Assembly (NCBI GenBank): GCA_029262815.1
Contig: JAJCYS010000029.1
Span: forward strand, 9,837-73,836
From: Deltaproteobacteria bacterium
Lineage (GTDB): Bacteria; Bdellovibrionota; JAJCYS01
Length of the DNA stretch: 64,000 nucleotides
Direction: 5' to 3'
In this document: one piece after another, positions 1 to 64,000 of the stretch
Position numbering within the stretch: position 1 is the first letter of the stretch
How the letters are laid out: every line of letters starts with the position of its first letter
Translations under genes and position numbers: made by a program
Notes under the pieces: generated by a model
Database searches by the model: none
The model's input: only the letters and a program-made list of their open reading frames with translations
Told to the model about the DNA's origin: nothing

Positions 1-826
1 GGATGCCATCTACGGTGCTTTCTAAAAACTGTTCCCAATCCGTTTTTTCCCCTTTTAGATATTTTTTAGAATTTACGAATTTATTAAAGAACTTTACTTG
101 TTCAATTTCAAACGCTTCAATTGAATCGTATAATTTTGCATTGTTTATGCTTTTATAGTGTTGATTCAAAATGAGCATGAGTGGTTTGAGGTCTCTCTCA
201 TCAGCTAATGTATAAAGAACTGCTAAGGGTAGGGCTCTTAAATCTTGAATGAAATGACCATAATGAGCAAACGCTGTATGATGTTTCCAAATGCTTGGAT
301 TTGATTTAAGGAGTGTGAAACAAATTTCTTTGAATTTAGGATGTTCTTTCTGGATCAATGGGGCAATGGATGCCGAAGACGCTCTGAGATTCTCCATCTT
401 TTTGGCAATCAACTCGCTATACTGAAAAGGATGAAATCCATTTCGAGCAATAAAAATAATTTCTCCATCTTTTTGCCATGCAATTTCGGGGTAGCTTACG
501 ACGGTATAGTAGAGCTTATGGGCTTCAGCTATATATAAACCCAGCGCAAGGCATAGCTTCTCAAGCTGGTCATCAGTTAATGTCTGTTCAGACTCAGAGT
601 AACGAGATAGCTGTCCCAGATGTGAAATGAGCGTATCTAAGTGGTTGGGTAGGTTTGCCATGAGCTTGTTGTATTCATCACGGGACATTTTTTTTACCTT
701 CGTTGTTCCCATGACACCTTTTGCCAAATATGAAATGATTTGATCGTAGTCTGGTGTCTCCGAATAAGCTACAACAGGAAGGCAAAGCATTAATAGCAGG
801 CTTACTAATTGTTTAGTAAATTTCAT
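1..826 (-). CDS. Hypothetical secreted protein, 3' end cut by the window edge. The N-terminus MKFTKQLVSLLLMLCLPVVAYS looks like a signal peptide.
   Basis: Reverse-strand reading frame runs open from an ATG at 824-826 to the window edge. It is absent from the ORF track only because it has no stop inside the window. Hydrophobic N-terminus. No recognisable family. Confidence 0.5.
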   Translation of the reverse strand, partial: MKFTKQLVSLLLMLCLPVVAYSETPDYDQIISYLAKGVMGTTKVKKMSRDEYNKLMANLPNHLDTLISHLGQLSRYSESEQTLTDDQLEKLCLALGLYIAEAHKLYYTVVSYPEIAWQKDGEIIFIARNGFHPFQYSELIAKKMENLRASSASIAPLIQKEHPKFKEICFTLLKSNPSIWKHHTAFAHYGHFIQDLRALPLAVLYTLADERDLKPLMLILNQHYKSINNAKLYDSIEAFEIEQVKFFNKFVNSKKYLKGEKTDWEQFLESTVDGI

Positions 827-839
827 CGCAAGGGGTCCT

Positions 840-1889
840 TTATTTTTTTTCAATAATCAGTAACATATCAGTACTAGCCAAAGAAGGAAAAACTATAATA
901 GGCTTTTTCTTTTTATATTGGGCTAATATTTCTTGCTCCATAATTTTTGCGGGGATTCCATCTGTGATCTTAGGTATATAGAACTTGCCGTCTTTGAACT
1001 GTTGGTTTCCTTTTGTTTCTTCTTTGATTTTGAATACATCATTTCTCGTAATAAGAACAAAACTATGATAATAAATGTAAACGGTAATATTGTGTTTGGC
1101 CTCAAGATCTTTTAGAGAGTCTTCGGTGATTTTGATCTCAGAATAAAAATCAGTAAATCGAATTTGCCCACTTTTTTTAGTTACTCGGATCGCCTCAGAG
1201 ATAGCTTTCATCTGTTCTGCTTCAGTGGCAAAGCATCCTAATAGTCTGTGCGCATATACGTAATGAAACGAATTATCTTTGATACCGTTTTTGTGAATAA
1301 AGGCGAACTTCTTTTTAGCTTTAATACTCTTTTTCAAATCAAGTGCATTGCCTGAGATTAAGTTGGCATTAAACCGTGAATCGGATCTATAATTTTTCAT
1401 CAACTCTTTTTCTCTTAAGCTGGGGGAAAGTGTCTCGATTGGAAAGTTTAATGCGTACCACAAGTCTAACCCAATAACGTGTATACCTCGTGAAAGTAAA
1501 TATGGAACAAACCCGCTGAATCCTTCTCCTAAGCTTAAGACTTGACGATCTTTTAGGGATTCGAATTTGGTCTCCAAGAAATGTGCTGTGAATTTTTTCG
1601 AGAAATTTTCATCAGTTTTTTTAAAACTAGGACTAATGTAAGTTGATACAAGCGTATCGGTCAGACCTTTAAAGCTTTCATTTTTCTGCTTATCAAATAG
1701 CCCTTCGAGCCCCAGGCTATAGAGTACATAAGCTGTAGGAAAAGTTGTTTCTCCCGTGAAATAGCTGTTTCCTCTTTTGGCAAGTGCAGAAAATTGTTGT
1801 TGTAGAGTATCCTGATTTTGTTTTTCGTCAGCTAAGGCTGGGCCTGTGGCGAATAGAATGGCAGAAATGAGTACGATAAACTTTTTCAT
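840..1889 (-). CDS. Secreted hypothetical protein with a possible class I SAM-methyltransferase-like core.
   Basis: Signal peptide MKKFIVLISAILFATGPALA. The stretch VLSLGEGFSGFVPYLLSRGIHVIGLDL resembles Rossmann motif I (GxGxG...acidic residue). Motif-level resemblance only. Confidence 0.5.
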   Translation of the reverse strand: MKKFIVLISAILFATGPALADEKQNQDTLQQQFSALAKRGNSYFTGETTFPTAYVLYSLGLEGLFDKQKNESFKGLTDTLVSTYISPSFKKTDENFSKKFTAHFLETKFESLKDRQVLSLGEGFSGFVPYLLSRGIHVIGLDLWYALNFPIETLSPSLREKELMKNYRSDSRFNANLISGNALDLKKSIKAKKKFAFIHKNGIKDNSFHYVYAHRLLGCFATEAEQMKAISEAIRVTKKSGQIRFTDFYSEIKITEDSLKDLEAKHNITVYIYYHSFVLITRNDVFKIKEETKGNQQFKDGKFYIPKITDGIPAKIMEQEILAQYKKKKPIIVFPSLASTDMLLIIEKK

Positions 1890-1999
1890 AGTGACCTCTC
1901 CAATTTAGATTAGAACTACACTCTAGCGAGTTTTGGTCGTCATGCAAGAAAAAAAAGGTGGATCCCTGCCTTCGCTGGGATGACAGTGGGAGAGAAAAA

Positions 2000-3505
2000 T
2001 TATTTAAATATCCCTTTGATGCCCTTAAAAACGTTTTCGACTCCTTTACCCACGCCTTTACCTGTTTGCTCGATAATGCCCACGGGTGTCAGGGTTCGTT
2101 TGAGGATTTTAGCTTTCGCTTTTTGATAAATAGCGTCAGTCTCGACTGTGTATATCGGTTTATCTAGTGACCCATGAATATGAATTGGGACCACAAGATC
2201 ACCATTTTTATCCCCTATGAGCTCTAAAATAGGTTCAGCTGGTTTTTGTTTGATGCCATAAATAGTGAGCTCTAGGTTTATGTCGAGTATTTTAGTCACT
2301 AAGTAGATTTTCCCTTGTCCACTGATTTCTGATTCTTCATTCGTGAGTTTGATGTTGTTGAGTATTATTTCACCACCTTGTGCTAAGTAATTCGCTTGAC
2401 CTTGGCTTTTGAGGGTGAGTAAATTGGGTGCTTTTAATAATGCCGTTTTTTGATGCGTCAAACTCAAATGAGGCTTGATTTTCTCATTCGTGTTATGGAT
2501 AGCAGCATCTAATTTGTTTTGAAGGTGTTTCTTTTTGAGAAGGGCGTCTTTAAATTCAACTTTCCCTTTTCCAAATATGGATGTCAGGATCGGGTTATAT
2601 GACTTATTCAGTATTTGACTAAAGTTGTTCGTAACCAAATGAATAGATCCCCCCAATGTGTCTTTATGGACCGGACTGAACACTGTGATTAGCGTGTTGA
2701 TTTCGGGGTGGTCATATCGCAAGGAGTTGCTTTCGTTCTTGCCAGTTTTAAAGTCATGAATATTTGTAGGGATAGTGAGACTGCCTCCGTATATAGATAT
2801 GATGAGCCCTTCAGTAGTCATTCGATCTGGCGTTGCCAGTGCAGAGCTTAGTGCAATCTGAATGGGCAAGGGTTTTGTCTGTTTGGGCATGATAGAAGGG
2901 GATGAAAAACGGCTATTCACTTTTTTGAGCTGCACTGAGAAAGATTCAAATGATTTGAAGGCTAACAGTGCTTCGAACTTCAGGTTGACTTGATCGAGTG
3001 AAAGTATTGAATCACCTTGATATAGCAATTGCGTTGCCCGGCCTTTAAATTGAATTTTACTGTCTTTGATATCTAAAACGGATTTGGAATATTGGAAAAC
3101 ATCTGAAACAGTCAATGTAATATTAGCTTGTATTAATTTCAATTTAGGGTGATCGATATTCAGGTGAGTAGCGATCACGGTTGTACGCATTGAAAAATGT
3201 ATGACCGATTCCCACAAATTGATATACATTTGAACAGTTTGGGCGTCACCGGAGACTTTAATGTTCGGTGCGTTAAACTTGGGTTCAGTTAGGGTTATTT
3301 TTGATGGGAACCCCCAATCAAATTCGATGTTTTTGTAGGTTAGCTCAATGCCAGATTGTTTGGCGGTTTGAGTTAACCAATTACCCAGCTTTTCTTTCGG
3401 AAAGAAAAAATAAAGAAAAACGGAACATATAAGGAGTATGGCGAGTATAAGGCCAGAACCCATGCCTAGAACTTTAAAAAATCGCTTCATATTCTGCTCC
3501 ATCAT
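2000..3505 (-). CDS. AsmA-family outer-membrane assembly protein.
   Basis: N-terminal transmembrane anchor (GLILAILLICSVFLYFFF). The C-terminal VPIHIHGSLDKPIYTV resembles the conserved AsmA C-terminal motif. Same strand and near-contiguous with the two downstream genes. Confidence 0.55.
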   Translation of the reverse strand: MMEQNMKRFFKVLGMGSGLILAILLICSVFLYFFFPKEKLGNWLTQTAKQSGIELTYKNIEFDWGFPSKITLTEPKFNAPNIKVSGDAQTVQMYINLWESVIHFSMRTTVIATHLNIDHPKLKLIQANITLTVSDVFQYSKSVLDIKDSKIQFKGRATQLLYQGDSILSLDQVNLKFEALLAFKSFESFSVQLKKVNSRFSSPSIMPKQTKPLPIQIALSSALATPDRMTTEGLIISIYGGSLTIPTNIHDFKTGKNESNSLRYDHPEINTLITVFSPVHKDTLGGSIHLVTNNFSQILNKSYNPILTSIFGKGKVEFKDALLKKKHLQNKLDAAIHNTNEKIKPHLSLTHQKTALLKAPNLLTLKSQGQANYLAQGGEIILNNIKLTNEESEISGQGKIYLVTKILDINLELTIYGIKQKPAEPILELIGDKNGDLVVPIHIHGSLDKPIYTVETDAIYQKAKAKILKRTLTPVGIIEQTGKGVGKGVENVFKGIKGIFK

Positions 3506-3604
3506 GCCGATACCCAGTGATAGTCCTGAGTATGCTTAGGACTTTGAGGAATTTGTCAATTCCCGATAGTGTCCAACACTTGGCGGGTTTTATGAAGAGA
3601 AATT

Positions 3605-4288
3605 ATGAGTGATGTAGCAATTACAGCCGATCCGCCCAAAAAGAAAGGATTTTTTCGGAGACTTTTGAAATGGTGTTTTTGGCTTTTTATTCTATTTATA
3701 CTGCTTATAGCCATAGTAGCAGCCTTGATTTTTCGTGTGCCCCATAAGTTGGGATTAATTCCCAATGTAGCAAAAAAACATATGGTTTTGACGCCAGATC
3801 GTGAGGGGGCCAGGAGAATTCTCAAAGCAGCGATTAAAAGAGGCATGCCCGCAAAAGGGGTGAATCTATATGTCATACCTTATAAAAAAGGCGATGCCAG
3901 CATCATTCTACTGCATTTGGATGCAAGTGAAGGATTCAAATTTAACGCTAAAAAAAGCAAACGTGGACCCATTGGGGACACCTTCGTTCAAGTAGCGAGC
4001 GGTTCAGAGGTGCAGGGACTCGGTATTGAACGTGTGTCGATGGTGTACTTTTCGAAGTATGGCAAAGATTTAATGACTATGAGTGCATCGCGGTCTGATA
4101 TTTTGCAGTATGCCAATGGAAAATTGACAAAGAAAACGTTCATGGAAAAAGTTGATGGGGATATTAATCTACCTGCGATGATTGATGAACAGATCCAGAC
4201 ACTCAAAAAATATTCAAAAACAAAAGATGAAACGCTTAATAAATTATCTACCAAAGAGAGAAAAGCATTAAAGGGGTTATTGAAATGA
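3605..4288 (+). CDS. Hypothetical membrane-anchored protein.
   Basis: ORF with one N-terminal transmembrane helix (WCFWLFILFILLIAIVAALIF). The next gene starts inside its stop in an ATGA overlap. Confidence 0.5.
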   Translation: MSDVAITADPPKKKGFFRRLLKWCFWLFILFILLIAIVAALIFRVPHKLGLIPNVAKKHMVLTPDREGARRILKAAIKRGMPAKGVNLYVIPYKKGDASIILLHLDASEGFKFNAKKSKRGPIGDTFVQVASGSEVQGLGIERVSMVYFSKYGKDLMTMSASRSDILQYANGKLTKKTFMEKVDGDINLPAMIDEQIQTLKKYSKTKDETLNKLSTKERKALKGLLK

Positions 4289-4983
4289 AAAAACTCCGAT
4301 TGTTTAGTTTGATTTTACCTTTCGTATTCGTTTTGACTGCTTGTGATAAAGAAGATACGGATTTTGTCATGGACTTTGCCAACGATTGGATGATTGAGAA
4401 AGGCATGATGTATAAGGATAAAAAAACGGGCGAAGTCAAACCGACAATTAAAGCTGGCTTGGTGGCCACGGGTTGGGCTACATCAGGGGATCCAAAAGTG
4501 GACGCCGCGCTGCAAGCAGGGTATGTGATTAAAGGGGTGAAAGAATCCGATGAGCTAGTTGATAAGGCCCAGGAAGATATGGCTAAAAAACCACCTGACA
4601 GTAGTAAAGCGCTTGAAAAATTGGACAAAGCTGTGAGCAATCGACCGAACGACTGGTATTACAAGAACAGTCGTGGAACCACCTATCTCCAAATGGGAAA
4701 TGTTACTGCAGCTGAAAGTGATTTTAAAGCGGGTGAGGACAATTGCCAAGGTAACAGTCGGTGTCTACTTGCGCTTTATAGAGATCGTACTTCTCAGCTA
4801 ACGGATTTGAAGGATCAGCAAACGGCTAACAATCAAAATGCAGCCGACTGTTCAACCTACACACATTTGCTTGCAAGCAAACGTAAATTGCGCGGTATGA
4901 CTACAGGTTCAATCCAGAAAGCTCACACAGCCGAGATTAGACAACTCATGAGTAATCAAGCAAGTTGCAAAAAAGGCAAATAA
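4285..4983 (+). CDS. Hypothetical lipoprotein.
   Basis: Lipobox LTAC after a signal peptide (MKKLRLFSLILPFVFVLTACDKE). Translationally coupled to the upstream ORF. Confidence 0.55.
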   Translation: MKKLRLFSLILPFVFVLTACDKEDTDFVMDFANDWMIEKGMMYKDKKTGEVKPTIKAGLVATGWATSGDPKVDAALQAGYVIKGVKESDELVDKAQEDMAKKPPDSSKALEKLDKAVSNRPNDWYYKNSRGTTYLQMGNVTAAESDFKAGEDNCQGNSRCLLALYRDRTSQLTDLKDQQTANNQNAADCSTYTHLLASKRKLRGMTTGSIQKAHTAEIRQLMSNQASCKKGK

Positions 4984-5021
4984 GTCGTTTGTACTTTATA
5001 AAAATACCGAAATAGGGGATA

Positions 5022-7220
5022 GTGTTTCGGATGATACTTAATACACACAAATCGGGAAACATTTTTTTATTAATAACTTTATGCTTAGTTCTCAGTTCAT
5101 GTAATAAAGGGGCTGATACAAATCCCAAATCTTCTGAAATTAAAAATAATCAGAATAAAAACGATTCTATTCAACAAAAACTAAAACTTGTGTTACCCGA
5201 AGAGGGATTTGGATTCACTGATGAAAGAGCAATCAACGCTTATGATCAGTTCAAAGGTAAGGATTTCTTTTCACTTACTAAAAAAGAAAGGCATAAATTA
5301 CTTTTGGCTATTTTTGAATCATCCAGTGAGTATTGGTCAAGGAACAATGAAGCAATTTTAAATTTCGCAAAGTTTATAGTGACACTCGGTAGAGATATGG
5401 CTAAGTCTGAATCCAAGTTGGATGTTGAAAAAATAAAAATAATTGAGCCAGAGAGAGAAGAATCTCTACATCATTTGATTGGGACAGGATTTTATCAGAA
5501 TCGTCCCAAATTAGATGTATTAGCAATAGCACATTTAGCTTCAGTGCTTGTACAAGTCAAGAATCCTAAATTTATACTAAGAATTGCAAAAGAAGCAGCC
5601 AAACATACAAATGTGCTTAATGTGGCAACTGCCAGGACTTTGAGTAGTGCAATTTACGATGCCAAAAAAAATATAGAATTCGGAAAAAGTAACCTAGAAA
5701 AACTAACTAGATATCAAAAAACAATTTCTGATCCAACGCCTCTTGAATTATATTCTCACAAGGATTGGTTTGGTCTTGAAGAAAAATATGGGAATATAAA
5801 ATCCGCTAAAAATGAAGAAGAAGTGCTTAAACATTGGTCTATATTGATGCAAACGTACAAAAACTCTGACACCGAACCAATGCAAAAATTAGCTATTAGA
5901 TCGTTCGTCCGGTTTATTAATAACGATCTAGGTACTGCTTTAGTTAACCATAAATTCAGAATTTTAGATTCGCAAAAGGAATTGTGGAATGACGTAAAAA
6001 GCAAAATATTGAAATTAGAGGCGACTGTAGAAATTATTAAAGAAATTGAAAAACCAATTCCACCCCACAAAGACATGGTGATTTCTGAAAAACCCAAAAT
6101 TATTCTAGAGCCAGAGCATAAGGTAGTGGCTTTGACTGTGGCTACGGTGTTCGGCGAATCACCTCAGTATTATGACTCTGCTGATACAGGGAATTCCTTT
6201 GGGACATTACCGCTTGGAACGATAGCTCACGTTTTTGAGAATAAAAACAACCATTATTTGATGGCATATACTAATACAAAATTCGATATTGATTGGGATA
6301 CTGGAAAATATGTGACTACCTATACGCCAAGAAACTGGTTGGGTTGGGTACCTGTAGACGCGTTATTGGTTCGAGAAACGCCGCTTATGCTCGAGATGTT
6401 AAAAACAGATACCTCCGATTTGGGTAAACAAATAAATAAAATTATAGCAGTCAATAAGGTGTATCAAAAATTGCCTGTGCGTGTTCTTTCCGCTTCGTCA
6501 GAAGAAGTTGCCGTTTTTTCTTCACCAGGTATTAAAATGAAAGGGAAGACGATTCATCTACTTTTGCCAAATCAAATTTATTTTGTGTACAAAGCTGTCG
6601 AAAAAGAAGGGCAATGGTATTTCTTATTGGGTCACACTGCCAGTCTTAAGAAGAGAGATCAAAGAGGAGATGCTCGGGGATTAAAAACAAATCTCTTAGG
6701 GTGGGTAAAATCCGATCAAATTTCGTTGTATTCAGAAATGGATGTGGATAAGGTTTATGTATCTGCCAGTGAATTAAAATATATTATAAGTCTGTACAGT
6801 GCAATTAAAAATACCGTCGATTTATCGAAATTAGGTAAGGAGGGTTGGCAGGTTACTCTATTGGGTAAAATTACAAAAAAGTTTTTTATTAACACAGCAA
6901 AATATGATCATGAAAAGGTCACAAAAATACTTATGAAGTTAGAATCATTAAAAGAGGTTGTGGATTACCTTATTGAAAATCAGGTGATCACATTTGTACC
7001 GCCATTAAATGCAAAAATATTTGAATCTCCTTTTGAAAGCCAAAAGGACGATATTGATCAGATTAATATAGGTTTGAAAGAAGTAAATGAAGCGATAGAA
7101 AAATTCGAAACGATCTATCGGAATGAAGAAAAAGCTGTTGTAAAATCAAAGACTCGAAGGTCTCATACGTTTGAGCATTTGTACCGTATCTACTGGATTG
7201 ACAAAAAATTATTTCCATAA
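5022..7220 (+). CDS. Large hypothetical lipoprotein (732 aa).
   Basis: Signal peptide with lipobox LSSC. Long uninterrupted ORF. No recognisable catalytic motif. Confidence 0.6.
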   Translation: MFRMILNTHKSGNIFLLITLCLVLSSCNKGADTNPKSSEIKNNQNKNDSIQQKLKLVLPEEGFGFTDERAINAYDQFKGKDFFSLTKKERHKLLLAIFESSSEYWSRNNEAILNFAKFIVTLGRDMAKSESKLDVEKIKIIEPEREESLHHLIGTGFYQNRPKLDVLAIAHLASVLVQVKNPKFILRIAKEAAKHTNVLNVATARTLSSAIYDAKKNIEFGKSNLEKLTRYQKTISDPTPLELYSHKDWFGLEEKYGNIKSAKNEEEVLKHWSILMQTYKNSDTEPMQKLAIRSFVRFINNDLGTALVNHKFRILDSQKELWNDVKSKILKLEATVEIIKEIEKPIPPHKDMVISEKPKIILEPEHKVVALTVATVFGESPQYYDSADTGNSFGTLPLGTIAHVFENKNNHYLMAYTNTKFDIDWDTGKYVTTYTPRNWLGWVPVDALLVRETPLMLEMLKTDTSDLGKQINKIIAVNKVYQKLPVRVLSASSEEVAVFSSPGIKMKGKTIHLLLPNQIYFVYKAVEKEGQWYFLLGHTASLKKRDQRGDARGLKTNLLGWVKSDQISLYSEMDVDKVYVSASELKYIISLYSAIKNTVDLSKLGKEGWQVTLLGKITKKFFINTAKYDHEKVTKILMKLESLKEVVDYLIENQVITFVPPLNAKIFESPFESQKDDIDQINIGLKEVNEAIEKFETIYRNEEKAVVKSKTRRSHTFEHLYRIYWIDKKLFP

Positions 7221-7233
7221 AAAAGAAGATGCA

Positions 7234-7308
7234 GGAGTTCTTAGGGTCTCAGAGCACTTTTTGGCACTTAAGAAGGTGCCAAAAAGTGCTCTGAGACCCT
7301 AAGAACTC
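7234..7308. terminator. Perfect ~33-bp inverted repeat between convergent genes. It could be a bidirectional terminator or a palindromic element.
   Basis: The arm gagttcttagggtctcagagcactttttggcac is followed by loop ttaagaag and then gtgccaaaaagtgctctgagaccctaagaactc. These are perfect complements. The repeat sits between the 3' ends of the 5022..7220 (+) and 7320..9104 (-) genes. Confidence 0.6.
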
Positions 7309-7319
7309 CCAAAACAACT

Positions 7320-9104
7320 TTAGGGTAAATTCTTAACCATTCTCCTAAAATTTTCCAACACAATTCCCTGAAAGGTTGGCCAGGTGGTGTCAGAAAAATC
7401 ATTAAACGTTTTTTCAAAATCTTCATACCCCAAAAAAATGCCTTTATCTTTGAAAGCGTTCAACCCTAGAACACGATCAAAAACGATTTCTGGAACCACA
7501 GATTGAAACTCTACTTCGGTTCGCGGTAACCGATTGTGCATGCTATAAAATCGTTGAACAGCTACTAAAGTGAAATATTTTAGTTTTGTGTGGTGTCCAT
7601 CTCCAGGGCTGTATTTTATTTTTTTATTATTGAGAGGGATGGTATGAAACAAGCTTAATATTTTTGATTTTATTTTGCTGTTATTTTTCTTTTTTAAATT
7701 ACATACATATAATTCATGAAGCAGTGTTTTGCCTTCATAAAAATTCATTTCGTTAAAGAAAGAATTTTCAGACAATAATACATCTGATAGCAGCAATACG
7801 TCACGCATGCCTAAAGCACTTGCATAATCCGACAACGTTTTACTCAAAACAGTTTCATCTATATGCTCAATTGTTTTATGTTCATGAGATACAAAGACTA
7901 ATTCCTTTTTTACTTCTTTGATAAATTTATCCATTACGAGATTCTGCAATGACCCTTTTGATGAACGGAGTCTGAGTTGAGCAAGTCGAAACAAGCGTTT
8001 CCGGCCACTAGCCTTTGATAGATCAAGCTCACTGTCTGGAAAATGGTTACTCTGGTATGCCACTAAGACGTGTTTTGGTAACTCTAAAAATCGATTTTCA
8101 AAGCGTTTACTCTCTATATAATTAAAAAGTTTGACCAGGTTGCTGTCAACCATGACTTCAGGATATAAAAAAGTACCTTGGGTCAATATAAGGTTGTGAT
8201 CAATTTGTAGTGTAACGATACCTGCGTCAGCAACAATCTCACTTGCTTTTAAATGTGCGAGTAGGACCAACTTCATATCTGAAGTGATCTCCTTTGGATC
8301 GATATTTAGGCGAGTTAATAACGCATCATACGTTCTGACATGGTTGCCATAAAACGCATAACGCTTATTTATCTCAAAAGCAGGGTTATTCATAACGTCT
8401 GGATATGTTCCTTCAATGTGAGTTGTGTGAGGTACAAAGCGAGAAACCAGAATGGGTAAACTCATGAGATGTGAATGAATATCTGTTTCCGAGACAGGTA
8501 GACTGTGCTTATCATTTAATAAGCTATGTAATGAAGGATAGCTAATACCCCCTAAATTAGCCTTGTAGTCATTGAGGCGATAGGTTGGCAATCTTGTGTT
8601 AGGCCAATGTGAGGGCGTGATTGTATTCAAGATAGGCACGACATATTCTGGAAAAAGAAGAGAAGCCATGTGCTGGATATGTAGATTAAATTGCGTGTGC
8701 ATAGCTGGGTATGGTCTACCCGAAGTAATCAAAAAATCTGTACTTTGTATGAGCCAACTCACGTTGTAAATATCATCAATGAATGTATCCACATTCATGT
8801 GAAACCCACTAACTGCTAGAAATACGCCGAACTGGTTGTCCCGATAGTGAAATTTTACAACCAAGTCACCATAGGTTTTATGAGGTAAGTGATACAGAAT
8901 TCCCTCATGCCCAATGGAGACGATTTTCATTTTAGTGTTCTCACGTAGTGATGTGCTTACAAGGGTGTGCAACTGCTCTTGATTCAAGGAGGGGATACAT
9001 GCAAAAACACTCTGTAAAATCCCAAATAGGGCAACTATAAAAGGGAATGAAAGTTTCAACCACATGAACTGAGCATATCTATCAAACGGGGCGTTTAAAC
9101 ACAA
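7320..9104 (-). CDS. Hypothetical protein, probably a lipoprotein or secreted protein. The true start may be the internal Met at about 9065.
   Basis: Long ORF. The internal MWLKLSFPFIVALFGILQSVFAC reads as a signal peptide plus lipobox Cys. Confidence 0.5.
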   Translation of the reverse strand: MCLNAPFDRYAQFMWLKLSFPFIVALFGILQSVFACIPSLNQEQLHTLVSTSLRENTKMKIVSIGHEGILYHLPHKTYGDLVVKFHYRDNQFGVFLAVSGFHMNVDTFIDDIYNVSWLIQSTDFLITSGRPYPAMHTQFNLHIQHMASLLFPEYVVPILNTITPSHWPNTRLPTYRLNDYKANLGGISYPSLHSLLNDKHSLPVSETDIHSHLMSLPILVSRFVPHTTHIEGTYPDVMNNPAFEINKRYAFYGNHVRTYDALLTRLNIDPKEITSDMKLVLLAHLKASEIVADAGIVTLQIDHNLILTQGTFLYPEVMVDSNLVKLFNYIESKRFENRFLELPKHVLVAYQSNHFPDSELDLSKASGRKRLFRLAQLRLRSSKGSLQNLVMDKFIKEVKKELVFVSHEHKTIEHIDETVLSKTLSDYASALGMRDVLLLSDVLLSENSFFNEMNFYEGKTLLHELYVCNLKKKNNSKIKSKILSLFHTIPLNNKKIKYSPGDGHHTKLKYFTLVAVQRFYSMHNRLPRTEVEFQSVVPEIVFDRVLGLNAFKDKGIFLGYEDFEKTFNDFSDTTWPTFQGIVLENFRRMVKNLP

Positions 9105-9201
9105 GGTGTGTTATCGGTGGGCGCGTGACCATACCTACCTGAAAATCGTATAACTATTTAAAAATATTGATGAAAAGTTCCAAAACCACGCTTTTGTAAA
9201 A

Positions 9202-9210
9202 TGCTATAAT
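9202..9210 (+). promoter_or_regulatory. Extended -10 element (TGcTATAAT) upstream of the giant gene.
   Basis: The sequence tgctataat lies about 45 nt upstream of the ATG. A strong Shine-Dalgarno (aagggggat) sits immediately before the start at 9257. Confidence 0.4.
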
Positions 9211-9256
9211 CCTTAAGTAAAAGCGGTGAACAAGACCACAATCATCAAGGGGGATT

Positions 9257-12200
9257 TTGATGTCAAGTGTACGTGTATTTAAGCGTTGGGGTGTGGTTCT
9301 TTCGTTGCTGATTGCATGTCAGGCGTTTTCGTCATCTAAAGACGAAGACAAAGAATCCGTTCGACATAAGATCCCAAATTGGAAATTTGTAAACATCTAT
9401 AAAGATGTTACCAATCTAACTCATCTCGATCCCAAAGCACAATCAGATGCGAAATCAGACATATTAGGCAAGCTAAAAGCTTCTCAAGGGACTGATCTAA
9501 CTAAAATTGGTGAAATATTTCAAAAATATTCCTTCGAGGCTGTAGAGAAAATTGCAAAATCGATGACCTTTAGCGCCAAGGAGTCGGGTGAACTATCGCG
9601 CATGCGTCGAGAGATGATCAATCAAGCCATGGCGGAGGCCATTAAGCAGGTAGATCCAGGCAAAAAACTCACTATCGGGATGCTTGATTCAGGGAATAAG
9701 AATAGCGGCATTGCATCTGACGTGGACCAAACGGTATTTATTATGCCAAAGGATTTGGCTAAAAAATTGGGTATCACAGAAGCCAAAATTATCGAAGCCT
9801 TCAACAAAAAATTTAAATCAAAATTTGGAGTGGATCCGGGTCGATTGGGTATCGAAAGCATGAATGGCGCTGACTTTTTTCCGGATTGGCGACAGCGTCA
9901 AAACACAGGTGTCGTTTCTGATCGAGTTGATCGAATGATGTACGGCGAAGAGGTCGATCGTGTGGTAGGCGAAAAACGCAAAAATCCAGAAGCGTATCGA
10001 TCTGAAGGTCAACTCAAGAGTCAAGCCGAAGGACGTGGATATGAGTCTTTACAGCAACATCACCAAAGAGTATCTGATCTACAGACTGCTAAAGATAAAA
10101 TTGAAGCGTACACAAAAGACAAATCGTTAAGTCCAGCTGATCGAGCGAAAAAAATTAAAACACTCACCTCGCAACTGCTCAAAAAATATCAAAAAAACTA
10201 CCCTGCATCTTCTATTGATGACATTGAACAAAGATTTCGAAAAGACTCTCCATGGACCGAGGTGAGTTGGGAAAAAGGAAAGCCTGTAACTTCTCAGATG
10301 CAAGATCCCAAAAATAAGGTGTTGAAGGATATGCCTGAGACACGAGCCAAACGATTTGCGTTCGACGGTGCATGGGACAACTGGTTGATGTATGAGAATC
10401 ATCCACATAACAGACGAAAATATTTATTACGGTCAATAGCGGAGGGCATCAGTTTATTGCGTAGCCGTGCTACCGGGACACCGCTGACAACACTTGAATA
10501 TGAAAAAGTCTATAACAGTGGGGATAAGGCTCAACTCAATAAATTTTTGACTGATGTATATAAAGGGGTTGATGAAGCTAAGATCAAACGGTTTAGAAAA
10601 AGTTTAGATGTTGCAGCGAAGGAAAGACTCAGACACAAAGGCGAAAAAAATCCCTCTACCGGCAAAGAATACACCATAAAAGAAGTCTGGTCTGAGTATT
10701 GGCCTAGAGTTTCTGAAGCGGAAAGTAAGCTGTACGCCGATATGCCAAAAGAAGCATTCGAAAAAATGCTCCACGAACGTGCAGTGAGAAATTGGGAGGC
10801 CGATGGTCGTGAAATAATGATCGAAAATCTCGTTCGGACGGTCAGTAGTCCCGCGCACTTGCTCAATGGTGGCATGACTGATGCTGATCTTAAGAAAATT
10901 CAAAAAAAATTCCCCCATGCGTCGAAGGCAAAGTTAGAACTAGCGGTTCGCAAGCAGCTCTATCATGGGATTCATGATCTGATTACGATCGAACATGCAA
11001 GAGCCCTAGTTGAGGAAGCACGCACGGGTAAAAAATCAACCCAAAGCCGACATACGAGTCTTGTCGATCGACTGTTCAAAGCACTCGGTGGTGAGAATAG
11101 TAAGATGGGCAAGGAAGTAAAAGCCATCGCCCTTCAAGCGGCCCAGCGTCGTATTGCGACAGAGCCTGGCGCACGCACTTTTAGACATGAATTCTTCGAC
11201 TTTATGCGTACCAGCCTCAAAGAGAAATTTAACGACACAAAGTTTCGTTTGGCGGGTACTGCTGAAGCGTTTAAAGAGGCCAAGGCGAAGTATCAAAAAG
11301 GATTTTATACCCCGGAATATGTCGCTGACAAGGTCATCCGTGCTATGGGAGATCGATGGGGGTCTTTGAAGGCACACGGACACCATCTTGCTGGGTTTGA
11401 AAAAGTGAGAACCAACATGTTGGTTCCAGTCAGAGGCCCCATAGACATTCCAATCCAAAAAGCCACTTATAAATGGAGTGGTAAAAAGCTATTTCGTAAC
11501 ATGGCTACTGCTGGCAACATTGATTCTGTTATCCAGGTCATGTATGCCTACCAAACTGGGGGCTCCGAAGCGGCCGCATGGACGGCTGGATATGAGATCA
11601 TGATGAATTTTCCACCGGTGGCCCAGCTGAATGCAGTCAAAGACCTTGTAGTGAACAAGCAGCCTAGAGGCGTTATCATGATGGGGTCTGCCATGATGGT
11701 CCCCGCATTGGGCCAAGCTTACATTATGGTGTCTCTAGGGACAACTTCCGTCAAACTCTTAGGTAACTATGTCCTACAACCTCTAAAAAATGATGATGCA
11801 GACAAAATGTATCAAGGGTTTTTAGACCAGAGCAGTGGGTTTAAGGAAATAGAGCGTTCTCAGCGTGTGAGTTTACTTCATTTTGTACCGAGGCGATATG
11901 TACAGAAGACAGTCAAAGCGCCTGAAGGTACCAAAGACGACAAGGGAAATCTAGTCAAAACCACACAGGTCATATATTTCGACACGTACTCTAAACAGGA
12001 AGCTCGAAAGTATTTTACGGTTTTTGACAATGAATACAGTGAATTTGTCGAGAAGGGTTTAGTGGGGGGTGATGAAAATTGGTCAAAAACCATTAAGGAC
12101 ATGGGTAACGAGATTCAGAATCCCGTAGCATATTTTAATTCGAAACGTATTGGGATGTATCATTACTACAGAAATCCCAAGGCTGTGTTTGCTAAAGACT

Positions 12201-14923
12201 GGCAAAAAATGATGAACGCTTTAAAGAAAAAGCAATACAGCGTGGACGATCCTGATGCAATGCCAATCATAGCGGAATTCTTTATATCTCGGATTAATGA
12301 TTGGGTTCATGCAAAAGGGGAGTTTGCCTCATTCGATGAAAACCTGATTATCTCGAAGCGGTTTGAGGATGAGGCCTTGCGATACAAAATTGCAGCTCGT
12401 GCGGCAGGAGATTTGGTCCGTAGCTATCAAACAATCACCAACCTCGAAGAAAGTACGGGAAATCAAATCGATGAATTTCGTAAACAGGAAAAAAATAAGG
12501 AACTATTGGCACTGATGCAGGCATTGCATGAGGCGTTCGGCATCGATCCAGAGTTAGACATGGTTCATGCACTTCATGAGTTACATGCCTTGAAACGACT
12601 TGAGGAACGAGAACCCACTGAACCCCGAGTCCACATTCGACCTCGTGTGGTGGTAAATCGAGGGAAAGATGGACAAGAAGGACATGGTGTAGATTTTTTG
12701 ATTTCGGTGATTTCCTCGCCTGATGAAGGTGCAGAAGCGTCAAAGGGTGTGCCTACCTTTTACACGGATGTGAACTACGTTTTTAATGAGATTAGTGAAG
12801 AAGAGGTTGAGGTCATTGCCAAAGTGGGGGTCTATAGGGGGAAGAAAAAACAAGGCCTCATAGGATACTATGACCCGAAGACCAAACGCGTTATCAAAGA
12901 GCCCAAAGAATTTAAAATCGGACGAGTGGGTGTCAAAAAAGCCTTACCTGGAACTTCTGATCTTATGATCGGTATGGGAAAAAAGATAACCGATGATTCA
13001 CAGTCCGAACGAAATACTATTCAACATGTCGAAGCCTATGATCCGAGCAAAGCCTCATCATGGGGAAAGACATGGGGTAATGAACAAGTAACTTACTTAT
13101 CTCCGCAGCTTTGGATCCGTTGGAAGGATGCGCCTTTAGGAGGTGGCTTTGCGTATGAGTATACGGTCACCGGTGATAATTCAAAATATACGTATTCAAA
13201 TGACGGCGTCATTATTCCGGGGGTACGATTTCCAGTTCAGGAAGGTGAGCCCTCTAGGCAAAATGCTTTTGTTATCAGATTGCCGTGGCCTAGAGGGTAT
13301 GCGGGCCAATTTAATGTGACAGGTAAGCTTCACGCTTTTAAAAAATATCCGGGAGGGTCGGATTGGAAAAAACTGACAGCACTTGCGACCTACGATTTTG
13401 AAAAAACATTTTCGATTCAGGATGATCGAGGCGACACAGAGGTTACCTTAAAATTGGGCGTTTCAAAGCTGGGGCCTGAAACACCTCCAAAGCCTGGAGA
13501 CAAGACCGTCAGGCGAGCCAAAGCGCCAAAGAATGCACCTGCCCACATGAAAAACTGGGTTTATGAGCCGACTTTCTTGGATTGGGATGATCAGAAGGCT
13601 TCACCGTTTCGCGGGCGGTGGGGAGAAGACTATATTCGAGGGCATAAGCCACAGCTCTGGATCAATTGGCCTGATGTACCTCCATCAAAGCGATATTATT
13701 ATGAGTATGAAGTCACCGGGGGACGGCCTGAGTATCTGAAAGGAACGAAAAAATTAACAGCGATTCGATCAGCTGAGTTTTTTCCCCCTTATGAACGGGG
13801 AAAACCTCGTCCATTAGGGAATCGGTTTGTAATTCCGTTTAAGTATCCAGTCAGTCATGGCGGGTTGTTTCAGATTGAAGGTACGTTGTATGCGTATGAA
13901 AAGGGAGGGCGTCCTGAAGTCCTCAAACAACAAACCCCTTTGGCAACGCTGCCTTTTAAAAAGACATTTAGGATTGGGTTCTTTGATCGTTCGGGTCATG
14001 TGAAAGGGACTGTCTGGCCTTCTGGAATTGTTGTTGGAAAAGTCAGGTTAAATCGGATTCAGAAAGGTAAACGGGTTGCTAAAATAACCGGTGCAGGATC
14101 GACAAACTACTGGATGGTTCACTCGGTGGGTCTCGGAGGGGACTTTATCTTTCGAGGTGCGAAGAATTTAAAGACCGTTACAGTTGAGTTTCAAGATTTT
14201 GGTGAAATGGCACGGTTAGCGCTGCCTGTAGAGTTGAAATCCAGAGAGTCAAAACTAAATTCATCAAAATGTGTGAGTGACCGTAAAAAATCCTTGGCTA
14301 ATTTACAGAAAAGAAATCCCTATGCATATAAAGATATTATTGGAACACAGAAGAATATTGCAAATTGTTATGTGTATAAGTTCTCAGGTAATTTAACTGA
14401 TAATTTCGAAGCCTGGGAGAAGAGCATGATTGAGGTGTTTAAAACCAGACAAAAATGGGCAAGTGTGGTGACGAACAGAAGTTGGGCAGGTCACAAGAAG
14501 AAGCGTCTTCGAGTTCAGGTTCCTGGCAAAAAAGGTCGGCCCAATGTTGCTATTCAAGGGACAGAACATCAAGGGCTTATTCAAGAAGCACTCCAACGGC
14601 AGAAGCAATCTCTAGAAGATCAAGTTGCGCATACGTATCTCAGAATTTCTCATGCAGCAGGACGTAATGGTTACTACGATAAGGCCAAAAAGTGGTCTCA
14701 AAAATTTGTGGAAAATGCGAAGGGGAAAGAGCGTTTTGATAGTTACTTGAAATCTCACTATTTCCAAATGGCAAGAGTAACTGTTCGGCTGGCAGGTGAC
14801 GCCGATGAGGCACTCAGATATGAAAAATTAAGCAATGAATTCAGGATGAAGAGCGCCAAGAATCCCAATTACAAACCACCACCCCTTCGATTTGAGATTG
14901 GTGAAGACTTCAAACGACTCTAG
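9257..14923 (+). CDS. Giant secreted hypothetical protein (1888 aa) with a tandemly duplicated ~130-aa C-terminal domain.
   Basis: Signal peptide MMSSVRVFKRWGVVLSLLIACQAFSS. Uninterrupted 5.67-kb ORF. Internal repeats share PQLWI.W.D.P...YEY.VTG...FVI...L.A..K...LAT..F.KTF. Confidence 0.7.
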   Translation: MMSSVRVFKRWGVVLSLLIACQAFSSSKDEDKESVRHKIPNWKFVNIYKDVTNLTHLDPKAQSDAKSDILGKLKASQGTDLTKIGEIFQKYSFEAVEKIAKSMTFSAKESGELSRMRREMINQAMAEAIKQVDPGKKLTIGMLDSGNKNSGIASDVDQTVFIMPKDLAKKLGITEAKIIEAFNKKFKSKFGVDPGRLGIESMNGADFFPDWRQRQNTGVVSDRVDRMMYGEEVDRVVGEKRKNPEAYRSEGQLKSQAEGRGYESLQQHHQRVSDLQTAKDKIEAYTKDKSLSPADRAKKIKTLTSQLLKKYQKNYPASSIDDIEQRFRKDSPWTEVSWEKGKPVTSQMQDPKNKVLKDMPETRAKRFAFDGAWDNWLMYENHPHNRRKYLLRSIAEGISLLRSRATGTPLTTLEYEKVYNSGDKAQLNKFLTDVYKGVDEAKIKRFRKSLDVAAKERLRHKGEKNPSTGKEYTIKEVWSEYWPRVSEAESKLYADMPKEAFEKMLHERAVRNWEADGREIMIENLVRTVSSPAHLLNGGMTDADLKKIQKKFPHASKAKLELAVRKQLYHGIHDLITIEHARALVEEARTGKKSTQSRHTSLVDRLFKALGGENSKMGKEVKAIALQAAQRRIATEPGARTFRHEFFDFMRTSLKEKFNDTKFRLAGTAEAFKEAKAKYQKGFYTPEYVADKVIRAMGDRWGSLKAHGHHLAGFEKVRTNMLVPVRGPIDIPIQKATYKWSGKKLFRNMATAGNIDSVIQVMYAYQTGGSEAAAWTAGYEIMMNFPPVAQLNAVKDLVVNKQPRGVIMMGSAMMVPALGQAYIMVSLGTTSVKLLGNYVLQPLKNDDADKMYQGFLDQSSGFKEIERSQRVSLLHFVPRRYVQKTVKAPEGTKDDKGNLVKTTQVIYFDTYSKQEARKYFTVFDNEYSEFVEKGLVGGDENWSKTIKDMGNEIQNPVAYFNSKRIGMYHYYRNPKAVFAKDWQKMMNALKKKQYSVDDPDAMPIIAEFFISRINDWVHAKGEFASFDENLIISKRFEDEALRYKIAARAAGDLVRSYQTITNLEESTGNQIDEFRKQEKNKELLALMQALHEAFGIDPELDMVHALHELHALKRLEEREPTEPRVHIRPRVVVNRGKDGQEGHGVDFLISVISSPDEGAEASKGVPTFYTDVNYVFNEISEEEVEVIAKVGVYRGKKKQGLIGYYDPKTKRVIKEPKEFKIGRVGVKKALPGTSDLMIGMGKKITDDSQSERNTIQHVEAYDPSKASSWGKTWGNEQVTYLSPQLWIRWKDAPLGGGFAYEYTVTGDNSKYTYSNDGVIIPGVRFPVQEGEPSRQNAFVIRLPWPRGYAGQFNVTGKLHAFKKYPGGSDWKKLTALATYDFEKTFSIQDDRGDTEVTLKLGVSKLGPETPPKPGDKTVRRAKAPKNAPAHMKNWVYEPTFLDWDDQKASPFRGRWGEDYIRGHKPQLWINWPDVPPSKRYYYEYEVTGGRPEYLKGTKKLTAIRSAEFFPPYERGKPRPLGNRFVIPFKYPVSHGGLFQIEGTLYAYEKGGRPEVLKQQTPLATLPFKKTFRIGFFDRSGHVKGTVWPSGIVVGKVRLNRIQKGKRVAKITGAGSTNYWMVHSVGLGGDFIFRGAKNLKTVTVEFQDFGEMARLALPVELKSRESKLNSSKCVSDRKKSLANLQKRNPYAYKDIIGTQKNIANCYVYKFSGNLTDNFEAWEKSMIEVFKTRQKWASVVTNRSWAGHKKKRLRVQVPGKKGRPNVAIQGTEHQGLIQEALQRQKQSLEDQVAHTYLRISHAAGRNGYYDKAKKWSQKFVENAKGKERFDSYLKSHYFQMARVTVRLAGDADEALRYEKLSNEFRMKSAKNPNYKPPPLRFEIGEDFKRL

Positions 14924-14968
14924 AACGGAGGTTGAGAGTTTTAAAATGTGTTGGTAGGATAGGACCAC

Positions 14969-15388
14969 ATGAAATCTCTGACTGAGTATTTATGGTTCAA
15001 GACCCCAAATCGACGGGGTTTTCTTAATATCACAAATCAGATCGAGGCATTGGTCAAAAAAAGCGGAATTCAAGAGGGATTGTGTTTGGTGAATGCCATG
15101 CATATCACGGCGAGTGTCTATATAAATGATGATGAACAAGGATTATTAAAAGACTACGATGTGTGGCTAGAGCATCTAGCGCCCCATGCGCCGATATCAC
15201 AATATAAACATAATGATACTGGCGAAGATAATGCAGATGCCCATATGAAACGTCAAGTTATGGGGCGAGAAGTTGTGGTTGCCATCACGAAAGGGGTATT
15301 AGATCTTGGCCCTTGGGAGCAGATTTTTTATGGCGAATTTGATGGCCGCCGAAAAAAACGGGTACTTGTGAAAATCATCGGAGGCTGA
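14969..15388 (+). CDS. yjbQ: YjbQ/UPF0047 family protein (secondary thiamine-phosphate synthase-like).
   Basis: Full-length match to the family pattern: LNIT..I...V..SGI.EGLC.V...HITAS...NDDEQGL..D....LE.L.P...[12 protein letters not shown]....G.E....IT.G.L.LG.WE.IFY.EFDG.R.KR. Confidence 0.85.
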
Positions 15389-16545
15389 TGGTATTGGTTG
15401 CTCTTGTTGTGCATGCAAAATCCAGAACTCAAATACGATTATTATTTGCTAAGTTTTTTATTTCTTGTTTTGCTGCCCAATGTTTTGGATTTGAATGTAA
15501 AGACAGCACGAAATTTTTGAAATCTCATCACCGGTCATTCCTCGATGAAAAAATGATTACGTTAGATGGATTTAAGAAAATTATCCAAGAAGAAATTTCA
15601 AATGAATCATTACATAAACTTTTTTTAGCGCATATCGAATTGCGACTTGCTTTGGGTTATAAAATTCGAGGATTAGATGAGGCGGCCGAATTAGAAGTGT
15701 CAAAAATTGAAACTCAACTGCCGATAGATTTAAAATCGCAGGTTATTGAACTTGTATTGACGACACTTCCGAACAGTAGGGCCGTGCAAACTGCTTACGT
15801 ACAGATTGTCTATCAGGTGCCTCCTTTGGAGATGGTTCTGTATTTGCATGCAGATGTAGCATTTGCATCAAATCACACGATTATTGGTAAAGGCGGAGGG
15901 AACGCGCCGGTTTTTCCGATGGAACCTGAATATTTCGAAACCGCATATGCGGTATTGCAATACGGTAATTTAAAATCAAGCTCAAGTGTATTAGAGCTTG
16001 GATATATGCCACCTGCAAATTTAGCAATATTGCGATATGCCCTGTCTGGTCATATCGTGGGGGTGGATGAAAAGTCCGTTCCGATCTCATTATTCATATC
16101 TGGGACATCCATAAACGAATCTTTGTCTGCCTTTAGTAATATATCAGTTTTTGGAATGGATCTCTTTAAAGGGGATTTAATAGAGGATAGGAGTCTATTG
16201 AAGGTGCTTCAAACCTATGGGGGGGTTGATATAATTTTCGCACACAACATTTTTCAAAAGATTAAACGTACGTCTGCTGAAGCATATTTCGAATTTATAG
16301 TTCCGAACTTGCTTAATGAGGGTGGTACCTTGCTTTTTATCAAAGATCCGGAGTCATCGTATATAAGTGATCCGGACCTTAATAGTTTAAATGAAGTGGG
16401 TGTTGCCACTGTCCGTAAGGGTGAGAAGCGGGCGTTTGATCCAAGAATTGAAGACCGAATGAATACATTCATGAATTGCACCGTATATCGGAAAGGATGT
16501 TTTGATACCACCACGCTCGAGAAAGAAATGGTGTTCCCCTTTTGA
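15388..16545 (+). CDS. Hypothetical protein with methyltransferase-like Rossmann motifs.
   Basis: VLELGYMPPANLAILRYALSGHIVGVDEKS resembles motif I. GGVDIIFAHNIF resembles motif II. LNEGGTLLFI resembles motif III. Start codon uncertain. Confidence 0.45.
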   Translation: MVLVALVVHAKSRTQIRLLFAKFFISCFAAQCFGFECKDSTKFLKSHHRSFLDEKMITLDGFKKIIQEEISNESLHKLFLAHIELRLALGYKIRGLDEAAELEVSKIETQLPIDLKSQVIELVLTTLPNSRAVQTAYVQIVYQVPPLEMVLYLHADVAFASNHTIIGKGGGNAPVFPMEPEYFETAYAVLQYGNLKSSSSVLELGYMPPANLAILRYALSGHIVGVDEKSVPISLFISGTSINESLSAFSNISVFGMDLFKGDLIEDRSLLKVLQTYGGVDIIFAHNIFQKIKRTSAEAYFEFIVPNLLNEGGTLLFIKDPESSYISDPDLNSLNEVGVATVRKGEKRAFDPRIEDRMNTFMNCTVYRKGCFDTTTLEKEMVFPF

Positions 16546-16616
16546 ATAAATAAAAACAATTTTGTTCCAAATCTAACTTGCTGTTATTTATATAGTAAAT
16601 ATCTCAAATGTTAATT

Positions 16617-16652
16617 GTTGACAATACCAGATTCCAAAGCTATTATCTATAA
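16617..16652 (+). promoter_or_regulatory. Sigma70-like promoter for the repeat-lipoprotein gene.
   Basis: TTGACA, then a 17-nt spacer, then TATTAT, followed by TATAAT. A strong Shine-Dalgarno (aaagaggtggtg) sits before the ATG at 16702. Confidence 0.5.
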
Positions 16653-16701
16653 TTCTATTTAATAATAAAGAGGTTTAGTTTATCTAAAGAGGTGGTGTCA
16701 A

Positions 16702-18093
16702 ATGAAACGTAGTTACAATACCGTATCAGCATTTTTGCTGCTATCCCTGGCTTTAGGGGGTTGTGCAAAAAAAGGTGCAATTGAGAACAAGCAAAAAAAT
16801 AATCAAATGGCTGCAATTCAGGCCAAGCAGAAACAGCTTGAATCTGAACTGGCGGCAAAAGAACTGAAAGATATCAATTCATATTGGATCGGGCGAACCG
16901 TTTTAATAGCGAAAGTCGTCCAAGGGGAAAACGATGTTACAGAAAAATTTCTTGGACGTTTTAAAGATACGACCCAAAATTCTCCGATAGAAGATCCTGA
17001 GTTTAATTTCAATTCAGAACGTTTTATTGTGAGTGCCATTGTAGATGGTACAAAATCAAAATTTACTTATGATACAAGTGGTGATGGTCCTAATGCTGGA
17101 CGTGTTGTATTGGAAGAAAATGGGAAAATTGTTCTAAAGAAATTTGTATTTAAAATTAAAAATAAGGAATCCGGATCAGTTTTAAGGTATGAAAGTCCAA
17201 GACTTGAATTGAGTCTTTTAGATGAAAAAAATGTCACATACTTGGTGGGTAAAGGCGAAAACGGACTAACCGTATTTTTCGAAGCCAAGGATCCAGATGC
17301 AATTGTAGCTGAAAAAAATGAGGTCATCAAAAAACAAGATGAAGATTTGAGATCTGAAAAAGAAAAATATAGTCGATTTGAAGCTGTAAAAAATCAAGAA
17401 ATTGGTGATCTTAAGTTAAAGTTAGCCAAATTTCAAAATACAACAGTTCCAAAATTAGAAACTCAGTTAAAGAAATTAAATGAAGAGACAGTCCCTGTGC
17501 TAGAAAGTGCAATAGCAACGTACAAGAACACGACAGTGCCGGGATTAGAAAACAAATTGAAAACACTCGAAAAAACAACAGTCCCCGGACTACAGCAAAA
17601 AATTGCAGTGTATAGAGATACGACGGTACCTGGATTGAACACCCAAATAGAGAATCTAGAAAATGCAGCGGGAGAAACAACAAGATTGCAAGGTATCAAA
17701 GATCAAAAACAAGTTATAGCAACGAAGAAATTGAATAATCAGTTAAAGAAATTGAACGAAGAGACAGTGCCAGGATTAGAAAGTAAAATCGCAATGTACA
17801 AGAATACGACAGTGCCGGGATTAGAAAACAAGGTAAGAGAACTTGAAGGAACAACAATCCCTGGATTGCGCCAAGAGGTTACAGTGCTTAAAGAAACGAC
17901 GGTACCCGGATTGGAAAATACGATAGAAACATACAAGACTAAAACGGTACCTGGATTAGAAAACAAAATAGCAACATACAAAAATACAACAGTACCTGGA
18001 TTAAAAAATAGAATTAAAGAACTTGAAAAACAGCTTGAGGGTAAAGAACCTGAAGAAAAGAAAGAAAAAGATGATTCTTCAGATTCTGAATAA
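16702..18093 (+). CDS. Repeat-containing lipoprotein with ~13 copies of a 15-aa unit (TTVPGLENKIxxYKN).
   Basis: Lipobox LGGC in MKRSYNTVSAFLLLSLALGGCAKKG. The in-frame 45-bp tandem repeats encode TTVPGLxxK units in two blocks, and a larger ~280-bp internal duplication (NQLKKLNEETVP.LES.IA.YKNTTVPGLENK) appears twice. Confidence 0.75.
   Translation: MKRSYNTVSAFLLLSLALGGCAKKGAIENKQKNNQMAAIQAKQKQLESELAAKELKDINSYWIGRTVLIAKVVQGENDVTEKFLGRFKDTTQNSPIEDPEFNFNSERFIVSAIVDGTKSKFTYDTSGDGPNAGRVVLEENGKIVLKKFVFKIKNKESGSVLRYESPRLELSLLDEKNVTYLVGKGENGLTVFFEAKDPDAIVAEKNEVIKKQDEDLRSEKEKYSRFEAVKNQEIGDLKLKLAKFQNTTVPKLETQLKKLNEETVPVLESAIATYKNTTVPGLENKLKTLEKTTVPGLQQKIAVYRDTTVPGLNTQIENLENAAGETTRLQGIKDQKQVIATKKLNNQLKKLNEETVPGLESKIAMYKNTTVPGLENKVRELEGTTIPGLRQEVTVLKETTVPGLENTIETYKTKTVPGLENKIATYKNTTVPGLKNRIKELEKQLEGKEPEEKKEKDDSSDSE
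17441..18040 (+). repeat. In-frame 45-bp tandem repeat array inside the lipoprotein gene.
   Basis: Recurring acgacagtgccgggattagaaaac-type units. The protein shows a 15-residue periodicity. Confidence 0.7.
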
Positions 18094-18127
18094 TTGATCC
18101 TATTGATCTAATTAACAGTCAAGAAAA

Positions 18128-18161
18128 CCGTCTGGGTGATATCCACCTAGACGGTTTTTTT
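18128..18161 (+). terminator. Rho-independent terminator.
   Basis: The stem is ccgtctgggtg with a short loop, then cacctagacgg. The stem has one G.U pair and is followed by tttttttg, directly after the lipoprotein stop. Confidence 0.7.
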
Positions 18162-19260
18162 GTTGGTCTATATTATATTGGTTCACAGTGTTATCAGCAG
18201 TGATATAATCAATCCCGAAAGAGGGGGAGCTATCTTTCAGGATCTAACATATGAAGAAACATCCGGTTGTCCTTTATGTGCCTCAAAACGTCGTCAGGTT
18301 TATGATCATGGGGCTGACACCTTAACTCAAGAAATCAACAGATACGTCCCCAAAGATGTATCATCTCTGCCTACCTTGCAAAATAGTCGGAATTTGTGCA
18401 AATCATGCAAGCTGATTTACTTGTCTCCTAGGCTGTCTCCCAAGAGCTTGGGTACGATCTATAAGTACTGGTACCAATATACTTACCATCACATATTTGA
18501 TGACTCAGGGCATTTGAAGTCCCGTAAAAAAGAATTCGAACAGTATCATTTTCAAGCACTCAGCAGGGTTTGTCCAAAACCTGGGTATCTACTTGATGTG
18601 GGGTGCGGGAGTGGTATTTTTCTGAGTGTAGCTCGACGTCATGGATGGCGAGGATTTGGTATCGAACTGGATCCTCATACTGCAATAAAAGGAGAGAAAC
18701 AGTTCAATGTACCCATCAGAGCTGGTACTATTCAATCGACTCTATTCGATCGGGATAAATTTGATGCCATTACGCTGTTTGATTATTTAGAACATACTTC
18801 CACACCTGGGCAAGATCTAGCATTACTCACTCGCCACTTGCTGCCAGGTGGTGTGATTCTAATTCGGGTTCCAAACCGTAACAGTCTTCAATCATTGGTT
18901 ATGAGATCAAAGTGGCTTGCCATTATTTCAAACCATTTGTCTTATTATAATAAGAAAACCTTACAAATAGCCCTTGCGTCCCATGGTCTAGAAGTGATTC
19001 ATATGTCAGCTGGAAATTATCGAACAGAATGGGACATCATAAAACAAAAAATCCAATGGGTTCGATCTAAGTTAAACCCTTCAAAAGAAGTTGAACAGTC
19101 AAGCCAGGCAGTAAGGAGTTCTCCACAGTCGAGTAAGCGCGGATCATCTATTCGAATGGGGTTAAGATTAGCATACAGTATTTTTATCGAACAACTGGAT
19201 CACATCGGTGGATGGTTCGGATTAGGGAACAATTTGATGGTGATCGCGAAGAAAAAATGA
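18160..19260 (+). CDS. Class I SAM-dependent methyltransferase with an N-terminal CxxC...CxxC zinc-ribbon. The architecture is like a sugar C-methyltransferase.
   Basis: CPLCAS...CKSCKLIY, then motif I LLDVGCGSGIF, then LPGGVILIRVPN. The annotated start is a TTG overlapping the terminator T-run, so the real start is probably downstream. Confidence 0.6.
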   Translation: MLVYIILVHSVISSDIINPERGGAIFQDLTYEETSGCPLCASKRRQVYDHGADTLTQEINRYVPKDVSSLPTLQNSRNLCKSCKLIYLSPRLSPKSLGTIYKYWYQYTYHHIFDDSGHLKSRKKEFEQYHFQALSRVCPKPGYLLDVGCGSGIFLSVARRHGWRGFGIELDPHTAIKGEKQFNVPIRAGTIQSTLFDRDKFDAITLFDYLEHTSTPGQDLALLTRHLLPGGVILIRVPNRNSLQSLVMRSKWLAIISNHLSYYNKKTLQIALASHGLEVIHMSAGNYRTEWDIIKQKIQWVRSKLNPSKEVEQSSQAVRSSPQSSKRGSSIRMGLRLAYSIFIEQLDHIGGWFGLGNNLMVIAKKK

Positions 19261-20765
19261 AGATTAACTTCAAAGCCATCGGACTCATTGCAAGTTTAAC
19301 ATTTTTGACCAATATATTGGGTTTTGTGCGGGAGGTGTTATTCGCGAGGGCCTTTGGAACAACCGATGTTGCAGATGCTTTTATTACCGCATTTACAATA
19401 GCTTCAGCATTTTTCTTTATATTTCTGGCAGGTACGGTCCAACCTGCTTTCATGCCTCGGTATCAAGAATTGATTGCCAAACGAAAAGAGCAATCTGCGT
19501 CTTTGTTGTTCAAAAAGCTATTTTTGATACTAAGTGTACTATTTATAGGTGTGATTATAGTGCTTCAGTTTTCAGGCAGCACACTTGTCGATTGGGTTGT
19601 ACCTGGGTTTGATCCCAAAAAAAGGGAGCTAACAACACAAATCTTACTTTGGTTGACACCGATCATTTTATTTTTGGGTACATGTAGCTTACTCCAATCA
19701 GTCTTACATGCACACCAGCGTTTCTTTTGGCCAGCTATAGTCCCTTTTTTAAAAAACGTTGTGTTGATTCTGTCTATTATATTTCTTGTTCCCGTGTATG
19801 GAATAACAGGGCTAGCTGTAGGATTTATTTTAGGCTCTTTTTTGTGGTGGATTATGTTAGTTCCACCTGTCATCAAGGTACTCCCTAAATCAAGTGCAAA
19901 AGGTTCTAATATCGCAGAGCTAAAAAATGTAATGCTTAATTTATGGCCTTTATTGTGTCTGCTAACGGCTGATCAATTAAGTGCATTAATTCAAAAAGGA
20001 TTAGTTTCGGGACTCGGTACAGGATACATTTCAGCGCTGAGCTATGGTGCTAAAATCGCTGGTTTACCCATCGGGATATTTACCATGGCTGTTGCGACTG
20101 TTTATTTTCCAAGTCTGGTGAAAGCAATTCATTCCAAAGATAAGGATCAGAGTAAGTCTGAAGCCTTAAATGGCCTTTCAGCGATTGGTTTTCTAGCGAT
20201 ACCAGCGACCCTATTTATCATGCTTTATGCACCAATTTTGGTTGAGTTATTTTTTCAACGTGGTAGTTTTGATGTTCAGGCTACCGCATTAACATCACAT
20301 GCACTTACGTGGTATGCCCTGGGTATTTTACCTCAAAGTTTTATTGTCTTTTTTAACCGAATATACTTTTCAGCTGAACAAGTCAAAACACCTATGAAAA
20401 TTGGCGTTTTGAGTGCCATAATTCATATTATTTTCTGTTATTTCTCTGTCGGATGGATTGGATATATCGGTATAGCCATCGGGACTACATTATATGCCTG
20501 TGTGTATTGTTTATTGCTCTATTTACGAATAGGTCCTGTCATGCCGTTAAATTTTTCTGATTTATTTTCGGTAAACTACCGGCCTGTTTTAGCAAGTTTG
20601 CTGTTTATTCCAATTTCATTCTTAATTTCAGTTCACTCTCTAATGACCGTTATTTTAGTGATTATTGTCTCGGGTGTAGCCTATGTGGGCATGTTATGGC
20701 TTCTTAGAGATCCGTTATTGTTCAGTTTATTTGGGTATATGAAATTACGGTTGACCCGTTCTTGA
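19257..20765 (+). CDS. murJ: MurJ/MviN lipid II flippase.
   Basis: N-terminus MKINFKAIGLIASLTFLTNILGFVREVLFARAFG with about 14 predicted transmembrane segments. The start ATG overlaps the upstream stop (ATGA). The longer ORF-track start at 19212 is rejected. Confidence 0.85.
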   Translation: MKINFKAIGLIASLTFLTNILGFVREVLFARAFGTTDVADAFITAFTIASAFFFIFLAGTVQPAFMPRYQELIAKRKEQSASLLFKKLFLILSVLFIGVIIVLQFSGSTLVDWVVPGFDPKKRELTTQILLWLTPIILFLGTCSLLQSVLHAHQRFFWPAIVPFLKNVVLILSIIFLVPVYGITGLAVGFILGSFLWWIMLVPPVIKVLPKSSAKGSNIAELKNVMLNLWPLLCLLTADQLSALIQKGLVSGLGTGYISALSYGAKIAGLPIGIFTMAVATVYFPSLVKAIHSKDKDQSKSEALNGLSAIGFLAIPATLFIMLYAPILVELFFQRGSFDVQATALTSHALTWYALGILPQSFIVFFNRIYFSAEQVKTPMKIGVLSAIIHIIFCYFSVGWIGYIGIAIGTTLYACVYCLLLYLRIGPVMPLNFSDLFSVNYRPVLASLLFIPISFLISVHSLMTVILVIIVSGVAYVGMLWLLRDPLLFSLFGYMKLRLTRS

Positions 20766-20884
20766 AGTCTAGATTGTTTCGTGGGCTACGTCTCCTCGCA
20801 ATTGACTGGCTTTGATTTCGGTCACTCTCGAGGAGAGTCGTAAACCCGACGAAGCAATATGAGTGTCAGCAGCGACATTTTCTC

Positions 20885-22513
20885 CTATTGATTAGATTGA
20901 AATTCAGGCGAATGAGCAATCTGAATTAAAAGATCGTCAAGGATCCCTATTAGTTTCTCGGTTGAGGCTAATTCCACTTTTTCGATGACTTCATGTTCAC
21001 CTTTTATGTTAGGTCCTAGTGCCAACATGGCTAAATTCTGATTCGAGTATTTTTCTGCAAAAAAGGCGACTTCAAGTCCACCCAACACAGTTTCTCTTTC
21101 GAATCCATATGTCGAGTTTTTTCCGTATTTTTCTAAAAAGAGCTGTAGGAGCCAATCATCCTGTTTGAGCAACCAACCCGGTAACGTAATAGGATTGTCA
21201 AGCGTGAATTTTGATCTTGAAAATAACTGACTGAACTCTGTTTGCATATCCACAAGCACCTCCGCATCAAACGATCGAGGCATTGAGGAAGTGAACATGC
21301 GTCTTTCTTGAGCACTCATGACTAAGGTGCTGATATTTGAAATGGTATAGGGTTCATCAGGAAATTGAGGGTGTGTGGCTACGATCCCATAAGGTAATTT
21401 GTTAATAATTTTAAGCAGCTTACTTGTCTTCTTTTTTGGGAAAGCTTTTTTATGAAGCTGTTTTTTCTTAAGAGATTTAAATTTTAGCTTGATCAATCCT
21501 GGATTTTCACCACGTGACGGTGGATTATCGTCGACAATCTCTTCCTTGTGAAACCTAGATTTGATCTCATCGAGGAAGGATTGAACTGTAGTTTCAACAG
21601 CTGATTTTGAGTTCTTCGGATAAGCAATATCCGCTTTGAAATATGTAGGGATTTTACTGTTGGGTGTACCGTCACCCACAATTGCATCAGCTACGTATAA
21701 GTTAGGGACGTTCTTATGTAACTTAATTAACAGTTCTGTCAAGAGTTTTACGGCATTAGCACGATCAAAAGGCACTTCGACACCTCCGTGTCCTCCGATC
21801 AGTCCTGATAGTTTTAGTGTGCCCTGATGATACGGTTTTGGAATGGTGACTACGGGAATGTTTGTTTTTTCAGCATTCAGGGTTTTGATGGCTACACAAC
21901 CTACACATACTCTCGGGAAACCAATATAATCAAGATTGATCAACACATTGGCCTTCAGGGGTAAAGTCATCTCCCCAACACCTAACATGCCTATTTCTTC
22001 GCCCCATGTAAACAGTAACCGGAGCGGTGGGTGGTTTAAAGAAGCCTTAGGTTCGGGGTTCATGTAGCGCATCATCATAGCTACGCCAATTCCGTTATCT
22101 GCGCCGATGGTTGTTTGTTGGTTTCTAGAGTGAAGCCAACCGTCAGTCTCTACTAGATCAATTTTAAATTCTTCACTAACATCCGCTTGGGTGATCACCA
22201 TATCTAAGTGAGATTGAAGAATCACAGTCGGTTTGTTTTGAAACTCGTCACCCCGGGCTGGAATGTCTACAAACAGGTTTCCATTATCTAAGGTGAATTC
22301 GTAATTGGATTGTTCTGCGATTGAAATGATGTACTTTCGGAGCCTCTCTTCACCCCGGGATGGGTGATAAATTTGTGTGATCGCACGGAAATTATTGATG
22401 ACTTGATCTAAGGCAGAAGCACATTTTTCAGAGGATGAGGCAAAACCCTGATTTACATCAAGAATTAAACAGGTACCCAGTATTATAGTCTTGAGAAAAT
22501 GAGATCTAGTCAT
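20885..22513 (-). CDS. M20-family aminoacyl-histidine dipeptidase-like peptidase (PepD-like), probably a lipoprotein.
   Basis: The motifs VILQSHLDMV and GADNGIGVAMMM are PepD/M20C hallmarks. The N-terminus has a lipobox-like LILDVNQGFASS. Confidence 0.7.
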   Translation of the reverse strand: MTRSHFLKTIILGTCLILDVNQGFASSSEKCASALDQVINNFRAITQIYHPSRGEERLRKYIISIAEQSNYEFTLDNGNLFVDIPARGDEFQNKPTVILQSHLDMVITQADVSEEFKIDLVETDGWLHSRNQQTTIGADNGIGVAMMMRYMNPEPKASLNHPPLRLLFTWGEEIGMLGVGEMTLPLKANVLINLDYIGFPRVCVGCVAIKTLNAEKTNIPVVTIPKPYHQGTLKLSGLIGGHGGVEVPFDRANAVKLLTELLIKLHKNVPNLYVADAIVGDGTPNSKIPTYFKADIAYPKNSKSAVETTVQSFLDEIKSRFHKEEIVDDNPPSRGENPGLIKLKFKSLKKKQLHKKAFPKKKTSKLLKIINKLPYGIVATHPQFPDEPYTISNISTLVMSAQERRMFTSSMPRSFDAEVLVDMQTEFSQLFSRSKFTLDNPITLPGWLLKQDDWLLQLFLEKYGKNSTYGFERETVLGGLEVAFFAEKYSNQNLAMLALGPNIKGEHEVIEKVELASTEKLIGILDDLLIQIAHSPEFQSNQ

Positions 22514-22703
22514 TGATACACCTCCAGCAGCTTATTTTAAGAGCTGTCATCGTATTCAACTGGCTGTGTCTTTGTCAAAGTATAATTGATAAAAATATAT
22601 TAATCTTAGAGAAACAAAGTATAAAAATTGGAAAAACGGGTACTTAAGAACTAGTTGCACTACAAGAAAGAGCCGATTCATATACGTACATCATCTAAAC
22701 GAA

Positions 22704-23579
22704 TTAATTAGGTTTCTTTGCTGCGAACTCACGATAAAAATCCTTGAGATGACGGGTCCCCGTTTTCGGGGCATCAAAATTAAGTTGGCTTCCTTTGACA
22801 AAAAATGTGACAAGAGTTCCATAGTGTTTACTACACAAGCGAACGAACCAGGCAAGTATTTTCATGATCCATAAAGGAATGTGCCGAACTTTTGATTTTT
22901 TATTTAATGTTTCGAATGCCAATTCAGCGATGCTGTTCGTTGTGAATAAATCAGGCCCCCCAAGAGGGATTTCTGTTTCAGCGTGCGTTAAGGAATCGAC
23001 GCTGGCTTGTGCTAGATCAGCACCGTGTATAGGGTTGATGGTATAGGACCCACACCCGATGACATAGATTTTTCCACGTTGAGCCATTTTTAAATATTCA
23101 CTTAGATCCGAGAAATATCCAGTGGGGCAAAGAATACGATAATCTAAACCCGAGCATTTAAGTGTTTCTACAAATGCTCGACGGGCTGCAACAGAGTCTC
23201 CGAGTAAATGAGCATTGAATACGTAGACAAACACGAACTGTTTTACATGTGCTTGAACAGCTAGATCGAGAACGTTTTTGTTGCCTTGGAAATCCACATC
23301 CCAAAAGCTTGCTTTGCCTCTTTGGCGTGTGATGCCTAATGACGAATAAACGATGTCAATTCCGTCGCAAACGTTTGTTAGGGTTTCAGGCTTCGTTACT
23401 TCTCCCACAAAAATTTCATCCACACAGTCTTTCACTGCAGGCTCAAGAAAAGGGCCCGTCACTTCGAGTTTTTTTGGATTTCGAACTAAAACACGTACCC
23501 AATAGCCTGCATTTTTAAATGCCTGGATGGCGTACTTGCCTGCATATCCAGTTCCTCCAACCACTAACACTTTTTTCAT
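22704..23579 (-). CDS. NAD(P)-binding SDR/NmrA-like oxidoreductase.
   Basis: MKKVLVVGGTGYAGKYAIQAFKNAGYWVRVLVRNPKK carries a GxxGxxG Rossmann motif. Confidence 0.75.
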   Translation of the reverse strand: MKKVLVVGGTGYAGKYAIQAFKNAGYWVRVLVRNPKKLEVTGPFLEPAVKDCVDEIFVGEVTKPETLTNVCDGIDIVYSSLGITRQRGKASFWDVDFQGNKNVLDLAVQAHVKQFVFVYVFNAHLLGDSVAARRAFVETLKCSGLDYRILCPTGYFSDLSEYLKMAQRGKIYVIGCGSYTINPIHGADLAQASVDSLTHAETEIPLGGPDLFTTNSIAELAFETLNKKSKVRHIPLWIMKILAWFVRLCSKHYGTLVTFFVKGSQLNFDAPKTGTRHLKDFYREFAAKKPN

Positions 23580-23732
23580 ACAACTTCCTTGATACTGCGT
23601 ATCATATCATTTGATTAAACCTTATGAGGTGAGTGTTTAGAGAAAGTAAAAAGTTCAAATTACAATGATGATAATTTTCTCTGGTTTTTAAGTCGAGATC
23701 AGGAGTACTCTAGTAATTCTAGGGGGTAGGGC

Positions 23733-24629
23733 GTGGAAACATACCAAACTGAACCGAATCGATTAACCAATCCCAAGAAACCTGCGAGACGAGCTAAGAC
23801 GCCAATAGGCGTAAAAGTTTTTCAAAATGTGTTTAAATTAGGCCGTGTTTCACCCAAATTGATGGGTCGGTTTGCTTATACGTTATGGTTTCGGACAAAT
23901 CGTAACCCACTCACAAAAAAAGAAAAAGAGTATTTGAGAGAGGCCCGGCATTATAAGGTGCCGTTCGGGAGTAAAGAGATTGCGGCCTTTTCTTGGGGTA
24001 ATAGTCACAAAAAAGTGCTTTTGGCTCATGGTTGGCTCGGTCGTGGAATCCATATGCGGTTTTTCATTGCGCCTTTTTTAAAAGCTGGATATGAAGTCAT
24101 TGCACTCGATGCCCCGGCACACGGACAATCGCCAGGAAAGCAGTCTGAATTATTTGAGTATGGGGATGCGATTCAGACAGTGGGCAAACTATTTGGTCCT
24201 TTTGAAGGGGTGTGCACGCATTCTGTGGGGGCAATTTCTACACTCATTGCTTTAAACCAAGGGTTTAAAGCTAAACGAATTGTCTGTTACAACACCCCAT
24301 GTCGGTTAGAGGCAATGGTTCAGTATTTTTCAGAAACATTACAAATTCCAAAAGCAGCTGTTTTAGAGATGGGTCAATTATTTGAAAAAAATTATGGGAA
24401 AGATTGTTGGGATCGTGCTTCGGGGGATACATACGCGAAGCATTTGTCTATACCCGCTTTAATCATTCACGACCGAGATGATCGAGAAATACCCATCGAA
24501 GAAGGTAGGCAATTAGCTAAAGTTTGGAAAAATTCTAAGTTTATCGAAACAGCTGGACTTGGTCACCGACGAATCTTAAGGGATGATGGTGCAATATCAA
24601 AATCAGTTCGATTCATTGGGAGAGAGTGA
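23733..24629 (+). CDS. Alpha/beta hydrolase.
   Basis: HG oxyanion motif (LLAHGWLGRG). The nucleophile-elbow motif GxSxG appears as THSVGAIS. The C-terminal GHRR supplies the catalytic His. Confidence 0.7.
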   Translation: METYQTEPNRLTNPKKPARRAKTPIGVKVFQNVFKLGRVSPKLMGRFAYTLWFRTNRNPLTKKEKEYLREARHYKVPFGSKEIAAFSWGNSHKKVLLAHGWLGRGIHMRFFIAPFLKAGYEVIALDAPAHGQSPGKQSELFEYGDAIQTVGKLFGPFEGVCTHSVGAISTLIALNQGFKAKRIVCYNTPCRLEAMVQYFSETLQIPKAAVLEMGQLFEKNYGKDCWDRASGDTYAKHLSIPALIIHDRDDREIPIEEGRQLAKVWKNSKFIETAGLGHRRILRDDGAISKSVRFIGRE

Positions 24630-25294
24630 GGGTTTACGAGGTGGATAAGATCGCATATTTTTACTTTGATTACGTTTCACCCTATTCTTATTTAGCGTGG
24701 CGCAAGATTAAGCGACTAAAAGAAGAGAAAACTCTAGATATCAAACTCAAGCCTGTGTTGTTTGCCGGCTTACTGAATCACTGGGGTCAACTTGGACCAG
24801 CTGAAATCCCCCCAAAGCGAAAACACATGTTCGAACAATGTATCCGATATGCTCGATTGATGAATATTCCTTTCCAAGGTCCTAAGACGCATCCATTCAA
24901 CCCTCTTTCTGCATTACGCCTGTCAGTCCTAAACTCAGACGCAGCTGAGCAGTGGCAGTTGGTGGATGCTTTGTGGCAGGGCATTTGGGGTCTCGGCATT
25001 GATGCAGCCGACGAGTCTGCACTTGAAGATTTGGTAAATGGTGCGGGGTTAGATGCTAAATCTTATCTTTCTGAAATTAAAACAGAGGACATAAAAGAAC
25101 ATCTTAAGATGAATACCCAAGAAGCCATCCAAAATAATGTGTTTGGCGTACCCACAATTTTGGTTGATCAAAAGTTGTTTTGGGGGTTAGGGGATTTAGT
25201 ATTTTTGAATATGTATCTGTTTAACAAAGACCCGCTGGATGATCAAAAAGTAGCTCATATTTTAAATCGTCCAAAGTCTGCTAACCGTTTGTAA
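24626..25294 (+). CDS. DsbA-like thioredoxin-fold protein, 2-hydroxychromene-2-carboxylate isomerase family.
   Basis: The N-terminus IAYFYFDYVSPYSYLAWRKIKRL is the family signature. GTG start overlapping the upstream stop. Confidence 0.7.
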   Translation: MRVYEVDKIAYFYFDYVSPYSYLAWRKIKRLKEEKTLDIKLKPVLFAGLLNHWGQLGPAEIPPKRKHMFEQCIRYARLMNIPFQGPKTHPFNPLSALRLSVLNSDAAEQWQLVDALWQGIWGLGIDAADESALEDLVNGAGLDAKSYLSEIKTEDIKEHLKMNTQEAIQNNVFGVPTILVDQKLFWGLGDLVFLNMYLFNKDPLDDQKVAHILNRPKSANRL

Positions 25295-25348
25295 TTTAAA
25301 CTGTTATTGACTTGTGTGGTACATCGTGCGAGTTATTTGTGATCAATT

Positions 25349-25364
25349 CTAGAACCGGTTCTAG
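25349..25364. promoter_or_regulatory. Perfect 16-bp palindrome CTAGAACCGGTTCTAG abutting a TATAAT hexamer upstream of the 25400 gene.
   Basis: Read directly from the sequence. The half-site tagaaccgg is identical to the tips of the family A element TIRs. Confidence 0.5.
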
Positions 25365-25399
25365 TATAATGTGGGAAGGAGGGCCTCTCCTTTTTTCCT

Positions 25400-25996
25400 A
25401 TGAAATATTTTCTAATGTTTTTCTGCTTAGCCCACAGTTCAGTGCTAGGTGCTCATAACCATTGTGATCAAATTGAAAACGCCATTCAAAGGCTCCTGCA
25501 ATTAGAAAAAAAACATGTCGAAAAAATTCAACATCAGTCAGGTTTGATTGAATTTAAATATTTAGGATTGCCTGATCACTTTAATATTAGAAAATTAGAT
25601 ACTGATGAATTCTTCTATCACTATACAGATAATGAATCTGCAGACATTATTATGCAGAAAAAGAAAATAACTGTGGGCAAAGACCCTTATGTGTATATTA
25701 TACCGGCGGGTTCTTCAACGCTTTATATGACATACATGGACCTGACAGGTATCCAATTAATTAAAAACTTCGTTGATTTAAAAAAAGTTGGTGTACTACA
25801 AGCAGACAAAAAAACGCATGTATTTCAAGTCGAAGTTCCTAAAGGTTACTCAGTGATTGAAGTTCTATCCTCAGAATCCAATCGGTTATTCCATTTTATC
25901 CCTTTATCTAAGGGTTACGCTTTGCCACTTGATGCTAAGCTTATTCAATACCCAGGTATGAAAAATTCTCAGATGACGCTAAAAATGGACTTTTGA
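25400..25996 (+). CDS. Hypothetical secreted protein.
   Basis: Signal peptide MKYFLMFFCLAHSSVLGA. No recognisable family. Confidence 0.5.
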   Translation: MKYFLMFFCLAHSSVLGAHNHCDQIENAIQRLLQLEKKHVEKIQHQSGLIEFKYLGLPDHFNIRKLDTDEFFYHYTDNESADIIMQKKKITVGKDPYVYIIPAGSSTLYMTYMDLTGIQLIKNFVDLKKVGVLQADKKTHVFQVEVPKGYSVIEVLSSESNRLFHFIPLSKGYALPLDAKLIQYPGMKNSQMTLKMDF

Positions 25997-26024
25997 TCCC
26001 CGTTTGTAAAGTTTAAATACTCAT

Positions 26025-26930
26025 ATGTCGATACGAGAGCATATGAGTTTTCGTTCTAAATCGTTGTGTTTCGTGTTGATCCTCGGTTTCTCTATGAGCA
26101 CACTTGTATATGCTCTATATGAGATGAGTGACTTAACGCCTGAAGCGATTGATCGTTGTTTATTTCAATATATGCCAGATAAATTGTTTGGTGATAAGAA
26201 CGGTCAGTACATTGAGATTGATGATATTAAAATGTATTACGAAGTCTATGGTTCTGGAGAACCCCTATTACTGCTTCATGGCGGAAGCGCTTTTATTGAA
26301 ACCTGGTGTGCTCAGATTACAGAACTATCTAAACATTTTACTGTAATTGTCCCCGAAACACGGGCACATGGTCGTACTTCAGATTCAGATAAGCCCTTAA
26401 CATACGAACAGTATGCTTTGGATTACGTTGAATTTTTGAGAAAGCTAAACTTAAATCGTGTTCATATCGTAGGTTGGAGTAGTGGTGCAGTTGTGGGACT
26501 TGAGTTGGCACTTAAGCATCCCGAGTTGATCAAAAAACTTATTTTGATCGGTATATTTTATGACAGGCACAAGGGTGGGACAGAAATATTAAATAATACA
26601 CTCAAAAATGCAACGGCTGATAGTTGGAACGGAAAATGGTTTTATCAGATTTTGTCACCGACTCCCGAACGATGGCCGATAGTCTTTAGAAAATTAAAAA
26701 AATTATGGACCGAATCCCCAACGTACACGGCTGACCAAATGAGAGGCATTCAAAAAGAAATTTTGATTATGAATGGGCGTGACGAAGAGTGGATTCGTAC
26801 GCAACATGCACTCGAGTTGCACCAACTGCTCAAAAACTCAACCTTTGTCTCTGTTCCCAATACAGGGCATTGGTTACCTACAGAGAGCCCCAAAGCCGTT
26901 AACGGTCAAATTATTAATTTTCTTAAATAG
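26025..26930 (+). CDS. Alpha/beta hydrolase, secreted.
   Basis: LLLLHGGSAF, then GWSSGAVVGLELA (GxSxG), then the C-terminal NTGHW. Signal-like N-terminus. Start may be the second Met at 26043. Confidence 0.7.
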   Translation: MSIREHMSFRSKSLCFVLILGFSMSTLVYALYEMSDLTPEAIDRCLFQYMPDKLFGDKNGQYIEIDDIKMYYEVYGSGEPLLLLHGGSAFIETWCAQITELSKHFTVIVPETRAHGRTSDSDKPLTYEQYALDYVEFLRKLNLNRVHIVGWSSGAVVGLELALKHPELIKKLILIGIFYDRHKGGTEILNNTLKNATADSWNGKWFYQILSPTPERWPIVFRKLKKLWTESPTYTADQMRGIQKEILIMNGRDEEWIRTQHALELHQLLKNSTFVSVPNTGHWLPTESPKAVNGQIINFLK

Positions 26931-26984
26931 TTCCTGGCAGCCGATTAAGTAAAAATAGTCGTTTTTGCTTGAAAAACCGTCAAT

Positions 26985-28271
26985 TTGTGGTCAAAATCAG
27001 TCCGCATGAATACCATTAAATTGATCTTTGTGTTGGGTGCTGTTTCATTAATCTCTCAAGTTTACTCGGCCAACATTGATTTCTGGAAAATCCAACGTAG
27101 GGGCGCCAATTGTTTTTCTAATGTGCCCAAGGCAGAGCGTTTTCGGGATGCGAAAAAAATGGGAATTTCGGTCATGCGTATCACACCCAGCAAATGGCTA
27201 AACGGTCGGCATGAATCTAAAATGGGAAATTTTTTAATTGGGCCAAAGGATGCCTATGTAGGATTGATCAAAAAAGACCTAGATTATCTTGTTACAGTTT
27301 TGGGTGATGCGCATAAAGCAGGGATTAAGATAGTCCTGACACTTCTGAGTTTACCCGGATCTCGGTGGTCACAGCACAACATCATTAATGGCAAACGTGT
27401 TCAACAGCTGGATCTATGGAAAGATTTTAAATATCACAAACAAGCCGCTGATGTCTGGCAGAATTTGGCGAAAAGACTTAACAATCATCCTGCTGTTGTA
27501 GGCTACAATATTTTGAATGAGCCTGTTCCTGAGTTAGTCCATCCAAAGCTCAGAGATTGGTACACGGGTGATTATAAAGCCTGGCACAAAAAAATAAAGG
27601 GAACGGCAGCGGATTTAAATGTTTTCTATAAAACGGTCATCGCCGCAATACGAAAAGAAGATCAAGACACTCCCATCATCGTTGATACAGGTTTTTATGC
27701 GACTCCCTATGGTATTCAAATTTTAAACCCTAAAACTTTGAATGATCCCAACCTTATCTATGCCATGCATCATTATATTCCGTACCGTTATATCGGGAAT
27801 GGAAATACGGGCTATGCGTACGGAGATAAAATACCTATCGGAGAACTTGATGTAAAGGGAGAAAAAGGATCGCATGCACCTTATGCACCCCTTGTAGTAT
27901 GGGATAAAACATCAATGAAATCATTTTATGCTCCGGTTTTAAAATGGATCGAAAAATTCAATATTCCATCCAATCGTATATTTGTCAGTGAATTTGGCGC
28001 GCATAGAACTACCGAGGGCATTGTCTCTTATTTCAAAGATGCGATACAAATGTTTGATGCGTTGAATTGGCATTGGGCTTTTTATGCATTTCGAGAAGAT
28101 GATGGATATCCACCTATGGACTATGAGTTAGGTCTCAAAAGTATTTCTAAAGATCATCCATACTGGACGTGTGCATGGAATTATTCTTGCGCCAAAAAAG
28201 GCCTATACAAGCCACATAATTCCCTTTGGAACGTTATTCAAGCAGGTCTAAAAGGGACGAACCGTAAGTAA
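26985..28271 (+). CDS. Glycoside hydrolase family 5-like enzyme, secreted.
   Basis: VVGYNILNEP contains the GH5 acid/base NEP motif. FVSEFG carries the candidate nucleophile Glu. Signal peptide present. Confidence 0.65.
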   Translation: MWSKSVRMNTIKLIFVLGAVSLISQVYSANIDFWKIQRRGANCFSNVPKAERFRDAKKMGISVMRITPSKWLNGRHESKMGNFLIGPKDAYVGLIKKDLDYLVTVLGDAHKAGIKIVLTLLSLPGSRWSQHNIINGKRVQQLDLWKDFKYHKQAADVWQNLAKRLNNHPAVVGYNILNEPVPELVHPKLRDWYTGDYKAWHKKIKGTAADLNVFYKTVIAAIRKEDQDTPIIVDTGFYATPYGIQILNPKTLNDPNLIYAMHHYIPYRYIGNGNTGYAYGDKIPIGELDVKGEKGSHAPYAPLVVWDKTSMKSFYAPVLKWIEKFNIPSNRIFVSEFGAHRTTEGIVSYFKDAIQMFDALNWHWAFYAFREDDGYPPMDYELGLKSISKDHPYWTCAWNYSCAKKGLYKPHNSLWNVIQAGLKGTNRK

Positions 28272-28281
28272 AATTCATAAT

Positions 28282-29871
28282 TTAATCTGAGTAAGTCCAT
28301 GATTCGGATCCAACGATTTGATTAGCGAGCGTTGTTGAACGAAAAGCCGTATCTTTTCTGGGAAAATGTTTCCACAGATTTTGTTTAACTAAGGATAGCA
28401 TTTGAACTTTAGATAGATGATCATCGCCGTATAACGAAATAATTTTGGAAGGGTGATCAGTGAGTGCGTACGTGCTGATGGGTGTCATGCCAAATGGGGA
28501 AAAATAATGAATAAAAAATGTATGGGAATCTTCAGATTTTCTATGATATTTAGCAGTGTAGGTCTTGGTCTTAAAGTTGAATGTTGTAGTCATGGGATTT
28601 TGTTGAACGGTTTGGACGGCTACGCGGGCGTGATTTCTAAGTAATGTTGTTTCAAATCCATTATGATTTGTACTGTGTTTTGTAAGTTGTATCTGTGCAA
28701 ATGGAAATTTGTTAGTCACAAGGTAGGAATAGAGTGAGTCCATAGTCTTCCAGGCTGTATTTTGGTTTGATAAAATCTGGTCATATGGTTTTTTCAGATA
28801 GGTGTCCAACTCTTCTTTTGAAAGCCATTTCGAAGATGCCTCGAAGGTATCTACAGGGATACCCCTGTGATAAATATTGTATGTAAAGGTAACTTGTGCA
28901 ACTGTCTGTTTGTTTTTGGCCAGCGAACCTTTTTTTTGTTCAATTTTGATTTCTAGTTTCTTTTTAATCGGAAACGCATCGTTGGGAAAAAGAGGAGGGA
29001 GGAAGTTATAGGTATATGATTCAAATCCAAGTGAAGGATGGTCTCCAGATACGCTATCTTTATTTAAATATAACTCAATTCTGCTTAATGATTGTGTTTC
29101 ATGGAGCGACAGGAATGTATTTTTGCCTTTAAAATTGATTTCAGGAATGAGCTCTTGTTGGCGTTGGGTGACAAAAATATGGTTTGGTTCTCTAAAATTG
29201 ATGACTTGTTGACCGTGAGGAAAAATGAGGTTGTTTTCGATAAAATAATCCTTATTATTTGTCCGGTTGAAAATTCTCAGTAAATTATTGAAGGCATGCG
29301 GGATTCGAATCCGAGTCATATCAAATTTTTTATTTTTGTGTAAAAAAGTGAGATCTGTGATTACGGAACCTTGAACAAAATATTTCCCACTCATTTCTCT
29401 AGAGATTTGATTTTGAATCCAACGGGTATAGGGTGTCGAAAATGAATGTAGTTCTTTTCGATTAAATTTCGCTTGTAGCCTAGGGCTGTTTTGGTTGGAC
29501 GATCGAAAATCCTCCCAGAGTTGCTGAAAATTTGCATTTCGTAAATGTTGATCCAGTTTAAAAAACTCAGCCAGAACTCGTGTATTGATCGTCAAAGCTT
29601 TGTGATTAGAGTTTTGACTGAAATGTAGTTGCGTGATGTTGCCATTATCTGTTCCGAATTTGTTTTTTTCTAGTCTGTTATATTTAAAATTTGATTTGAG
29701 AAAGGTAGTTAAACCTTCTTCTGTGATGAGGTAATGCCCAAAAGGTCTGTTTTGAGAGAGTAGATCTGAAAGAGTGTAGAATGGAATTTCACATCCGTGA
29801 CTCCATGCGCTGTTACAGAAAAAATATAGCGCAAGTATCCAAACAGAAAATCTTTGACTCAAAAGAGGCAT
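28282..29871 (-). CDS. Hypothetical secreted protein (529 aa).
   Basis: Signal peptide MPLLSQRFSVWILALYFFCNSAWS. Convergent with the GH5 gene across a 10-bp gap. Confidence 0.5.
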   Translation of the reverse strand: MPLLSQRFSVWILALYFFCNSAWSHGCEIPFYTLSDLLSQNRPFGHYLITEEGLTTFLKSNFKYNRLEKNKFGTDNGNITQLHFSQNSNHKALTINTRVLAEFFKLDQHLRNANFQQLWEDFRSSNQNSPRLQAKFNRKELHSFSTPYTRWIQNQISREMSGKYFVQGSVITDLTFLHKNKKFDMTRIRIPHAFNNLLRIFNRTNNKDYFIENNLIFPHGQQVINFREPNHIFVTQRQQELIPEINFKGKNTFLSLHETQSLSRIELYLNKDSVSGDHPSLGFESYTYNFLPPLFPNDAFPIKKKLEIKIEQKKGSLAKNKQTVAQVTFTYNIYHRGIPVDTFEASSKWLSKEELDTYLKKPYDQILSNQNTAWKTMDSLYSYLVTNKFPFAQIQLTKHSTNHNGFETTLLRNHARVAVQTVQQNPMTTTFNFKTKTYTAKYHRKSEDSHTFFIHYFSPFGMTPISTYALTDHPSKIISLYGDDHLSKVQMLSLVKQNLWKHFPRKDTAFRSTTLANQIVGSESWTYSD

Positions 29872-30010
29872 CTGAGCTAGATATCATATGTGACTCCCAT
29901 TCAAGAAACAACGTGCTCATAGATTTTTTAGTTACGCTTTTAAATCAAAATGATATAATTCTATTATAGGTGGTCTATATCTTAATTTTTAGATCCCACT
30001 CCCATTCACT

Positions 30011-31006
30011 ATGAAACTAGATCTGAGATACATACTACTGACGGTGATACTTGCGTGTTTTAGCTCCCATGGATTGTCAAATAACTTACCAACAGAGCCT
30101 TCGCAGCCAGGTTCGGCAGATCAAATTGAAAAATCAAATAATCTGCCTGCGGATGAACTGCTGAATGACGAGGGGGGATTTAATTTTTTACCTTATCTTG
30201 TCTCCGGAGGCATTCTAACGCTTATTCTTTCATCCCACTACATTTGGTGGGATGAAGAGCCCGAATCTTTTCATTTTAAAGAATTCCATCCGATGCTAAG
30301 CAGAAGTTCTGATTCGGGGGGCACAGATAAATTTGGCCACATGTGGATGAATTACGTGCTTACTCGACTGGGGTCCAGGCTTATGTACCTCTTGGGTGCT
30401 GACCGTAAAGAAGCCATCATTTTCTCAGGTTTGACCGTTTTTGTAGGGTACACGCTGCTTGAGATTCAAGACGGATATACCGCTCATGGGTTTGATCCAG
30501 GTGATTTTTTGTTCAACAACTTTGGCATGCTGCTGGGTGTCATGAAAGAGATCTTTCCAGAGCTGGATAACTATTTTAGATTTCGAATGGGGTATTTTCC
30601 CAGTCGCCATTTTATTCGTGCTTTACATGCCAATGCGAAATCATGGTCTGATTTTCCTGAAGATTATGCAGGATTAACCTATTATTTTGACTTTATACTG
30701 CCTTTTGTTCCTTTTTTAACGGTTGGTTTACACTGGGTGACCAAAGGATATCAATGGCCAGATGAGGATCCGCCAGTTCCCTTTTCACGAAAAAAAGAGC
30801 GATTTTTAGGGGTTCATGTCGGCATTAATGGGTCTTATTTGATTCGAACATTCATGAATCCACGATTTATATCAACCAAGATCTTCTACTTTTTAGACCA
30901 ATTAATTGCCGTTCCCTTTTCGATGATCGAATTTAAATTTAGTTTAGACGAAAGCTCAAATCGGTTGACCTTCGGAATTAATTCACACATAGTTATCAAA
31001 ATATAA
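30011..31006 (+). CDS. Hypothetical secreted protein.
   Basis: Signal peptide MKLDLRYILLTVILACFSSHGLS. Confidence 0.5.
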   Translation: MKLDLRYILLTVILACFSSHGLSNNLPTEPSQPGSADQIEKSNNLPADELLNDEGGFNFLPYLVSGGILTLILSSHYIWWDEEPESFHFKEFHPMLSRSSDSGGTDKFGHMWMNYVLTRLGSRLMYLLGADRKEAIIFSGLTVFVGYTLLEIQDGYTAHGFDPGDFLFNNFGMLLGVMKEIFPELDNYFRFRMGYFPSRHFIRALHANAKSWSDFPEDYAGLTYYFDFILPFVPFLTVGLHWVTKGYQWPDEDPPVPFSRKKERFLGVHVGINGSYLIRTFMNPRFISTKIFYFLDQLIAVPFSMIEFKFSLDESSNRLTFGINSHIVIKI

Positions 31007-31150
31007 CCTCGTTTATTTATGAGACCGGTTCAAGCTATAATACTGTTGAGTTATTATGGGCAGTATTACATTTCACGCGTTGATATCTAGCCAATTTCCT
31101 AAACAGATGTTATTTTGGGGCGTTTCCGCTATTGAGTTGCTGGAGGCGTT

Positions 31151-31894
31151 ATGATTCAAAAAACAGTTTTTGTTTGCATGATTTCTTTAGGGACTGTTGC
31201 TACGGGTTATGCGTTTCATGAAGAAGCGGTGATAGAGTCCTTTCTATATGACAGCGCTTCAGGAAGCCCCCAAAATCGACTCTTTTTTGATGCCAACATG
31301 TTTCATATTTCATTGGCAGGAAAGCAGATTAAGGGCAAAAAAGTCGTTTCGGACATTCAGGCCTCTTTTCATGCAAGGTATGAGCGGAGTCTTGCCTCTC
31401 GTTTTGGGGCGATACTTGCGTCAAATCTTAAGTTCATACATTTTTCAAATGATGGTGCTCAAGCTACTTTAGCAAAAAACTACGACGCTGTTGCTCTGAG
31501 TGGTGGTATCGGGTTATTTGGTATTCCTACTGAGTGGCTAAAGGTCAATGCTGTAGTCACGTTCTTTCAGCAGTTTTTTTATGTAGGGTCACCTTTGGAA
31601 AATCGGGTATCATTTGATTTAAATTGGATGCCTCAGCTGGAACTTTCTCTACAAGCGTTGGTTGCCCGTCTGTCACTCTTCGAATTTCAAACGGGGGTAG
31701 AGGGATTTGTTCAAGCAGGTAGTAAATCACTAAGCTTCGGATACGGGTTTGGTGTTTGGGCTATGGCATTTTTTATGACATCAAAGGTTTTTTATCTTAA
31801 GGCGGCCTACCATTTGAAAAATTTTGAATTCCAATCATCTGACGAACGTTATGAAGATCTAGAGGTTGGACTGGGTATGCGGCTTCGCTTTTAA
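31151..31894 (+). CDS. Putative outer-membrane beta-barrel protein.
   Basis: Signal peptide. Alternating amphipathic strands. C-terminal aromatic residue (...GMRLRF) typical of OMP signatures. Confidence 0.45.
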   Translation: MIQKTVFVCMISLGTVATGYAFHEEAVIESFLYDSASGSPQNRLFFDANMFHISLAGKQIKGKKVVSDIQASFHARYERSLASRFGAILASNLKFIHFSNDGAQATLAKNYDAVALSGGIGLFGIPTEWLKVNAVVTFFQQFFYVGSPLENRVSFDLNWMPQLELSLQALVARLSLFEFQTGVEGFVQAGSKSLSFGYGFGVWAMAFFMTSKVFYLKAAYHLKNFEFQSSDERYEDLEVGLGMRLRF

Positions 31895-31984
31895 TACATC
31901 CTCAAGACCCCAAAACCAATCATAATATGAATCAAGTAAAGTTTTCCTCCCGCAATGCCGACACGTGCATAAGGGAGAGGTCTT

Positions 31985-32551
31985 ATGAAAAAAATTATCT
32001 TGAGTCTTTCAATTGTGATAGTAGGGTTTGGATTAGGTAAGACTGGGTATGCCAAAAAAGATCCCATCGATGATGTGCTTGCCCAGAAAGCAATCAGCAT
32101 TCGACAGAACGTATTACTTAGATACAGTGAGTTGATGACTTTGGGAAGCGTGTCCAATAGTAAAGCTCGTGTTGTATTACTAGATAAATTTGATCAATCT
32201 TTGGCTCAAGCCCAAAAGAACAAAGATTATGATCGTGCAATTGGGTATACGGAAATGGTGTTGACATTGGTGAGGGCATACCACGTATTCAAAAATTACG
32301 CAGTGCATTTAACGTTTACGGATATTCATCCTGATGCTATTGAAGATGTGAAGAAAGCTGCAATTAAAGTGGGACAACTTGTGGATCCCATTATGCGAAG
32401 AGCTTTTTATTTATTACATGACGTGAGAAAAGACAATGATGTGCCTGTCTTTCAATTGGGATTTTATGTAAATTTAATCAATCGGTTGAATGAAACAATG
32501 GATGTGTTTCCAAGCGAGCTCGAGGTGTACATACTCCAATCTGCCCGATAA
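31985..32551 (+). CDS. Hypothetical secreted protein.
   Basis: Signal peptide MKKIILSLSIVIVGFGLGKTGYA. Confidence 0.5.
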   Translation: MKKIILSLSIVIVGFGLGKTGYAKKDPIDDVLAQKAISIRQNVLLRYSELMTLGSVSNSKARVVLLDKFDQSLAQAQKNKDYDRAIGYTEMVLTLVRAYHVFKNYAVHLTFTDIHPDAIEDVKKAAIKVGQLVDPIMRRAFYLLHDVRKDNDVPVFQLGFYVNLINRLNETMDVFPSELEVYILQSAR

Positions 32552-32662
32552 TTCGTTTGCCATCCCTACTCTTCCTTGTCATCCCTTGTGCATGTTAGAT
32601 AATTCGATGACAATTGGGAGGGATTGCTTTGGTACGATCCCCATGCTTTTAACAATACTTGT

Positions 32663-32691
32663 CAACGAATTACCTAACCTTTACAATTGCG
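32663..32691 (+). promoter_or_regulatory. Sigma70-like promoter upstream of the 32782 gene.
   Basis: TTGTCA, then a 17-nt spacer, then TACAAT. Confidence 0.4.
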
Positions 32692-32781
32692 AGGAGGGCC
32701 GAGGGCACTTGTGCCCCGGTCTGACGAAGCAATCTGCTCTTGCTTCCTTGGCACAGATAATGATATGGTTCTGAGCTCCAA

Positions 32782-33825
32782 GTGCAAGTGAGGTCATGTA
32801 TGGCGTATTTTCGAGCAAGTGTAGTAGGGTTCATGTTTTTGCTGAGTTATGCTTTTCCGGCATTATCCTGTGGACCCGCGTTCGAAAATCAGTTGGATTC
32901 ACTGCTTAAACAATTCCATGAAACACCAAAAGTACTTCGTTTGAGAGATGCCTTAGTTGCCGCTGCGATTGAATATCAAAAAATTTTTCAAGATATTGTT
33001 CAGATTCAGGACGGTCATATCGTATTAGGTCATGCCAAAAAACAAGCCACACACCTCCCACAAAAGCTTCAAGCATGGGAGGTGCTTCAACCGTCGGGTC
33101 CAATTCGAATTTTAGGTGAACTAGGATATGGCGCAGATGAAGTACATATGGAATTGAAGGGTCGGACTCAAAATGTCTACAAAATTGGCGATTATTATGT
33201 TCGGCCTTTTTTACCTATGTACGCTCAAAAATCATCCTTTGATTCATTTCGTAAGATACTAGCTGCACAGAATCTACGTAAGATCACAGCGATAAACGTG
33301 GTATCTGAGACGATTCTAAGTTTTGTAACCGGTCGTATTTCCAAAATCATTAAGGAAGATGGCTCAGTTGTTAAAGGTGAATGGGATGTGAGGAAACTCA
33401 AAGCTTCAGCCACCAAAGAGATTACAGGCCCACTGCGAGGACTTTTAAATATGGATCATTCGATTGCGTCAGTGGCTGATGAAAAATCTCTTTCGAATTT
33501 TATGGTGTTTCATTTTTTGGTAGGACACTGGAATCTTAAAGAACATAATGTGCTTCGTGATATTAGCATGGTTAAAGGGGTAGATTACGGGGAAGCATTT
33601 CCCGTGTCGTTTAATCTGATGGCCTACGCGTTTTCTGCTATCAACTTGCCAGACCAGGTAACATCCGAAATGGTGAAGGCCATTGAGCACTTGTCCCCCT
33701 CTAATATCGGGCAGCGACAAGTCCTGCTGGCATACATGACCCAGCCAGAGTTATATCAGTTGGCTTATCAGCACTTAGTTTTGAAGCACCTGCTAAATTC
33801 TGGTCAATTTAAAATTTTAGAATAG
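32782..33825 (+). CDS. Hypothetical protein.
   Basis: Long ORF. N-terminal hydrophobic segment. No confident family. Confidence 0.5.
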   Translation: MQVRSCMAYFRASVVGFMFLLSYAFPALSCGPAFENQLDSLLKQFHETPKVLRLRDALVAAAIEYQKIFQDIVQIQDGHIVLGHAKKQATHLPQKLQAWEVLQPSGPIRILGELGYGADEVHMELKGRTQNVYKIGDYYVRPFLPMYAQKSSFDSFRKILAAQNLRKITAINVVSETILSFVTGRISKIIKEDGSVVKGEWDVRKLKASATKEITGPLRGLLNMDHSIASVADEKSLSNFMVFHFLVGHWNLKEHNVLRDISMVKGVDYGEAFPVSFNLMAYAFSAINLPDQVTSEMVKAIEHLSPSNIGQRQVLLAYMTQPELYQLAYQHLVLKHLLNSGQFKILE

Positions 33826-33833
33826 AATGAATC

Positions 33834-34883
33834 TTATCGAAAGAAATAATAGTCATCCATTTCAGGATAAAGCTCCGTATACGTGACCATGATTTTGTAG
33901 GCCTCAAAAAGTAATTCGAGCGCTTCCTTTGAGTTATAGGGTCCACCCGTGACGAATTTTTGGGTGAGCTTTTGTGTCAATTCGGGTTGCTCATAAAAAA
34001 AGCGTTGAGCAGCCGGATTCACAAAATGGCTTGGGCTAATCTTGTCGCCACGAGTGAAAAACATATAGAAATTATTTGGCCCGTCCAATTCACCGTCTTG
34101 CGTAAAAGCCTCAAACGATCGTGCGTAGGTATGTGTCGTGTTTGGTGTGTCCAATGCGTTATTGCAAAGTTCATACTCAGAGCGAAACAAAGGCCAGCCT
34201 TGTTTCCAAAAATACCAAGGTGCTTTCTTCGTAGCGGGCCCGTCCGTCGCGAGATGCGCCATAAATAAATCAAGAGCGACTAAAGAATGCCATGCAACCT
34301 CGACGCTATGTTCACCAACTGCGAATCTCATTTCAGTTTGGATCGTATCTTTATACTTGTGGGTTAATGTTTGAGCAGTTGTTAAAAATTCAGGCACATG
34401 TTCAGGGTTTCGAACTATAAAAAGCATGAGTGTGAGGTAGGCATTCACATCTTCTAAATATCCTTGCTTCACAGGGTGATGTTTTTCAGAGAATTTTTGC
34501 ATGAACGAATTCTTGGGGTACGTAACTAAGCCAGCTCCTTGAGAGCTCCATGTTGATAGTCTATTCATATTACTGATGAGCCATTTAGCGTAACTCGACT
34601 CTAAATTGGAAGTACTGCCTGTGTAGAGTTCAATCATTTTATTTGTGACTGCAGGATCTGTTGTCAATGGCTGTTGAAATGTCCACAAAATCCCACGGAC
34701 AACCAATCGTCGTTCCAATTCAGATTTGGCACCTGGAATTACAATAGTGCTCATTCGATCTTGTTCTAATTGAAGCAACTTTTCTGGATCATGCATCCCG
34801 CACGTGACTTGTTGAACACTGCCATGAGAATGAGGAGAAAGCCCGACTAGAGCTATTAATATGAATAATTGATTGAGTTTCAT
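33834..34883 (-). CDS. Hypothetical secreted protein.
   Basis: Signal peptide MKLNQLFILIALVGLSPHSHG. Confidence 0.5.
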   Translation of the reverse strand: MKLNQLFILIALVGLSPHSHGSVQQVTCGMHDPEKLLQLEQDRMSTIVIPGAKSELERRLVVRGILWTFQQPLTTDPAVTNKMIELYTGSTSNLESSYAKWLISNMNRLSTWSSQGAGLVTYPKNSFMQKFSEKHHPVKQGYLEDVNAYLTLMLFIVRNPEHVPEFLTTAQTLTHKYKDTIQTEMRFAVGEHSVEVAWHSLVALDLFMAHLATDGPATKKAPWYFWKQGWPLFRSEYELCNNALDTPNTTHTYARSFEAFTQDGELDGPNNFYMFFTRGDKISPSHFVNPAAQRFFYEQPELTQKLTQKFVTGGPYNSKEALELLFEAYKIMVTYTELYPEMDDYYFFR

Positions 34884-35079
34884 ACAGCAGCATTAAAACT
34901 AAATCATTGTAATTCATTTGTCAAATTAATTAATTAATTAATGATTAGAAGGAGTTGAATTAAAAAAATTACATCATATTCGATAGATGTGCAAGATTTC
35001 ACGTATGTGGGGTCGGTTTCAGACATTTGCAATTGAATGCTTCTTCTGCCTTCTATATAGTAAATAGTATACAGTGAAT

Positions 35080-35109
35080 GGGTAGGTATGTTGTTCATCA
35101 TACCTACCC
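35080..35109 (+). promoter_or_regulatory. 11-bp perfect hairpin in the 5' UTR of the propeller/CCP gene.
   Basis: The stem is gggtaggtatg, the loop ttgttcat, then catacctaccc. It lies 22 nt upstream of the AAGGAGG Shine-Dalgarno and ATG at 35132. Confidence 0.45.
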
Positions 35110-35131
35110 AAACCCTCACAAGGAGGATCGG

Positions 35132-37705
35132 ATGCCTCGTCGTATTTTTGTTTCCATCGTCGTTATTTTAATGATTGCCATCATGAGGATCTCTGCCTGT
35201 GGCAGTAAATCGTCTTCGCGAAAAGCAGTTCGGAATATTGCCTCTACAGATAATAATAATAACCAAAACCAAAATGGTAAATTGGGAGGCGGCATCCCTG
35301 TTCAATCGGGTGAAGAGGGTGATATAAAAGAAGGCCGATACCCCAGTCAATGCGGCAATATCCAAATATCGGATGATGACAAATATCTTTTTGTCGTTAA
35401 CAAAACCAAAAGCGGTGAGTATAAAGAGGACGCGCCTGGATCCTTGTCTGTTTTTCGTGTAAGTGAAAAAGGAAAGGATGATAACTCTCTTGTAGAAGAA
35501 GTCGGTGTCGGTGAAGATCCGTACAGTGTTTCGGTCTTACCTAACAAAAGTCGTGCGTACGTTACCAACGGAGCCGACAACAATGTCAGTGTGATTGATC
35601 TCAGAACCTCTAAAGAAATCAAAAAAATTCCAGTCGGTTCTGAACCTCGATGTTCTGCGTTGTCTCCGAGTGGAAAAATGTTGTATGTTTCCAATCATTC
35701 GGATGGAACCGTTTCTGTCATCGACACGGGTAGTACGCGCGTAATTAAAACCATCGATCTTCAACTAAATCAAGTCAGAATCAAAAATCCCTACGCCCTG
35801 AGTGTGACAAATAATAAAGACGAAAGTGATGCAGATGAAAAAGTATATGTAGCTGATTTTTATGCTCGAGGCCGAGCTTCCGTACCCATCGATCAACGAG
35901 AAGCAACCGACAATGGAAAAGAAGCGCGTATTGCAGTCATCGAGGCAAGTCAAAACAGTATGGCCCGTATTATCATGCTTAGCCCATTACCTGGTAATGT
36001 GGTTGGATTCCCAGGAGATCGGTCAAAATTTTCTGTACAAGGGTCAGAGCACCCGATTTTTAAAGCAAAAGGGGCCGACCCCACTAAGGAACTCCAAGGG
36101 GCGTTTTTTAACCAACTGTATCATTTTGCACTCGATCCTGAGTCAGACATGATGTACGTACCAGCCATTGGAGCCGCACCCGCGCCACCCGTAAAATTTA
36201 ATGTAAATATCCAGGCCCTTGTGGGGGTTGTAGATACTGCCAGTGATCAAGAAATCACCTCACTGCATCGCAATCTCAATAATTTAATTAAAGTTGAAAA
36301 AGATCCAGAACCCCCGTTTATTCCAGATAATGCTGCACGACTCGATCGCGCATTTATGGCTGATACGATAGCCTTGGCTATCCGAAAAGGCACAGCCCTA
36401 TTTGTCAGTCGTGGGGGGAGTTATGTCTTGCGAGCTGCTATCGGGAATGATGGCAGCATGAAATTAGAACAAAATAGCCGAGGTGCGGGTATTCGATTAG
36501 CCGTCGGCAATATTCCGACCGGCATTGTCATGAATAGCTCAGGAACACGGGCTTATATAAACGCCGAAGTGTCACAAACCGTTACGACACTTGATCTTGA
36601 GAAAAATGATGTCATGAGTACGTTTAGGAGTGCCGATTTACCTCCACCTGGATCGGAAGCGCATATGATCCTAATTGGAAAGTTAGCCTTTTTTACGGGT
36701 ATGGGCTTATCTCCCGAAAATTTAGTGAAAGCTGACGTCAGAAAGATTGATACCCACACGTTTCGAAATTTAGCATCCAACCATAACTGGAGTTCCTGCG
36801 CATCCTGTCATCCTGGCGGGTTAGCCGACGGTGTGACCTGGTTGTTTCCGACGGGACCTCGTCAGACGCCAGCGCTTGATGGCACGTTTGCCCTGAAGGA
36901 TCCCAATGATCAACGGGTACTCAATTGGAATGCAGTACGGGGTAGTGTGACGGATTTTAATAACAACGCCAGAAATATCCAAGGTGGGTTTGGATTTTCA
37001 ATTGATGCCGCACGGAAAGTTCAAATACCGGGTAACGACAAAGGCAGTGTGGAAGATGCAAAGATTGTTGAAAATCATGGCCCTGACCATAAAACAAAAT
37101 TTGGAAACCGAACGGGTTATTCTGATTCATTAAACCTGATGACCCTCTGGGTCCAGAAAGGCATTCGGACACCTAATCGTCCCTCAACCCTAAATGCACA
37201 ACTAGTAAACGCCGGTCGCGGGTTATTTAAAGTACATTGTGCGTCTTGTCATGGAGGCGCTAAATGGACTTCATCTCAAATTCAATGGACCAATCCAATT
37301 CGTAAGGGTGGGCAGCCGCTACCACCTGAAGCTGACAAGGTTCAGTTTATAAAACCAGAGCTACCGGTCATTGTGAAATTCGTCGGTGGTGTTCAATCAA
37401 CCGATATTATTATGAACATTGGAACATTGGATCTCACTAATGTAATCGAGTTTAGAGGTGCAGGGAAAGGTATTGGAAAACGATCTGTGCCACCGCCAGG
37501 ATCTTTTAACTCACCGTCCCTTTTGGGTGTGGCAAGCACGGGCCCGTATGGTCATCACGGTCGAGCCAAATCGTTGATTGATGTATTTCGAGCGAGAACG
37601 CCACAAGGGGGATTGGGTCACCCAGCTTTTGGATTGAGTGGGAATCAATTATCCGCTGTTGTGGAGTTTATTAGGGCCATTGACGAGAAAGAACCACCGC
37701 TTTAA
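35132..37705 (+). CDS. Lipoprotein fusing a YVTN beta-propeller to a C-terminal di-haem cytochrome c peroxidase (CCP/MauG-like) domain.
   Basis: Lipobox ISAC. YVTNGADNNVSVIDL...LYVSNHSDGTVSVIDT are YVTN repeats. Two CXXCH motifs (SCASCHPGG and HCASCHGGAKW). The C-terminal NSPSLLGVASTGPYGHHGRA matches the CCP PSLRNV..T.PYFHDG motif. The start is set at the Met with a perfect Shine-Dalgarno, not the ORF-track start at 35078. Confidence 0.75.
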   Translation: MPRRIFVSIVVILMIAIMRISACGSKSSSRKAVRNIASTDNNNNQNQNGKLGGGIPVQSGEEGDIKEGRYPSQCGNIQISDDDKYLFVVNKTKSGEYKEDAPGSLSVFRVSEKGKDDNSLVEEVGVGEDPYSVSVLPNKSRAYVTNGADNNVSVIDLRTSKEIKKIPVGSEPRCSALSPSGKMLYVSNHSDGTVSVIDTGSTRVIKTIDLQLNQVRIKNPYALSVTNNKDESDADEKVYVADFYARGRASVPIDQREATDNGKEARIAVIEASQNSMARIIMLSPLPGNVVGFPGDRSKFSVQGSEHPIFKAKGADPTKELQGAFFNQLYHFALDPESDMMYVPAIGAAPAPPVKFNVNIQALVGVVDTASDQEITSLHRNLNNLIKVEKDPEPPFIPDNAARLDRAFMADTIALAIRKGTALFVSRGGSYVLRAAIGNDGSMKLEQNSRGAGIRLAVGNIPTGIVMNSSGTRAYINAEVSQTVTTLDLEKNDVMSTFRSADLPPPGSEAHMILIGKLAFFTGMGLSPENLVKADVRKIDTHTFRNLASNHNWSSCASCHPGGLADGVTWLFPTGPRQTPALDGTFALKDPNDQRVLNWNAVRGSVTDFNNNARNIQGGFGFSIDAARKVQIPGNDKGSVEDAKIVENHGPDHKTKFGNRTGYSDSLNLMTLWVQKGIRTPNRPSTLNAQLVNAGRGLFKVHCASCHGGAKWTSSQIQWTNPIRKGGQPLPPEADKVQFIKPELPVIVKFVGGVQSTDIIMNIGTLDLTNVIEFRGAGKGIGKRSVPPPGSFNSPSLLGVASTGPYGHHGRAKSLIDVFRARTPQGGLGHPAFGLSGNQLSAVVEFIRAIDEKEPPL

Positions 37706-37707
37706 AT

Positions 37708-38811
37708 TTACAAATTGGATTTCCAATAGGTGGGGTTGACCAAAATACCATCCGTCATGTTCACTTTGGCCACGTTCACCTTTTGAATATTGAGGGCTTC
37801 CATATAGCCTAATACGAGAATCAGGTTTGATATTTCCGTGCTGGCATATTTGGATCCTATCGCTTCATCGGATAACCCTAGACGTCGATGTAAGGTGTCA
37901 CGGACTTCCTTTTGGGTGAATGACTTTGAGTCACTGTTTACTTGGTTTCGAATGCTGTAATAATGAACCCCGCCAATGCCTAGGATTTCTGAATTTGAAA
38001 GTTTTGCTTTCAAATCTTGTGAGGTTGTTTTTAATGCATGTGCTTTGGCATGTTCAAGGGCTGCTGCTGCGTCGCTTTGAAAAATAGGATTGGGCGTCGC
38101 TCGCGTTTCTTTGCGTTGAATATGTTTTAGGATGTAATCTTTGAACGTGACTGATGCCAGACTTCCTTTGTGCACACTTAATTTTTCTGAGATTGAAGCA
38201 GAAAGTTGCATACTGCCACCACCGATATCCCAAACTACAAGTGGCTTCCCATTGTTTTTCACTTTTCCGGCTGCACCATAATAGCCAATTTCGCCTTCAT
38301 CTTGTTGAGAAATAATTTTAATACGTAATCCGAGTTCACGATAAGCTCGCTCTAAAAATATTTTTGGATTTCGAGCATGTCGAAATGCCGAAGTGGCAAC
38401 TGCAGCAAATGTTTTTGCGCCAAGTGAGACGGCTTGTGCTTTGAATGTTGTTAACACTTTCATCCCACGATCTATTATTTCTTGGCTGAACTTTCGGTCT
38501 TTTGAAGCTGACAAATCGGATTTATAGGGTACTTTTTCTTTTGCCTCGCCCAACACTTTCAGAATGGTATGTCGGCAGGTATCCACAAGTGCAACCGTCA
38601 TTTTAGTGGTACCTGATCCGATGTCAAATGCCGCACGTTTGGCAATACAGGTAGGGATTGTTTTGACTTGAGTGTATGTGATGGCATAGCCGATCAGGCT
38701 AAACAAAACGATCGTAATGAATCCGGTTACCAGGCGTTTTCCATTCATGGGGTTGGCTCCTAAGGATATTGGCGTATTTGTATATCTAGTGCATTCTTGT
38801 TCAAACATCAA
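37708..38811 (-). CDS. ppx: Ppx/GppA-family phosphatase (exopolyphosphatase/pppGpp phosphohydrolase).
   Basis: FDIGSGTTKMTVALVD and VWDIGGGSMQLS are ASKHA-fold phosphate-binding motifs typical of Ppx/GppA. N-terminal transmembrane anchor. Confidence 0.75.
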   Translation of the reverse strand: MMFEQECTRYTNTPISLGANPMNGKRLVTGFITIVLFSLIGYAITYTQVKTIPTCIAKRAAFDIGSGTTKMTVALVDTCRHTILKVLGEAKEKVPYKSDLSASKDRKFSQEIIDRGMKVLTTFKAQAVSLGAKTFAAVATSAFRHARNPKIFLERAYRELGLRIKIISQQDEGEIGYYGAAGKVKNNGKPLVVWDIGGGSMQLSASISEKLSVHKGSLASVTFKDYILKHIQRKETRATPNPIFQSDAAAALEHAKAHALKTTSQDLKAKLSNSEILGIGGVHYYSIRNQVNSDSKSFTQKEVRDTLHRRLGLSDEAIGSKYASTEISNLILVLGYMEALNIQKVNVAKVNMTDGILVNPTYWKSNL

Positions 38812-38841
38812 TTAAAAAAGCGATTAACTTCAGATTACTGC

Positions 38842-39588
38842 TTAAGATGGAGAACTATATTTCACGATTGGTGCAAGGAAATGATCAAACTGCCAATTTT
38901 TTCGATGTCGCTTGGGCGGGGTGATAGGTAGGGTTTCAAGGGCCAAATAATCAAAACCTAGATTTTTGAGAAATCCTCTAAATTGCGTGCCCAATGTATC
39001 TGGTGCATCCACAAAAAAGGTAAGTGTACCCGTAGATTTTAGAAGCTTAAGTTTGGCTACCGTTTCGATAAACAAAATGCCATCTCGATGGAGTTCTGTT
39101 AGATCTAGAGGATAGCCATCATAAACGATGCCACTGAAATGTTCTTGGGGTAGGGTGTGAAGAGCTTCTTCCCAACTCCCTTCAAGGACAGTAGCATGTG
39201 GAATCGCTTGGGCCTCTTTTGCGAGATGTGTATTGATTTCAATGATGATGTGATCTTGAATATTCCGGCTGGCGCGATAGCTTTCAATGACTGTATCTAA
39301 AATGCCTAGGCCGTATCCAATATTTAAAATATGGCCACCGTTTCGGGTAACAATATCCCCCAAACGTTTCATGTAAGGTGCCGCGTAGCTGGACATTGCC
39401 TCGTGACCCAGAATATGCATGATACGTTCGCCATCTTCAGTGGTTTCGAGAGAGGGTAATGCTTGGCGCCAGGCATCTCGTAGATCTTCAGTGTAAAGAA
39501 TTTTCCGAGAATCTAAAGATGTCGAAAGGGACGCAACATCATCCGTCATGTATAAAGGTGAGTCTTCCATTGGGCCTATATATAGCAT
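38842..39588 (-). CDS. Putative SAM-dependent methyltransferase-like protein (GAMT/RMT2-like motif I).
   Basis: GGHILNIGYGLGILD resembles the GAMT motif VLEVGFGMAIAA. Otherwise unassigned. Confidence 0.4.
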   Translation of the reverse strand: MLYIGPMEDSPLYMTDDVASLSTSLDSRKILYTEDLRDAWRQALPSLETTEDGERIMHILGHEAMSSYAAPYMKRLGDIVTRNGGHILNIGYGLGILDTVIESYRASRNIQDHIIIEINTHLAKEAQAIPHATVLEGSWEEALHTLPQEHFSGIVYDGYPLDLTELHRDGILFIETVAKLKLLKSTGTLTFFVDAPDTLGTQFRGFLKNLGFDYLALETLPITPPKRHRKNWQFDHFLAPIVKYSSPS

Positions 39589-39660
39589 GAAATGATCTAA
39601 ATTGAAAGTTGACGAATAGCCCCGTAGGTCCGTTGAAAACGAACCTACGGGTGTGTGTTG

Positions 39661-42192
39661 TTAAGGGATTAAAAAAGGCTCATGTGCGTCTATAGACTTC
39701 AGAAATTCCACAACAGCTGAAACCTCACTCAAATCCATTTTAAAAAGTGGGTGCTCTAGGCCACCGTCGGTCTTGAGTTTAAACACATCTTCAAGCATCT
39801 GAGCTCGACCGTGATGGCCGTAGGGGCCTGTGGTAGCCGCCCCTAATAAGCTCGGGCTATTGAAAGACCCACCCGCACCTACGGAAGCTGTTCCAATGGC
39901 ACCACCCGCACCTCGAATTTCGATGGGGTTGGTGAGATCTAACGTTGCAGTTCCCACATTGGTGTGAATGATCGTATCTCCATTAAATGAAACTAGTGGT
40001 CCATTGGTGGCTGCAACGAGAAAGACAACGCCTGTGATACTTGCCGCTGGAGTAGATGAACCTCCAAAGAATAAGGGCAGGGGATAGTCAATCCTTGAAT
40101 CTGTCCATTGTTCACCGCCATGACAGGCGACACAGGCCTCTGCCGAATTATCGTTCGCTCCGTTGATATCCGTTGTTCGGGTAAATGTTTTACGTCCCAT
40201 GGCAACCAGGTGGGGTTTTAACCCCGAGGGCCGATTGTAGGTTCGAACCCCTTTTTGAACCCACAGGGTCATTTTGTTTAATGCTTCAGAGACGCCTTTA
40301 ATATTTGAGTCGCTCGTTGGATTTCGTCCCAGAAAATTATTGATAACCGTTTGTTCATTCGCACCATGGTTGCCGACTAACCCCGTATCCGATGGACCAG
40401 CGTTGGGATCATTGGCTGGATCCTGTGCAAAAACTTGAGCATCGGCTGTGAATCCAAAGCCCCCTTGCACGTTGCGTGCATTGTTATTGAAATCGGTCAC
40501 ACTACTTCGAACTGCATTCCAGTTAAACACGCGTTGGTCAATTGCACCGCCATACGAAGAAAAAGAGCCGTCCAAAGGTATGGTCTGTCTGGGGCCAGTG
40601 GGAAACAACCATGTGACGCCATCAGCCAAGCCATTGGGATGGCAAGACGCACAAGAGCTCCAGTTGTTATCTGAGGCCATGTTTCGAAAGTTTGCGGTTA
40701 CGATATTTCGTACATCTGCGTTGTCGGCAACTTCTGCTGGGATCCCAAATCCAGTGAAGAACGCAAGTTCTCCAATGAGAATCATGTGTGCTTCGGTGCC
40801 AGGCGCAGGTAGGTCTGCGGTTGCAAAGTTCGAACCAATAACCGAATTAGTTTCTAAATTTATACACGTGACATTTTGGGAGACTTTGTTGTTCACATAA
40901 GCACGTGTACCGCCTGAGTTTAAAACGACCCCGTTTGGAATACTCCCAACTGTGAATTTCGTAATAATAGTGTTGGTGACTTCAAAATCAAGTTCACCAT
41001 CTGTGATGGCACCTTTGGCAACGAAACTACCGGATCGAGATACAGCAATTGCGACATCATTCCGGACTGCAATTGCCACAAAATCACCAAAGAAGGCTTT
41101 CTCTAATCCACCTAGCACAGTGCGATTGGGTTCTGTTTTGACGGACTCATTTAGGTTTGCGCGTGAAACCACTTCGCCATTGAATAAGGTAGCCAGTAGT
41201 GCCTGAATATTCACATTAAACTTGACGGGCGGTGAAGGTCCCGCGCCGATTGAGGGCACGTAGAGCCGCCCATTGTAATATCCCAGATGTCCCAATTGGT
41301 TGAAGTAAGCCCCTTGTGGTACAGCGGCAGGGTCTGTGCCACTCGGTGCTTCAAAAACTGTGCTCCCAAAGGCTGAGCGGTCTCCATTAAATCCCACATT
41401 ATCGATGGGAGCTAGGCGCACGATACTCGAAATAGCAGTTGTCTCTAAGGACACAATACCAACACGACCTTCTTTGCCGTTATCAAACCCTTCAATCGCA
41501 TCAACACCTAATCCGGGTCGAGGACGCGCGAAAAAGTCCGTCACATATAGGGATTCATCAAAATCTTCGTCATTGCCATTATTGGTGAGGGCGAGGCTGT
41601 ATGGATTGTAAATGCGCGTGGGGCCATGGGTTGGATCTTGAAAGATGAGCTCACAAGTTTTAATTAAAATATTGTTCACCGTGTCGATGATCGATACCGT
41701 GCCGTCCGAAAAATTAGCGACAAACAGCAGATTGCCAGATGGGGAAAGGGCGGTACCCCGAGGTTCAGATCCCACCATGATGGTTGTCAGGACTGTATTG
41801 TTTGATAGATCAATCACGGAAACAGTGTTGTCGGCTCCATTACTGACGTAGGCTCGGGTTCCTGCAGCGTTAACTGAAACACTGTAAGGGTCTCGTCCAA
41901 CTTCTATCTCAGCTAGTTTTGTTTTGCTGTCAGACTCACCGTTTAGAACCTGTACGACCGTTAAGGATCCTTTATGAACATAAGGGGTTGCGGTTTTAGC
42001 TGCTTCAGTGGAGGAAATCTTGTTGATCACGTAGATTCGTGTGTTGTCATTTGAAATTTGTATAGTGCTGCTTAAAGAAGCCAAGATGGCCGCGACAACG
42101 GCCTCATCATCTTTATTGTTACAGGCATAAAAAGTCGTGGCAACACCCATCACAAACGTCAAAAACAAACTAACAACGAGATTCCTTCTCAT
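39661..42192 (-). CDS. Paralogous lipoprotein with the same YVTN beta-propeller plus di-haem CCP-like architecture.
   Basis: YVSNGADNTVSVIDL, then CASCHPNGLADGVTWLFPTGPRQT, then CVACHGGEQW, then NSPSLLGAATTGPYGHHGRA. Same architecture and many shared residues with the 35132..37705 gene. Lipobox YAC. Confidence 0.75.
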   Translation of the reverse strand: MRRNLVVSLFLTFVMGVATTFYACNNKDDEAVVAAILASLSSTIQISNDNTRIYVINKISSTEAAKTATPYVHKGSLTVVQVLNGESDSKTKLAEIEVGRDPYSVSVNAAGTRAYVSNGADNTVSVIDLSNNTVLTTIMVGSEPRGTALSPSGNLLFVANFSDGTVSIIDTVNNILIKTCELIFQDPTHGPTRIYNPYSLALTNNGNDEDFDESLYVTDFFARPRPGLGVDAIEGFDNGKEGRVGIVSLETTAISSIVRLAPIDNVGFNGDRSAFGSTVFEAPSGTDPAAVPQGAYFNQLGHLGYYNGRLYVPSIGAGPSPPVKFNVNIQALLATLFNGEVVSRANLNESVKTEPNRTVLGGLEKAFFGDFVAIAVRNDVAIAVSRSGSFVAKGAITDGELDFEVTNTIITKFTVGSIPNGVVLNSGGTRAYVNNKVSQNVTCINLETNSVIGSNFATADLPAPGTEAHMILIGELAFFTGFGIPAEVADNADVRNIVTANFRNMASDNNWSSCASCHPNGLADGVTWLFPTGPRQTIPLDGSFSSYGGAIDQRVFNWNAVRSSVTDFNNNARNVQGGFGFTADAQVFAQDPANDPNAGPSDTGLVGNHGANEQTVINNFLGRNPTSDSNIKGVSEALNKMTLWVQKGVRTYNRPSGLKPHLVAMGRKTFTRTTDINGANDNSAEACVACHGGEQWTDSRIDYPLPLFFGGSSTPAASITGVVFLVAATNGPLVSFNGDTIIHTNVGTATLDLTNPIEIRGAGGAIGTASVGAGGSFNSPSLLGAATTGPYGHHGRAQMLEDVFKLKTDGGLEHPLFKMDLSEVSAVVEFLKSIDAHEPFLIP

Positions 42193-42269
42193 ATCTTCCC
42201 CCCGGTTCTAGATCATTAAATCGAACAGGGGTTCAATTTACAATCTTGACTTTTTGAATTTGAAGTTAT

Positions 42270-42455
42270 TTAGGGCGTGTCCTCATTAGGGATTCGTTAT
42301 GAGGAAATGGAGATTTTGATTCGAAACGAGGAGGTTGAGTGAAAAAACCGCAGGTGTAGTAGCGCTACATCGAGGATTCTTTCATGAAAATCGACGAAGT
42401 TGTAGGCCAAAAGATCTATTCCACAGTAGAATCTCTAATGAGGACACGCCCTAGC
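42270..42455 (+). mobile_element. MITE-like element, family B, copy 1 (~185 bp with ~25-bp terminal inverted repeats).
   Basis: The termini tagggcgtgtcctcattagggattcg and gaatctctaatgaggacacgccctag are inverted repeats. The whole element recurs reverse-complemented at 62675..62850. Confidence 0.75.
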
Positions 42456-42987
42456 TGAATTTGGGTTTGAAAGACAAAGTCATCCCGATGAGTACAGCAT
42501 TATTAAAGACTTGTGCCCCAAGCCCCAAACGAAATCCATTTTCAATATGGTAGTACAAGCAGAGTTCAGTCGATGCGAGGTTGAACCCTTGGCTAAAGAC
42601 ATACGTGAGGCCAGTCTGGGCGGTTAGGATTAAATAACGGAGTAAAAACCAATCAAATCCGATAAGGGTGTGTATTGAGAAAAGATACTGACTAGCGTTA
42701 CCAAAGATACTCGCCCCCGATGCGACGAATCCCTGAAACATACGGCCCGTTGTATGGAATTTTAACGAAAGGGGGACGGTACCTCCATAGAGATCAACTG
42801 CTTCGAAATTAGTAGCTATGAAAAGCTCTGGCTTTGCTGAAAAAGATAACCATTTTTGAATGGGCACGACAATTTCAATTTCGGGATTGACCATGCCAAG
42901 GACACTAAAAGAGGGCTCTTCAGCAGTGGCCAGCTGAGCTGTTGTGAACCCTAAAAGTAAGATGGATAAAAAGAAAAAATTTTTCAT
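42451..42987 (-). CDS. Small outer-membrane beta-barrel-like protein.
   Basis: Signal peptide MKNFFFLSILLLGFTTAQLATA. Small (178 aa) with beta-strand-like alternation. Its stop codon TAG is the terminal trinucleotide of the family B element. Confidence 0.5.
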   Translation of the reverse strand: MKNFFFLSILLLGFTTAQLATAEEPSFSVLGMVNPEIEIVVPIQKWLSFSAKPELFIATNFEAVDLYGGTVPLSLKFHTTGRMFQGFVASGASIFGNASQYLFSIHTLIGFDWFLLRYLILTAQTGLTYVFSQGFNLASTELCLYYHIENGFRLGLGAQVFNNAVLIGMTLSFKPKFS

Positions 42988-43117
42988 TGATGTGCTCCCT
43001 CAAATTGTTGTAGTTCAAGATGTCAAAAAACACAAGCACTGTTCCCGAAAGTAAAAAAGCCATTGATGACAATTGTCACCAATGGCTTTTTTTGAATGAC
43101 TAGATCTGGTTGAGAAC

Positions 43118-43684
43118 TTAAATCTGTGGTGCCCAGGTAAATGCAACCATAGCCAAAGTTCCTCTAGGTCCAATTTGCGCATCAACACCGACTCTTAATT
43201 CCTCTGTGAGTTTATAATATACATCCAGAGATAATCCAGGAAAGAGTACCGCAACAGAGTCCAAAATCCCGACATACCAAAGCCCTGTCTCAGCTTTAAG
43301 ACCAAAGTGACTGTTGATATCCCAAGAAACACCAATGAGGGTTTGACCCACAAAGCTAAATGCGTTGTTTTTGTATATAGGTGTGCCGCCCACTTTAATG
43401 TAAGGGGTAATTTTTTCTAAGCTCCAAAACGCCTTGAGTGCAATAGGTAGGTTAACAACGGGTCCAACACGACTAAAGTCAGTGACCAAACCCAGGCTTG
43501 GCTCTACGGTGACGCCTAACCAACTATTAAATTTTACGTCAATTTCAATTTCTGCTTTACCACCACTAATAAACGCATAATCTGCAGCAAGGCTGTCTTT
43601 GCTTGTCAATGAAACTGTGCCTAACACAGCCACTAGACCCAATAAACCAATTCCTTTAATTATTTTTTTCATACATTCCTCCAC
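43118..43684 (-). CDS. Small outer-membrane beta-barrel-like protein, paralogue of the upstream gene.
   Basis: Signal peptide. Similar size and pattern (GLGAQVFN versus GVDAQIGP regions). Confidence 0.5.
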   Translation of the reverse strand: MEECMKKIIKGIGLLGLVAVLGTVSLTSKDSLAADYAFISGGKAEIEIDVKFNSWLGVTVEPSLGLVTDFSRVGPVVNLPIALKAFWSLEKITPYIKVGGTPIYKNNAFSFVGQTLIGVSWDINSHFGLKAETGLWYVGILDSVAVLFPGLSLDVYYKLTEELRVGVDAQIGPRGTLAMVAFTWAPQI

Positions 43685-43815
43685 TAAAAATGTTTATAAT
43701 TAAACAAAATGTATCAATAATTAGGGGGAAAAGCAAGGGATAATTGCAATTAAAATGATCTTAATTTATCCAAAAGCTATGGTATTCAATAAGTTACGAA
43801 AATGGGAGGGTAAAA

Positions 43816-44457
43816 ATGGACGCATCTTCAGAGCGAATACGGGTGAGGCGAGCCCCAAAACGGGGACAGTATGACGCTGATACCATCAATCAAATCTTAG
43901 ATGAAGCACTCATATGTCATGTGGGGTTCAATGATCACGGGGGACCTTTTGTGATACCCACCATTCATGCACGAATCGGCGCTAACCTGTATATACATGG
44001 CTCAAAGGCAAGCCGGTTGATTCGATGTGCCATCGAGAATGAGCGAACCTGCATTACCGTCACCTTAATCGATGGGTTGGTACTGGCCCGCTCGACTTTT
44101 CACCACTCCATGAATTACCGGTCTGTGGTCATCCTAAGCCGAGGCACACTCATTGAAGATGAAACTGAAAAATTGAACGCTCTTAAAGCCATCTCAGACC
44201 ACATGGTTCCGAATCGATGGGATCACGTCAGAAAACCCAATGCCAACGAGTTGAAGGCCACAGCCGTAGTTCAATTTGACTTAAATGAGGCTTCAGCAAA
44301 GATTCGAACCGGTCCTCCGGCTGACGATTTTGATGACTATGCGTTGCCTGTGTGGGCAGGGGTAGTTCCCATGCAGCAGCGCTTTGGTCAACCCTCACCG
44401 GATCCAAAATTGGCTGAAAGCGTCGCATTACCCGAGCACGTTAAGGCATTATTATAG
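43816..44457 (+). CDS. Pyridoxamine 5'-phosphate oxidase-like FMN-binding family protein.
   Basis: ALICHVGFNDHGGPFVIPTIHARIGANLYIHGSKASR is characteristic of the PNPOx-like split-barrel family. Confidence 0.65.
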   Translation: MDASSERIRVRRAPKRGQYDADTINQILDEALICHVGFNDHGGPFVIPTIHARIGANLYIHGSKASRLIRCAIENERTCITVTLIDGLVLARSTFHHSMNYRSVVILSRGTLIEDETEKLNALKAISDHMVPNRWDHVRKPNANELKATAVVQFDLNEASAKIRTGPPADDFDDYALPVWAGVVPMQQRFGQPSPDPKLAESVALPEHVKALL

Positions 44458-44533
44458 ATGCCAAGTGTGATCTCCGCTTTAGCATCACGATACTAAAGAC
44501 GATACAGCTTTTATAATAAGTGGAGGGGCCGAG

Positions 44534-45748
44534 ATGCGTATTTTATTAACAAACACAGGACCATGGGGAACGGGCAGCTCTGCTGTCATCGAAGGTGTTA
44601 AATCTGAACTGCTTCGGTTGGGCCATCAGGTCAAGGTGATCTTGCCTGATCGCCAAGAGAACATCGCAGGCATGAACTTGAACCCTGATCACTATCATGT
44701 CATGACGTTTCCAACCAGCTATCAAGGTGAAGCATTCTATACCTTTCCGCTCATGATCTCTGACCCAAATCCTCGTAACCTCAGGGGTGCTTGGACCTTT
44801 AAAGAAATGCCTCAGGCTGCTTTTGAAGCCTATCAGGGTTACTTAAAATCTGAGTTAGCTTCTGTTATCCAAGAATTCAAACCTGATCTGGTCGAAACAC
44901 ATCATGTTTGGCTAACAGGCTACGTGTTGAGTCAACTCAATATCCCATACGTCTGTTGTGCCCATAACTCAGATCAACTGGGATTTGAATTTGATGAGCG
45001 AATGCAGCCGTACGCCAAAACGTGTGCCCAACAAGCGCAAAAAATATTTGCACTCTCTGAGTCAAACAAAGCGCAAATCGTATCTCTCTATGATGTCGCG
45101 CCTGAAAAAACGCCTATTTTAGTAAATGGATACGACAGCGAGACGTTCAAACCCATGCATATTAATAAAGCGGAACTTTTTGATGCCTACGATATTCAAT
45201 ACCCGTTAGATTTACCCGTTGTTGTGTTTGGTGGAAAATTATCAAAAATTAAAGGCATTGACGTCTTGCTTGAAGCGAATGCTCAGCTTCAAAAAACGAC
45301 GCCATGCGTTATGATTGTATTTGGTACTGGGGAATTGAACGACGCACTAGAGCGGTGTCCCACAGATGAAGAGACCAATCGAGTTGTGTTCATGGGACAT
45401 CAACCGGGTTCGGTGCTTGCACAGTTTTACAACTGTGCCGAAGTCAGTGTGTTACCCTCTCGAAACGAAGGATTTCCATTGTCTGTATTAGAAGCGATGG
45501 GATGTGGGGTACCGATTGTTGCCAGCAGGATTTGTAAATTGGAAGATCATATTATCGGAGAAACCGTACCACCCGAAGATCCCGGTGCGCTCTCAGACGC
45601 CTTGATCCGTCTCCTTGGTCAATCCCATGCGGCACATGTGGCTATGAAGCAACAAGTGTTGAATCACATTAAACATTATACGTGGGCTGAGAATGTAAAA
45701 ATTCGAGTGAAATTGTACGAGCAAGTCTTGCGAGAAACAAACTCTTAA
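44534..45748 (+). CDS. GT4-family glycosyltransferase.
   Basis: C-terminal EGFPLSVLEAMGCGVPIVAS is the GT4 (EX7E) signature. Confidence 0.8.
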   Translation: MRILLTNTGPWGTGSSAVIEGVKSELLRLGHQVKVILPDRQENIAGMNLNPDHYHVMTFPTSYQGEAFYTFPLMISDPNPRNLRGAWTFKEMPQAAFEAYQGYLKSELASVIQEFKPDLVETHHVWLTGYVLSQLNIPYVCCAHNSDQLGFEFDERMQPYAKTCAQQAQKIFALSESNKAQIVSLYDVAPEKTPILVNGYDSETFKPMHINKAELFDAYDIQYPLDLPVVVFGGKLSKIKGIDVLLEANAQLQKTTPCVMIVFGTGELNDALERCPTDEETNRVVFMGHQPGSVLAQFYNCAEVSVLPSRNEGFPLSVLEAMGCGVPIVASRICKLEDHIIGETVPPEDPGALSDALIRLLGQSHAAHVAMKQQVLNHIKHYTWAENVKIRVKLYEQVLRETNS

Positions 45749-45778
45749 GCGACCTCTTTTTCAGGACTCTTTTTTTTA

Positions 45779-45955
45779 GAACCGGACTCGTAAATAACTT
45801 CGTAAAGAGATCAAGCGAAATCTGTAGCCTCAAGGCCGCAGGTGAAAAATGCTCGGAGGTGGCCACATTGGCCATCGAGAACATTTTTTACCGAGAACGA
45901 CGAGGCTGGGCAGATTGCAGCTGATCGGAATAGAGGTTATTTATGAGTCCGGTTT
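45779..45955 (+). mobile_element. MITE-like element, family A, copy 1 (~177 bp with 19-20-bp terminal inverted repeats).
   Basis: gaaccggactcgtaaataac pairs with gttatttatgagtccggttt. It is about 94% identical to 63619..63800. It carries the internal palindrome ggccacattggcc. Confidence 0.8.
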
Positions 45956-46933
45956 AAGTTCTTTGAGCTTCATTTCCCAACGATACGCGTGGCTAACGAT
46001 CTCACTTAAGTTGTCGAACTGGGGCTTCCAACCGAGAACGGCTTTAATTTTGTCGCATACTGCAATCAACTGCTCTGCGTCACCAGCACGTCGGCCAGCT
46101 TCTTTGACCGTAAAGGCTACACCCGAAGCACGCTGTACTTCCTCAATAACTTCTTTGACACTATATCCATGACCGTACCCAACATTAAGCAGCGTGGATT
46201 CACCGCCATTTTCCAGATACGTGAGTGCATCAAGATGTGCCCGAGATAAATCTTCAATATGGATATAGTCTCGAATTGCTGTTCGATCAGGCGTATTGTA
46301 ATCCGTTCCATAAATTTCCATGTGAGACCGCTGTCCCGTAGCAGTTTCGCATGCAACTTTGATGAGATGGGTGGCATTTCGGGTGCGTTGGCCCATGCGA
46401 CACTCTGGATCAGCCCCTGCTACATTAAAATATCTCAGGGCAACATATTTTAGGGGATGTGCTTTTACGATATCTTCTAACATCATTTCAGTTAGCAATT
46501 TCGATTGTCCGTAAGGGTTCAAGGGGGCAGGTGAAGACAACTCATCAGCTTGACCACTTACGGGTGATCCATAAATTGCTGCTGTACTTGAAAAAATAAA
46601 TCGATGAACATTGTTTGCAAGGCACGTCTCAACCAATCCCAACGTATTACAGGTATTGTTTCTAAAATATTTTATGGGGTGGGTGACAGATTCACTAACG
46701 GTTTGAAAGGCAGCGAAATGAAGTACAGCATCAAACTGCTCCGCTTGAAATAATGCATCAAGTTTTTCTAGATCTGCTAAATCAATTGAAACCAATTTCT
46801 CGTCATAAATAAGGGCGTCTCCGTAGCCGGCCTTCAGGTTATCGAGTACGACAACCGTATGTCCTGCTTCGGACAACTGTCGTGTGACATGACTGCCAAT
46901 GTAGCCTGCGCCGCCTGTAACCAATAATTTCAT
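45941..46933 (-). CDS. galE: UDP-glucose 4-epimerase.
   Basis: MKLLVTGGAGYIGSHVTRQL, then YGQSKLLTEMML (YxxxK). The ORF-track N-terminal extension to 47056 is rejected. The last 4 codons and the stop lie inside the family A TIR. Confidence 0.85.
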   Translation of the reverse strand: MKLLVTGGAGYIGSHVTRQLSEAGHTVVVLDNLKAGYGDALIYDEKLVSIDLADLEKLDALFQAEQFDAVLHFAAFQTVSESVTHPIKYFRNNTCNTLGLVETCLANNVHRFIFSSTAAIYGSPVSGQADELSSPAPLNPYGQSKLLTEMMLEDIVKAHPLKYVALRYFNVAGADPECRMGQRTRNATHLIKVACETATGQRSHMEIYGTDYNTPDRTAIRDYIHIEDLSRAHLDALTYLENGGESTLLNVGYGHGYSVKEVIEEVQRASGVAFTVKEAGRRAGDAEQLIAVCDKIKAVLGWKPQFDNLSEIVSHAYRWEMKLKELKPDS

Positions 46934-47019
46934 ATGATCTTCCCTATAATTCCATCTGTGGTCATAAGTATATGCGTTTATACCTGTTTCGTCACTTTGG
47001 GCCAGATCTTTAGGGTCGT

Positions 47020-48297
47020 ATGATTGACATGCTACTTCTGTGTATGCTACAAACAAGCCCCATGGGACAATTTAAATGTTATTTATTTTATATCTCGGTG
47101 TTAACCTTAGGTACCGCTGAATATGCTCAAAGCTGCTCTGTCGAGGATCTTAAACAAAAATTAATCCAAGCAAGTGGGGAACAAACGTTAAAAAAACGGA
47201 TTGTGACTGCAGATCAAACAAATATTGAACAGTGGGGACTCAGGGTTGCTGCTTATGAAGAAACTCTAAGAATGTCTGGTTTTAGATATGATATGCAGTT
47301 AGAAATGCTGATGACACAAGATCCATTTACGCGTGCATTCTTTCATGAATCACAAGACGCATTCTCAAGTAAAACTTTTTATGCAATTCAGGACGAAATT
47401 AAGATGTTAAAAAAACGATGGGCGGCATATGACCAAGTCATGCAAAATAGATTTTCATCTCAAGTTGTAAAAGATTTTTTCAGAAATGGCAACGGTTTTT
47501 CACGCGAACTCATGAATCGTATTGCACAAAATGCTCATCTCGATGTCACACTGGATCGATTACTTATGATGCGTGACCAAGTCGAGGCAGTGCATGGTGA
47601 AACCCAAGCAAAATATGATGTTCCTGAACCTCGCAGTAAACAAGAACATACGAATTTGCGGATGGGGGATAAGATTGCAATCAAGGGGACGCCAACCTTT
47701 GAGGGGATGACAACCTTTTATCTAGATATTGTGATGGTTATGGATGTTATTCGTGCACATATGATCAACAATCAAAAATCGATGGATCAACCGTTTGATG
47801 GCCCTCTATTCGATGGCCAAGGGTTTGAAGGATCCACCCTTGTTGGATTAGGATCTGGATACCCCAGAATGGGTGTTTTCTTAGGGCTTAGTTATCCTAA
47901 TCTCGAATACAATGGATATGAGATCGCACCTGAACGTGTTCAAGTCAGTCAGCAAGTTGTGCGTAATTTAGAACTAACGAACGTACACTATGAAGAGCGG
48001 AATTTAAATCGAACAGGATCTTTGCCTGAAGATGGTAATATTTATTTTATCTATGATTCGTTTGGAATTAATACACGAGATTTTGTAATTGATGAATTAC
48101 AAAAACTTGGACAGAAAAAATCGTTTTATCTGGTTGTTGTCGACGGCTACACTTACGATCTAAGAATTCGGTTGCCGAAGGAAAAATGGCTTAATCGTAT
48201 CTACTTAGGATACAGTCGGGGACCCTATGGAAATCCCATACAGTATGGTCCTGATACTGCTGAACAGGTTTCTATTTTTTACGTACATAAAAAATGA
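47020..48297 (+). CDS. Hypothetical protein with a methyltransferase-like C-terminal motif. Start uncertain.
   Basis: Long ORF. TLVGLGSGYPRMGVFLGLSYPNLEYNGYEIAPE resembles MTase motif I followed by an acidic strand end. Confidence 0.45.
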   Translation: MIDMLLLCMLQTSPMGQFKCYLFYISVLTLGTAEYAQSCSVEDLKQKLIQASGEQTLKKRIVTADQTNIEQWGLRVAAYEETLRMSGFRYDMQLEMLMTQDPFTRAFFHESQDAFSSKTFYAIQDEIKMLKKRWAAYDQVMQNRFSSQVVKDFFRNGNGFSRELMNRIAQNAHLDVTLDRLLMMRDQVEAVHGETQAKYDVPEPRSKQEHTNLRMGDKIAIKGTPTFEGMTTFYLDIVMVMDVIRAHMINNQKSMDQPFDGPLFDGQGFEGSTLVGLGSGYPRMGVFLGLSYPNLEYNGYEIAPERVQVSQQVVRNLELTNVHYEERNLNRTGSLPEDGNIYFIYDSFGINTRDFVIDELQKLGQKKSFYLVVVDGYTYDLRIRLPKEKWLNRIYLGYSRGPYGNPIQYGPDTAEQVSIFYVHKK

Positions 48298-48307
48298 TAT
48301 CACTTAT

Positions 48308-48982
48308 TTAAATAATAGGTGAAAAGGCGAGTTTTAAACCTAGCAAGACAAAGAAAACACCCATCCCCCGTTCAATGTAATACTCCACTGTGTTAATCCG
48401 GGATCTCACAATTTTTTGTGAAAAAGCGTACGCTAAAAAACAAAACCATGCAACCGAAATGACTAAAATAGCAGCGCAGTAAGTAATCAAAGTCATTTTT
48501 GGCGTGTTGGGACTCACAACTTGGGAAAAGATGCTGATGAAAAATAACGAACATTTGGGATTCAAAATATTCGTTAGAAATCCCATTCTAAAAGCGGCCA
48601 GTGAAGACATGTTTTGGATTCGAGTCACGGGATCCGGTTTGTTCATATCCATTGATTTGAGGACTGTTTTCAAACGAAAAGATGATCGTATCGACTGTAA
48701 ACCAATAAAAGTGAGATAGCATGCCCCCAGGTATTTCATCAACACTAAAGCAAAGTGGGATTGTGAAATGACTAACCCAAGTCCTGCAACACAGTACATC
48801 ATATGTATTGAAATACCCAGTGCAATACCCAACGCAGAATACATGCCAGTAGATCTGTCGTATACAAGCGTATTTTTGGTGACCAACGCAAAATCGGGTC
48901 CAGGTGAAATCATGCCTATTGCATGAGCAAATAGAACAGCCAAAAATTCAGACCCTAAAAACATAACCCAGTATTCAATCAT
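48308..48982 (-). CDS. LysE/RhtB-family amino-acid exporter.
   Basis: The N-terminus AHAIGMISPGPDFALVTKNTL is the LysE signature. Six predicted transmembrane segments. Confidence 0.8.
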   Translation of the reverse strand: MIEYWVMFLGSEFLAVLFAHAIGMISPGPDFALVTKNTLVYDRSTGMYSALGIALGISIHMMYCVAGLGLVISQSHFALVLMKYLGACYLTFIGLQSIRSSFRLKTVLKSMDMNKPDPVTRIQNMSSLAAFRMGFLTNILNPKCSLFFISIFSQVVSPNTPKMTLITYCAAILVISVAWFCFLAYAFSQKIVRSRINTVEYYIERGMGVFFVLLGLKLAFSPII

Positions 48983-49022
48983 ATTTTTGAAATGAAAGGA
49001 AGATTATGCTTTGTTTATAGGC

Positions 49023-49847
49023 CTAACGAGACAATGTAATCTCAGCAGGTTGTAGTATTTCGCCCAATGCAATATCAGGAAAATTGATCGTATCTGTACG
49101 CTCAGATTCGATTATTTTTTCTGTATCGACGATTAAGTGTTCCTTTAGATTCAGTGCAAGTTGTGCGTTCATAAACACGAGGTCTTTCTCATCATCTTTT
49201 TCACGAATGGCCAATAGAGTTAGTGTTGTGTCGTTGGTTTGTGCAATCCGTACGCTTGAGAAAACAGCATCTTCATCGTCCGTGATTTGTTGATTGATCG
49301 TCGCCCCACTGCGTGAATCCTGTACGTAAATTTGATTGTCATCAGAGCGAATAAAGACCAAAACGGTTCCTGTTATGTCGTTTACGTCCTGAAGTAATCG
49401 ATCTTCTTCATCATTGGTGAGTTCTTCCGATGGGGTCTGAATCCCTGATTGGCGAAAAATTTGATGATTTCCATTGGTGGCTTTTTTGTCAAAAAAGAAA
49501 ACATCATCTATTGAAAAAACACGAGAAAATCCCCCTGCGGTTGATTGAATTTTCTCAGTTGTATTATCTAGAGAAGTAAATAAAAAAGTATTGTTTGTAG
49601 TTTTCTCTCTGGCAATACCTGAAATGCGATCATCTGCATCGACAAACGGACTGCTAATCTCAGTGATGACGCTACTCTCGATTTGATCGGGGCTGGTGAA
49701 GAATGTTTCAGTATTTCCAAAATTCGCATCATCGTTGCTTTGGATCGAAGTAAACGACCGTAGAGCAGTTGCACTATTATCCTTTACGATTGCAAGTAGA
49801 AGTGTATTGTCACCCTCAGAAAAACTCATACCAGGTGCAAGATTCAA
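49023..49847 (-). CDS. Hypothetical protein, paralogue of the next gene. It may be 5'-truncated or frameshifted.
   Basis: Shares segments with the 50095..51210 product (IFRQSGIQTPSEE versus RIFQSTEGLTPLQISPE). No signal peptide at the annotated start, although the paralogue has one. Confidence 0.4.
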   Translation of the reverse strand: MNLAPGMSFSEGDNTLLLAIVKDNSATALRSFTSIQSNDDANFGNTETFFTSPDQIESSVITEISSPFVDADDRISGIAREKTTNNTFLFTSLDNTTEKIQSTAGGFSRVFSIDDVFFFDKKATNGNHQIFRQSGIQTPSEELTNDEEDRLLQDVNDITGTVLVFIRSDDNQIYVQDSRSGATINQQITDDEDAVFSSVRIAQTNDTTLTLLAIREKDDEKDLVFMNAQLALNLKEHLIVDTEKIIESERTDTINFPDIALGEILQPAEITLSR

Positions 49848-50094
49848 GGGCGATCCAGTAAATATTCTCGGAGCATTCGGTAATTTGAATAGAGCAATAT
49901 CGAATGTGCCTAACCCTAAGTGACTTTTAGTTGGATCTCCTTTTTGTGTATATCTAATCAGAATGGGAATGAGGTTTGGGTTGTCTTTCTGTAGTTTGAT
50001 GTTACAAGATAGGAATCCAACTGTTCCAAAACAAAAAATAAAACATACAATTTTTAAGATGTGACTTCGTATCGGTTACCCCAGTCTTTATCCA

Positions 50095-51210
50095 TTATTC
50101 TTCAGAACCTTCTGTTGTTTCTTCTGTTTCTACGACAAGCGGATTAACCAAGTCATTTTTGTGACGGATAGCTACGGCAGTAGGCCGCATTCGTACGTTG
50201 AATACACCTGGGAAATTCACACCATCGGCAATGATTTCCTCTGCGATGATGACGTACGTTTCGGTATCTATAGTTGAACCTCCGTCTAGGGCACTAAATG
50301 CATTAAATCCAATGACCTCGTTCTTGCCGGAATCGGTAACAGTTCGAAGCGCGATAATTGATAATTCTCCTGTGTCAATGGATGAAAACCGGCAGGCCAT
50401 CAAGGGTGCGGCCCCGTCGCTTGTGAGTTGGGTAAACAGAACTGTGGTCGTACGTGCGTCTCGTACATAGCATTCATCACTTTCAAGATAAAGTACAAGC
50501 TGTCCATCTTGGCTCACATCTTGCAAAGTACGGCTTTCTGAATCCCCTTCAGGTGAAATTTGTAACGGTGTCAATCCTTCAGTACTTTGAAAAATACGTG
50601 TCTGACCGCCACTTGTTTGATCATAGAAAATTTCTGTTTTTCCTGAAATCTGAATAGGGATCACTGTAGTGAATAGATCAGCTGAAGCGGGGGCAACGCT
50701 AGTCGGTGGCCCAGGTGGAGTTACAATAAATGGGATTTGGTTGAGTGAGCCAGCGACGCGCGCTATGCCACCCCATTGGGTTGATAATCGAGGGTTTGCC
50801 CTAGGGTTTAAAATGAGATCAACAGCAACCCCTGATACAGTGCCGATGGTTGACAATGGGCTTTGGATATTAGTTCGTGTCAGCTGAATTTGTGTCCAAG
50901 CTGTTGGGAGCCCTGTCAGTTGTGTGACGGCGAAGGCAGAGTTACTTGTCAGTAAGACATCTAATTGTCCAGAAACAAGATTAAGAGGGGCACCTGTGAT
51001 GGTAAAAAGTGACCCCAGGAAGCTTGATTTATCTATACCACCCGATCTGATATGGTTGACAGTTGTGTCGCTCACTTGGGTATACATCACTACCAATCCA
51101 GGTATTTGAATAAGTGACGCACCATTTGTGCAGCCTGCCAATAAAAACGAAACCGCTAAGCACTGAATATATCTACTGATTTTCCCTTTTCTAACCATAG
51201 TAATGCTCAT
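50095..51210 (-). CDS. Hypothetical lipoprotein.
   Basis: Lipobox LAGC in ...YIQCLAVSFLLAGCTNGAS. Confidence 0.55.
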   Translation of the reverse strand: MSITMVRKGKISRYIQCLAVSFLLAGCTNGASLIQIPGLVVMYTQVSDTTVNHIRSGGIDKSSFLGSLFTITGAPLNLVSGQLDVLLTSNSAFAVTQLTGLPTAWTQIQLTRTNIQSPLSTIGTVSGVAVDLILNPRANPRLSTQWGGIARVAGSLNQIPFIVTPPGPPTSVAPASADLFTTVIPIQISGKTEIFYDQTSGGQTRIFQSTEGLTPLQISPEGDSESRTLQDVSQDGQLVLYLESDECYVRDARTTTVLFTQLTSDGAAPLMACRFSSIDTGELSIIALRTVTDSGKNEVIGFNAFSALDGGSTIDTETYVIIAEEIIADGVNFPGVFNVRMRPTAVAIRHKNDLVNPLVVETEETTEGSEE

Positions 51211-51321
51211 AAACCTGTGTCTATTGTATTAAAGTTTCTATAGGACCCATAACTCTAAATACGCATTTATGATATAACATGGTGGAATGCATGGGTCATT
51301 ACCCCGTGCTTTTTTAGGAAA

Positions 51322-51855
51322 ATGAAAATCTATACCAAAAAAGGTGACCTTGGCCAGACACAAACCTTGGGGAGTGGGCGTGTGCCTAAGGATGATCAAA
51401 GACTTCATGTGGGGGGCCTCATCGATACGTGTAATTCAACTGTCGGATTTTTGTGCTCACTATTGCCCAGTGATGACCCACTGACTGACAATCTTCACCG
51501 CATTCAACGTGGCTTATTTAGCCTTGGACTTGAGGTAACGGGTGGACGTCAACAAGACCATATGTTAAATGAATCAGACGTAACATTTTTAGAATCTCAA
51601 ATCGATCAATATTGGGATACTTGTCCGCCGCTCACAAAGTTTGTTTTACCAGGTGGCACACCATCTTCGTGTCAAGCCCATCTGTGTCGTGTCCAGGTGC
51701 GGACAATGGAACGCTCTCTGGTTACCCTCTGCCGAGAAACCAACACACCATTTGATTTGGGACTGCAATATGTGAATCGTTTGAGTGACTATTTTTTTGC
51801 TATAGCACGATATTTGAATCATCAAGCGGACATGGGAGAAGTAACATGGCCTTAG
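51322..51855 (+). CDS. PduO-type ATP:cob(I)alamin adenosyltransferase.
   Basis: The N-terminus MKIYTKKGDLGQTQTLGSGRVPKDDQRLHVGGLIDTCNS matches the PduO/MMAB family consensus MKIYT.TGD.G.TSL..G.RV.K. Confidence 0.8.
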   Translation: MKIYTKKGDLGQTQTLGSGRVPKDDQRLHVGGLIDTCNSTVGFLCSLLPSDDPLTDNLHRIQRGLFSLGLEVTGGRQQDHMLNESDVTFLESQIDQYWDTCPPLTKFVLPGGTPSSCQAHLCRVQVRTMERSLVTLCRETNTPFDLGLQYVNRLSDYFFAIARYLNHQADMGEVTWP

Positions 51856-53045
51856 GAGAGTCCAGCCGTATCCCCGGCTTTTATAAATTAAAGTTTAATC
51901 AGAAATTGACTCACATTTCTGAATTAACAGGTATCTCCCTAGAACGGTTAAACGGAGCATTCCAATCCCTGCACATGGCTCAAACAGGCATCGATGAGTT
52001 GGTCGAAAACTGTATTGGTGCGCTCTCAGTACCGTTGGGTATTGCGCCAAATTTCAAAATAAATGGAAAAGACTATCTTGTGCCAATGGCTGTAGAAGAG
52101 AGCTCCGTGATTGCGGCTGCCTCAAAAGGGGCTAGGGTCACATATGAATCAGGCGGGTTCGCGAGTGAACTTTTAGACAACATGATGATCGGGCAAGTTC
52201 AGTTTTCAATTCGAGATGAAAAAGATGCTGACACCGTACGAGATAAAATTGCGTCTTATGAAGAATCGTTGCTAAGTGATTTAAATGAAGTCATTCCAGG
52301 GATGGTTCATCGAGGCGGTGGGGTTCGTGCAATCTATGCACGTGGGCCTTTTACCTATCAAAGTCATACTTTTTTGGTGATCCAAGTCGATGTATCGGTG
52401 CAAGATGCCATGGGCGCCAATGTCACCAACCATGTGTGTGAACGCTTAGGAAAATTATTAAACCGTATGGTACCCGGGCAAACCAACACATGTATTCTTA
52501 GCAACCTCGCAACCAAGCGACTCGTGCATACGACCTGCCGTGTACATTTATCAGAAATAGTGCCTGAGCACGAATGGGATGATGCAATCCGTCGTTTTGA
52601 ATTGGTCCAAGGATTTGCTGAAGTGGACCCTTTTCGTGCAGTCACCCACAACAAAGGAATCATGAACGGCATTGATGCTGTGCTCTTGGCCACAGGAAAC
52701 GATTGGCGGGCGAACGAAGCAGGTGCGTTTGGATACGCAAGCCTATCCGGTCGCATAAAACCCCTTTCTCATTGGCGTGCTGAAAAACCCTACTTATTTG
52801 GAGAGCTCCAACTTCCCATCCAACTCGGAATTGTAGGTGGGGTCACCCGAATTCACCCCACCGCCAAACTCAGCCTAGACATCTTAGGCATTGAGCATGG
52901 CAAAGAACTAGCAGAGCTCGTAGGAGCCGTCGGTTTAGCTCAAAATTTTAGCGCCTTACGTGCCCTAGCTTTTGAAGGCATCATGGAGGGGCATATGCGA
53001 TTGCACAAAAAAAACCTCAAACGCCACAAGACGCTTGCTGAGTAA
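51846..53045 (+). CDS. mvaA: Class II hydroxymethylglutaryl-CoA reductase.
   Basis: ENCIG (the ENVIG motif), DAMGANV and GIVGG motifs. Its ~400-aa length and N-terminus resemble the Pseudomonas mevalonii class II enzyme. Overlaps the upstream gene by 10 nt. Confidence 0.85.
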   Translation: MALGESSRIPGFYKLKFNQKLTHISELTGISLERLNGAFQSLHMAQTGIDELVENCIGALSVPLGIAPNFKINGKDYLVPMAVEESSVIAAASKGARVTYESGGFASELLDNMMIGQVQFSIRDEKDADTVRDKIASYEESLLSDLNEVIPGMVHRGGGVRAIYARGPFTYQSHTFLVIQVDVSVQDAMGANVTNHVCERLGKLLNRMVPGQTNTCILSNLATKRLVHTTCRVHLSEIVPEHEWDDAIRRFELVQGFAEVDPFRAVTHNKGIMNGIDAVLLATGNDWRANEAGAFGYASLSGRIKPLSHWRAEKPYLFGELQLPIQLGIVGGVTRIHPTAKLSLDILGIEHGKELAELVGAVGLAQNFSALRALAFEGIMEGHMRLHKKNLKRHKTLAE

Positions 53046-53264
53046 GTAGGTTCTGCGTTACCCCCAAACAACTTCTCACTGCGACGTGCACCAAGCACGC
53101 CATCAATACCCCGTCATTCCAGATCACTTTTTTTCATCTCTGCCCTTCCTCTGTCATCTCTTGTGCCTTCGAAGGCAGGGATCCACTGTGACTCTGTAGC
53201 TAGAAAAAATATGGTTTCACCAGTATGAATTCCCGCTCACGCTGCTTGTGTCAGGAATGAATCG

Positions 53265-54470
53265 CTAGAGGTGTAATTTTTCGACTTCGGCCACAGGGTG
53301 CTTAAAGCGAGACTCACTTAAAGGTGACAAATCTAACCCTTCAAATTGTCCCTTCGTCATCAATTGAGCGAGGCCACGTCCTGCAGCAGGGCTGATCATC
53401 ACGCCACGGCCCGTAAAGCTGTGGATTTGAAACAAAGAATCATAGGATCCAACACGGCCCAAAATACCATCTTGGTCTGGTGAGTAACTATATATCCCAG
53501 CCCATCCGCGCATATGTTTGCATGACCCAAAGACTTCACTAAATTCATATAACTTTGGCCATAAGATATTCTCAAAAAAATCACATTCACTATATGTAAA
53601 ATCAATCCCCTCAGGTTGATCTTGCAAGCCAAATCCCGTAAGCAATAATCCACCCTCAGGATGAAAATAGGTCCCTTCTGGTGTTATGGTCATGGGCAAC
53701 TTGGGATTATAAGCCTGTGGGGCATCTATCATTGCAATGTGTCTGGCAATGGGTCGACATGCGTATGTCACATTTATAAAAGGCTTGAGCACCTGATGGC
53801 TCCATGCACCCATGGCTATCACAACCTGTCTTGCTTCGACAGTTTCTGTTGATGCTTTAGGATAGGTACCTGTCTCTAAAAACTCCTGCACGTTTTCTGA
53901 TGTGACATGTGCAAACGTTAATCGCCAGCCGTCTTGGTGCGGTTCTAAATCAATCAGAGCGCGCTCTGATTGTAAGGTCCATGATCCAGAAGTTAAAGTG
54001 CTTGGAATTTGTTCTATAAACCAATTTCGGAGTCGGTTGCTATTTACGAGTCCTGCTTCTGGATGAAAAGTAACGTGCGCCGCAGTATCCTTGTTAAATG
54101 ACCAAGGCAAATATGGAATAGGGTCATGAGGTGAAAAATGTTTGATCGGAAATTCAGAAAGATCTGAGATTAAATCTTCATTCAGCTCAGGATGTGTTTT
54201 ATGAAACCAAAGATAACCGCACGGATGGTATCCAACCTCTGCTTGATGCTGCCTTAAAAAATGAATACTTTCTAAACTCAAACGCCTATTTAATGAATGC
54301 TGCCAAAAAGCACGAACCGCTCCTCCATTTCGCTCAGAGCTTGCAAAAGTTCCAGCCGTATCTACATCGAACATCGCAATATGTGCCTCAGGTTTTTGAT
54401 GTGCCAAATGATAAGCTGTTGATGTACCCAATACGCCCGACCCACAGACCACGCAGTCAAACTGTTTCAT
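53265..54470 (-). CDS. FAD-dependent oxidoreductase (DAO family).
   Basis: MKQFDCVVCGSGVLGTSTAYHLA carries a GxGxxG FAD-binding motif. The start is set at this Met, which has a GAGGAAA Shine-Dalgarno. The ORF-track extension to 54701 is rejected. Confidence 0.7.
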   Translation of the reverse strand: MKQFDCVVCGSGVLGTSTAYHLAHQKPEAHIAMFDVDTAGTFASSERNGGAVRAFWQHSLNRRLSLESIHFLRQHQAEVGYHPCGYLWFHKTHPELNEDLISDLSEFPIKHFSPHDPIPYLPWSFNKDTAAHVTFHPEAGLVNSNRLRNWFIEQIPSTLTSGSWTLQSERALIDLEPHQDGWRLTFAHVTSENVQEFLETGTYPKASTETVEARQVVIAMGAWSHQVLKPFINVTYACRPIARHIAMIDAPQAYNPKLPMTITPEGTYFHPEGGLLLTGFGLQDQPEGIDFTYSECDFFENILWPKLYEFSEVFGSCKHMRGWAGIYSYSPDQDGILGRVGSYDSLFQIHSFTGRGVMISPAAGRGLAQLMTKGQFEGLDLSPLSESRFKHPVAEVEKLHL

Positions 54471-54617
54471 GCCCGTTTCCTCACAGATAAGATTAGGTTT
54501 TTGCTTAAGACTCAATTTACCATATTTCTTCCAAAAATTGCCTCTAAACCCTTGATGTAGTTGTTCTTTTTTGTTTGATGTAATGTTGAATGCCCATATT
54601 TTCGATAGGAAGAGCAG

Positions 54618-55085
54618 ATGAGGTATTTTGGGTACAATTTGAGAATTTTGGTAGGGATAGGCCTTCTTCTTTGTACAACTGAGGGCCATACTAAATCTCA
54701 ACGTTCGCTAGAGCTTGAAATCATTCAAATTTTAGGTGTGGGGGTTCGAATTGGTGGCACAACTCAAATGCTCTTACCCCGGACTATGAAAGGCAAAACG
54801 CCCCATGTGTTTCTAGTGCAACTGATGGGCGCAACAGGTGATTTGGTCTCTATCGAATATGGAGTTGACGGACAAGAGCTTAAAGCAATCGAGCAAAGTG
54901 GGACACTGGTGCTCCATATCAATAATGTACCTTATCTTGATATGACAGCTGTGAACATGCGAATTCTTAAAGGATTTCCCAAACTACATCTAAATAATCG
55001 GGGGATCAGTAAAGGAGATGCATTTCGCCTTCTGCGGATGTCTGCCACGTATACATTTGGCATTTGGCGAATCTCTGGCTCTTGA
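54618..55085 (+). CDS. Hypothetical small secreted protein.
   Basis: ORF with a hydrophobic N-terminus. No family. Coding status uncertain. Confidence 0.35.
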   Translation: MRYFGYNLRILVGIGLLLCTTEGHTKSQRSLELEIIQILGVGVRIGGTTQMLLPRTMKGKTPHVFLVQLMGATGDLVSIEYGVDGQELKAIEQSGTLVLHINNVPYLDMTAVNMRILKGFPKLHLNNRGISKGDAFRLLRMSATYTFGIWRISGS

Positions 55086-55569
55086 GTCATACTCGGTGCA
55101 ACTAACTCTACATGTTAAAATAAAGCTACTCCACGGACTCACGTTAGTGGTATCTGGCCATGAGGCGAAATCCGCCGAAGCATTGTCGCTAATATGTTTT
55201 TTATAATTCAATACTATTTTTTTGCCTTCATCCACGGAGTAACCTCCGTGGCCTCCTGCGAAAGCTGGATAAACCATTCATTCAAGGTATAATTTTGATT
55301 TTTGGTAAGCACCTTTTTATCGTGCTCACATGGGCAATCCATGGCATTACTCAACCCTAAGGGTGCCTTTACAGTTTCCTGTGCCCATGATTCCAGCTCT
55401 TCTAAGTACTATGCATGCTCACTTTTTTGGACAAGCCTGATTTTTTGCCATATTTTGAGGATCTCCTGATTCGGGATTATCCAGAAGAGGCTAGTAGGAG
55501 TGGGATTCAGTCCGCGTTAGCATGGATCAGACAACATGAAGGGCAGAAAATTTTGTATTCCTCGATGCG

Positions 55570-56253
55570 TTAGTTCAGTTGAGAAATAACCTGATCAATT
55601 TTCTCTCTCAAAATGCAGAATACATCTTTAATATTGAGTAAGGTCGTATCAACTAAAATGGCATCGTGGGCCTGTTTGAGCGGCGAAATCTTACGTGTTT
55701 CATCTTGATGGTCACGGTGTTTGATGCTTTCCATCACCTCATCAAGTGTAGAGGTTTCACCTAATTCGTGAAGATCCTTGAGCCGACGCTTTGCACGAAC
55801 TTCAACGGTGCCGGTCATAAAGAATTTTATGTCTGCATCGGGTAATACAATGGTGCCGATATCGCGACCTTCCATCACACATCCTTTGGCATCAGCAAGT
55901 ATCCGTTGTTGTGCAACTAAGGCCACGCGAACTTTTCGAATTTTTGAAATTTGAGATGCTAATTGAGAAACGCGCGCTGAACGTATGTTATGTGACATCT
56001 CCCTGTCATTCATCCAAACGAGGTTACTCAAATCGGGCATGAGTTTAAATTTAAAGTGGCTTTCCAAACATAGCTCTTCTATATCTGCTTCATCCGACAG
56101 GTTTAAATTATCGGTATAAAATGCAATCGTTCGATACATCGCCCCCGTGTCAATCAGCTGATACTGATAGTGTCTGGCGATCCACTTTGCGAGCGTGCTT
56201 TTGCCTGCACCTGCAGGGCCATCAATTGCAACGTTGATTTTGGGTTTGGTCAT
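55570..56253 (-). CDS. cmk: Cytidylate kinase.
   Basis: INVAIDGPAGAGKSTLAKWIARHYQYQLIDTGAMYR carries the P-loop and cmk signature. Confidence 0.85.
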   Translation of the reverse strand: MTKPKINVAIDGPAGAGKSTLAKWIARHYQYQLIDTGAMYRTIAFYTDNLNLSDEADIEELCLESHFKFKLMPDLSNLVWMNDREMSHNIRSARVSQLASQISKIRKVRVALVAQQRILADAKGCVMEGRDIGTIVLPDADIKFFMTGTVEVRAKRRLKDLHELGETSTLDEVMESIKHRDHQDETRKISPLKQAHDAILVDTTLLNIKDVFCILREKIDQVISQLN

Positions 56254-56689
56254 GATCGACGTCCTTAAATCGCCTGCTCGTTATATTAGCTGATTCAAAA
56301 ATAAGATCAGTAAGATGTGAAGGGTAGGTATGATCATACACGACCTCAATAATGCCGGCACCACAAATGAGCTTGGCACACTCAGCACAAGGGTAGGTTG
56401 TGCAATAAATCGTAGCCTCTTTGAGATCGACTCCTGAGTAAGCTGCGTTTGCAATGGCATTGGCTTCAGCGTGGCAACAGATAGCAAACTCTAACCCTTT
56501 ACCAGGTTTGGGCCCAGATAAGCATCTTGGGCAGTCCTGTGCTTTGCTGCCACGAGGGGGACTGTTCCAGCCCTCCGCGAGGAGTCTCGAGTCTTTTACT
56601 AAGATGGCGCCTACTTGCCTGGATTGACAACGGGATTGTTTTGCAAACCGATGTACCAGATCACGCCATAATGCATCGGCGTTCTTCAT
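56222..56689 (-). CDS. dCMP deaminase-family (CMP/dCMP deaminase zinc-binding) protein.
   Basis: CHAEANAI and TYPCAECAKLI are the zinc ligands of the dCMP deaminase/ComEB type. Overlaps cmk by 32 nt. Confidence 0.7.
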   Translation of the reverse strand: MKNADALWRDLVHRFAKQSRCQSRQVGAILVKDSRLLAEGWNSPPRGSKAQDCPRCLSGPKPGKGLEFAICCHAEANAIANAAYSGVDLKEATIYCTTYPCAECAKLICGAGIIEVVYDHTYPSHLTDLIFESANITSRRFKDVDHDQTQNQRCN

Positions 56690-56772
56690 AATGATATCCA
56701 GCCTATCAAAGAAGGGCTGGATCAGGGGAGTCCTTTTTTATTTTTTTAGGATCATCGCTTATAATAGGTCCG

Positions 56773-59355
56773 ATGCGGGGGATTTTGACTACTCTAGTTT
56801 GCCTGTGGGGGTGCGTAACCTGGGGTTCAGAATGTAAGAACCCTGAAAACGTTGAAACATGGACTTCAGACCATTTAGAGTGGCAGCTTGATTCTAAATG
56901 GGCCGAAGAAAAATCGACTAAAGTCAATGAACTATTGAGTCTAAAGAAAATTAATTCGCAGGATTGGTATCACTTTCTCAAAAGCAGCACGACCGAGTTA
57001 GCTGATTTAATTGACGAAATTTGTGGGTCAAAAAAAATCCGTAGGATCAAAAGTCGTATCAAAACCCATGTGGGCAGAGGATGGTTGGGTCGATTTTTTT
57101 TAGGGGACCGGCTGATTGTGCTACCTCAAAAGATTCAAAATAAAAAACATCTTGCAGAGGTGCTCATCCGTTTGACGGAATTAGCACGCGAACGAAAAAT
57201 TCAACTGATGCGAGAGCCGTTAAAAAAAACGTTCATCCCATTCTTCTTTGTTAAGGAAGCTGAAAAAGTACGACGTGACATTGAGTACATGGAGAAGCGC
57301 TATATGGTTCGTGATGTGGAGTTGTTAATATTTTTTGCAGCGGCAAAGATTTCGGCGCCCAAGCGCATTTGGCCTGAAACGCCTACGGCACCCTTAGAGA
57401 ACATCCTGGGTGGACAAGTGATCAAACCCAGCCAGTTAGATTCCCTTATGAATAATCAGATGATAAAACTTCCTGGTTTTTTTGAATCTGCGATAAAAGG
57501 TCAACATTGGGCGAACTATGGTAAAACGCATTGGGCGTCTTTAATACTTTGGACGTTATTTTATGCAGTACCGATAGAAGATGAAGATCCCACCGATTTT
57601 GGAAATGTGGGTGATGGATCCATCTATCATGCAGCAGAAATAGAAGAACAAGATGAAACGTTCCAGGATCATCCTCAAAAAGCTGTGATTGTTGATGTGA
57701 AATTATCTCAAGATGAGCTTTTAAAGATTCAAATTGGAACATATGACACGGCGGGTGACTATCTAACAGTCAATCAAACCAACCTAAATCGATATACGGT
57801 TTATGTTGCGAAAGTATTACAGGTCAGATTCCGTGGCGAAACAGTCTTTGAACGTTATGCTCGTGCTGCGCACAATCGAACCTTGAGTTTTAAATTAGGC
57901 AAACAGTTTCTCTGGATGCTCTTTGACCCAAAGCTACGGGAATACGGATTGAGTTTTACAAATTTCATGCTTCACAAATGGACGCCTGAGAAATTTAAAA
58001 AATTGATAGAGAAACAGGATGTGGCTTACATTCCTTCGTTTATGAAAGGCGAGGCTAAACAGAATCTTGAGAAGTTGCAGTCTTTAGTTCGCAGTGGAGA
58101 CGCAAAAGCGCAGGAATTATTCAACCTTCTGTATTCAAGGTATGCCGAAGTCACGAATCAACCCGTATTTAATGTCGTGTATCTTGCAATGATGGAGGAT
58201 CAGGATTTATTTGAAAAGAGTAAAAGTAGACAATCTTTAGTACGGATTGGGAAAATTATTTTAAGTACGGTTGTAGCATCAAAAGCGCAAGCTTTTGCCA
58301 AACTACAAACCCGAATGGGATGGGTCAGCTCAAGTACGGCACTGGCTACATTTGGGGGAACTTACTACGCGGCAACAACCCTTGAGGATATCTTAACGCA
58401 TACGAATTTAAGTACATTTTGGGCGCAAGAGGCCCGTTTATTAGGACGAGAGACGGAGTACGATGTATTTATCAAACGGTTGGATGCTGTATACACCGAT
58501 AAAACACTTTCTGATTTACCGCTAGTTCACTTTTTAAAAGAAATCGATCCCATTATTCGTATGCCTAACTTATTGATCCGAGGGCGTTTGTTTTCTTATC
58601 TACAAAAATCTGATGTTAAAAAACGAATTGCAACATGTTTGGGTGAACCTGGATTGTTTGTTTCAGAAGAAAAACAGTTAAAAGATTCAGAGCAGTTTCT
58701 TAACAAAGCATTCACATATCCCATGATGTGTGAGCTGTACGTGCTAGCTACCCATGGGGTCAAGTCGCCTATCAAAACCTTAGTCATTAAAAAAGGCATT
58801 GAAGGAGAGGTGCACCCCAACTCTCATGCAAGGGTCTCTGTTCTGGGTCAAACACATCAAGGTACGTTTGTGTTTACACCACGTACAGGATGGCCTAACC
58901 ATGTATCGGTCTATGTACTGGGCAGTTTGCTTTGGATGACCATATTGGACCAGTACGTGAAAGACGTATCCTATTATCCAACGGCTGAGCTTTTTGAGCA
59001 GGCATGTTTGTGGCATGTGTATATGGCTATGAAAGTTCAAACATTTATGATGATGCACGTTGAAGGAAAAACCAAATCCAGCATTGTATTATGGTCGACT
59101 TCAAGAGAGGAAGTTCAAAATCGAGCAAAGAATGACAAAGCTGTCAAAGTGATAGCTGATCGTGCATTGAATAACTTTAATAGTGTCCAAGGGATCACCT
59201 TAAAATCCCATTTGTTACAACAGTCCCAGTACGGAAGCCAGGTTGATGCGTATTGGTTATATGCATTGCGTCCTTTCCCCTTAGCCCATATTTTTAAATC
59301 TTTGAAACAAGTCTATGGTCCTGGATATAGAAAGTACTACCTTAAATACTATTAG
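56773..59355 (+). CDS. Large hypothetical secreted protein (860 aa).
   Basis: Signal peptide MRGILTTLVCLWGCVTWGSEC. Long ORF. Confidence 0.55.
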   Translation: MRGILTTLVCLWGCVTWGSECKNPENVETWTSDHLEWQLDSKWAEEKSTKVNELLSLKKINSQDWYHFLKSSTTELADLIDEICGSKKIRRIKSRIKTHVGRGWLGRFFLGDRLIVLPQKIQNKKHLAEVLIRLTELARERKIQLMREPLKKTFIPFFFVKEAEKVRRDIEYMEKRYMVRDVELLIFFAAAKISAPKRIWPETPTAPLENILGGQVIKPSQLDSLMNNQMIKLPGFFESAIKGQHWANYGKTHWASLILWTLFYAVPIEDEDPTDFGNVGDGSIYHAAEIEEQDETFQDHPQKAVIVDVKLSQDELLKIQIGTYDTAGDYLTVNQTNLNRYTVYVAKVLQVRFRGETVFERYARAAHNRTLSFKLGKQFLWMLFDPKLREYGLSFTNFMLHKWTPEKFKKLIEKQDVAYIPSFMKGEAKQNLEKLQSLVRSGDAKAQELFNLLYSRYAEVTNQPVFNVVYLAMMEDQDLFEKSKSRQSLVRIGKIILSTVVASKAQAFAKLQTRMGWVSSSTALATFGGTYYAATTLEDILTHTNLSTFWAQEARLLGRETEYDVFIKRLDAVYTDKTLSDLPLVHFLKEIDPIIRMPNLLIRGRLFSYLQKSDVKKRIATCLGEPGLFVSEEKQLKDSEQFLNKAFTYPMMCELYVLATHGVKSPIKTLVIKKGIEGEVHPNSHARVSVLGQTHQGTFVFTPRTGWPNHVSVYVLGSLLWMTILDQYVKDVSYYPTAELFEQACLWHVYMAMKVQTFMMMHVEGKTKSSIVLWSTSREEVQNRAKNDKAVKVIADRALNNFNSVQGITLKSHLLQQSQYGSQVDAYWLYALRPFPLAHIFKSLKQVYGPGYRKYYLKYY

Positions 59356-59364
59356 GATACGTCC

Positions 59365-60408
59365 TTGCTCGTACTTTGTACTTACAAAGTATTTGTGATA
59401 AAAAGAGATGTGGGAAGGTTACTTAACCTTTATCTATGTTTGTATATTTTTGGATGGTCGACTTTCTCAATAGCCGCATGTGAACTTCAAACCCGTGTTT
59501 TAGCTCATGTAGGTAACGCTGTACAAATAAATGGCGTAGAGCATTTAATTAATGCCAAGCGATTTCAAGAAGCTATTTGGCTTTTGTATTCCCGCGACCG
59601 AAAAGCGGCACGCGCACTTGAAAATTTCTTGGAAGAGTATCTTAGCCGTGCAGAAATGGAGAGCCTTCCCGCAGAAGTTGTAAAAATTGGGGATACACGA
59701 GTTCCAATTGAGACGACGGTCGATGGCGTCAGAATTCTTTCTTACACGGGTGGGCAATTGGGTGAAGCAGCTGCCTTTAAACTGAGTCAACTTTGGGAGC
59801 TTGATTTTGTGCCGGTGTCTGCCGTTTCGAAAAACGACCCAACTGTTGTGCGCCAATTGTGGGTTGAGGGTGAGCCTACTCTTTTATCTAATAGTCCAAA
59901 ATATCAACGTGCTAAATCCCAGAAGGGTGGGTTGGGGTTTGTGAAGCGGGTGATTCTTGGATTTTTCGTAAAATCGTTCTACACACTGACTGATCAGGAT
60001 ATACCTCAAGATTTAAGTTATTTTGATTGGCGGATCCAAAATCGAACGCGAAGTGATTTAACAATTTATTCTGTGAACATTCCAACTTTGGGTGTTATGC
60101 GGTATTCACTTCTGCATCGTGACCTTTTTTATACACGAAACGCGATGAAAAATAATTACAGCTTGATGTTGTCTACAGCATCTTATGAGGATGTGATGTA
60201 CATTTTGGGTGTTAACAAGGTAGATCCTTCAGATACGCTCAGTCATAGATTAGGTAATATTTCTGAACAGGAATATGAATCGGTACTTTTTCCGTATGTG
60301 AAAACACATCAAATTGAAGAGTTTATAAACGAAGCTTGGCATGATGTGGATATTGAAACGTTGTATAAGCAAGTAGATATTCAGTATTCAGGCTACGGGC
60401 CAGAGTGA
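59365..60408 (+). CDS. Hypothetical protein.
   Basis: ORF immediately downstream of the previous gene, with an N-terminal hydrophobic stretch. Confidence 0.5.
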   Translation: MLVLCTYKVFVIKRDVGRLLNLYLCLYIFGWSTFSIAACELQTRVLAHVGNAVQINGVEHLINAKRFQEAIWLLYSRDRKAARALENFLEEYLSRAEMESLPAEVVKIGDTRVPIETTVDGVRILSYTGGQLGEAAAFKLSQLWELDFVPVSAVSKNDPTVVRQLWVEGEPTLLSNSPKYQRAKSQKGGLGFVKRVILGFFVKSFYTLTDQDIPQDLSYFDWRIQNRTRSDLTIYSVNIPTLGVMRYSLLHRDLFYTRNAMKNNYSLMLSTASYEDVMYILGVNKVDPSDTLSHRLGNISEQEYESVLFPYVKTHQIEEFINEAWHDVDIETLYKQVDIQYSGYGPE

Positions 60409-60413
60409 TAATC

Positions 60414-62573
60414 TTAGAGCCACAGACTGGCTAGTGAGAAGGTTGCCCATGCACTGACGTAAGCAAGAAGGGTCATGCCGCTAAAGACGCTCACAGGTAA
60501 TACCCAGGAATTGGCTTCACGTCGAAGCACGGCTAATGTAGACATGCACTGCATAGCAAATGCAAAAAACACAAGCAGGCTTAACACCGTGGGGATGGTG
60601 TAAATTGGATTGCCGTCAGCCCAGGTATCTGAATGCATGGCCGATCGCAGGGAGTGCGATTCTTCATCTACATCTCCTAAGCTGTAAATCGTGCCAAGTG
60701 TCCCGATGATCACTTCACGTGCTGCGAAAGCACTGATGAGGCCTATTCCAATTTTCCAATCAAACCCCAGGGGCTTGATTACAGGCTCAATCACAGTACC
60801 GAGTTGTCCTAGATAACTGCTCTTTAACAAAGTGCCTTGGATAGTTGCCTCAGACGCACCTTGCGTAATGAGTGTGTGCTTCAGTGGTTCGTTGCGTGGG
60901 AATGTACCTAAAAACCAAAGCACCATTGAGCAGACAAGAATGACTTTCCCCGCTTTGAATATAAATACTTTGGATCGGAGTTTTAAAACCATACCCAAAG
61001 TTTTTAAACTGGGACGTCGGTATAATGGCATAGGCACAGCCGGTGGTTTTGGGTAGGTTGGATTCGGTAAAATATGTTTCAGGCAAAATGAAAGTGCCAG
61101 CGCGCCGACAATGCCCAGTACATAAAGACTGAAGAACAAAAGGCCCTGAAGATTCAAAAACCCAAACACAGTGATACCCGGAATAAAAGTTGCAATCAGA
61201 AGTGCATACACGGGGAGTCGTGCACTGCAGGTCATCATCGGGGATAAGATCATCGTGATGAGTCGGACTCTGTTATTAGAAATGTGCCGTGTAGCCATGA
61301 TGCCTGGTATCGCACATGCAAACGATGAAAGTAATGGAATAAAGGATTGGCCGGACAGCCCAACACGCTGAAAAAATCGATTCACAAGTGCTGATGCCCT
61401 GGGTAAATAACCTGAGTCTTCTAACACGGTGATGAAAGCAAACAAGATTAGGATTTGGGGCAAGAAGACAAGAAAATTGCCAATACCCCCTATGACTCCA
61501 GAGTGGATAAAACTTCTGAGCAGTCCCTCTGGGATTAGGTACGTGACAGCAGCCTGTACATGACCCATGAGAAACTCAACGCCTTCCATGAGAGGTGCTG
61601 CCCACGTATAAACAGACTGAAACATGAACGCCATGATGCCTAGAAACACTAGAGTGCCATAAATAGGATGCATCAACCATCGGTCAATCGCAGCCGTTCG
61701 ATCATGTGCTGAACGTGTATTGCTCTGGGTCTGTTTTAAGACTTTTGTTTTTGTTTGCTCGGCCCAATGAACGTGTGCCGCATTGATATCTTGCCACTGT
61801 ACTTTTTTGACTTCATCTTCAAGCGCATCCAGGTTAAGTACTTTTAAAGAAAAGGGAAACCGACTTGCATTGAGCGTCCCACACTGACCCAACTCTTCAA
61901 TGACACGTTTGGCCCAGTAGGTCGCATGTTGTGCAACTGTTTCGGGGGTTTGGCGCGCTATGGCTTGAGCCGTTTTTTGAATGAGGTTTTGGAGAGTGGG
62001 TTCGAAGTTAGGATTATAACAAGGCTTTAAGTAGTATCCTTTTTCATCAACTAGATTTTTAAGTAAATCACTAAGTCCATGTTTTTTCGTAGCCACGGTA
62101 CCCACAACGGGTACGCCTAAATGAGAAGCAAGATGCTCAAGATCGACGCTCTGTCCTGATGCGTGAACTGTATCTAACATATTGACAACAACAATGACAG
62201 GCATGTGGATGTCACGAAATTGTGATAGTAAGTACAGTCCGTCTTCTAAGCAGCTGCCATCGAGTATGAGTAATACGGTCTCGGGTGTGCCGCACTGAGA
62301 CATGCCAAACAGATAATTCGTTGCGATCATTTCGTCTACACTGCTGGGTGAAAAACTGCGAAGCCCAGGTAAATCGACAATGACGAAATGGCCGTCTGGT
62401 GTTTTGAGATGCCCCTCGAATTTTTCTACGGTTACACCTGGGAAATTAGTGGCTTTTTGCCTAGCTCCCGTGAGCGCGTTAAATAAGGTGCTTTTGCCAG
62501 CATTTGGTCTGCCCGCTAAAGCCACAATTCGTGGGTTCGGTTCATTAATTTTTTGTGTTTCGTTTCTCATCAA
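60414..62573 (-). CDS. feoB: Ferrous iron transporter FeoB.
   Basis: The N-terminal G-domain VALAGRPNAGKSTLFNALTG...DLPG, followed by a polytopic membrane domain. Confidence 0.85.
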   Translation of the reverse strand: MMRNETQKINEPNPRIVALAGRPNAGKSTLFNALTGARQKATNFPGVTVEKFEGHLKTPDGHFVIVDLPGLRSFSPSSVDEMIATNYLFGMSQCGTPETVLLILDGSCLEDGLYLLSQFRDIHMPVIVVVNMLDTVHASGQSVDLEHLASHLGVPVVGTVATKKHGLSDLLKNLVDEKGYYLKPCYNPNFEPTLQNLIQKTAQAIARQTPETVAQHATYWAKRVIEELGQCGTLNASRFPFSLKVLNLDALEDEVKKVQWQDINAAHVHWAEQTKTKVLKQTQSNTRSAHDRTAAIDRWLMHPIYGTLVFLGIMAFMFQSVYTWAAPLMEGVEFLMGHVQAAVTYLIPEGLLRSFIHSGVIGGIGNFLVFLPQILILFAFITVLEDSGYLPRASALVNRFFQRVGLSGQSFIPLLSSFACAIPGIMATRHISNNRVRLITMILSPMMTCSARLPVYALLIATFIPGITVFGFLNLQGLLFFSLYVLGIVGALALSFCLKHILPNPTYPKPPAVPMPLYRRPSLKTLGMVLKLRSKVFIFKAGKVILVCSMVLWFLGTFPRNEPLKHTLITQGASEATIQGTLLKSSYLGQLGTVIEPVIKPLGFDWKIGIGLISAFAAREVIIGTLGTIYSLGDVDEESHSLRSAMHSDTWADGNPIYTIPTVLSLLVFFAFAMQCMSTLAVLRREANSWVLPVSVFSGMTLLAYVSAWATFSLASLWL

Positions 62574-62674
62574 ATTAGTACGTAACAGGGACGGCTTTTA
62601 TTAGGATTAAATTACGACATTTTTTTACGTGTTTAAAGAACTTTTTTGCTTTTACATGGGAGGATACTAAGACG

Positions 62675-62850
62675 AGTTCTCACGAGGGATTCTACTGCGG
62701 AATAGATCTTTTGGCCAACGACTTCGTCGATTTTCATGAAAAAATCCTCGATGTAGCGCTACTACACCTGCGGTTTCTCCACTCAATCTCCTCGTTTCGG
62801 CTCAAAATCTCAATTTCCTCGCAACGAATCCCTTATGAGGACACGTCCTA
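62675..62850 (-). mobile_element. MITE-like element, family B, copy 2 (reverse orientation, left TIR partly degenerate).
   Basis: Reverse-complement alignment to 42270..42455 along its whole length, for example cgattttcatgaaa(a/g)aatcctcgatgtagcgctactacacctgcggttt. It lies in the divergent region between feoB and the 62926 ORF. Confidence 0.7.
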
Positions 62851-62925
62851 AAAAAGAGGGGGTAGATACTCAAACTTTTGAAAAGAGTACTGGTTTTTGA
62901 ATCAGGGCCTTGTTAGGTTTGGGGC

Positions 62926-63633
62926 ATGTTATCTCCTGAATTGTTGCTACCACACTATTTACCTTCTTTACGGACTTCGCCCACGGATCGCCTGGTATTG
63001 GGGTTTAGCTATGAGCAATCAAAGGCGTTGAACAGCCTCAAAAAGTGGGGGCAGGTGGACCCAATTGCCTACCGTCGCCCCGTAAGTCTCTACCATGTTC
63101 GACCCAATACGGATGAGTACGCTCCACTTCTAGTCGGATTCATGCATGGATTCGGGTTTCAAACGCTTTGGGTCTTATTGTCTGAGTTTCAGGCTTGGGG
63201 CATACGGTCGGTTGTTCTGACAGGGTTTGGAGGGCACACATTCAAGGCGCCTAAGGGTCAAGGATATTGGATTTCAAAGGCTTATAAACAAATTTCAAAC
63301 ACAGAAATTTCATCCGATGCAGTCAAACCTCAAACGCCTGTTACAAAACATCCTTTGGGTCGTGCTGAAGTCTCATGCGTCTCAACCTTTTCACCTTATG
63401 AATCTCAGTTGGATTTATCTCCGGTTATCGATATTGAGTATATAGTCGATATGGAAGTGGCATGGTTTTTTGAGCGATGTAATGCATTATCGTTGGCCTG
63501 CGGGGCAGTTCTCAGGGCATATGATTTTCTAGGGAGCCGTGCATATAAACCGAATGTGCACACGCCTCTTGATGTAAAAAATGATTTAGAACATTTACTA
63601 CATCAAATGATGACACTAGAACCGGTCTCATAA
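62926..63633 (+). CDS. Nucleoside phosphorylase-superfamily-like protein (possibly MTA/futalosine nucleosidase-like).
   Basis: VVLTGFGG and VDMEVAWFFERC resemble the PNP_UDP_1 glycine-rich and (E)ME(x)AA motifs. The last four codons and the stop lie in the family A TIR. Confidence 0.4.
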   Translation: MLSPELLLPHYLPSLRTSPTDRLVLGFSYEQSKALNSLKKWGQVDPIAYRRPVSLYHVRPNTDEYAPLLVGFMHGFGFQTLWVLLSEFQAWGIRSVVLTGFGGHTFKAPKGQGYWISKAYKQISNTEISSDAVKPQTPVTKHPLGRAEVSCVSTFSPYESQLDLSPVIDIEYIVDMEVAWFFERCNALSLACGAVLRAYDFLGSRAYKPNVHTPLDVKNDLEHLLHQMMTLEPVS

Positions 63634-63800
63634 ATAACTTCGTAATGAGATCGAGCGAAATCTGTAGCCTCAAGGCCGCAGGTGAAAAATGCTCGGAGGT
63701 GGCCTCATTGGCCACCCGAGAACATTTTTTACCGAGAACGACGAGGCTGGGCAGATTGCAGCTGATCGGAATAGAAGTTATTTATGAGACCGGTTCTAAC
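63619..63800 (+). mobile_element. MITE-like element, family A, copy 2 (~182 bp with perfect 20-bp TIRs).
   Basis: gaaccggtctcataaataac pairs with gttatttatgagaccggttc. About 94% identical to 45779..45955. Confidence 0.8.
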
Positions 63801-64000
63801 TTCAGAAGAGGGCTAGGGTTTTATGTGTGCACTCTTTTACTGGCATCCGTGTGAGGCTGGGAGAATGCGTCACATTGCCACAAAGTGCTCAAGTATGTTG
63901 TAAGCCATTCATAATGGGCAATGAGCGCCCCAAACGCTTCAGGGGTTAATTTATTCAGTAAGAGTAGGGTCATGGGTGTAGGCAAGAGTAAGTCGATATG

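Follow-up and report, generated by a model that had tools for sequence, protein, structure and literature searches.

What kind of enzyme results when a beta-propeller and a di-haem domain are joined in one exported protein, and do the genes that lie beside it matter to its function? Both questions are raised by a locus in the window analysed here (the whole stretch of DNA under study, 64 kb long), where two genes of this type, called A and B below, enclose two others.

35132-37705, plus strand: gene A, an open reading frame of 857 aa encoding a propeller and di-haem lipoprotein
37708-38748, minus strand: gene for a short (346 aa) Ppx/GppA-family phosphatase (PF02541), converging on A
38842-39570, minus strand: gene for a GAMT-like SAM-dependent methyltransferase of 242 aa (phmmer; PF27704)
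39661-42192, minus strand: gene B, an open reading frame of 843 aa, paralogue of A

A and B are real genes and two old paralogues. As the initial annotation had proposed for two lipoproteins of about 850 aa, both reading frames have the ends given there, and a full-length alignment shows 49% identity over ~827 residues (E = 0). A starts at an ATG that follows the ribosome-binding site AAGGAGG, and its signal ends in a canonical lipobox, ISAC, with Cys23; that of B ends in the lipobox-like FYAC, with Cys24, and is atypical at position -2. GC3 is 0.38 in A and 0.43 in B, and as both values lie inside the range of the neighbouring genes a recent transfer of the pair was rejected. The two genes had been called divergent in the earlier title; they are convergent, with the stop codon of A 2 nt from that of ppx, and B is the first gene of a co-directional minus-strand run that continues through the methyltransferase gene to ppx, the genes lying 90 and 93 nt apart.

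The two proteins belong to a widespread and uncharacterised family of exported proteins of ~800 aa that are mostly lipid-anchored. More than 348 full-length homologues were found, and 357 family loci lie in species-representative genomes; a loose lipobox pattern is present in 40 of 64 homologues, and the present annotation of the family is 'YVTN/lactonase-type propeller protein' and nothing more. Carriers include several Methylococcales, the culturable strains Hahella ganghwensis DSM 17046 and Marinibactrum halimedae NBRC 110095, and Candidatus Uabimicrobium amorphum with two family copies; many carriers come from taxa that are largely aerobic. A search for second copies in the family loci gave one tandem pair (locus L003). 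No conserved neighbour emerged from 147 flanking open reading frames, among which the commonest Pfam family occurs 7 times, and no canonical peroxidase was found in the family loci fetched. Ser/Thr kinases stand beside 7 loci, and AAA_16/OmpR-type, GGDEF-EAL and ECF sigma genes beside a few more; these regulators are too sparse for a link to be called. Planctomycetota, to which several of the kinase-flanked loci belong, commonly have kinases of this sort as well. In one Methylovulum locus the adjacent gene is msrA, and ECF sigma/anti-sigma genes are present at several loci.

Within A and B the domains and motifs are arranged as follows, the motifs having been verified by translation.

36620-37702, plus strand: di-haem domain of A, aligned with 80 homologous domains
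36797-36811 and 37238-37252, plus strand: haem motifs of A, CASCH twice (residues 556 and 703)
37514-37561, plus strand: PSLLG..PYGHHG of A (residues 795-810)
40831-42075, minus strand: seven-bladed YVTN-type propeller of B (residues ~40-454)
39664-40830, minus strand: di-haem domain of B, from the profile search against the PDB and the Pfam and NCBIfam scans
40639-40653 and 40120-40134, minus strand: haem motifs of B, CASCH and CVACH (residues 514 and 687)
39808-39855, minus strand: PSLLG..PYGHHG of B (residues 780-795)

The fusion of a YVTN propeller to a domain with two CXXCH motifs and PSL..PY.H.G, read from the letters of both genes in the initial annotation, is thereby confirmed in A and in B. 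The search with TIGR02276 (YVTN repeat) that had been suggested there was run, and it scores A and B at 67.7 and 71.2 bits, above the cut-off of 27.85. A full-length AlphaFold2 model of B (pLDDT 86.4, pTM 0.89) has a seven-bladed propeller of the hydrazine synthase beta type, and in a structure search with this model hydrazine synthase beta is the top propeller match by a clear margin.

The C-terminal domain is, by profile comparison, a member of the bacterial cytochrome c peroxidase/MauG/MbnH di-haem superfamily. A family profile searched against the PDB finds the di-haem peroxidase 1iqc best (1.7e-11), with 3o5c and 4aal also matched, then hydrazine synthase gamma (5c2v_C, 2.3e-8), the 'Di-heme enzyme' entry 6e1c (1.5e-7) and MauG (~1e-4); the matches are colinear across both haem motifs in 1iqc, 3o5c, 4aal/4aao and 5c2v_C, the chains with printed alignments. 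When 81 C-terminal domains were scanned with Pfam and NCBIfam models at E <= 0.01, the MbnH model was the sole one matched by all 81 (best 4.9e-11), followed by the peroxidase model NF040606 (76 domains), the MauG-like models (58-64), the MauG model (58), PF03150 (CCP_MauG; 57), the RoxA-like motif PF21419 (48, certain members exceeding its cut-off) and the hydrazine synthase gamma model (30); the RoxA/RoxB/RoxC models of di-haem oxygenases were matched by family domains as well. In the same scans neither A nor B reaches the cut-off of any curated haem-domain family. The CCP/MauG relationship claimed earlier therefore stands for the superfamily, on the counts for PF03150 and the peroxidase match of the profile, while A and B themselves stay under the Pfam cut-off (B scores 14.9-18.5 bits on PF03150, against 25.6).

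The residues around the haems separate the family from its relatives. In the numbering of B, 64 homologues share C514, C517, H518, C687, C690, H691 and H793 without exception, which answers the question of haem Cys/His conservation put by the initial annotation; equally invariant are E758 and, between the haem motifs, D524, W528, R535, N557, F568, N571 and Q576. The four CXXCH cysteines are the only conserved ones in these 64 sequences, a third conserved Cys being absent, and B has no other Cys beyond residue 443. No Glu between the two haem motifs is invariant among the 64; judged by the spacing from DQR, which aligns to DGR of the bacterial peroxidases (bCCP), the position of the catalytic Glu is held by the invariant N571, in a part where the alignment is weak. 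HMMER pairs W-D-G-R of bCCP with x-D-Q-R of the family, so that the inter-haem Trp column of bCCP holds no Trp, and a near-invariant W558 follows 4 residues past the Arg. No His lies between H518 and W528 in 21 aligned sequences. At the sixth-ligand position of the second haem no Met is conserved among 72 sequences; a His is found 3 residues past V-F in ~50 of the 72 and 10-11 residues past it in ~16, A and B among the latter. These two carry Arg/Lys at the classical Met position and a His 7-8 residues later; the candidate sixth ligands are His830 in A and His814 in B. No conserved Tyr occupies this position in the aligned family sequences. The domain is ~390 residues long with long insertions, and its prediction on its own from 21 sequences has a pLDDT of 42.5; in structure searches with full-length B the match lists were filled with propellers.

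We consider it rather probable that A and B represent an uncharacterised family of propeller and di-haem proteins with non-classical chemistry, whose neighbours in this window have no conserved meaning. The proteins would be exported by Sec and lipidated, and two c-type haems would then be attached in the periplasm. The first haem, for which the stretch from CXXCH to the conserved Trp offers no distal His, would adjoin a family-specific motif, T-D-F-N-N-N...Q-G-G, and would be the catalytic site for a small oxidant or substrate. For the second haem His/His ligation is probable, the sixth ligand being His830 in A and His814 in B, and a soluble redox partner would exchange electrons with it. The propeller may cap or gate the site of the first haem or may hold the substrate, by analogy with hydrazine synthase beta beside gamma. 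We deduce both the ligands of the haems and what the propeller does from sequence spacing. As neither the classical ligands nor the catalytic Glu is present, the chemistry of A and B likely differs from classical peroxide reduction; an oxidative-stress role is possible.

Three other chemistries have to be weighed against this reading. In bCCP the distal pocket has a catalytic Glu and a Gln 20 and 10 residues past the inter-haem Trp, and reductive activation moves through a distal His on the loop past the first CXXCH. Were A and B classical periplasmic H2O2 reductases of this kind with a propeller added, they would serve stress defence with electrons from cytochrome c, and it would be understandable that true peroxidases are the top PDB matches of the profile, that NF040606 is matched by nearly all domains, that so many carriers come from largely aerobic taxa and that msrA and ECF sigma/anti-sigma genes occur at the loci mentioned. 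We nevertheless regard this as somewhat unlikely, as the family has His instead of the conserved Met at the electron-transfer haem, no His for reductive activation in the loop past the first CXXCH, and a score of A on NF040606 that is far under the curated cut-off (19.5 against 150 bits). The invariant Glu between the haem motifs, a feature of bCCP and MauG (PMC10094543), is also absent.

An oxidase like MauG or MbnH, in which a high-valent species made with H2O2 or O2 modifies a protein, a peptide or a small molecule held by the propeller, would agree with the universal match of the MbnH-family model, with the MauG-like and Rox matches and with a large binding domain fused straight to the haem domain. 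MauG and MbnH genes adjoin the genes of their substrates or partners (mauA/mauB, mbnP), whereas no partner or substrate gene is conserved beside this family, and none of the mauA/mauB or mbnP type was found in the window. With the sixth-ligand position also lacking a conserved Tyr, and with B at 15.6-18.5 bits on TIGR03791 (cut-off 443.85) and 21.1-23.6 on TIGR04039 (cut-off 362.85), we think such an oxidase unlikely.

The structural match of the propeller suggests a further possibility, namely a free-standing unit like hydrazine synthase beta-gamma in non-anammox bacteria that would reduce a small nitrogen oxide, such as NO to hydroxylamine, or handle hydroxylamine. The gamma subunit is matched by the family profile and has a similar SCASCH..G..G..W stretch, the second haem, likely bis-His, is similar to haem gamma-II (PMC12607021), and the family is found in several Methylococcales. 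We hold this idea to be improbable. It is opposed by the lack of a third conserved Cys for the extra haem gamma-I bond, by the lack of a gene resembling that of the alpha subunit (no protein of the 64-kb window besides A and B has CXXCH), by the match of the gamma model to fewer than half of the domains, and by the scores on the hydrazine synthase models for beta, gamma and the fused form, which are 51.7, 15.1 and 49 bits for A and, for beta and the fused form, 36.9 and 32.5 bits for B, against cut-offs of 560, 625 and 1250. A broader proposal, just as doubtful, would make the family a widespread free-standing counterpart of beta-gamma, in which a di-haem enzyme gated by a propeller performs multi-electron chemistry on a small N or O species in methanotrophs, planctomycetes and predatory bacteria; the family would then be part of the pool of periplasmic haem proteins that supplied anammox bacteria with hydrazine synthase.

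The genes between A and B bear on the second question. The initial annotation had named them as Ppx/GppA and GAMT-like, and this proved right. The phosphatase scores 95.3 bits on PF02541 (cut-off 27; 5.9e-27) and has an N-terminal transmembrane helix; the translation from 38748 has a 100% identical counterpart of 346 aa in an NCBI-sourced collection, and homologues are 40-48% identical, the named ones mostly from Bdellovibrionota. As it stays under the cut-offs of the exopolyphosphatase model TIGR03706 (107 against 307 bits) and of the GppA-specific models, it is assigned to the family only and to no substrate. The methyltransferase is GAMT-like by homology: over residues 33-191 it matches the solved guanidinoacetate N-methyltransferase 1xcj (phmmer, 1.3e-20), and, like its homologues, it carries PF27704 (GuanidinoAc_N-MeTrfase) as a precomputed annotation; a scan with the Pfam copy used gave no match.

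That A, B, the methyltransferase and Ppx make up a single redox/polyphosphate module, as had been proposed, is very improbable in spite of their adjacency, the short gaps of the co-directional run and the membrane helix through which Ppx may also face the periplasm, because the gene-neighbourhood comparison suggested in the initial annotation (done by tblastn with the window's proteins) found Ppx or the methyltransferase within 10 kb in 0 of 80 family loci, and neither the contexts of methyltransferase homologues nor those of Ppx homologues contain a propeller-dihaem neighbour or any other gene of the set. A polyphosphate link was likewise rejected after a systematic search gave one ppk1 and one ppk2 in the 80 loci, about chance level. 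To judge from these genome comparisons, it is a local accident that Ppx-like and GAMT-like genes lie beside A and B, and their position has no conserved functional meaning. Absence of conserved linkage was the outcome that the initial annotation itself had named as reducing the arrangement to coincidence, and with it the claim of a ppx-linked module carries no weight.

Two non-coding elements that had been reported upstream of the paralogues were recovered.

35079-35110, plus strand: hairpin with a 12-bp stem in the leader of A, 22 nt before the start codon
42271-42453, no strand assigned: MITE-like element of 183 bp between the stop codon of the upstream gene and the start of B

The predicted fold of the hairpin has -28 kcal/mol, a value matched by 0 of 200 shuffled sequences (z = -3.7); Rfam has no match for it or for anything in 34500-42700. 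The MITE-like element has 25-nt terminal inverted repeats with arms 96% complementary, and its 19-mer end is present in three copies in the window, against 0 expected. A sigma-70-like site lies at 35033-35061, such sites being at chance frequency in the region, where promoter and terminator scans stayed at shuffle level.

Surprising reactions have arisen again and again in the superfamily of bCCP and MauG: some members reduce peroxide, others cross-link the side chains of proteins, cleave rubber or, in anammox, reduce NO. That the A/B family harbours a new reaction is plausible, because it is a large branch that passes no curated haem-domain cut-off and misses the classical catalytic residues, and culturable carriers such as the Hahella and Marinibactrum strains make the function accessible to experiment. 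The order of its two CXXCH motifs is that of the classical bCCP of Nitrosomonas (1IQC), Shewanella (3O5C) and Geobacter (MacA, 4AAL), and common to both groups are GPR(N/Q)xP..L and D(G/Q)R past haem 1 and F..PSL....PY.H.G past haem 2; these peroxidases also have the best profile E-values of all PDB matches. The family differs in length (~390 residues against ~320, with the long insertions), in the fused 400-residue propeller, in Gln for the Ca-binding Asn (GPRQ for GPRN), in the missing distal His loop and invariant catalytic Glu, and in a His for the Met ligand; in bCCP the electron-transfer haem is His/Met, with the Met three residues past the A-V that follows PY.H.G (PMC10094543). Proteins of the MauG/MbnH/RoxA type are members of the same superfamily with many matches at the threshold used, and differ in that A and B score 15-25 bits against cut-offs of 340-440 and have a propeller fused on, and in that the family has no adjacent substrate gene and no Tyr ligand.

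With hydrazine synthase the likeness extends over the whole protein, a seven-bladed propeller being followed by a di-haem domain that is of the CCP/MauG type by its profile, with the gamma match of the profile and a second haem that is probably bis-His. In hydrazine synthase gamma the third Cys that binds haem covalently is Cys165; the A/B family lacks it, has no alpha-subunit partner gene, carries a lipoprotein signal, is spread over many non-anammox lineages and scores far under the curated models. Beta and gamma are separate in Kuenenia (PDB 5C2V) and fused in Scalindua, and distant fused homologues have been described (PMC12758564). The table of that paper has no hydrazine synthase matches for Candidatus Uabimicrobium amorphum, and the A/B family therefore appears to lie outside its homologue set. 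No structure nearer to hydrazine synthase beta than the predicted propeller of this family was seen, which bears on the debated origin of that enzyme.

Genes A and B encode two members of a large, uncharacterised family of proteins that combine an N-terminal propeller with a C-terminal di-haem domain in the bCCP/MauG superfamily. The interval from A to B holds four genes, and a MITE-like element follows:

35132-37705, + strand: gene A, 857 aa (likely start ATG at 35132, because AAGGAGG lies six bases before it)
37708-38748, - strand: Ppx/GppA-family gene, 346 aa
38842-39570, - strand: methyltransferase gene, 242 aa
39661-42192, - strand: gene B, 843 aa
42271-42453: MITE-like element, 183 bp, with 25-nt terminal inverted repeats (96% complementary)

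The initial annotation called A and B divergent, but the pair is in fact convergent, A lying on the + strand and B on the - strand. The end of A is 2 nt from the ppx stop, and B, the methyltransferase gene and ppx share one direction and are separated by 90 and 93 nt. What had been read in the two proteins themselves is right: they are paralogues (49% identity across ~827 residues), each with a propeller, two CXXCH motifs and PSLLG..PYGHHG. The YVTN-repeat model TIGR02276 scores 67.7 and 71.2 bits in the two proteins (cut-off 27.85) and both also match lactonase and YncE-type propeller models; apart from the propeller, curated libraries see in them only a generic c-type haem motif. The lipobox is canonical in A (ISAC) and atypical in B (FYAC), and a loose lipobox pattern is present in 40 of 64 homologues.

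A putative differential regulation of A and B is possible. The leader of A contains a 12-bp hairpin, and the MITE-like element overlaps the upstream gene's stop codon, with 78 nt between it and the start of B. Promoter and terminator scans gave chance-level results only, and no Rfam family matched in the A/B region. The terminal 19-mer of the element has a third copy at 62832-62850, with 2 mismatches. Two adjacent genes on the - strand (42451-42987 and 43118-43684) encode paralogous small secreted proteins of 178 and 188 aa (28% identity, E = 1e-13). An alternating hydrophobic pattern and an aromatic residue at the C-terminus suggest that they form small outer-membrane barrels; neither matches a Pfam family. 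Much of the window consists of orphan-like genes, several ORFs of 190-530 aa at 32782-34883 and 28282-32551 having no Pfam match. A class II (degradative-type) HMG-CoA reductase at 51846-53045 on the + strand (355 bits; cut-off 260) indicates mevalonate-pathway metabolism in the source organism.

A word-indexed search returned more than 348 homologues of A and B, the best 120 nearly all full length, which their sources name only 'YVTN family beta-propeller protein', 'lactonase family protein' or 'YncE family protein'. Scanning a single genome for each species gave 357 loci, with carriers among Planctomycetota (including Candidatus Uabimicrobium), Methylococcales, Ketobacter, Hahella, Marinibactrum, Binatia, Acidobacteriota, Pseudobacteriovorax and others. 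Both CXXCH motifs, H793, D524, W528, R535, N571, Q576 and E758 (B numbering) are invariant in 64 aligned sequences. Each of A and B is the other's best hit, by a narrow margin (49% versus 46-48% to planctomycete homologues) and their GC3 is unremarkable, which points to an old duplication. Local duplication of the family recurs outside the window, as seen from a tandem pair at one other locus, L003 of Candidatus Uabimicrobium sp. HlEnr_7 (7337-9790 and 9890-12343, 65% identity). Next after this pair comes a 1718-aa Ser/Thr kinase that has FG-GAP and propeller repeats. An exhaustive profile search, its raw counts inflated by YVTN-repeat giants, also found polypeptides that carry the unit two or three times in tandem; P0137 (1545 aa) holds two full propeller and di-haem units and P0136 (2355 aa) three, either as real tandem fusions or through gene-calling read-through.

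The gene cluster, by contextual comparison, is not conserved. When the window Ppx, the methyltransferase and six other neighbours were used as tblastn queries, none of 80 family loci had a Ppx or a methyltransferase less than 10 kb from the gene, nor did two more annotated contexts of close homologues, and contexts of Ppx and methyltransferase homologues lacked the other cluster genes. Polyphosphate genes occurred in 2 of the 80 loci, about the chance expectation, so that a polyphosphate link was rejected. The redox module linked to ppx that had been proposed is unsupported. Clustering of all flanking ORFs and a Pfam scan of 147 immediate neighbours gave no recurrent partner, the commonest Pfam family being protein kinase (7 times). 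The Ppx-like protein scores above the PF02541 cut-off (95.3 bits) but below those of the specific exopolyphosphatase and GppA models; an NCBI-sourced collection holds a 346-aa protein 100% identical to it. Those of its homologues that are named (40-48% identity) come mostly from Bdellovibrionota, a hint to the lineage of the source organism. At its N-terminus this short protein has a positively charged stretch and a transmembrane helix, which suggests that its catalytic domain may face the periplasm. The methyltransferase carries PF27704 and matches solved guanidinoacetate N-methyltransferase at 1.3e-20; a word-indexed search found only 13 homologues, and two of their contexts share no neighbouring genes with the window. 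In Methylococcales, an ECF sigma factor lies downstream of the family gene at two loci, L022 (with a zf-HC2 anti-sigma factor) and L027, and msrA directly upstream at L036, which hints weakly at envelope or oxidative-stress regulation. A small zf-CDGSH iron-sulfur protein directly downstream of the close homologue P0009 (L087, 11466-11705; one occurrence) could be a candidate electron partner.

A profile built from 81 C-terminal domains matched solved di-haem peroxidases (1iqc, 1.7e-11; 3o5c, 2.2e-9; 4aal, 1.9e-8), hydrazine synthase gamma (5c2v_C, 2.3e-8), the 'Di-heme enzyme' entry 6e1c (1.5e-7) and MauG (about 1e-4), the printed alignments with 1iqc, 3o5c, 4aal/4aao and 5c2v_C being colinear through both haem motifs and the C-terminal motif. 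In individual scans at E <= 0.01, all 81 domains matched the MbnH-family model, 76 the di-haem peroxidase model, 58-64 the MauG-type models, 42 RoxC and 30 hydrazine synthase gamma, all far under curated cut-offs; PF03150 was found in 57 of the 81 and a RoxA-like motif in 48. Judged by these matches, the domain belongs to the bCCP/MauG superfamily and lies outside every curated family. The earlier CCP/MauG assignment therefore holds at superfamily level and not beyond, PF03150 reaching only E = 0.043 in B and being unlisted for A.

Classical peroxidases are defined by a His/Met-ligated electron-transfer haem, a loop carrying the distal His, an inter-haem Trp, Glu and Gln as catalytic residues, and a Ca site (PMC10094543), and most of these features are missing from the family. 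Whereas those enzymes have the Met ligand, distal His loop and catalytic Glu, the family alignment has no conserved Met at the electron-transfer haem, no His in the loop that follows the first CXXCH motif and, in 64 sequences, no invariant Glu between the haem motifs. Most members have a His at the Met-equivalent place, whereas in A, B and their subclade it lies 7-8 residues further on; the inter-haem Trp is ambiguous in alignment to solved structures. Most likely, electrons would enter or leave at the second haem, probably bis-His, and catalysis would take place at an open first haem, in a pocket with the family-specific TDFNNN/QGG motif, while the propeller may gate this site or bind substrate. 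On rival readings, such a protein could carry out peroxide reduction, peroxide-driven oxidation or nitrogen-oxide chemistry.

A 2025 study (PMC12758564) described more than 100 distant fused beta-gamma homologues of hydrazine synthase, spread over many phyla and in some cases adjacent to alpha-subunit homologues. The table of that study has no hydrazine synthase hits for Uabimicrobium amorphum, a carrier of two copies of the present family, and the family therefore seems to lie outside that homologue set. The features specific to hydrazine synthase are lacking: there is no third haem-binding Cys, the window contains no alpha-like gene, A and B being its sole CXXCH proteins, and their hydrazine synthase model scores are far under the cut-offs. 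In architecture, A and B most resemble the hydrazine synthase beta-gamma unit.

Follow-up and report, generated by a model that had tools for sequence, protein, structure and literature searches.

A TA-flanked, non-coding inverted-repeat element of MITE-like design in a poorly sampled bacterial lineage

Genes and features at the locus

The window (the whole stretch of DNA analysed, 64,000 nt) carries between ORF 39661..42192 and ORF 42451..42987 a short palindromic element, which we call element B. ORFs 42451..42987 and 43118..43684 are tandem paralogues that match no Pfam or NCBIfam family; the label OMP, retained here as OMP-like, was given by an earlier, sequence-only reading. ORF 39661..42192, referred to as the CCP-like gene, encodes a beta-propeller protein that matches cytochrome-D1 and lactonase families weakly, and has a paralogue at 35078..37705 (49% identical). 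A second, inverted copy of the element is flanked by feoB on the minus strand (60414..62573, at a distance of 94 nt) and by ORF 62926..63633 on the plus strand (at a distance of 75 nt). The features referred to in the text are as follows.

42271..42453, plus strand: element B copy 1, complete, 183 bp including TA at each end
42271..42295, plus strand: copy 1 left terminus, TA (42271-42272) followed by the 23-nt TIR GGGCGTGTCCTCATTAGGGATTC
42429..42453, minus strand: copy 1 right terminus, 23-nt TIR (42429-42451) followed by TA (42452-42453)
42344..42378, plus strand: central core, with an 8-bp hairpin GGTGTAGTAGCGCTACATC (42353-42371) nested in a second stem
42253..42262, plus strand: left member of the copy 1 direct repeat, TTTGAATTTG, 8 nt outside the left TA
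42454-42463: right member of the copy 1 direct repeat, GCTGAATTTG, abutting the right TA
42451..42453, minus strand: TAG stop of the OMP-like ORF 42451..42987, with T and A from the flanking TA and G as the last base of the element
62668..62850, minus strand: inverted copy 2 of element B, sharing 88.6% identity with copy 1
62658..62667, plus strand: copy 2 direct repeat, GGGAGGATAC, abutting the degraded end
62860-62869: partner of the copy 2 direct repeat, GGGTAGATAC, 9 nt outside the other TA
62689..62718, minus strand: sigma-70-like motif TTGGCC-18-TAGAAT in copy 2, a consensus match only

Of the ORFs in the window that encode at least 120 aa, about half lack a Pfam family. Seven window proteins were looked up in a collection of 15 billion proteins, where six are the sole members of their clusters and one is absent. 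Together, these observations indicate that the lineage is very poorly sampled. For the CCP-like protein and MurJ, both of conserved length, the nearest homologues are only 46–49% identical, so no relative is close enough for a comparison with an empty site. The loci of distant homologues (L026–L029) contain neither element B nor the second family, A, described below. The methyltransferase–MurJ pair at 18160-20765 is syntenic with two of these loci, L026 and L027 (~46% amino acid identity), and L026 also carries DotA, IcmW and NttA of a Dot/Icm type IV secretion system; this synteny is the single clue to the affinity of the host.

Other repeats were observed in the window. At 7234-7309, between the convergent ORFs 5022..7220 (plus strand) and 7320..9104 (minus strand), two perfectly matching 34-nt inverted arms enclose a loop of 8 nt. 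ORF 16702..18093, for which no family scores above the curated cut-off, contains at 17423-18011 in-frame repeats with a 45-nt period (six or more units, 64–86% identical) and a 276-nt higher-order repeat.

Boundaries, termini and coding capacity of element B

Copy 1 has the layout TA-GGGCGTGTCCTCATTAGGGATTC ... GAATCTCTAATGAGGACACGCCC-TA. The sequence-only reading had placed an element of ~185 bp at 42270-42455; the element is there, but its real span is 42271-42453 (183 bp), and the final gc of the longer interval belongs to the flank. The arms (42271-42295 and 42429-42453) are each 25 nt long, as the earlier figure of ~25 bp for the TIRs had it, complementary at 24 of 25 positions and separated by 133 nt. 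By our own estimate, an inverted repeat of this quality (24/25 within 200 nt) would be expected ~1e-6 times per 64 kb. A degenerate pattern of the TIR occurs four times in the window, two per copy, against 0.12 occurrences expected from shuffles.

The element is non-coding. Its longest ORF has 39 aa and a TTG start, the ORFs present are all non-ATG, and stops occur in all three frames no more than 36 nt from either end; the earlier statement that it has no ORF thus stands in the sense that none exceeds 39 aa. The six-frame translation of the element has no homologue at E<=1 among 5.8 billion proteins. An open 60-aa frame of copy 2, searched exhaustively with HMMER against 1.84 billion representatives, matched two proteins (P0185 and P0186), which were rejected, the DNA showing no similarity to B. 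P0185 is an ORF spanning a 198-nt tandem repeat of contig L025, and its score derives from four weak repeats of DVALLHLRF; P0186 we take, judging from its repeated sequence, to be an LRR-type repeat protein. The tandem repeat of L025 (6232-7108, 4.4 copies, 97% identical) adjoins a Roc-COR-CHAT gene as well as a cluster of RVT_1 + HRDC + FGE-sulfatase with the look of a diversity-generating retroelement, and is unrelated to B. The GC content of element B is 44–46% as compared to 41% for the window, and its size of 183 bp falls in the generic range of bacterial MITEs (about 70–400 bp).

The second copy and database searches

The two copies lie ~20 kb apart in opposite orientation and are identical at 163 of 184 positions (88.6%, BLAST E=3e-65). 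On both sides the similarity breaks off at most a few bases from the termini, and the flanks are unrelated. A reverse-oriented copy had been proposed at 62675..62850; the inverted copy is real, but starts at 62668. One of its ends, at 62826-62850, retains an intact TIR; the other, at 62668-62692, is degraded, with 7 of 25 positions differing from copy 1 and an arm complementarity of 20/25. All four ends of the two copies carry TA. Within the 64-kb window, element B is present in these two dispersed copies.

The TIR pattern was scanned for in 185,579 species genomes, a collection to which the window's own genome does not belong; 20 single matches in unrelated taxa were obtained, which we estimate to be chance level. 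The best extended match, L018 (22/23), is located inside a long ORF running off its contig, has no partner repeat and was rejected as chance; from our own reading of the frame, the ORF is presumably caspase-like. The element found nothing by blastn among plasmids and phages, and neither the B core nor the B TIR was matched in the viral contigs scanned. No IS with B termini was found among the species genomes and viral contigs scanned, and the window ORFs of 120 aa or more contain no transposase domain. A Logan contig (SRR15505518) with the same OMP locus ends 44 nt into element B; assemblers break at repeats, which would explain this end.

Insertion site and neighbouring genes

The last three bases of copy 1, cta, were said to be the TAG stop of ORF 42451..42987, and the complement of 42451-42453 is indeed that stop. 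The minus-strand junctions of copy 1 read ...AAATTCAGC-TA-[element]-TA-AATAACTTC... Removing copy 1 together with one TA gives AGC-TAA in the reconstruction, with a stop at the same codon of the OMP gene. The C-terminus of the paralogous OMP (43118..43684) lies one residue earlier than that of 42451..42987 in the alignment; an end within one residue favours an ancestral stop at this position. The ends of copy 1 would thus fit insertion into a TA with duplication of the TA. The TA at the ends could instead belong to the TIR, without any duplication. The end of the paralogue argues against this, as the ancestral OMP-like protein would then be ten codons longer.

From the ATG of ORF 39661..42192, the beginning of the element is 78 nt upstream, exactly the spacing noted before. 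That this places it inside the promoter region of the CCP-like gene, as was also proposed, is an assumption; neither the element nor the 78-nt spacer gave a sigma-70-like site directed at the CCP-like gene in a consensus scan. With the element removed, 77 nt would separate the ATG of the CCP-like gene from the OMP stop, a gap that makes co-transcription of the two genes plausible. Copy 1 puts a hairpin with a 25-bp stem between them. In copy 2, the sigma-70-like motif TTGGCC-18-TAGAAT is directed outwards through the degraded end, in the direction of feoB, which starts at 62573 at a distance of 94 nt. Copy 1 has TAGGCC at the equivalent −35 position, where the promoter scan reports nothing. 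The central hairpin of copy 2 is followed by a T-run and is terminator-like, as a pattern match only.

A second family of the same architecture

Family A is represented by elements at 45777-45956 and 63617-63798 of the form TA-GAACCGG...CCGGTTC-TA, which are 95% identical to each other. Like B, they consist of TA and a 23-nt TIR at the ends of ~180 bp, form a hairpin over their whole length and overlap the 3′ ends or stop codons of genes. The bodies of A and B show no significant similarity and have only the 9-mer CCGCAGGTG in common (E=0.65); family A is palindromic throughout (67–73% identity to its own reverse complement), whereas B is so mainly in its TIRs. The termini align at 13 of 23 positions with the common sequence GT(C)CTCAT.A...TTC. 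In 20,000 shuffles, 38 score as well, as do 0.7–1.4% of the TA-preceded 23-mers of the window. The description of B as unrelated to family A therefore holds for the dissimilar bodies but not entirely for the ends, which are weakly alike (p about 0.01) and share one architecture. From this resemblance, the two families plausibly answer to related transposases.

The stops of an epimerase gene (45941..47056, minus strand) and of ORF 62926..63633 (plus strand) are located ~17 nt inside an A TIR, so that the final codons of both genes, and their stops, come from A. At 31013-31036, directly after ORF 30011..31006, there is a single terminus of family A (22–24 nt, 91–100% identical) with no partner arm. 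At about 25350-25363, the 14-nt palindrome TAGAACCGGTTCTA corresponds to the outer bases of both A termini fused together and could be a remnant of internal deletion or excision of family A; by our estimate, a specific 14-mer such as TAGAACCGGTTCTA is not expected by chance in 64 kb.

Hairpin, central core and displaced repeats

Element B is predicted to fold over its whole length as one long hairpin. For 42271-42455, the calculated energies are −83.6 kcal/mol (z=−10.9) for the plus strand and −63.9 kcal/mol (z=−7.9) for the minus strand. In both copies, the element's own plus strand has a minimum free energy ~19 kcal/mol better than that of its complement, yet the G.T and A.C mismatches between the arms are balanced (4:3 and 7:6). 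The strand asymmetry of the fold is thus not robust and does not support a strand-specific RNA structure.

The central hairpin carries the sequence GTAG inside its stem. A metagenome scan with a 20-mer from the core matched only L022 and L023, freshwater metagenome contigs (32–35% GC) with tandem paralogous genes of one organism. The core matches these contigs at 34 of 35 nt in copy 1 and at 35 of 36 nt in copy 2, and nhmmer aligned element positions 66-129 (64 nt) to them with E=8e-9. Both contigs are devoid of the B TIRs. There (L022 160-360 and L023 790-990), the core is situated inside the conserved 5′ part of the two paralogous ORFs, upstream of a weak metallopeptidase match and in a local GC bump; it is flanked by a 9-nt inverted repeat, AGACAAGGC/GCCTTGTCT, and may represent a palindrome inserted in frame, as with the RPE of Rickettsia. 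As the core is found without TIRs in an unrelated organism, the body of B may have an independent origin. Between copies 1 and 2, one difference falls in element positions 75-130 and 20 fall elsewhere. The probability of such low divergence is 0.005 for this window, which was chosen post hoc, 0.05 for an independently defined window and 0.21 for the longest identical run; these values weakly suggest that the core is less diverged than the rest of the element.

Each copy is accompanied by 10-nt direct repeats of unique sequence, with 8 of 10 matches and the same geometry: one member abuts a TA and the other is displaced. The 8–9-nt spacer between the left repeat and the left TA is T-rich and identical at 4 of 8 positions between the copies. 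The statistic was designed after copy 1 had been seen, and we regard copy 1 as hypothesis-generating; copy 2 replicates the displaced repeat at p ~0.002–0.004 relative to all TA sites of the window. In family A, there is one weak case (7/10) and one negative. The displaced repeat counts against a simple TA duplication, which does not predict it. It is not a canonical target duplication, and may reflect chance, the target context or a real asymmetric end, which two copies cannot distinguish.

Comparison with known elements

Bacterial MITEs are shorter than 200 bp, have TIRs and 5′-TA-3′ termini, encode no protein and give stem-loop transcripts; most insert into TA with TA duplication (PMC2229807). 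Element B agrees with this published definition (PMC2229807), which supports its assignment as a MITE. The Correia elements of Neisseria (CREE/NEMIS) resemble B in size (about 100–200 bp), TIRs of ~24–26 bp, TA at both ends and lack of coding capacity (PMC2229807; PMC10969869; PMC2649163). Correia elements also share with B long hairpin transcripts (predicted for B), overlap with or adjacency to gene ends, possible outward sigma-70-like motifs and no known cognate transposase (PMC2229807; PMC10969869; PMC2649163). The IHF-binding consensus of some Correia subtypes, WATCAANNNNTTR, is absent from both strands of both B copies with one mismatch allowed. Correia elements number more than 100 copies as compared to the two known for B and belong to another host lineage, and the comparison is one of descriptions, not of sequences. 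They can affect the expression of neighbouring genes (PMC10969869). RUP of Streptococcus pneumoniae and Nezha of cyanobacteria are MITEs mobilised by IS630 and, like B, small, non-coding and bounded by TIRs, with stops in all frames and a presumed TA target or duplication (PMC2229807). The TIRs of RUP match IS630-Spn1, whereas no matching IS for B was found in the sequences scanned; B is 183 bp long as compared to 107 bp for RUP, and its perfect TIRs are much longer.

QMITE2 of Coxiella burnetii (150–190 bp) has TIRs, unique direct repeats of 7–11 nt and, in its centre, a GTAG REP known on its own from other bacteria (PMC5896051). In common with B, it combines TIRs with a central GTAG palindrome that occurs alone in unrelated bacteria, a resemblance by description only, and it is often located at the 3′ ends of genes, which it overlaps by a few bases (PMC5896051). 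Unlike QMITE2, B has TA at all ends, its direct repeats are imperfect and displaced on one side, and no IS1111-like insertions were seen. GTAG REP/BIME sequences are 20–40-nt palindromes with a GTAG tag at one end, high copy number and an associated Y1 transposase (PMC3733652). In B, by contrast, the GTAG is within the stem, the unit is 183 bp with 25-nt TIRs, and the window contains no Y1 transposase.

Discussion

Element B has long TIRs, TA at its four ends and no coding capacity, and occurs in two dispersed copies. Of the earlier description as MITE-like, the size, the TIRs, the TA ends, the non-coding nature, the dispersed copies and the hairpin bear it out; the missing counterpart is a transposase in the window. 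We consider element B likely to be a non-autonomous cut-and-paste DNA transposon, a TA-flanked, non-coding bacterial MITE. The data fit a TA-duplicating non-autonomous transposon of the Correia/RUP/Nezha type. A second family of the same architecture, including a solo terminus, fits a genome that hosts active elements of the TA type. The presence of only two copies, the lack of a transposase in the window and a sequence that is not A+T-rich count against a MITE.

Most of the remaining probability falls to a composite, hairpin-centred element of the Coxiella QMITE2 or REP-derived kind, in which a portable central palindrome would have acquired long TIRs, with variable target duplications of 8–10 bp, an asymmetric tail of 8–9 nt and a mover other than a TA-specific DDE enzyme, for example of the HUH/Y1 type (RAYT/TIRYT-like). 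The core that is identical at 35 of 36 nt in L022/L023 without TIRs, the GTAG within the central hairpin and the displaced 10-nt repeats at both copies (8/10 each, same geometry) would all be accounted for; QMITE2 has a comparable design of TIRs and GTAG REP (PMC5896051), and families of TIRs tied to tyrosine transposases exist (PMC3733652). Against this, the direct repeats do not abut the left TIR, and the 8–9-nt spacer, with 4 of 8 positions identical between the copies, is unlikely to be part of the element. The GTAG is in the stem with no external tag, the window contains no Y1/RAYT gene, the repeat statistic was devised after copy 1 had been seen, and the likeness to QMITE2 is one of description, not sequence. 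We regard a composite of this type as unlikely. The more specific proposal that B, and perhaps A, is built around a portable hairpin module of 35–64 nt that moves between unrelated bacteria, with the asymmetric 8–9-nt tail and a variable ~10-bp duplication, seems improbable to us as well.

Two further explanations are of a different nature. A structured RNA gene or a cis-acting RNA or DNA signal (an sRNA, a terminator or insulator, or an RNase III site) in two copies, with the apparent TIRs as its basal stem, would agree with the very stable predicted folds, the ~19 kcal/mol advantage of the plus strand in both copies, the core as the most conserved part of the element, and the terminator-like hairpin and T-run of copy 2. 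All 11 changed pairs in the two-sequence consensus fold are still paired, one of them by a double change (5/179, G-C to A-U); covariation cannot, however, rest on two sequences, and RNAalifold left three broken TIR pairs of copy 2 unpaired. The balanced mismatches between the arms also speak against an RNA, as does the orientation of the copies, which is opposite with respect to their neighbours: one copy runs antisense to the genes on either side, while the other lies upstream of feoB in the sense direction. A promoter of the element's own was not found in the scans. Rfam gives no match in the window at the gathering score and, in E-value mode, only the miRNA model MIR8562, a spurious long-hairpin hit that scores 21 bits where 211 bits are required. 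An RNA or signal of this kind appears very unlikely. A palindromic intergenic segment that was copied once by recombination or gene conversion and is not mobile, or the last two fragments of a decayed larger IS, would be consistent with the two known copies, the decayed terminus of one of them, the window without a transposase and the public collections searched without a relative. At both loci, though, the similarity is lost in either direction at most a few bases from where the TIRs end; ends that coincide with a 25-nt inverted repeat and TA are unexpected from a segmental duplication, and a second family of the same design is nearby. Such an origin is to our mind highly improbable.

As a MITE, element B would be moved by a transposase encoded elsewhere, which would bind the 23-nt TIRs, cut out the body of 179 bp and place it in a new TA, duplicating that dinucleotide. 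Copy 1, whose ends are still near-perfect, would have entered the TA of the TAA stop of the OMP-like gene, with the stop regenerated as TAG and the protein unchanged, and would have lengthened the gap to the CCP-like gene downstream by ~180 nt of DNA able to form a hairpin. Copy 2, which has lost one terminus and is located in the divergent intergenic region of feoB and ORF 62926, is probably an immobile fossil. The sequence itself shows the anatomy, the two dispersed copies, the TA at the four ends and the lack of coding capacity; we infer the TA duplication, the mobilisation in trans, the class of the transposase (IS630/Tc1-like, or without a known class, as for Correia) and any effects on neighbouring genes.

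Element B is an ordinary kind of element in a poorly sampled bacterial lineage. Nothing but its shared core and its displaced repeats could point to more than an ordinary MITE; were the portable-module proposal true, it would imply an undescribed route of mobilisation, or a QMITE2-like class far more widespread than known. Elements of this kind can alter the expression of neighbouring genes, here the OMP/CCP-like pair and feoB. Insertion exactly in a stop codon, with the stop regenerated, would be an example of harmless settling at gene ends. B and A would, once confirmed, be the first families of repeats to be described from this lineage, for whose proteins the public data hold no close relatives, and such families would explain assembly breaks, as in the Logan contig that ends inside the element, and could serve as markers for strain typing.

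Follow-up and report, generated by a model that had tools for sequence, protein, structure and literature searches.

The question raised by this locus is what kind of element is formed by a repeat of about 180 nt that lies between two convergent genes, and whether it is to be read as a mobile element or as a structured hairpin module. The window, i.e. the whole stretch of 64,000 nt that was analysed, had previously been described in a sequence-only reading, which reported two copies of about 94% identity. Both copies were confirmed at their positions: copy 1 (A1) spans 45777-45956 and copy 2 (A2) spans 63617-63798, the flanking TA dinucleotides included, and they are 95% identical over 179 nt (E ~1e-77). 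Without the TA, the element, termed family A, measures 176-178 bp (A1 45779-45954, A2 63619-63796). The likeness between the copies ends sharply at the element borders, and the flanks are unrelated right up to the TA.

Each copy is bounded by terminal inverted repeats (TIRs) of 22-25 bp. The earlier account of 20-bp TIRs was right as to their presence but understated their length, since 23-25 terminal positions, counting the TA, are paired in each copy. The tips read GGACTC...GAGTCC in A1 and GGTCTC...GAGACC in A2, and the form of the family A TIR was written as GAACCGG(T/A)CTCATAAATAAC. When the TIR pattern AACCGGNCTCNTAAATAAC was sought with up to 3 mismatches, the window gave six matches where shuffled sequence would give 0.17, a 35-fold excess. 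Four of them were the TIRs of A1 and A2. A fifth was a solo TIR (31012-31031), which has no partner TIR and no TA on its outside and probably remains from a third insertion. The sixth match (54039-54057) had 3 mismatches, lay inside an ORF of the DAO family in dissimilar surroundings and was treated as chance. Two full copies and one solo TIR are thereby present within the 64-kb window, where an nhmmer profile made from family A and the related family B (see below) revealed no further diverged copies. The internal palindrome noted earlier was recovered as GGCCACATTGGCC in A1 (45861-45873), with GGCCTCATTGGCC as its counterpart in A2.

A TA dinucleotide, and no longer repeat, was found on both sides of A1 and A2, of the two family B copies (B1 and B2) and of four complete copies of a soil insertion sequence (IS) that is described below. 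It was regarded as a putative target-site duplication; the TA could also be the outermost part of the TIR, because it never varies and an empty site was not found. The features are collected in Table 1.

Table 1. Coordinates of the repeat features of families A and B within the 64-kb window
Feature	Position	Strand	Remarks
Putative MITE family B copy 1 (B1), with TA flanks	42271..42453	+	TIR GGGCGTGTCCTCATTAGGGATTCG; in the stop codon of ORF 42451-42987
Putative MITE family B copy 2 (B2), with TA flanks	62668..62850	-	TIR decayed; between divergent feoB and ORF 62926-63633, promoter region
TA left of A1	45777..45778	.	putative target-site duplication, read from sequence
Putative MITE family A copy 1 (A1)	45779..45954	+	long imperfect hairpin; outer right end lacks the terminal C of A2
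A1 left TIR GAACCGGACTCGTAAATAACTTC	45779..45801	+	
A1 right TIR	45932..45954	-	holds the TAA stop 45941-45943 (minus strand) of the GalE-like gene 45941-47056
A1 apical palindrome GGCCACATTGGCC	45861..45873	.	hairpin tip
TA right of A1	45955..45956	.	
TA left of A2	63617..63618	.	
Putative MITE family A copy 2 (A2)	63619..63796	+	25-bp terminal stem, perfect; left TIR holds TAA 63631-63633 of ORF 62926-63633
TA right of A2	63797..63798	.	
Solo A-type TIR	31012..31031	-	19/19 positions as in the A2 TIR; 6 nt past the stop of ORF 30011-31006

The coding potential of the element was inspected in all six frames, and neither a transposase nor a plausible ORF was seen in an element of this small size. 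The translated frames had no match in 5.8 billion clusters and, among 1.84 billion representatives, retrieved one spurious eukaryote-like repeat protein only, in agreement with the earlier statement that no plausible protein is encoded. An in-frame peptide insertion of the kind known as RPE elements was considered and rejected: one frame is open across A2, A1 is frameshifted relative to A2, and protein homologues were not found.

Further, a metagenome scan was performed with the query GAACCGGNCTCNTAAATAA. It led to JGI soil contigs (Ga0335077, Ga0335080-84) carrying an element with both ends TAGAACCGGTCTCATAAATA..., which match the A2 terminus at 23 of 23 nt; the 23-nt terminus of A2, TAGAACCGGTCTCATAAATAACT, is identical to both ends of this soil IS. 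Four complete copies of the IS were found, each 883 bp long without the TAs, with 100% identity among them. Its 11 distinct left junctions correspond to at least 11 insertion sites, and many contigs end ~90-125 nt inside the element. The identical copies, the 11 junctions and the contig breaks indicate an IS that is present in multiple copies and was active recently. Two overlapping frames of this IS code for DUF4096 and DDE_Tnp_1; joined at AAAAAGGGGG (A5G5), they give a 258-aa protein. This fusion protein matched NCBIfam NF033580 (transpos_IS5_3) over positions 3-258 of 258 with 219 bits, the cut-off being 110. Only the TA is repeated at the flanks of the four complete copies, and the base before it is mostly Y and the base after it mostly R. 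This pattern agrees with the YTAR-type target preference of IS5-family elements.

The IS427 group of the IS5 family comprises in Paracoccus elements of 832-865 bp, such as IS1248 and ISPaes1, with IRs of 13-21 bp, a DR of 2 bp and two frameshifted ORFs (PMC3281130). The soil IS agrees with this group in its 883 bp, its ~20-bp IR starting with G, its TA flanks and its two frameshifted ORFs. Family A resembles the IS5/IS427 group in its TIR, identical over 23 nt to that of an IS with the hallmarks of the group, whereas it differs from the matching IS in lacking a transposase and in its interior, which is unrelated and forms a full-length palindrome. Judged by its TIR, family A would belong with IS5/IS427-type elements. 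The earlier reading could not name a family, and the 23-nt terminus now permits a placement as IS5 family, IS427-group-like. The host of the soil IS is a different organism of ~58% GC, and the IS shares only the TIR with family A; as the interiors are unrelated, this IS is not the direct parent. When compared with the plasmid collection, the soil IS matched only degenerate Deinococcus 'IS5 family transposase' genes of 69% identity and with no clear TIRs.

The same TIR was also observed on other elements. Non-coding elements of ~110 nt (AACCGGTCTCATAAA...TATGAGACCGGTT) were located at L010 4392-4505, L013 3392-3500, L050 4059-4170 and L051 9556-9666; their hosts are a Terracidiphilus MAG (L010, Acidobacteria) and peat and bog metagenome contigs, and their interiors are different and GC-rich. 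This TIR class seems to have given rise to miniature derivatives more than once, independently of one another. Another element with this TIR (L017 10117-10137, L024, L025, L044, L052) has the conserved junction ...CCCCTAGAACCGG... and a 61%-identical transposase fragment ~2 kb away.

A TIR scan of the GTDB representative genomes, a collection that does not hold the source genome, gave 11 single matches in unrelated phyla, which is within the chance range, and a paired family A element was not found through the TIR pattern in any of these genomes. The scan additionally brought up the Terracidiphilus MAG (L010), in which TIRs bound an element of 115 nt, and an Anaerolineae MAG (L006), in which a TIR is flanked by TA. 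In a Methylobacter MAG (L005 7826-7845), 20 nt agree exactly with the left TIR of A1 type, GAACCGGACTCGTAAATAAC, and GACCGGTTTATTTACG follows ~30 nt on; this is probably a chance match, given the way in which the pattern was selected. A2 had no match in the plasmid collection, nor had the TIRs of A and B in the viral contigs.

Based on these comparisons, it was concluded that family A is most probably a non-autonomous MITE that is mobilised in trans into TA targets by an IS427-type transposase of the IS5 family. The element is small and has no ORF, it carries TIRs, and these are shared with an autonomous IS of another organism. The identity of the TIR with that of a multi-copy IS and the TA flanks support the non-autonomous mobile element of the sequence-only reading. 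A cognate transposase with matching TIRs was found in the soil IS, i.e. in another organism, but none was found by tblastn in the 64-kb window. This lack of a transposase in the window, the number of full copies (two), the origin of the IS from another organism with only the TIR in common, the TA flanks for which no empty site was found, the solo TIR without TA and the strand-asymmetric interior (see below) are the points against the MITE reading.

We proposed the following course of transposition. The IS transposase would be made by a -1 frameshift that joins the DUF4096 DNA-binding part to the DDE catalytic part. Acting in trans, it would bind both ~20-bp ends of the family A element and excise or copy it. 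Insertion would take place at a TA dinucleotide in a context of roughly YTAR, the TA then being duplicated, and with targets rich in TA the copies would tend to lie at or near stop codons and the 3' ends of genes. The TAG and TAA triplets in the TIR would terminate any ORF entering the element. Read-through transcripts would carry a very stable hairpin of ~85 bp, because the interior is an imperfect palindrome, and an effect on mRNA 3' ends, if any, would be a by-product. We infer from the sequences that mobilisation may occur in trans, that the TA may be a true duplication and that the element may be active at present. The model predicts the empty site ...ATGACAC-TA-ACTTCAGAAG for A2 and ...CTCTTTTTTT-TA-AGTTCTTTGAG for A1.

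The surroundings of the copies were then considered. A1 is placed between convergent genes for a GT4 glycosyltransferase (44534-45748, +) and a GalE-type epimerase (45941-47056, -). The GalE frame enters the right TIR of A1 and stops at the TAA there, its last few residues (...KPDS) being element-derived; an alignment with homologues showed that the conserved core is intact. Similarly, the ORF upstream of A2 (62926-63633) enters the left TIR and ends with ...LEPVS at the TIR TAA. With ORF 42451-42987, next to B1, three host ORFs stop inside element ends, and four of the five A/B-type ends in the window are situated at gene 3' ends. Both A copies are oriented like the upstream gene and would therefore be co-transcribed with it. 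A Logan contig from an independent assembly of this organism agrees fully with the window as far as A1 and stops 60 nt inside the element, as is usual where an assembly meets a repeat. Exact-protein look-ups of the flanking genes returned two short Logan contigs only, both from run SRR15505518.

In the searched collections, the nearest relatives of GalE were at most 63% identical and those of Cmk at most 56%, and no A- or B-like element was found on the contigs that carry the closest relatives of Cmk, at 50-56% identity. The gene adjoining the closest Cmk relative encodes a TP_0481_C domain, a possible sign that the lineage is spirochaete-like. The window also holds an HMG-CoA reductase gene (51846-53045), an ORF of 1888 aa (9257-14923) and many large ORFs with no Pfam/NCBIfam match, including 5022-7220, 7320-9104 and 56773-59355. 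Coding tandem repeats with a period of 45 nt (15 aa) were seen at 17423-18011 within ORF 16702-18093, together with larger super-repeats of 276 nt. A perfect palindrome of 76 nt (7234-7309; 34-nt arms, 8-nt loop) lies between the convergent ORFs 5022-7220 (+) and 7320-9104 (-). It is not followed by a T-run, and its arms hold TTAGGGTCTCAGAG, which is faintly like the TIR cores of A and B.

The copies of family B are 88% identical to each other. B1 occupies the TA of a former would-be TAA stop of ORF 42451-42987, and a TAG was remade from this TA and the first G of the element. Family B is like family A in its equal length, TA flanks, 25-bp terminal stem and homologous interior in the same orientation, and the motifs GTGAAAAA, ATCGAG and CGACGA(G/A)G are common to both. 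In contrast, its TIR differs from that of family A at 15 of 25 paired positions, each difference being compensated within the family; the transposase that serves family B is probably a related one, not the same. An alignment of the A and B interiors scored z = 4.7, above all 2000 shuffles, whereas the alignment with the reverse complement gave z = 1.0. This likeness in one relative orientation only argues for common ancestry and for a polarity of the element. Between A and B, 19 pairs were changed on both sides, and 15 of these lie in the 25-bp terminal helix, where two matching transposase-binding ends would suffice to explain the covariation with no need of RNA.

The folding of the element was assessed next to its sequence relationships. 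The whole of family A is self-complementary, with 67-73% identity to its own reverse complement, and its predicted fold is one long hairpin, of -92.8 kcal/mol in A1 (z -11.1) and -101.1 kcal/mol in A2 (z -14.7), as compared with dinucleotide shuffles. The fold of A1 is 18 kcal/mol better on the + than on the - strand because the private changes of A1 are wobble-compatible there, a bias made up of 4 events (p ~0.06), whereas A2 folds equally on both strands (-101.1 vs -97.6). Five stem pairs vary between A1 and A2, and all of them are paired on the + strand (1 double change, 4 G.U). In the earlier argument from covarying TIRs, the mirrored A/T change is real but has less weight than presented, as it concerns one compensated pair; when 9-13 random substitutions were simulated, at least one fully compensated pair arose in 2.5-5% of trials. 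The single compensatory change in the family A TIRs is suggestive. Matched ends are expected for any transposase-bound TIR, and hence compensation alone is no argument for RNA structure.

It was also observed that the unpaired mirror positions are asymmetric on the + strand: 11-12 are R.R and 0-1 Y.Y in family A, and 10-15 and 2-3, respectively, in family B. The purine fraction of the A and B elements is 0.56-0.58, and their mismatches include tandem G.A/A.G. The purine-purine bias and the orientation-specific likeness of A and B argue against a simple fold-back that decayed neutrally, and the strand-asymmetric interior with its purine-purine mismatches is not explained by simple IS decay. The asymmetry could stem from descent from a purine-rich IS coding strand or from selection on the single-stranded form.

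The one-strand purine-purine loops, the G.U-tolerant changes and the arm-specific conserved motifs, e.g. CGACGAGG, are signs of a further reading, which we consider unlikely: A and B may together be a superfamily of long-hairpin modules that are carried by transposons and keep their polarity, the hairpin being under RNA or single-strand selection. Equally tentative is the corollary that such a hairpin would not be a passive IS relic but a mobile module concerned with, for example, 3' ends, mRNA stability or sRNA.

The proposal that family A is in the first place a structured RNA module (a 3'-UTR stabiliser, a processing site or a source of sRNA), selected for its + strand hairpin and having the base of that hairpin as its ends, was judged quite improbable. 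It draws on the very stable fold (z -11 to -15), the 5/5 variable A1/A2 pairs that stay paired on the + strand, the 18 kcal/mol by which A1 folds better there, the mirror mismatches that are nearly all purine-purine on the same strand, the A/B likeness in one orientation (z 4.7 vs 1.0) and the orientation of both A copies with the upstream gene. However, the fold of A2 is equal on both strands, the wobble bias amounts to 4 events at p ~0.06, and the B copies have no consistent orientation relative to neighbouring genes. The whole window gave no match to Rfam 15 at the gathering score, and a relaxed Rfam search returned generic miRNA-hairpin matches only, all of them sub-threshold. Intrinsic-terminator and sigma-70 promoter readings were rejected, as consensus sites were not found at the elements. 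The 15 of 19 covarying A/B pairs within the TIR helix are explained by transposase binding, and an RNA module would leave the TIR identity with the IS and the TA flanks unaccounted for.

Far less probable is that recombination or segmental duplication spread the copies as a fold-back or palindromic repeat, or that they are REP/REPIN-like and moved by a RAYT-type single-strand transposase. The element is palindromic as a whole, like REPINs, and the window holds no transposase, yet the flanks of A1 and A2 are unrelated up to the TA, the terminus is the same as that of a DDE IS, and neither a Y1/RAYT gene nor a REP-like family of short palindromes was found among the window ORFs scanned. REPs and REPINs are built of palindromic units of about 20-40 nt, as a rule in pairs, served by a Y1 RAYT, whereas family A is far longer than REP units, being one hairpin of ~180 nt whose ends are of the DDE-IS type. 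A similarity due to chance, or an artefact of assembly, is hardly credible even with only two copies to compare, given 95% identity over 179 nt (E ~1e-77), a TIR pattern 35-fold above shuffles and an A1 junction repeated in the independent Logan contig, and the earlier claim that the similarity is not due to chance was upheld on the same grounds.

Family A, read as a MITE, was compared with known elements of this form. The Correia elements of Neisseria and the ERIC/IRU elements of enterobacteria are non-coding repeats of 100-180 bp with long TIRs, which are inserted at the ends of genes and transcribed together with them, the RNA forming long hairpins. Correia elements further have a TA duplication, an IHF site, promoters and RNase III processing. 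To our knowledge, the cognate transposase of the Correia and ERIC elements is unknown or different. Family A is like both in form, but no sequence similarity was seen. QMITE2 of Coxiella burnetii measures 150-190 bp and occurs mainly in 3' UTRs and intergenic regions (PMC5896051). Family A is like it in its similar size, its gene-end location and its presence in an unusual bacterium, but shares no sequence with it; QMITE2 has direct repeats of 7-11 nt and a GTAG REP targeted by IS1111, whereas the flanks of family A are TA and its TIRs are of IS5 type.

Family A is an ordinary kind of bacterial repeat, unnamed, in a deep-branching and poorly sampled host. A repeat that had been unassigned can now be placed, by its terminus, in a transposon lineage, namely the IS5 family and its IS427-like members, and one TIR sequence would be common to an autonomous IS and to a number of mutually unrelated miniature elements from more than one phylum. 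The elements also account for three unusual gene ends in the window, at which the ORF stops within an element end. For annotators, the family would be a case of repeat-induced assembly breaks and of MITE-derived C-terminal tails. Only the hairpin common to A and B, with its strand asymmetry and conserved architecture, might be of interest more widely.

Follow-up and report, generated by a model that had tools for sequence, protein, structure and literature searches.

Do the small repeats that adjoin galE and an unrelated 235-aa ORF supply the last codons and the stop codons of these two genes, and were native gene ends displaced in the process? The first-pass annotation of this locus, a 64-kb stretch of DNA analysed as a whole and here called the window, had claimed that both copies of a repeat, family A, give the adjacent gene its C-terminal residues and its stop, and direct reading bears this out. 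The 235-aa ORF ends in cta GAA CCG GTC TCA TAA (...MTLEPVS; longer C-terminus ...LEHLLHQMMTLEPVS), where the capitals are the left TIR of copy 2, and galE ends in ctt aAA CCG GAC TCA TAA (...KELKPDS; longer C-terminus ...AYRWEMKLKELKPDS), where they are the right TIR of copy 1. Each gene runs into its TIR from the outside, and in the same TIR frame, as had also been proposed; the sequence common to both is CCG GNC TCA TAA. The reading developed below is that family A is, very probably, a TA-targeting non-autonomous MITE of ~177 bp, the TIRs of which have replaced the non-conserved tails and stops of the two genes. The features concerned are collected in Table 1.

Table 1. Family A and family B elements, same-TIR elements of other genomes, and the genes and reconstructed gene ends concerned (positions are those of the window, except for L006 and L014).
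Feature	Position	Strand	Description
Family A MITE copy 1	45779..45954		176 bp; TIRs with 2 mismatches; right TIR without terminal C
Copy 1 flanking TA	45777-45778 and 45955-45956
Family A MITE copy 2	63619..63796		178 bp; perfect 23-nt TIRs at 63619-63641 and 63774-63796
Copy 2 putative target-site duplication	left TA 63617..63618; right TA 63797-63798		direct reading
Solo family A right TIR	31013..31031		19/19 nt; 6 nt past the stop of DUF2279 ORF 30011-31006; AA-flanked
Family B MITE-like copies	42266-42454 and 62667-62855		189 nt; 88% identical; inverted orientation; TA-flanked
L006 element	7089-7208		Pyrinomonadaceae (acidobacterial) MAG; ~120 bp; TA/TA flanks
L014 element	6437-6611		uncultured Pseudomonadota MAG; ~175 bp; TT/TT flanks; just past an intrinsic terminator hairpin
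galE (UDP-glucose 4-epimerase)	45941..46933	-	(K)PDS and stop at 45941-45954 plus A 45955, right TIR of copy 1
Putative native GalE tail (reconstructed)	45746..45776	-	KKSPEKEVA and TAA; far side of copy 1
235-aa orphan ORF	62926..63633	+	last four codons and stop (63619-63633, EPVS and stop) in the left TIR of copy 2
Putative native tail of the 235-aa ORF (reconstructed)	63799..63815	+	TSEEG and TAG; displaced downstream by the insertion
Putative empty sites of the two insertions (reconstructed)			...ACACTAACTTCAG... and ...GAACTTAAAAAAAAGAGTCC...

Family A is a new family of small non-coding mobile element of the MITE kind. Its size (under about 300-500 bp), its TIRs and the TA flanks present on each copy are those of a MITE, and the sole ORF inside it is a 69-aa read-through frame, with no transposase coding. 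The window holds two full copies, 95% identical over ~177 nt with 10 differences including two single-base gaps, and one solo TIR; a TIR probe of 20 nt finds 4 matches in the window, where shuffled sequences give an expectation of 0.00. The TIR sequence of the family is GAACCGGTCTCATAAATAAC. In copy 2 the two TIRs read GAACCGGTCTCATAAATAACTTC ... GAAGTTATTTATGAGACCGGTTC, with 23/23 nt paired, and the junctions (marked by slashes) read cacTA/GAACCGG...CCGGTTC/TAactt. The junctions of copy 1 read tttTA/GAACCGG...CCGGTT/TAagtt, which is a TA/TA layout provided that a terminal C was lost from the right TIR; derivation of this end by two substitutions instead of a base loss was rejected on the grounds that the GalE protein then reconstructed, worked by hand, is implausibly long. 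We infer the insertion of both copies from the anatomy of the element, because no empty site is seen: GalE has no match closer than 63% identity, and for the 235-aa ORF, an orphan, there is none at all. The solo TIR is probably the remnant of a deleted family A copy; a partner TIR for it was not detected.

Imperfect palindromes placed directly at the 3' ends of ORFs could also be sites of site-specific recombination, for example integron attC sites, which can contain the stop codons of cassette ORFs. The likelihood of this is practically negligible: 178 bp is longer than a typical attC, the copies lie 18 kb apart among housekeeping genes (galE, feoB), a scan of approximately 25 of the 52 window ORFs of at least 120 aa gave no integrase-like match, and the 2-bp flanking duplication indicates transposition. 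The ends of family A, compared by eye, also do not fit the attC core-site consensus, RYYYAAC/GTTRRRY.

For a TA-targeting MITE of this kind, the donation of stop codons follows from the TIR sequence, in which TA+G gives TAG and TCATAA gives TAA. The junction reads TA/GAACCGGNCTCATAAATAA, and when all four ends are translated inward in three frames, stops are met in two of the three. Frame 1 is GAA CCG GTC TCA TAA, that is, four codons and then a stop; in frame 2 the junction codon TA+G is itself TAG, an immediate stop; and frame 3 is open, for 22 codons at the right end of copy 1 (as modelled) and up to the whole element at the left end of copy 2. A gene entered in either of the first two frames therefore terminates almost at once. 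That two copies share one frame has a probability of ~1/3 by chance and is not significant. Measured from the flanking TA, moreover, the entry frames of galE and the 235-aa ORF differ, because the galE-side TIR of copy 1 is without its outermost base. This missing terminal base shifts galE into the four-codon frame: if copy 1 is modelled with the base kept, galE enters frame 3 and acquires a 22-residue tail (RTGLINNLYSDQLQSAQPRRSR, then a stop). One may speculate from this single case that the base loss at the galE-side terminus was a compensatory frameshift. It is, in our judgement, quite unlikely that the stop codons at the element ends are a selected 'safe-landing' feature that keeps read-through minimal in the tails of essential genes; the conservation of the CTCATAA motif in the TIR of family B and in the same-TIR elements of two other phyla (both described below) would fit such a feature.

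The claim that gene ends were exchanged has to be weighed against the possibility that the ...P-D/V-S ending is native gene sequence and that the element begins past the stop codon. Nothing favors this beyond the fact that no empty site has been observed, and we regard it as very improbable, given that the tail codons are mirrored base for base in the partner TIR at the opposite end of the element and that a native ending would need 15 nt to be shared by chance between two unrelated genes on opposite strands. Alignment of GalE with its homologues, the check that the first-pass annotation had put forward, points the same way: the KPDS ending occurs in 0/16 of them. Most of these homologues come from Desulfuromonadales, and the best reach 60-63% identity. 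They are conserved through RWExKL and continue from there to their ends with about 2-19 variable residues.

The displaced ends can be reconstructed by deleting each element together with one TA. On this procedure GalE would have ended in ...KLKEL-KKKSPEKEVA, a reading that depends on the length of a T8 homopolymer, so that the insertion would have exchanged 10 residues for 4; with the Lys spanning the junction counted as retained, the figures are 9 and 3. The replaced segment lies outside the conserved core of the protein, which is why the insertion would have been tolerated. At 45746-45748 the reconstructed galE stop overlaps with that of the GT4 glycosyltransferase gene (44534-45748, plus strand), which is convergent with galE. 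In the pre-insertion arrangement thus reconstructed, the two genes overlap at their stops (TTAA, 45746-45749), and it is the MITE that now separates them, by 192 bp. For the 235-aa ORF the same procedure gives ...HQMMTL-TSEEG with a native TAG at 63813-63815, five residues being replaced by four. Chimeric C-termini, which had been predicted from the first reading of the sequence, are thus present, with only 3-4 residues replacing 5-10, and the replaced tails were probably short and dispensable.

The second of these two cases stands only if the 235-aa ORF is a gene. It has no homologue among 5.8 billion proteins, where a search returned the self match only, and no Pfam match, and it is bracketed by two MITEs, the second copy of family B and copy 2 of family A. 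Were it not a gene, the overlap with copy 2 would be an annotation artefact and only one stop donation would be meaningful. We consider this unlikely, since the codon usage of the ORF (0.142 bits/codon) is within 1 SD of that of 30 confident training ORFs (0.187 +/- 0.047), the five alternative frames all score negative, and orphan ORFs are common in the window, which makes orphan status the norm in this lineage. Its GC content by codon position also resembles that of galE, feoB and the GT4 gene. The 235-aa ORF is therefore probably a real, predicted orphan gene.

A second family of MITE-like elements in the window, family B, has the TIR TA/GGGCGTGTCCTCATTAGGGATTCG, and the layout GTC(C)TCATAA...TTCG is common to both families. 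Family B copy 1 lies with its right end exactly in the stop codon of the minus-strand ORF 42451-42987, a TAG composed of the duplicated TA and the first G of the TIR; the native stop of this ORF, as reconstructed, is a TAA in the same position as the present TAG. Family B copy 2 lies between the start of feoB and the start of the 235-aa ORF. On the left side of family B copy 1, 11 flanking nucleotides (42262-42272) match the TIR of family A, a resemblance set aside as coincidental (E about 2). The preference of such elements for gene ends can be judged against the TA sites at which insertion is tolerable, defined as intergenic sites and those in the last 10 codons plus the stop of a gene, of which ~24% fall in gene tails. 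Both family A copies are in gene tails (2/2, p ~0.06, suggestive only), and for families A and B together 3/4 full copies touch gene 3' ends (p ~0.045), which is mildly unexpected and compatible with selection against insertion in 5' regulatory regions.

The same placement would be expected if the element were kept at gene 3' ends for a function, as a bidirectional terminator, as an mRNA-stabilising or RNase III-target hairpin, or as a source of sRNA. The entire element folds as one very stable hairpin, with a dG of -101.1 kcal/mol where shuffled sequences give -46.6 +/- 4.4 (z = -12.3), and pairing is retained through the substitutions that distinguish the copies: a compensatory double change affects the two TIRs (T8/A171 to A8/T171), and another three differences are compatible with wobble (G-U) pairs, a pattern that is suggestive as far as two sequences allow. 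Copy 1, in addition, sits between convergent genes that have no other terminator-like site, and functions of this type have been reported for Correia and ERIC-type elements (PMC2229807; PMC2649163). Against this, a U-run is absent behind the hairpin on both strands, and scans of the element found no promoter- or terminator-like sites above the shuffled expectation and no tRNA. Rfam gives 0 matches in the window, the sole weak match being a chance one to mir-255 (E 0.38). With two copies only, moreover, the conservation of pairing is not significant (3 wobble changes, p ~0.125), and it is equally expected from symmetric transposase-binding sites. A functional role of this sort seems to us improbable; it would in any case not conflict with an origin as a MITE.

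The TIR of family A is found beyond this lineage. Its 19-nt core, GAACCGGTCTCATAAATAA, also delimits small elements in two distant MAGs, one acidobacterial and one of an uncultured member of the Pseudomonadota (L006 and L014 in Table 1). The interiors of these elements are unrelated to that of family A, and neither element donates a stop codon. TA/TA flanks are present in 3/4 elements that carry the family A TIR, copy 1 being read with its base loss and L014 being the exception. The sharing of a TIR core between unrelated interiors suggests that different MITEs may use one transposase family, as such sharing would be expected in that case. The acidobacterial element has as neighbours an ORF of 409 aa and the 3' fragment of a tRNA; ARAGORN finds no tRNA gene there.

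These two elements are the yield of searches in three contig collections. A strict 22-nt TIR pattern gave 0 matches in genome contigs and 0 in viral contigs, and its single match in metagenome contigs was attributed to chance, as it lies inside coding-like sequence. A looser 19-nt pattern gave 16 single matches, where ~35 were estimated by chance, and only in L006 and L014 is there a second, inverted TIR nearby; the matches in L003, L007, L013, L009, L002 and L016 proved, on reading, to be chance or to have no clear element, and the gene that flanks the match in L013 encodes a TPR protein and no transposase. No TIR pair ~1 kb apart, as a parent IS would have, appeared in the TIR scans of these collections, and no transposase match came from the roughly 25 ORFs scanned out of the 52 in the window that reach 120 aa. 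By blastn, neither the element nor its TIR had a match in plasmids or in 5,426 complete E. coli genomes, and a literature search for the TIR string returned only an unrelated match of primer type.

The duplication of TA would be explained by mobilisation in trans, by a transposase of the IS630/Tc1-mariner type or another TA-duplicating transposase encoded elsewhere. Each copy would have landed on a TA within the last 5-10 codons of a gene. Both surviving insertions use the four-codon frame, and the native tail would have been exchanged for 3-4 residues and the stop of the element. Their persistence may be due to the position of the replaced residues, outside the conserved protein core. The stops themselves would have no dedicated function and would simply follow from the TIR sequence, which presumably serves as the binding site of the transposase. 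As a secondary effect, the insertions would place a very stable hairpin right behind the stop in each mRNA, which could alter 3'-end formation or stability; this is proposed because such effects are reported for other MITEs.

Family A belongs to no named family and can be likened to known elements in kind, on the basis of their descriptions. Correia elements duplicate TA, and their TIR (TATAGTGGATTAACAAAAACCGG...) is unlike that of family A. E. coli genomes carry ERIC, which is not known to have a clear TA duplication, and by blastn family A has no similarity to any of the 5,426 complete E. coli genomes. The comparison with the Correia and ERIC types made in the first-pass annotation accordingly holds as a likeness in kind; as membership it fails, there being no blastn similarity to the E. 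coli genomes and no resemblance to the Correia TIR. Correia elements (CREE/NEMIS) are gene-adjacent, measure 100-160 bp, have TIRs and give rise to long hairpin transcripts that bind RNase III (PMC2229807; PMC2649163), and ERIC/IRU and RU-1/2/3 are imperfect palindromes of ~100-170 bp that are intergenic or fused to ORFs, including C-terminal fusions (PMC2229807; PMC2759123). Correia elements are restricted to Neisseria, and in family A neither an IHF site nor a promoter at the junctions was detected.

The placement of MITEs at gene 3' ends and the encoding of C-termini by MITEs, the former having been called typical when the locus was first read, have a clear precedent in Coxiella, where the overlaps of QMITE1 and QMITE2 with genes such as ubiB, pntAA, mutT, nagZ, recN and ruvB measure 1-50 bp (PMC5896051) and where, in the Dugway strain, EnhC owes its last 33 residues to a QMITE2 copy (Wachter et al. 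2018, PMC5896051). Like family A, these are small TIR-bounded hairpin elements of a proteobacterial genome that overlap gene 3' ends. They are set apart, by their descriptions, by another size and architecture, whereas family A has clean TA flanks; QMITE2 is reported with a unique direct repeat for each copy, unlike family A. The RUP of pneumococcus inserts at TA, is 107 bp long and has TIRs like those of IS630-Spn1, to which it has been attributed (PMC2229807). The mobilisation proposed for RUP and family A is the same, but a parent IS is known for RUP and none was found for family A in the searches described above. Fusions with ORFs are formed by Correia, ERIC/RU and RPE elements (PMC2229807; PMC10969869). 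Among these, the Rickettsia palindromic elements (RPE, ~150 bp) alter host proteins by translational fusion (PMC10969869), being located in frame inside genes and read through, whereas in family A two of the three frames end translation before a sixth codon is reached, and the insertions are at extreme 3' ends only.

The window as a whole (GC 41%) comes from an organism without close database relatives: GalE and MurJ have best matches of 63% and 44-49% identity, respectively. The two named matches among the best of MurJ are from Gammaproteobacteria; the lineage was taken to be probably gammaproteobacterial. Approximately 12 of the approximately 25 ORFs scanned have no Pfam or NCBIfam match. 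Several other features of the window were noted in passing. A degradative-type HMG-CoA reductase is encoded at 51846-53045. Between the convergent ORFs 5022-7220 (+) and 7320-9104 (-) there is an inverted repeat with perfectly matching 34-nt arms and a loop of 8 nt (7234-7309), probably a bidirectional terminator. In-frame tandem repeats with a 45-nt period (units up to 276 nt) occupy 17423-18011, inside ORF 16702-18093, and encode a motif of the ...T-V-P-G-L-E-N-K... type.

Gene termini encoded by MITEs have already been documented, and here they are an ordinary and largely incidental side effect of insertion; because of this precedent no new biological question is opened. The chief value of the finding is for annotation, in that the C-termini and stops of galE and of the 235-aa gene are to be read as derived from the element and the native ends as lying beyond it. 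The window carries at least two previously undescribed families of TA-targeting MITEs, and the presence of one TIR core in this lineage and in acidobacterial and proteobacterial MAGs hints at a widespread transposase family that may be traceable from its ends.
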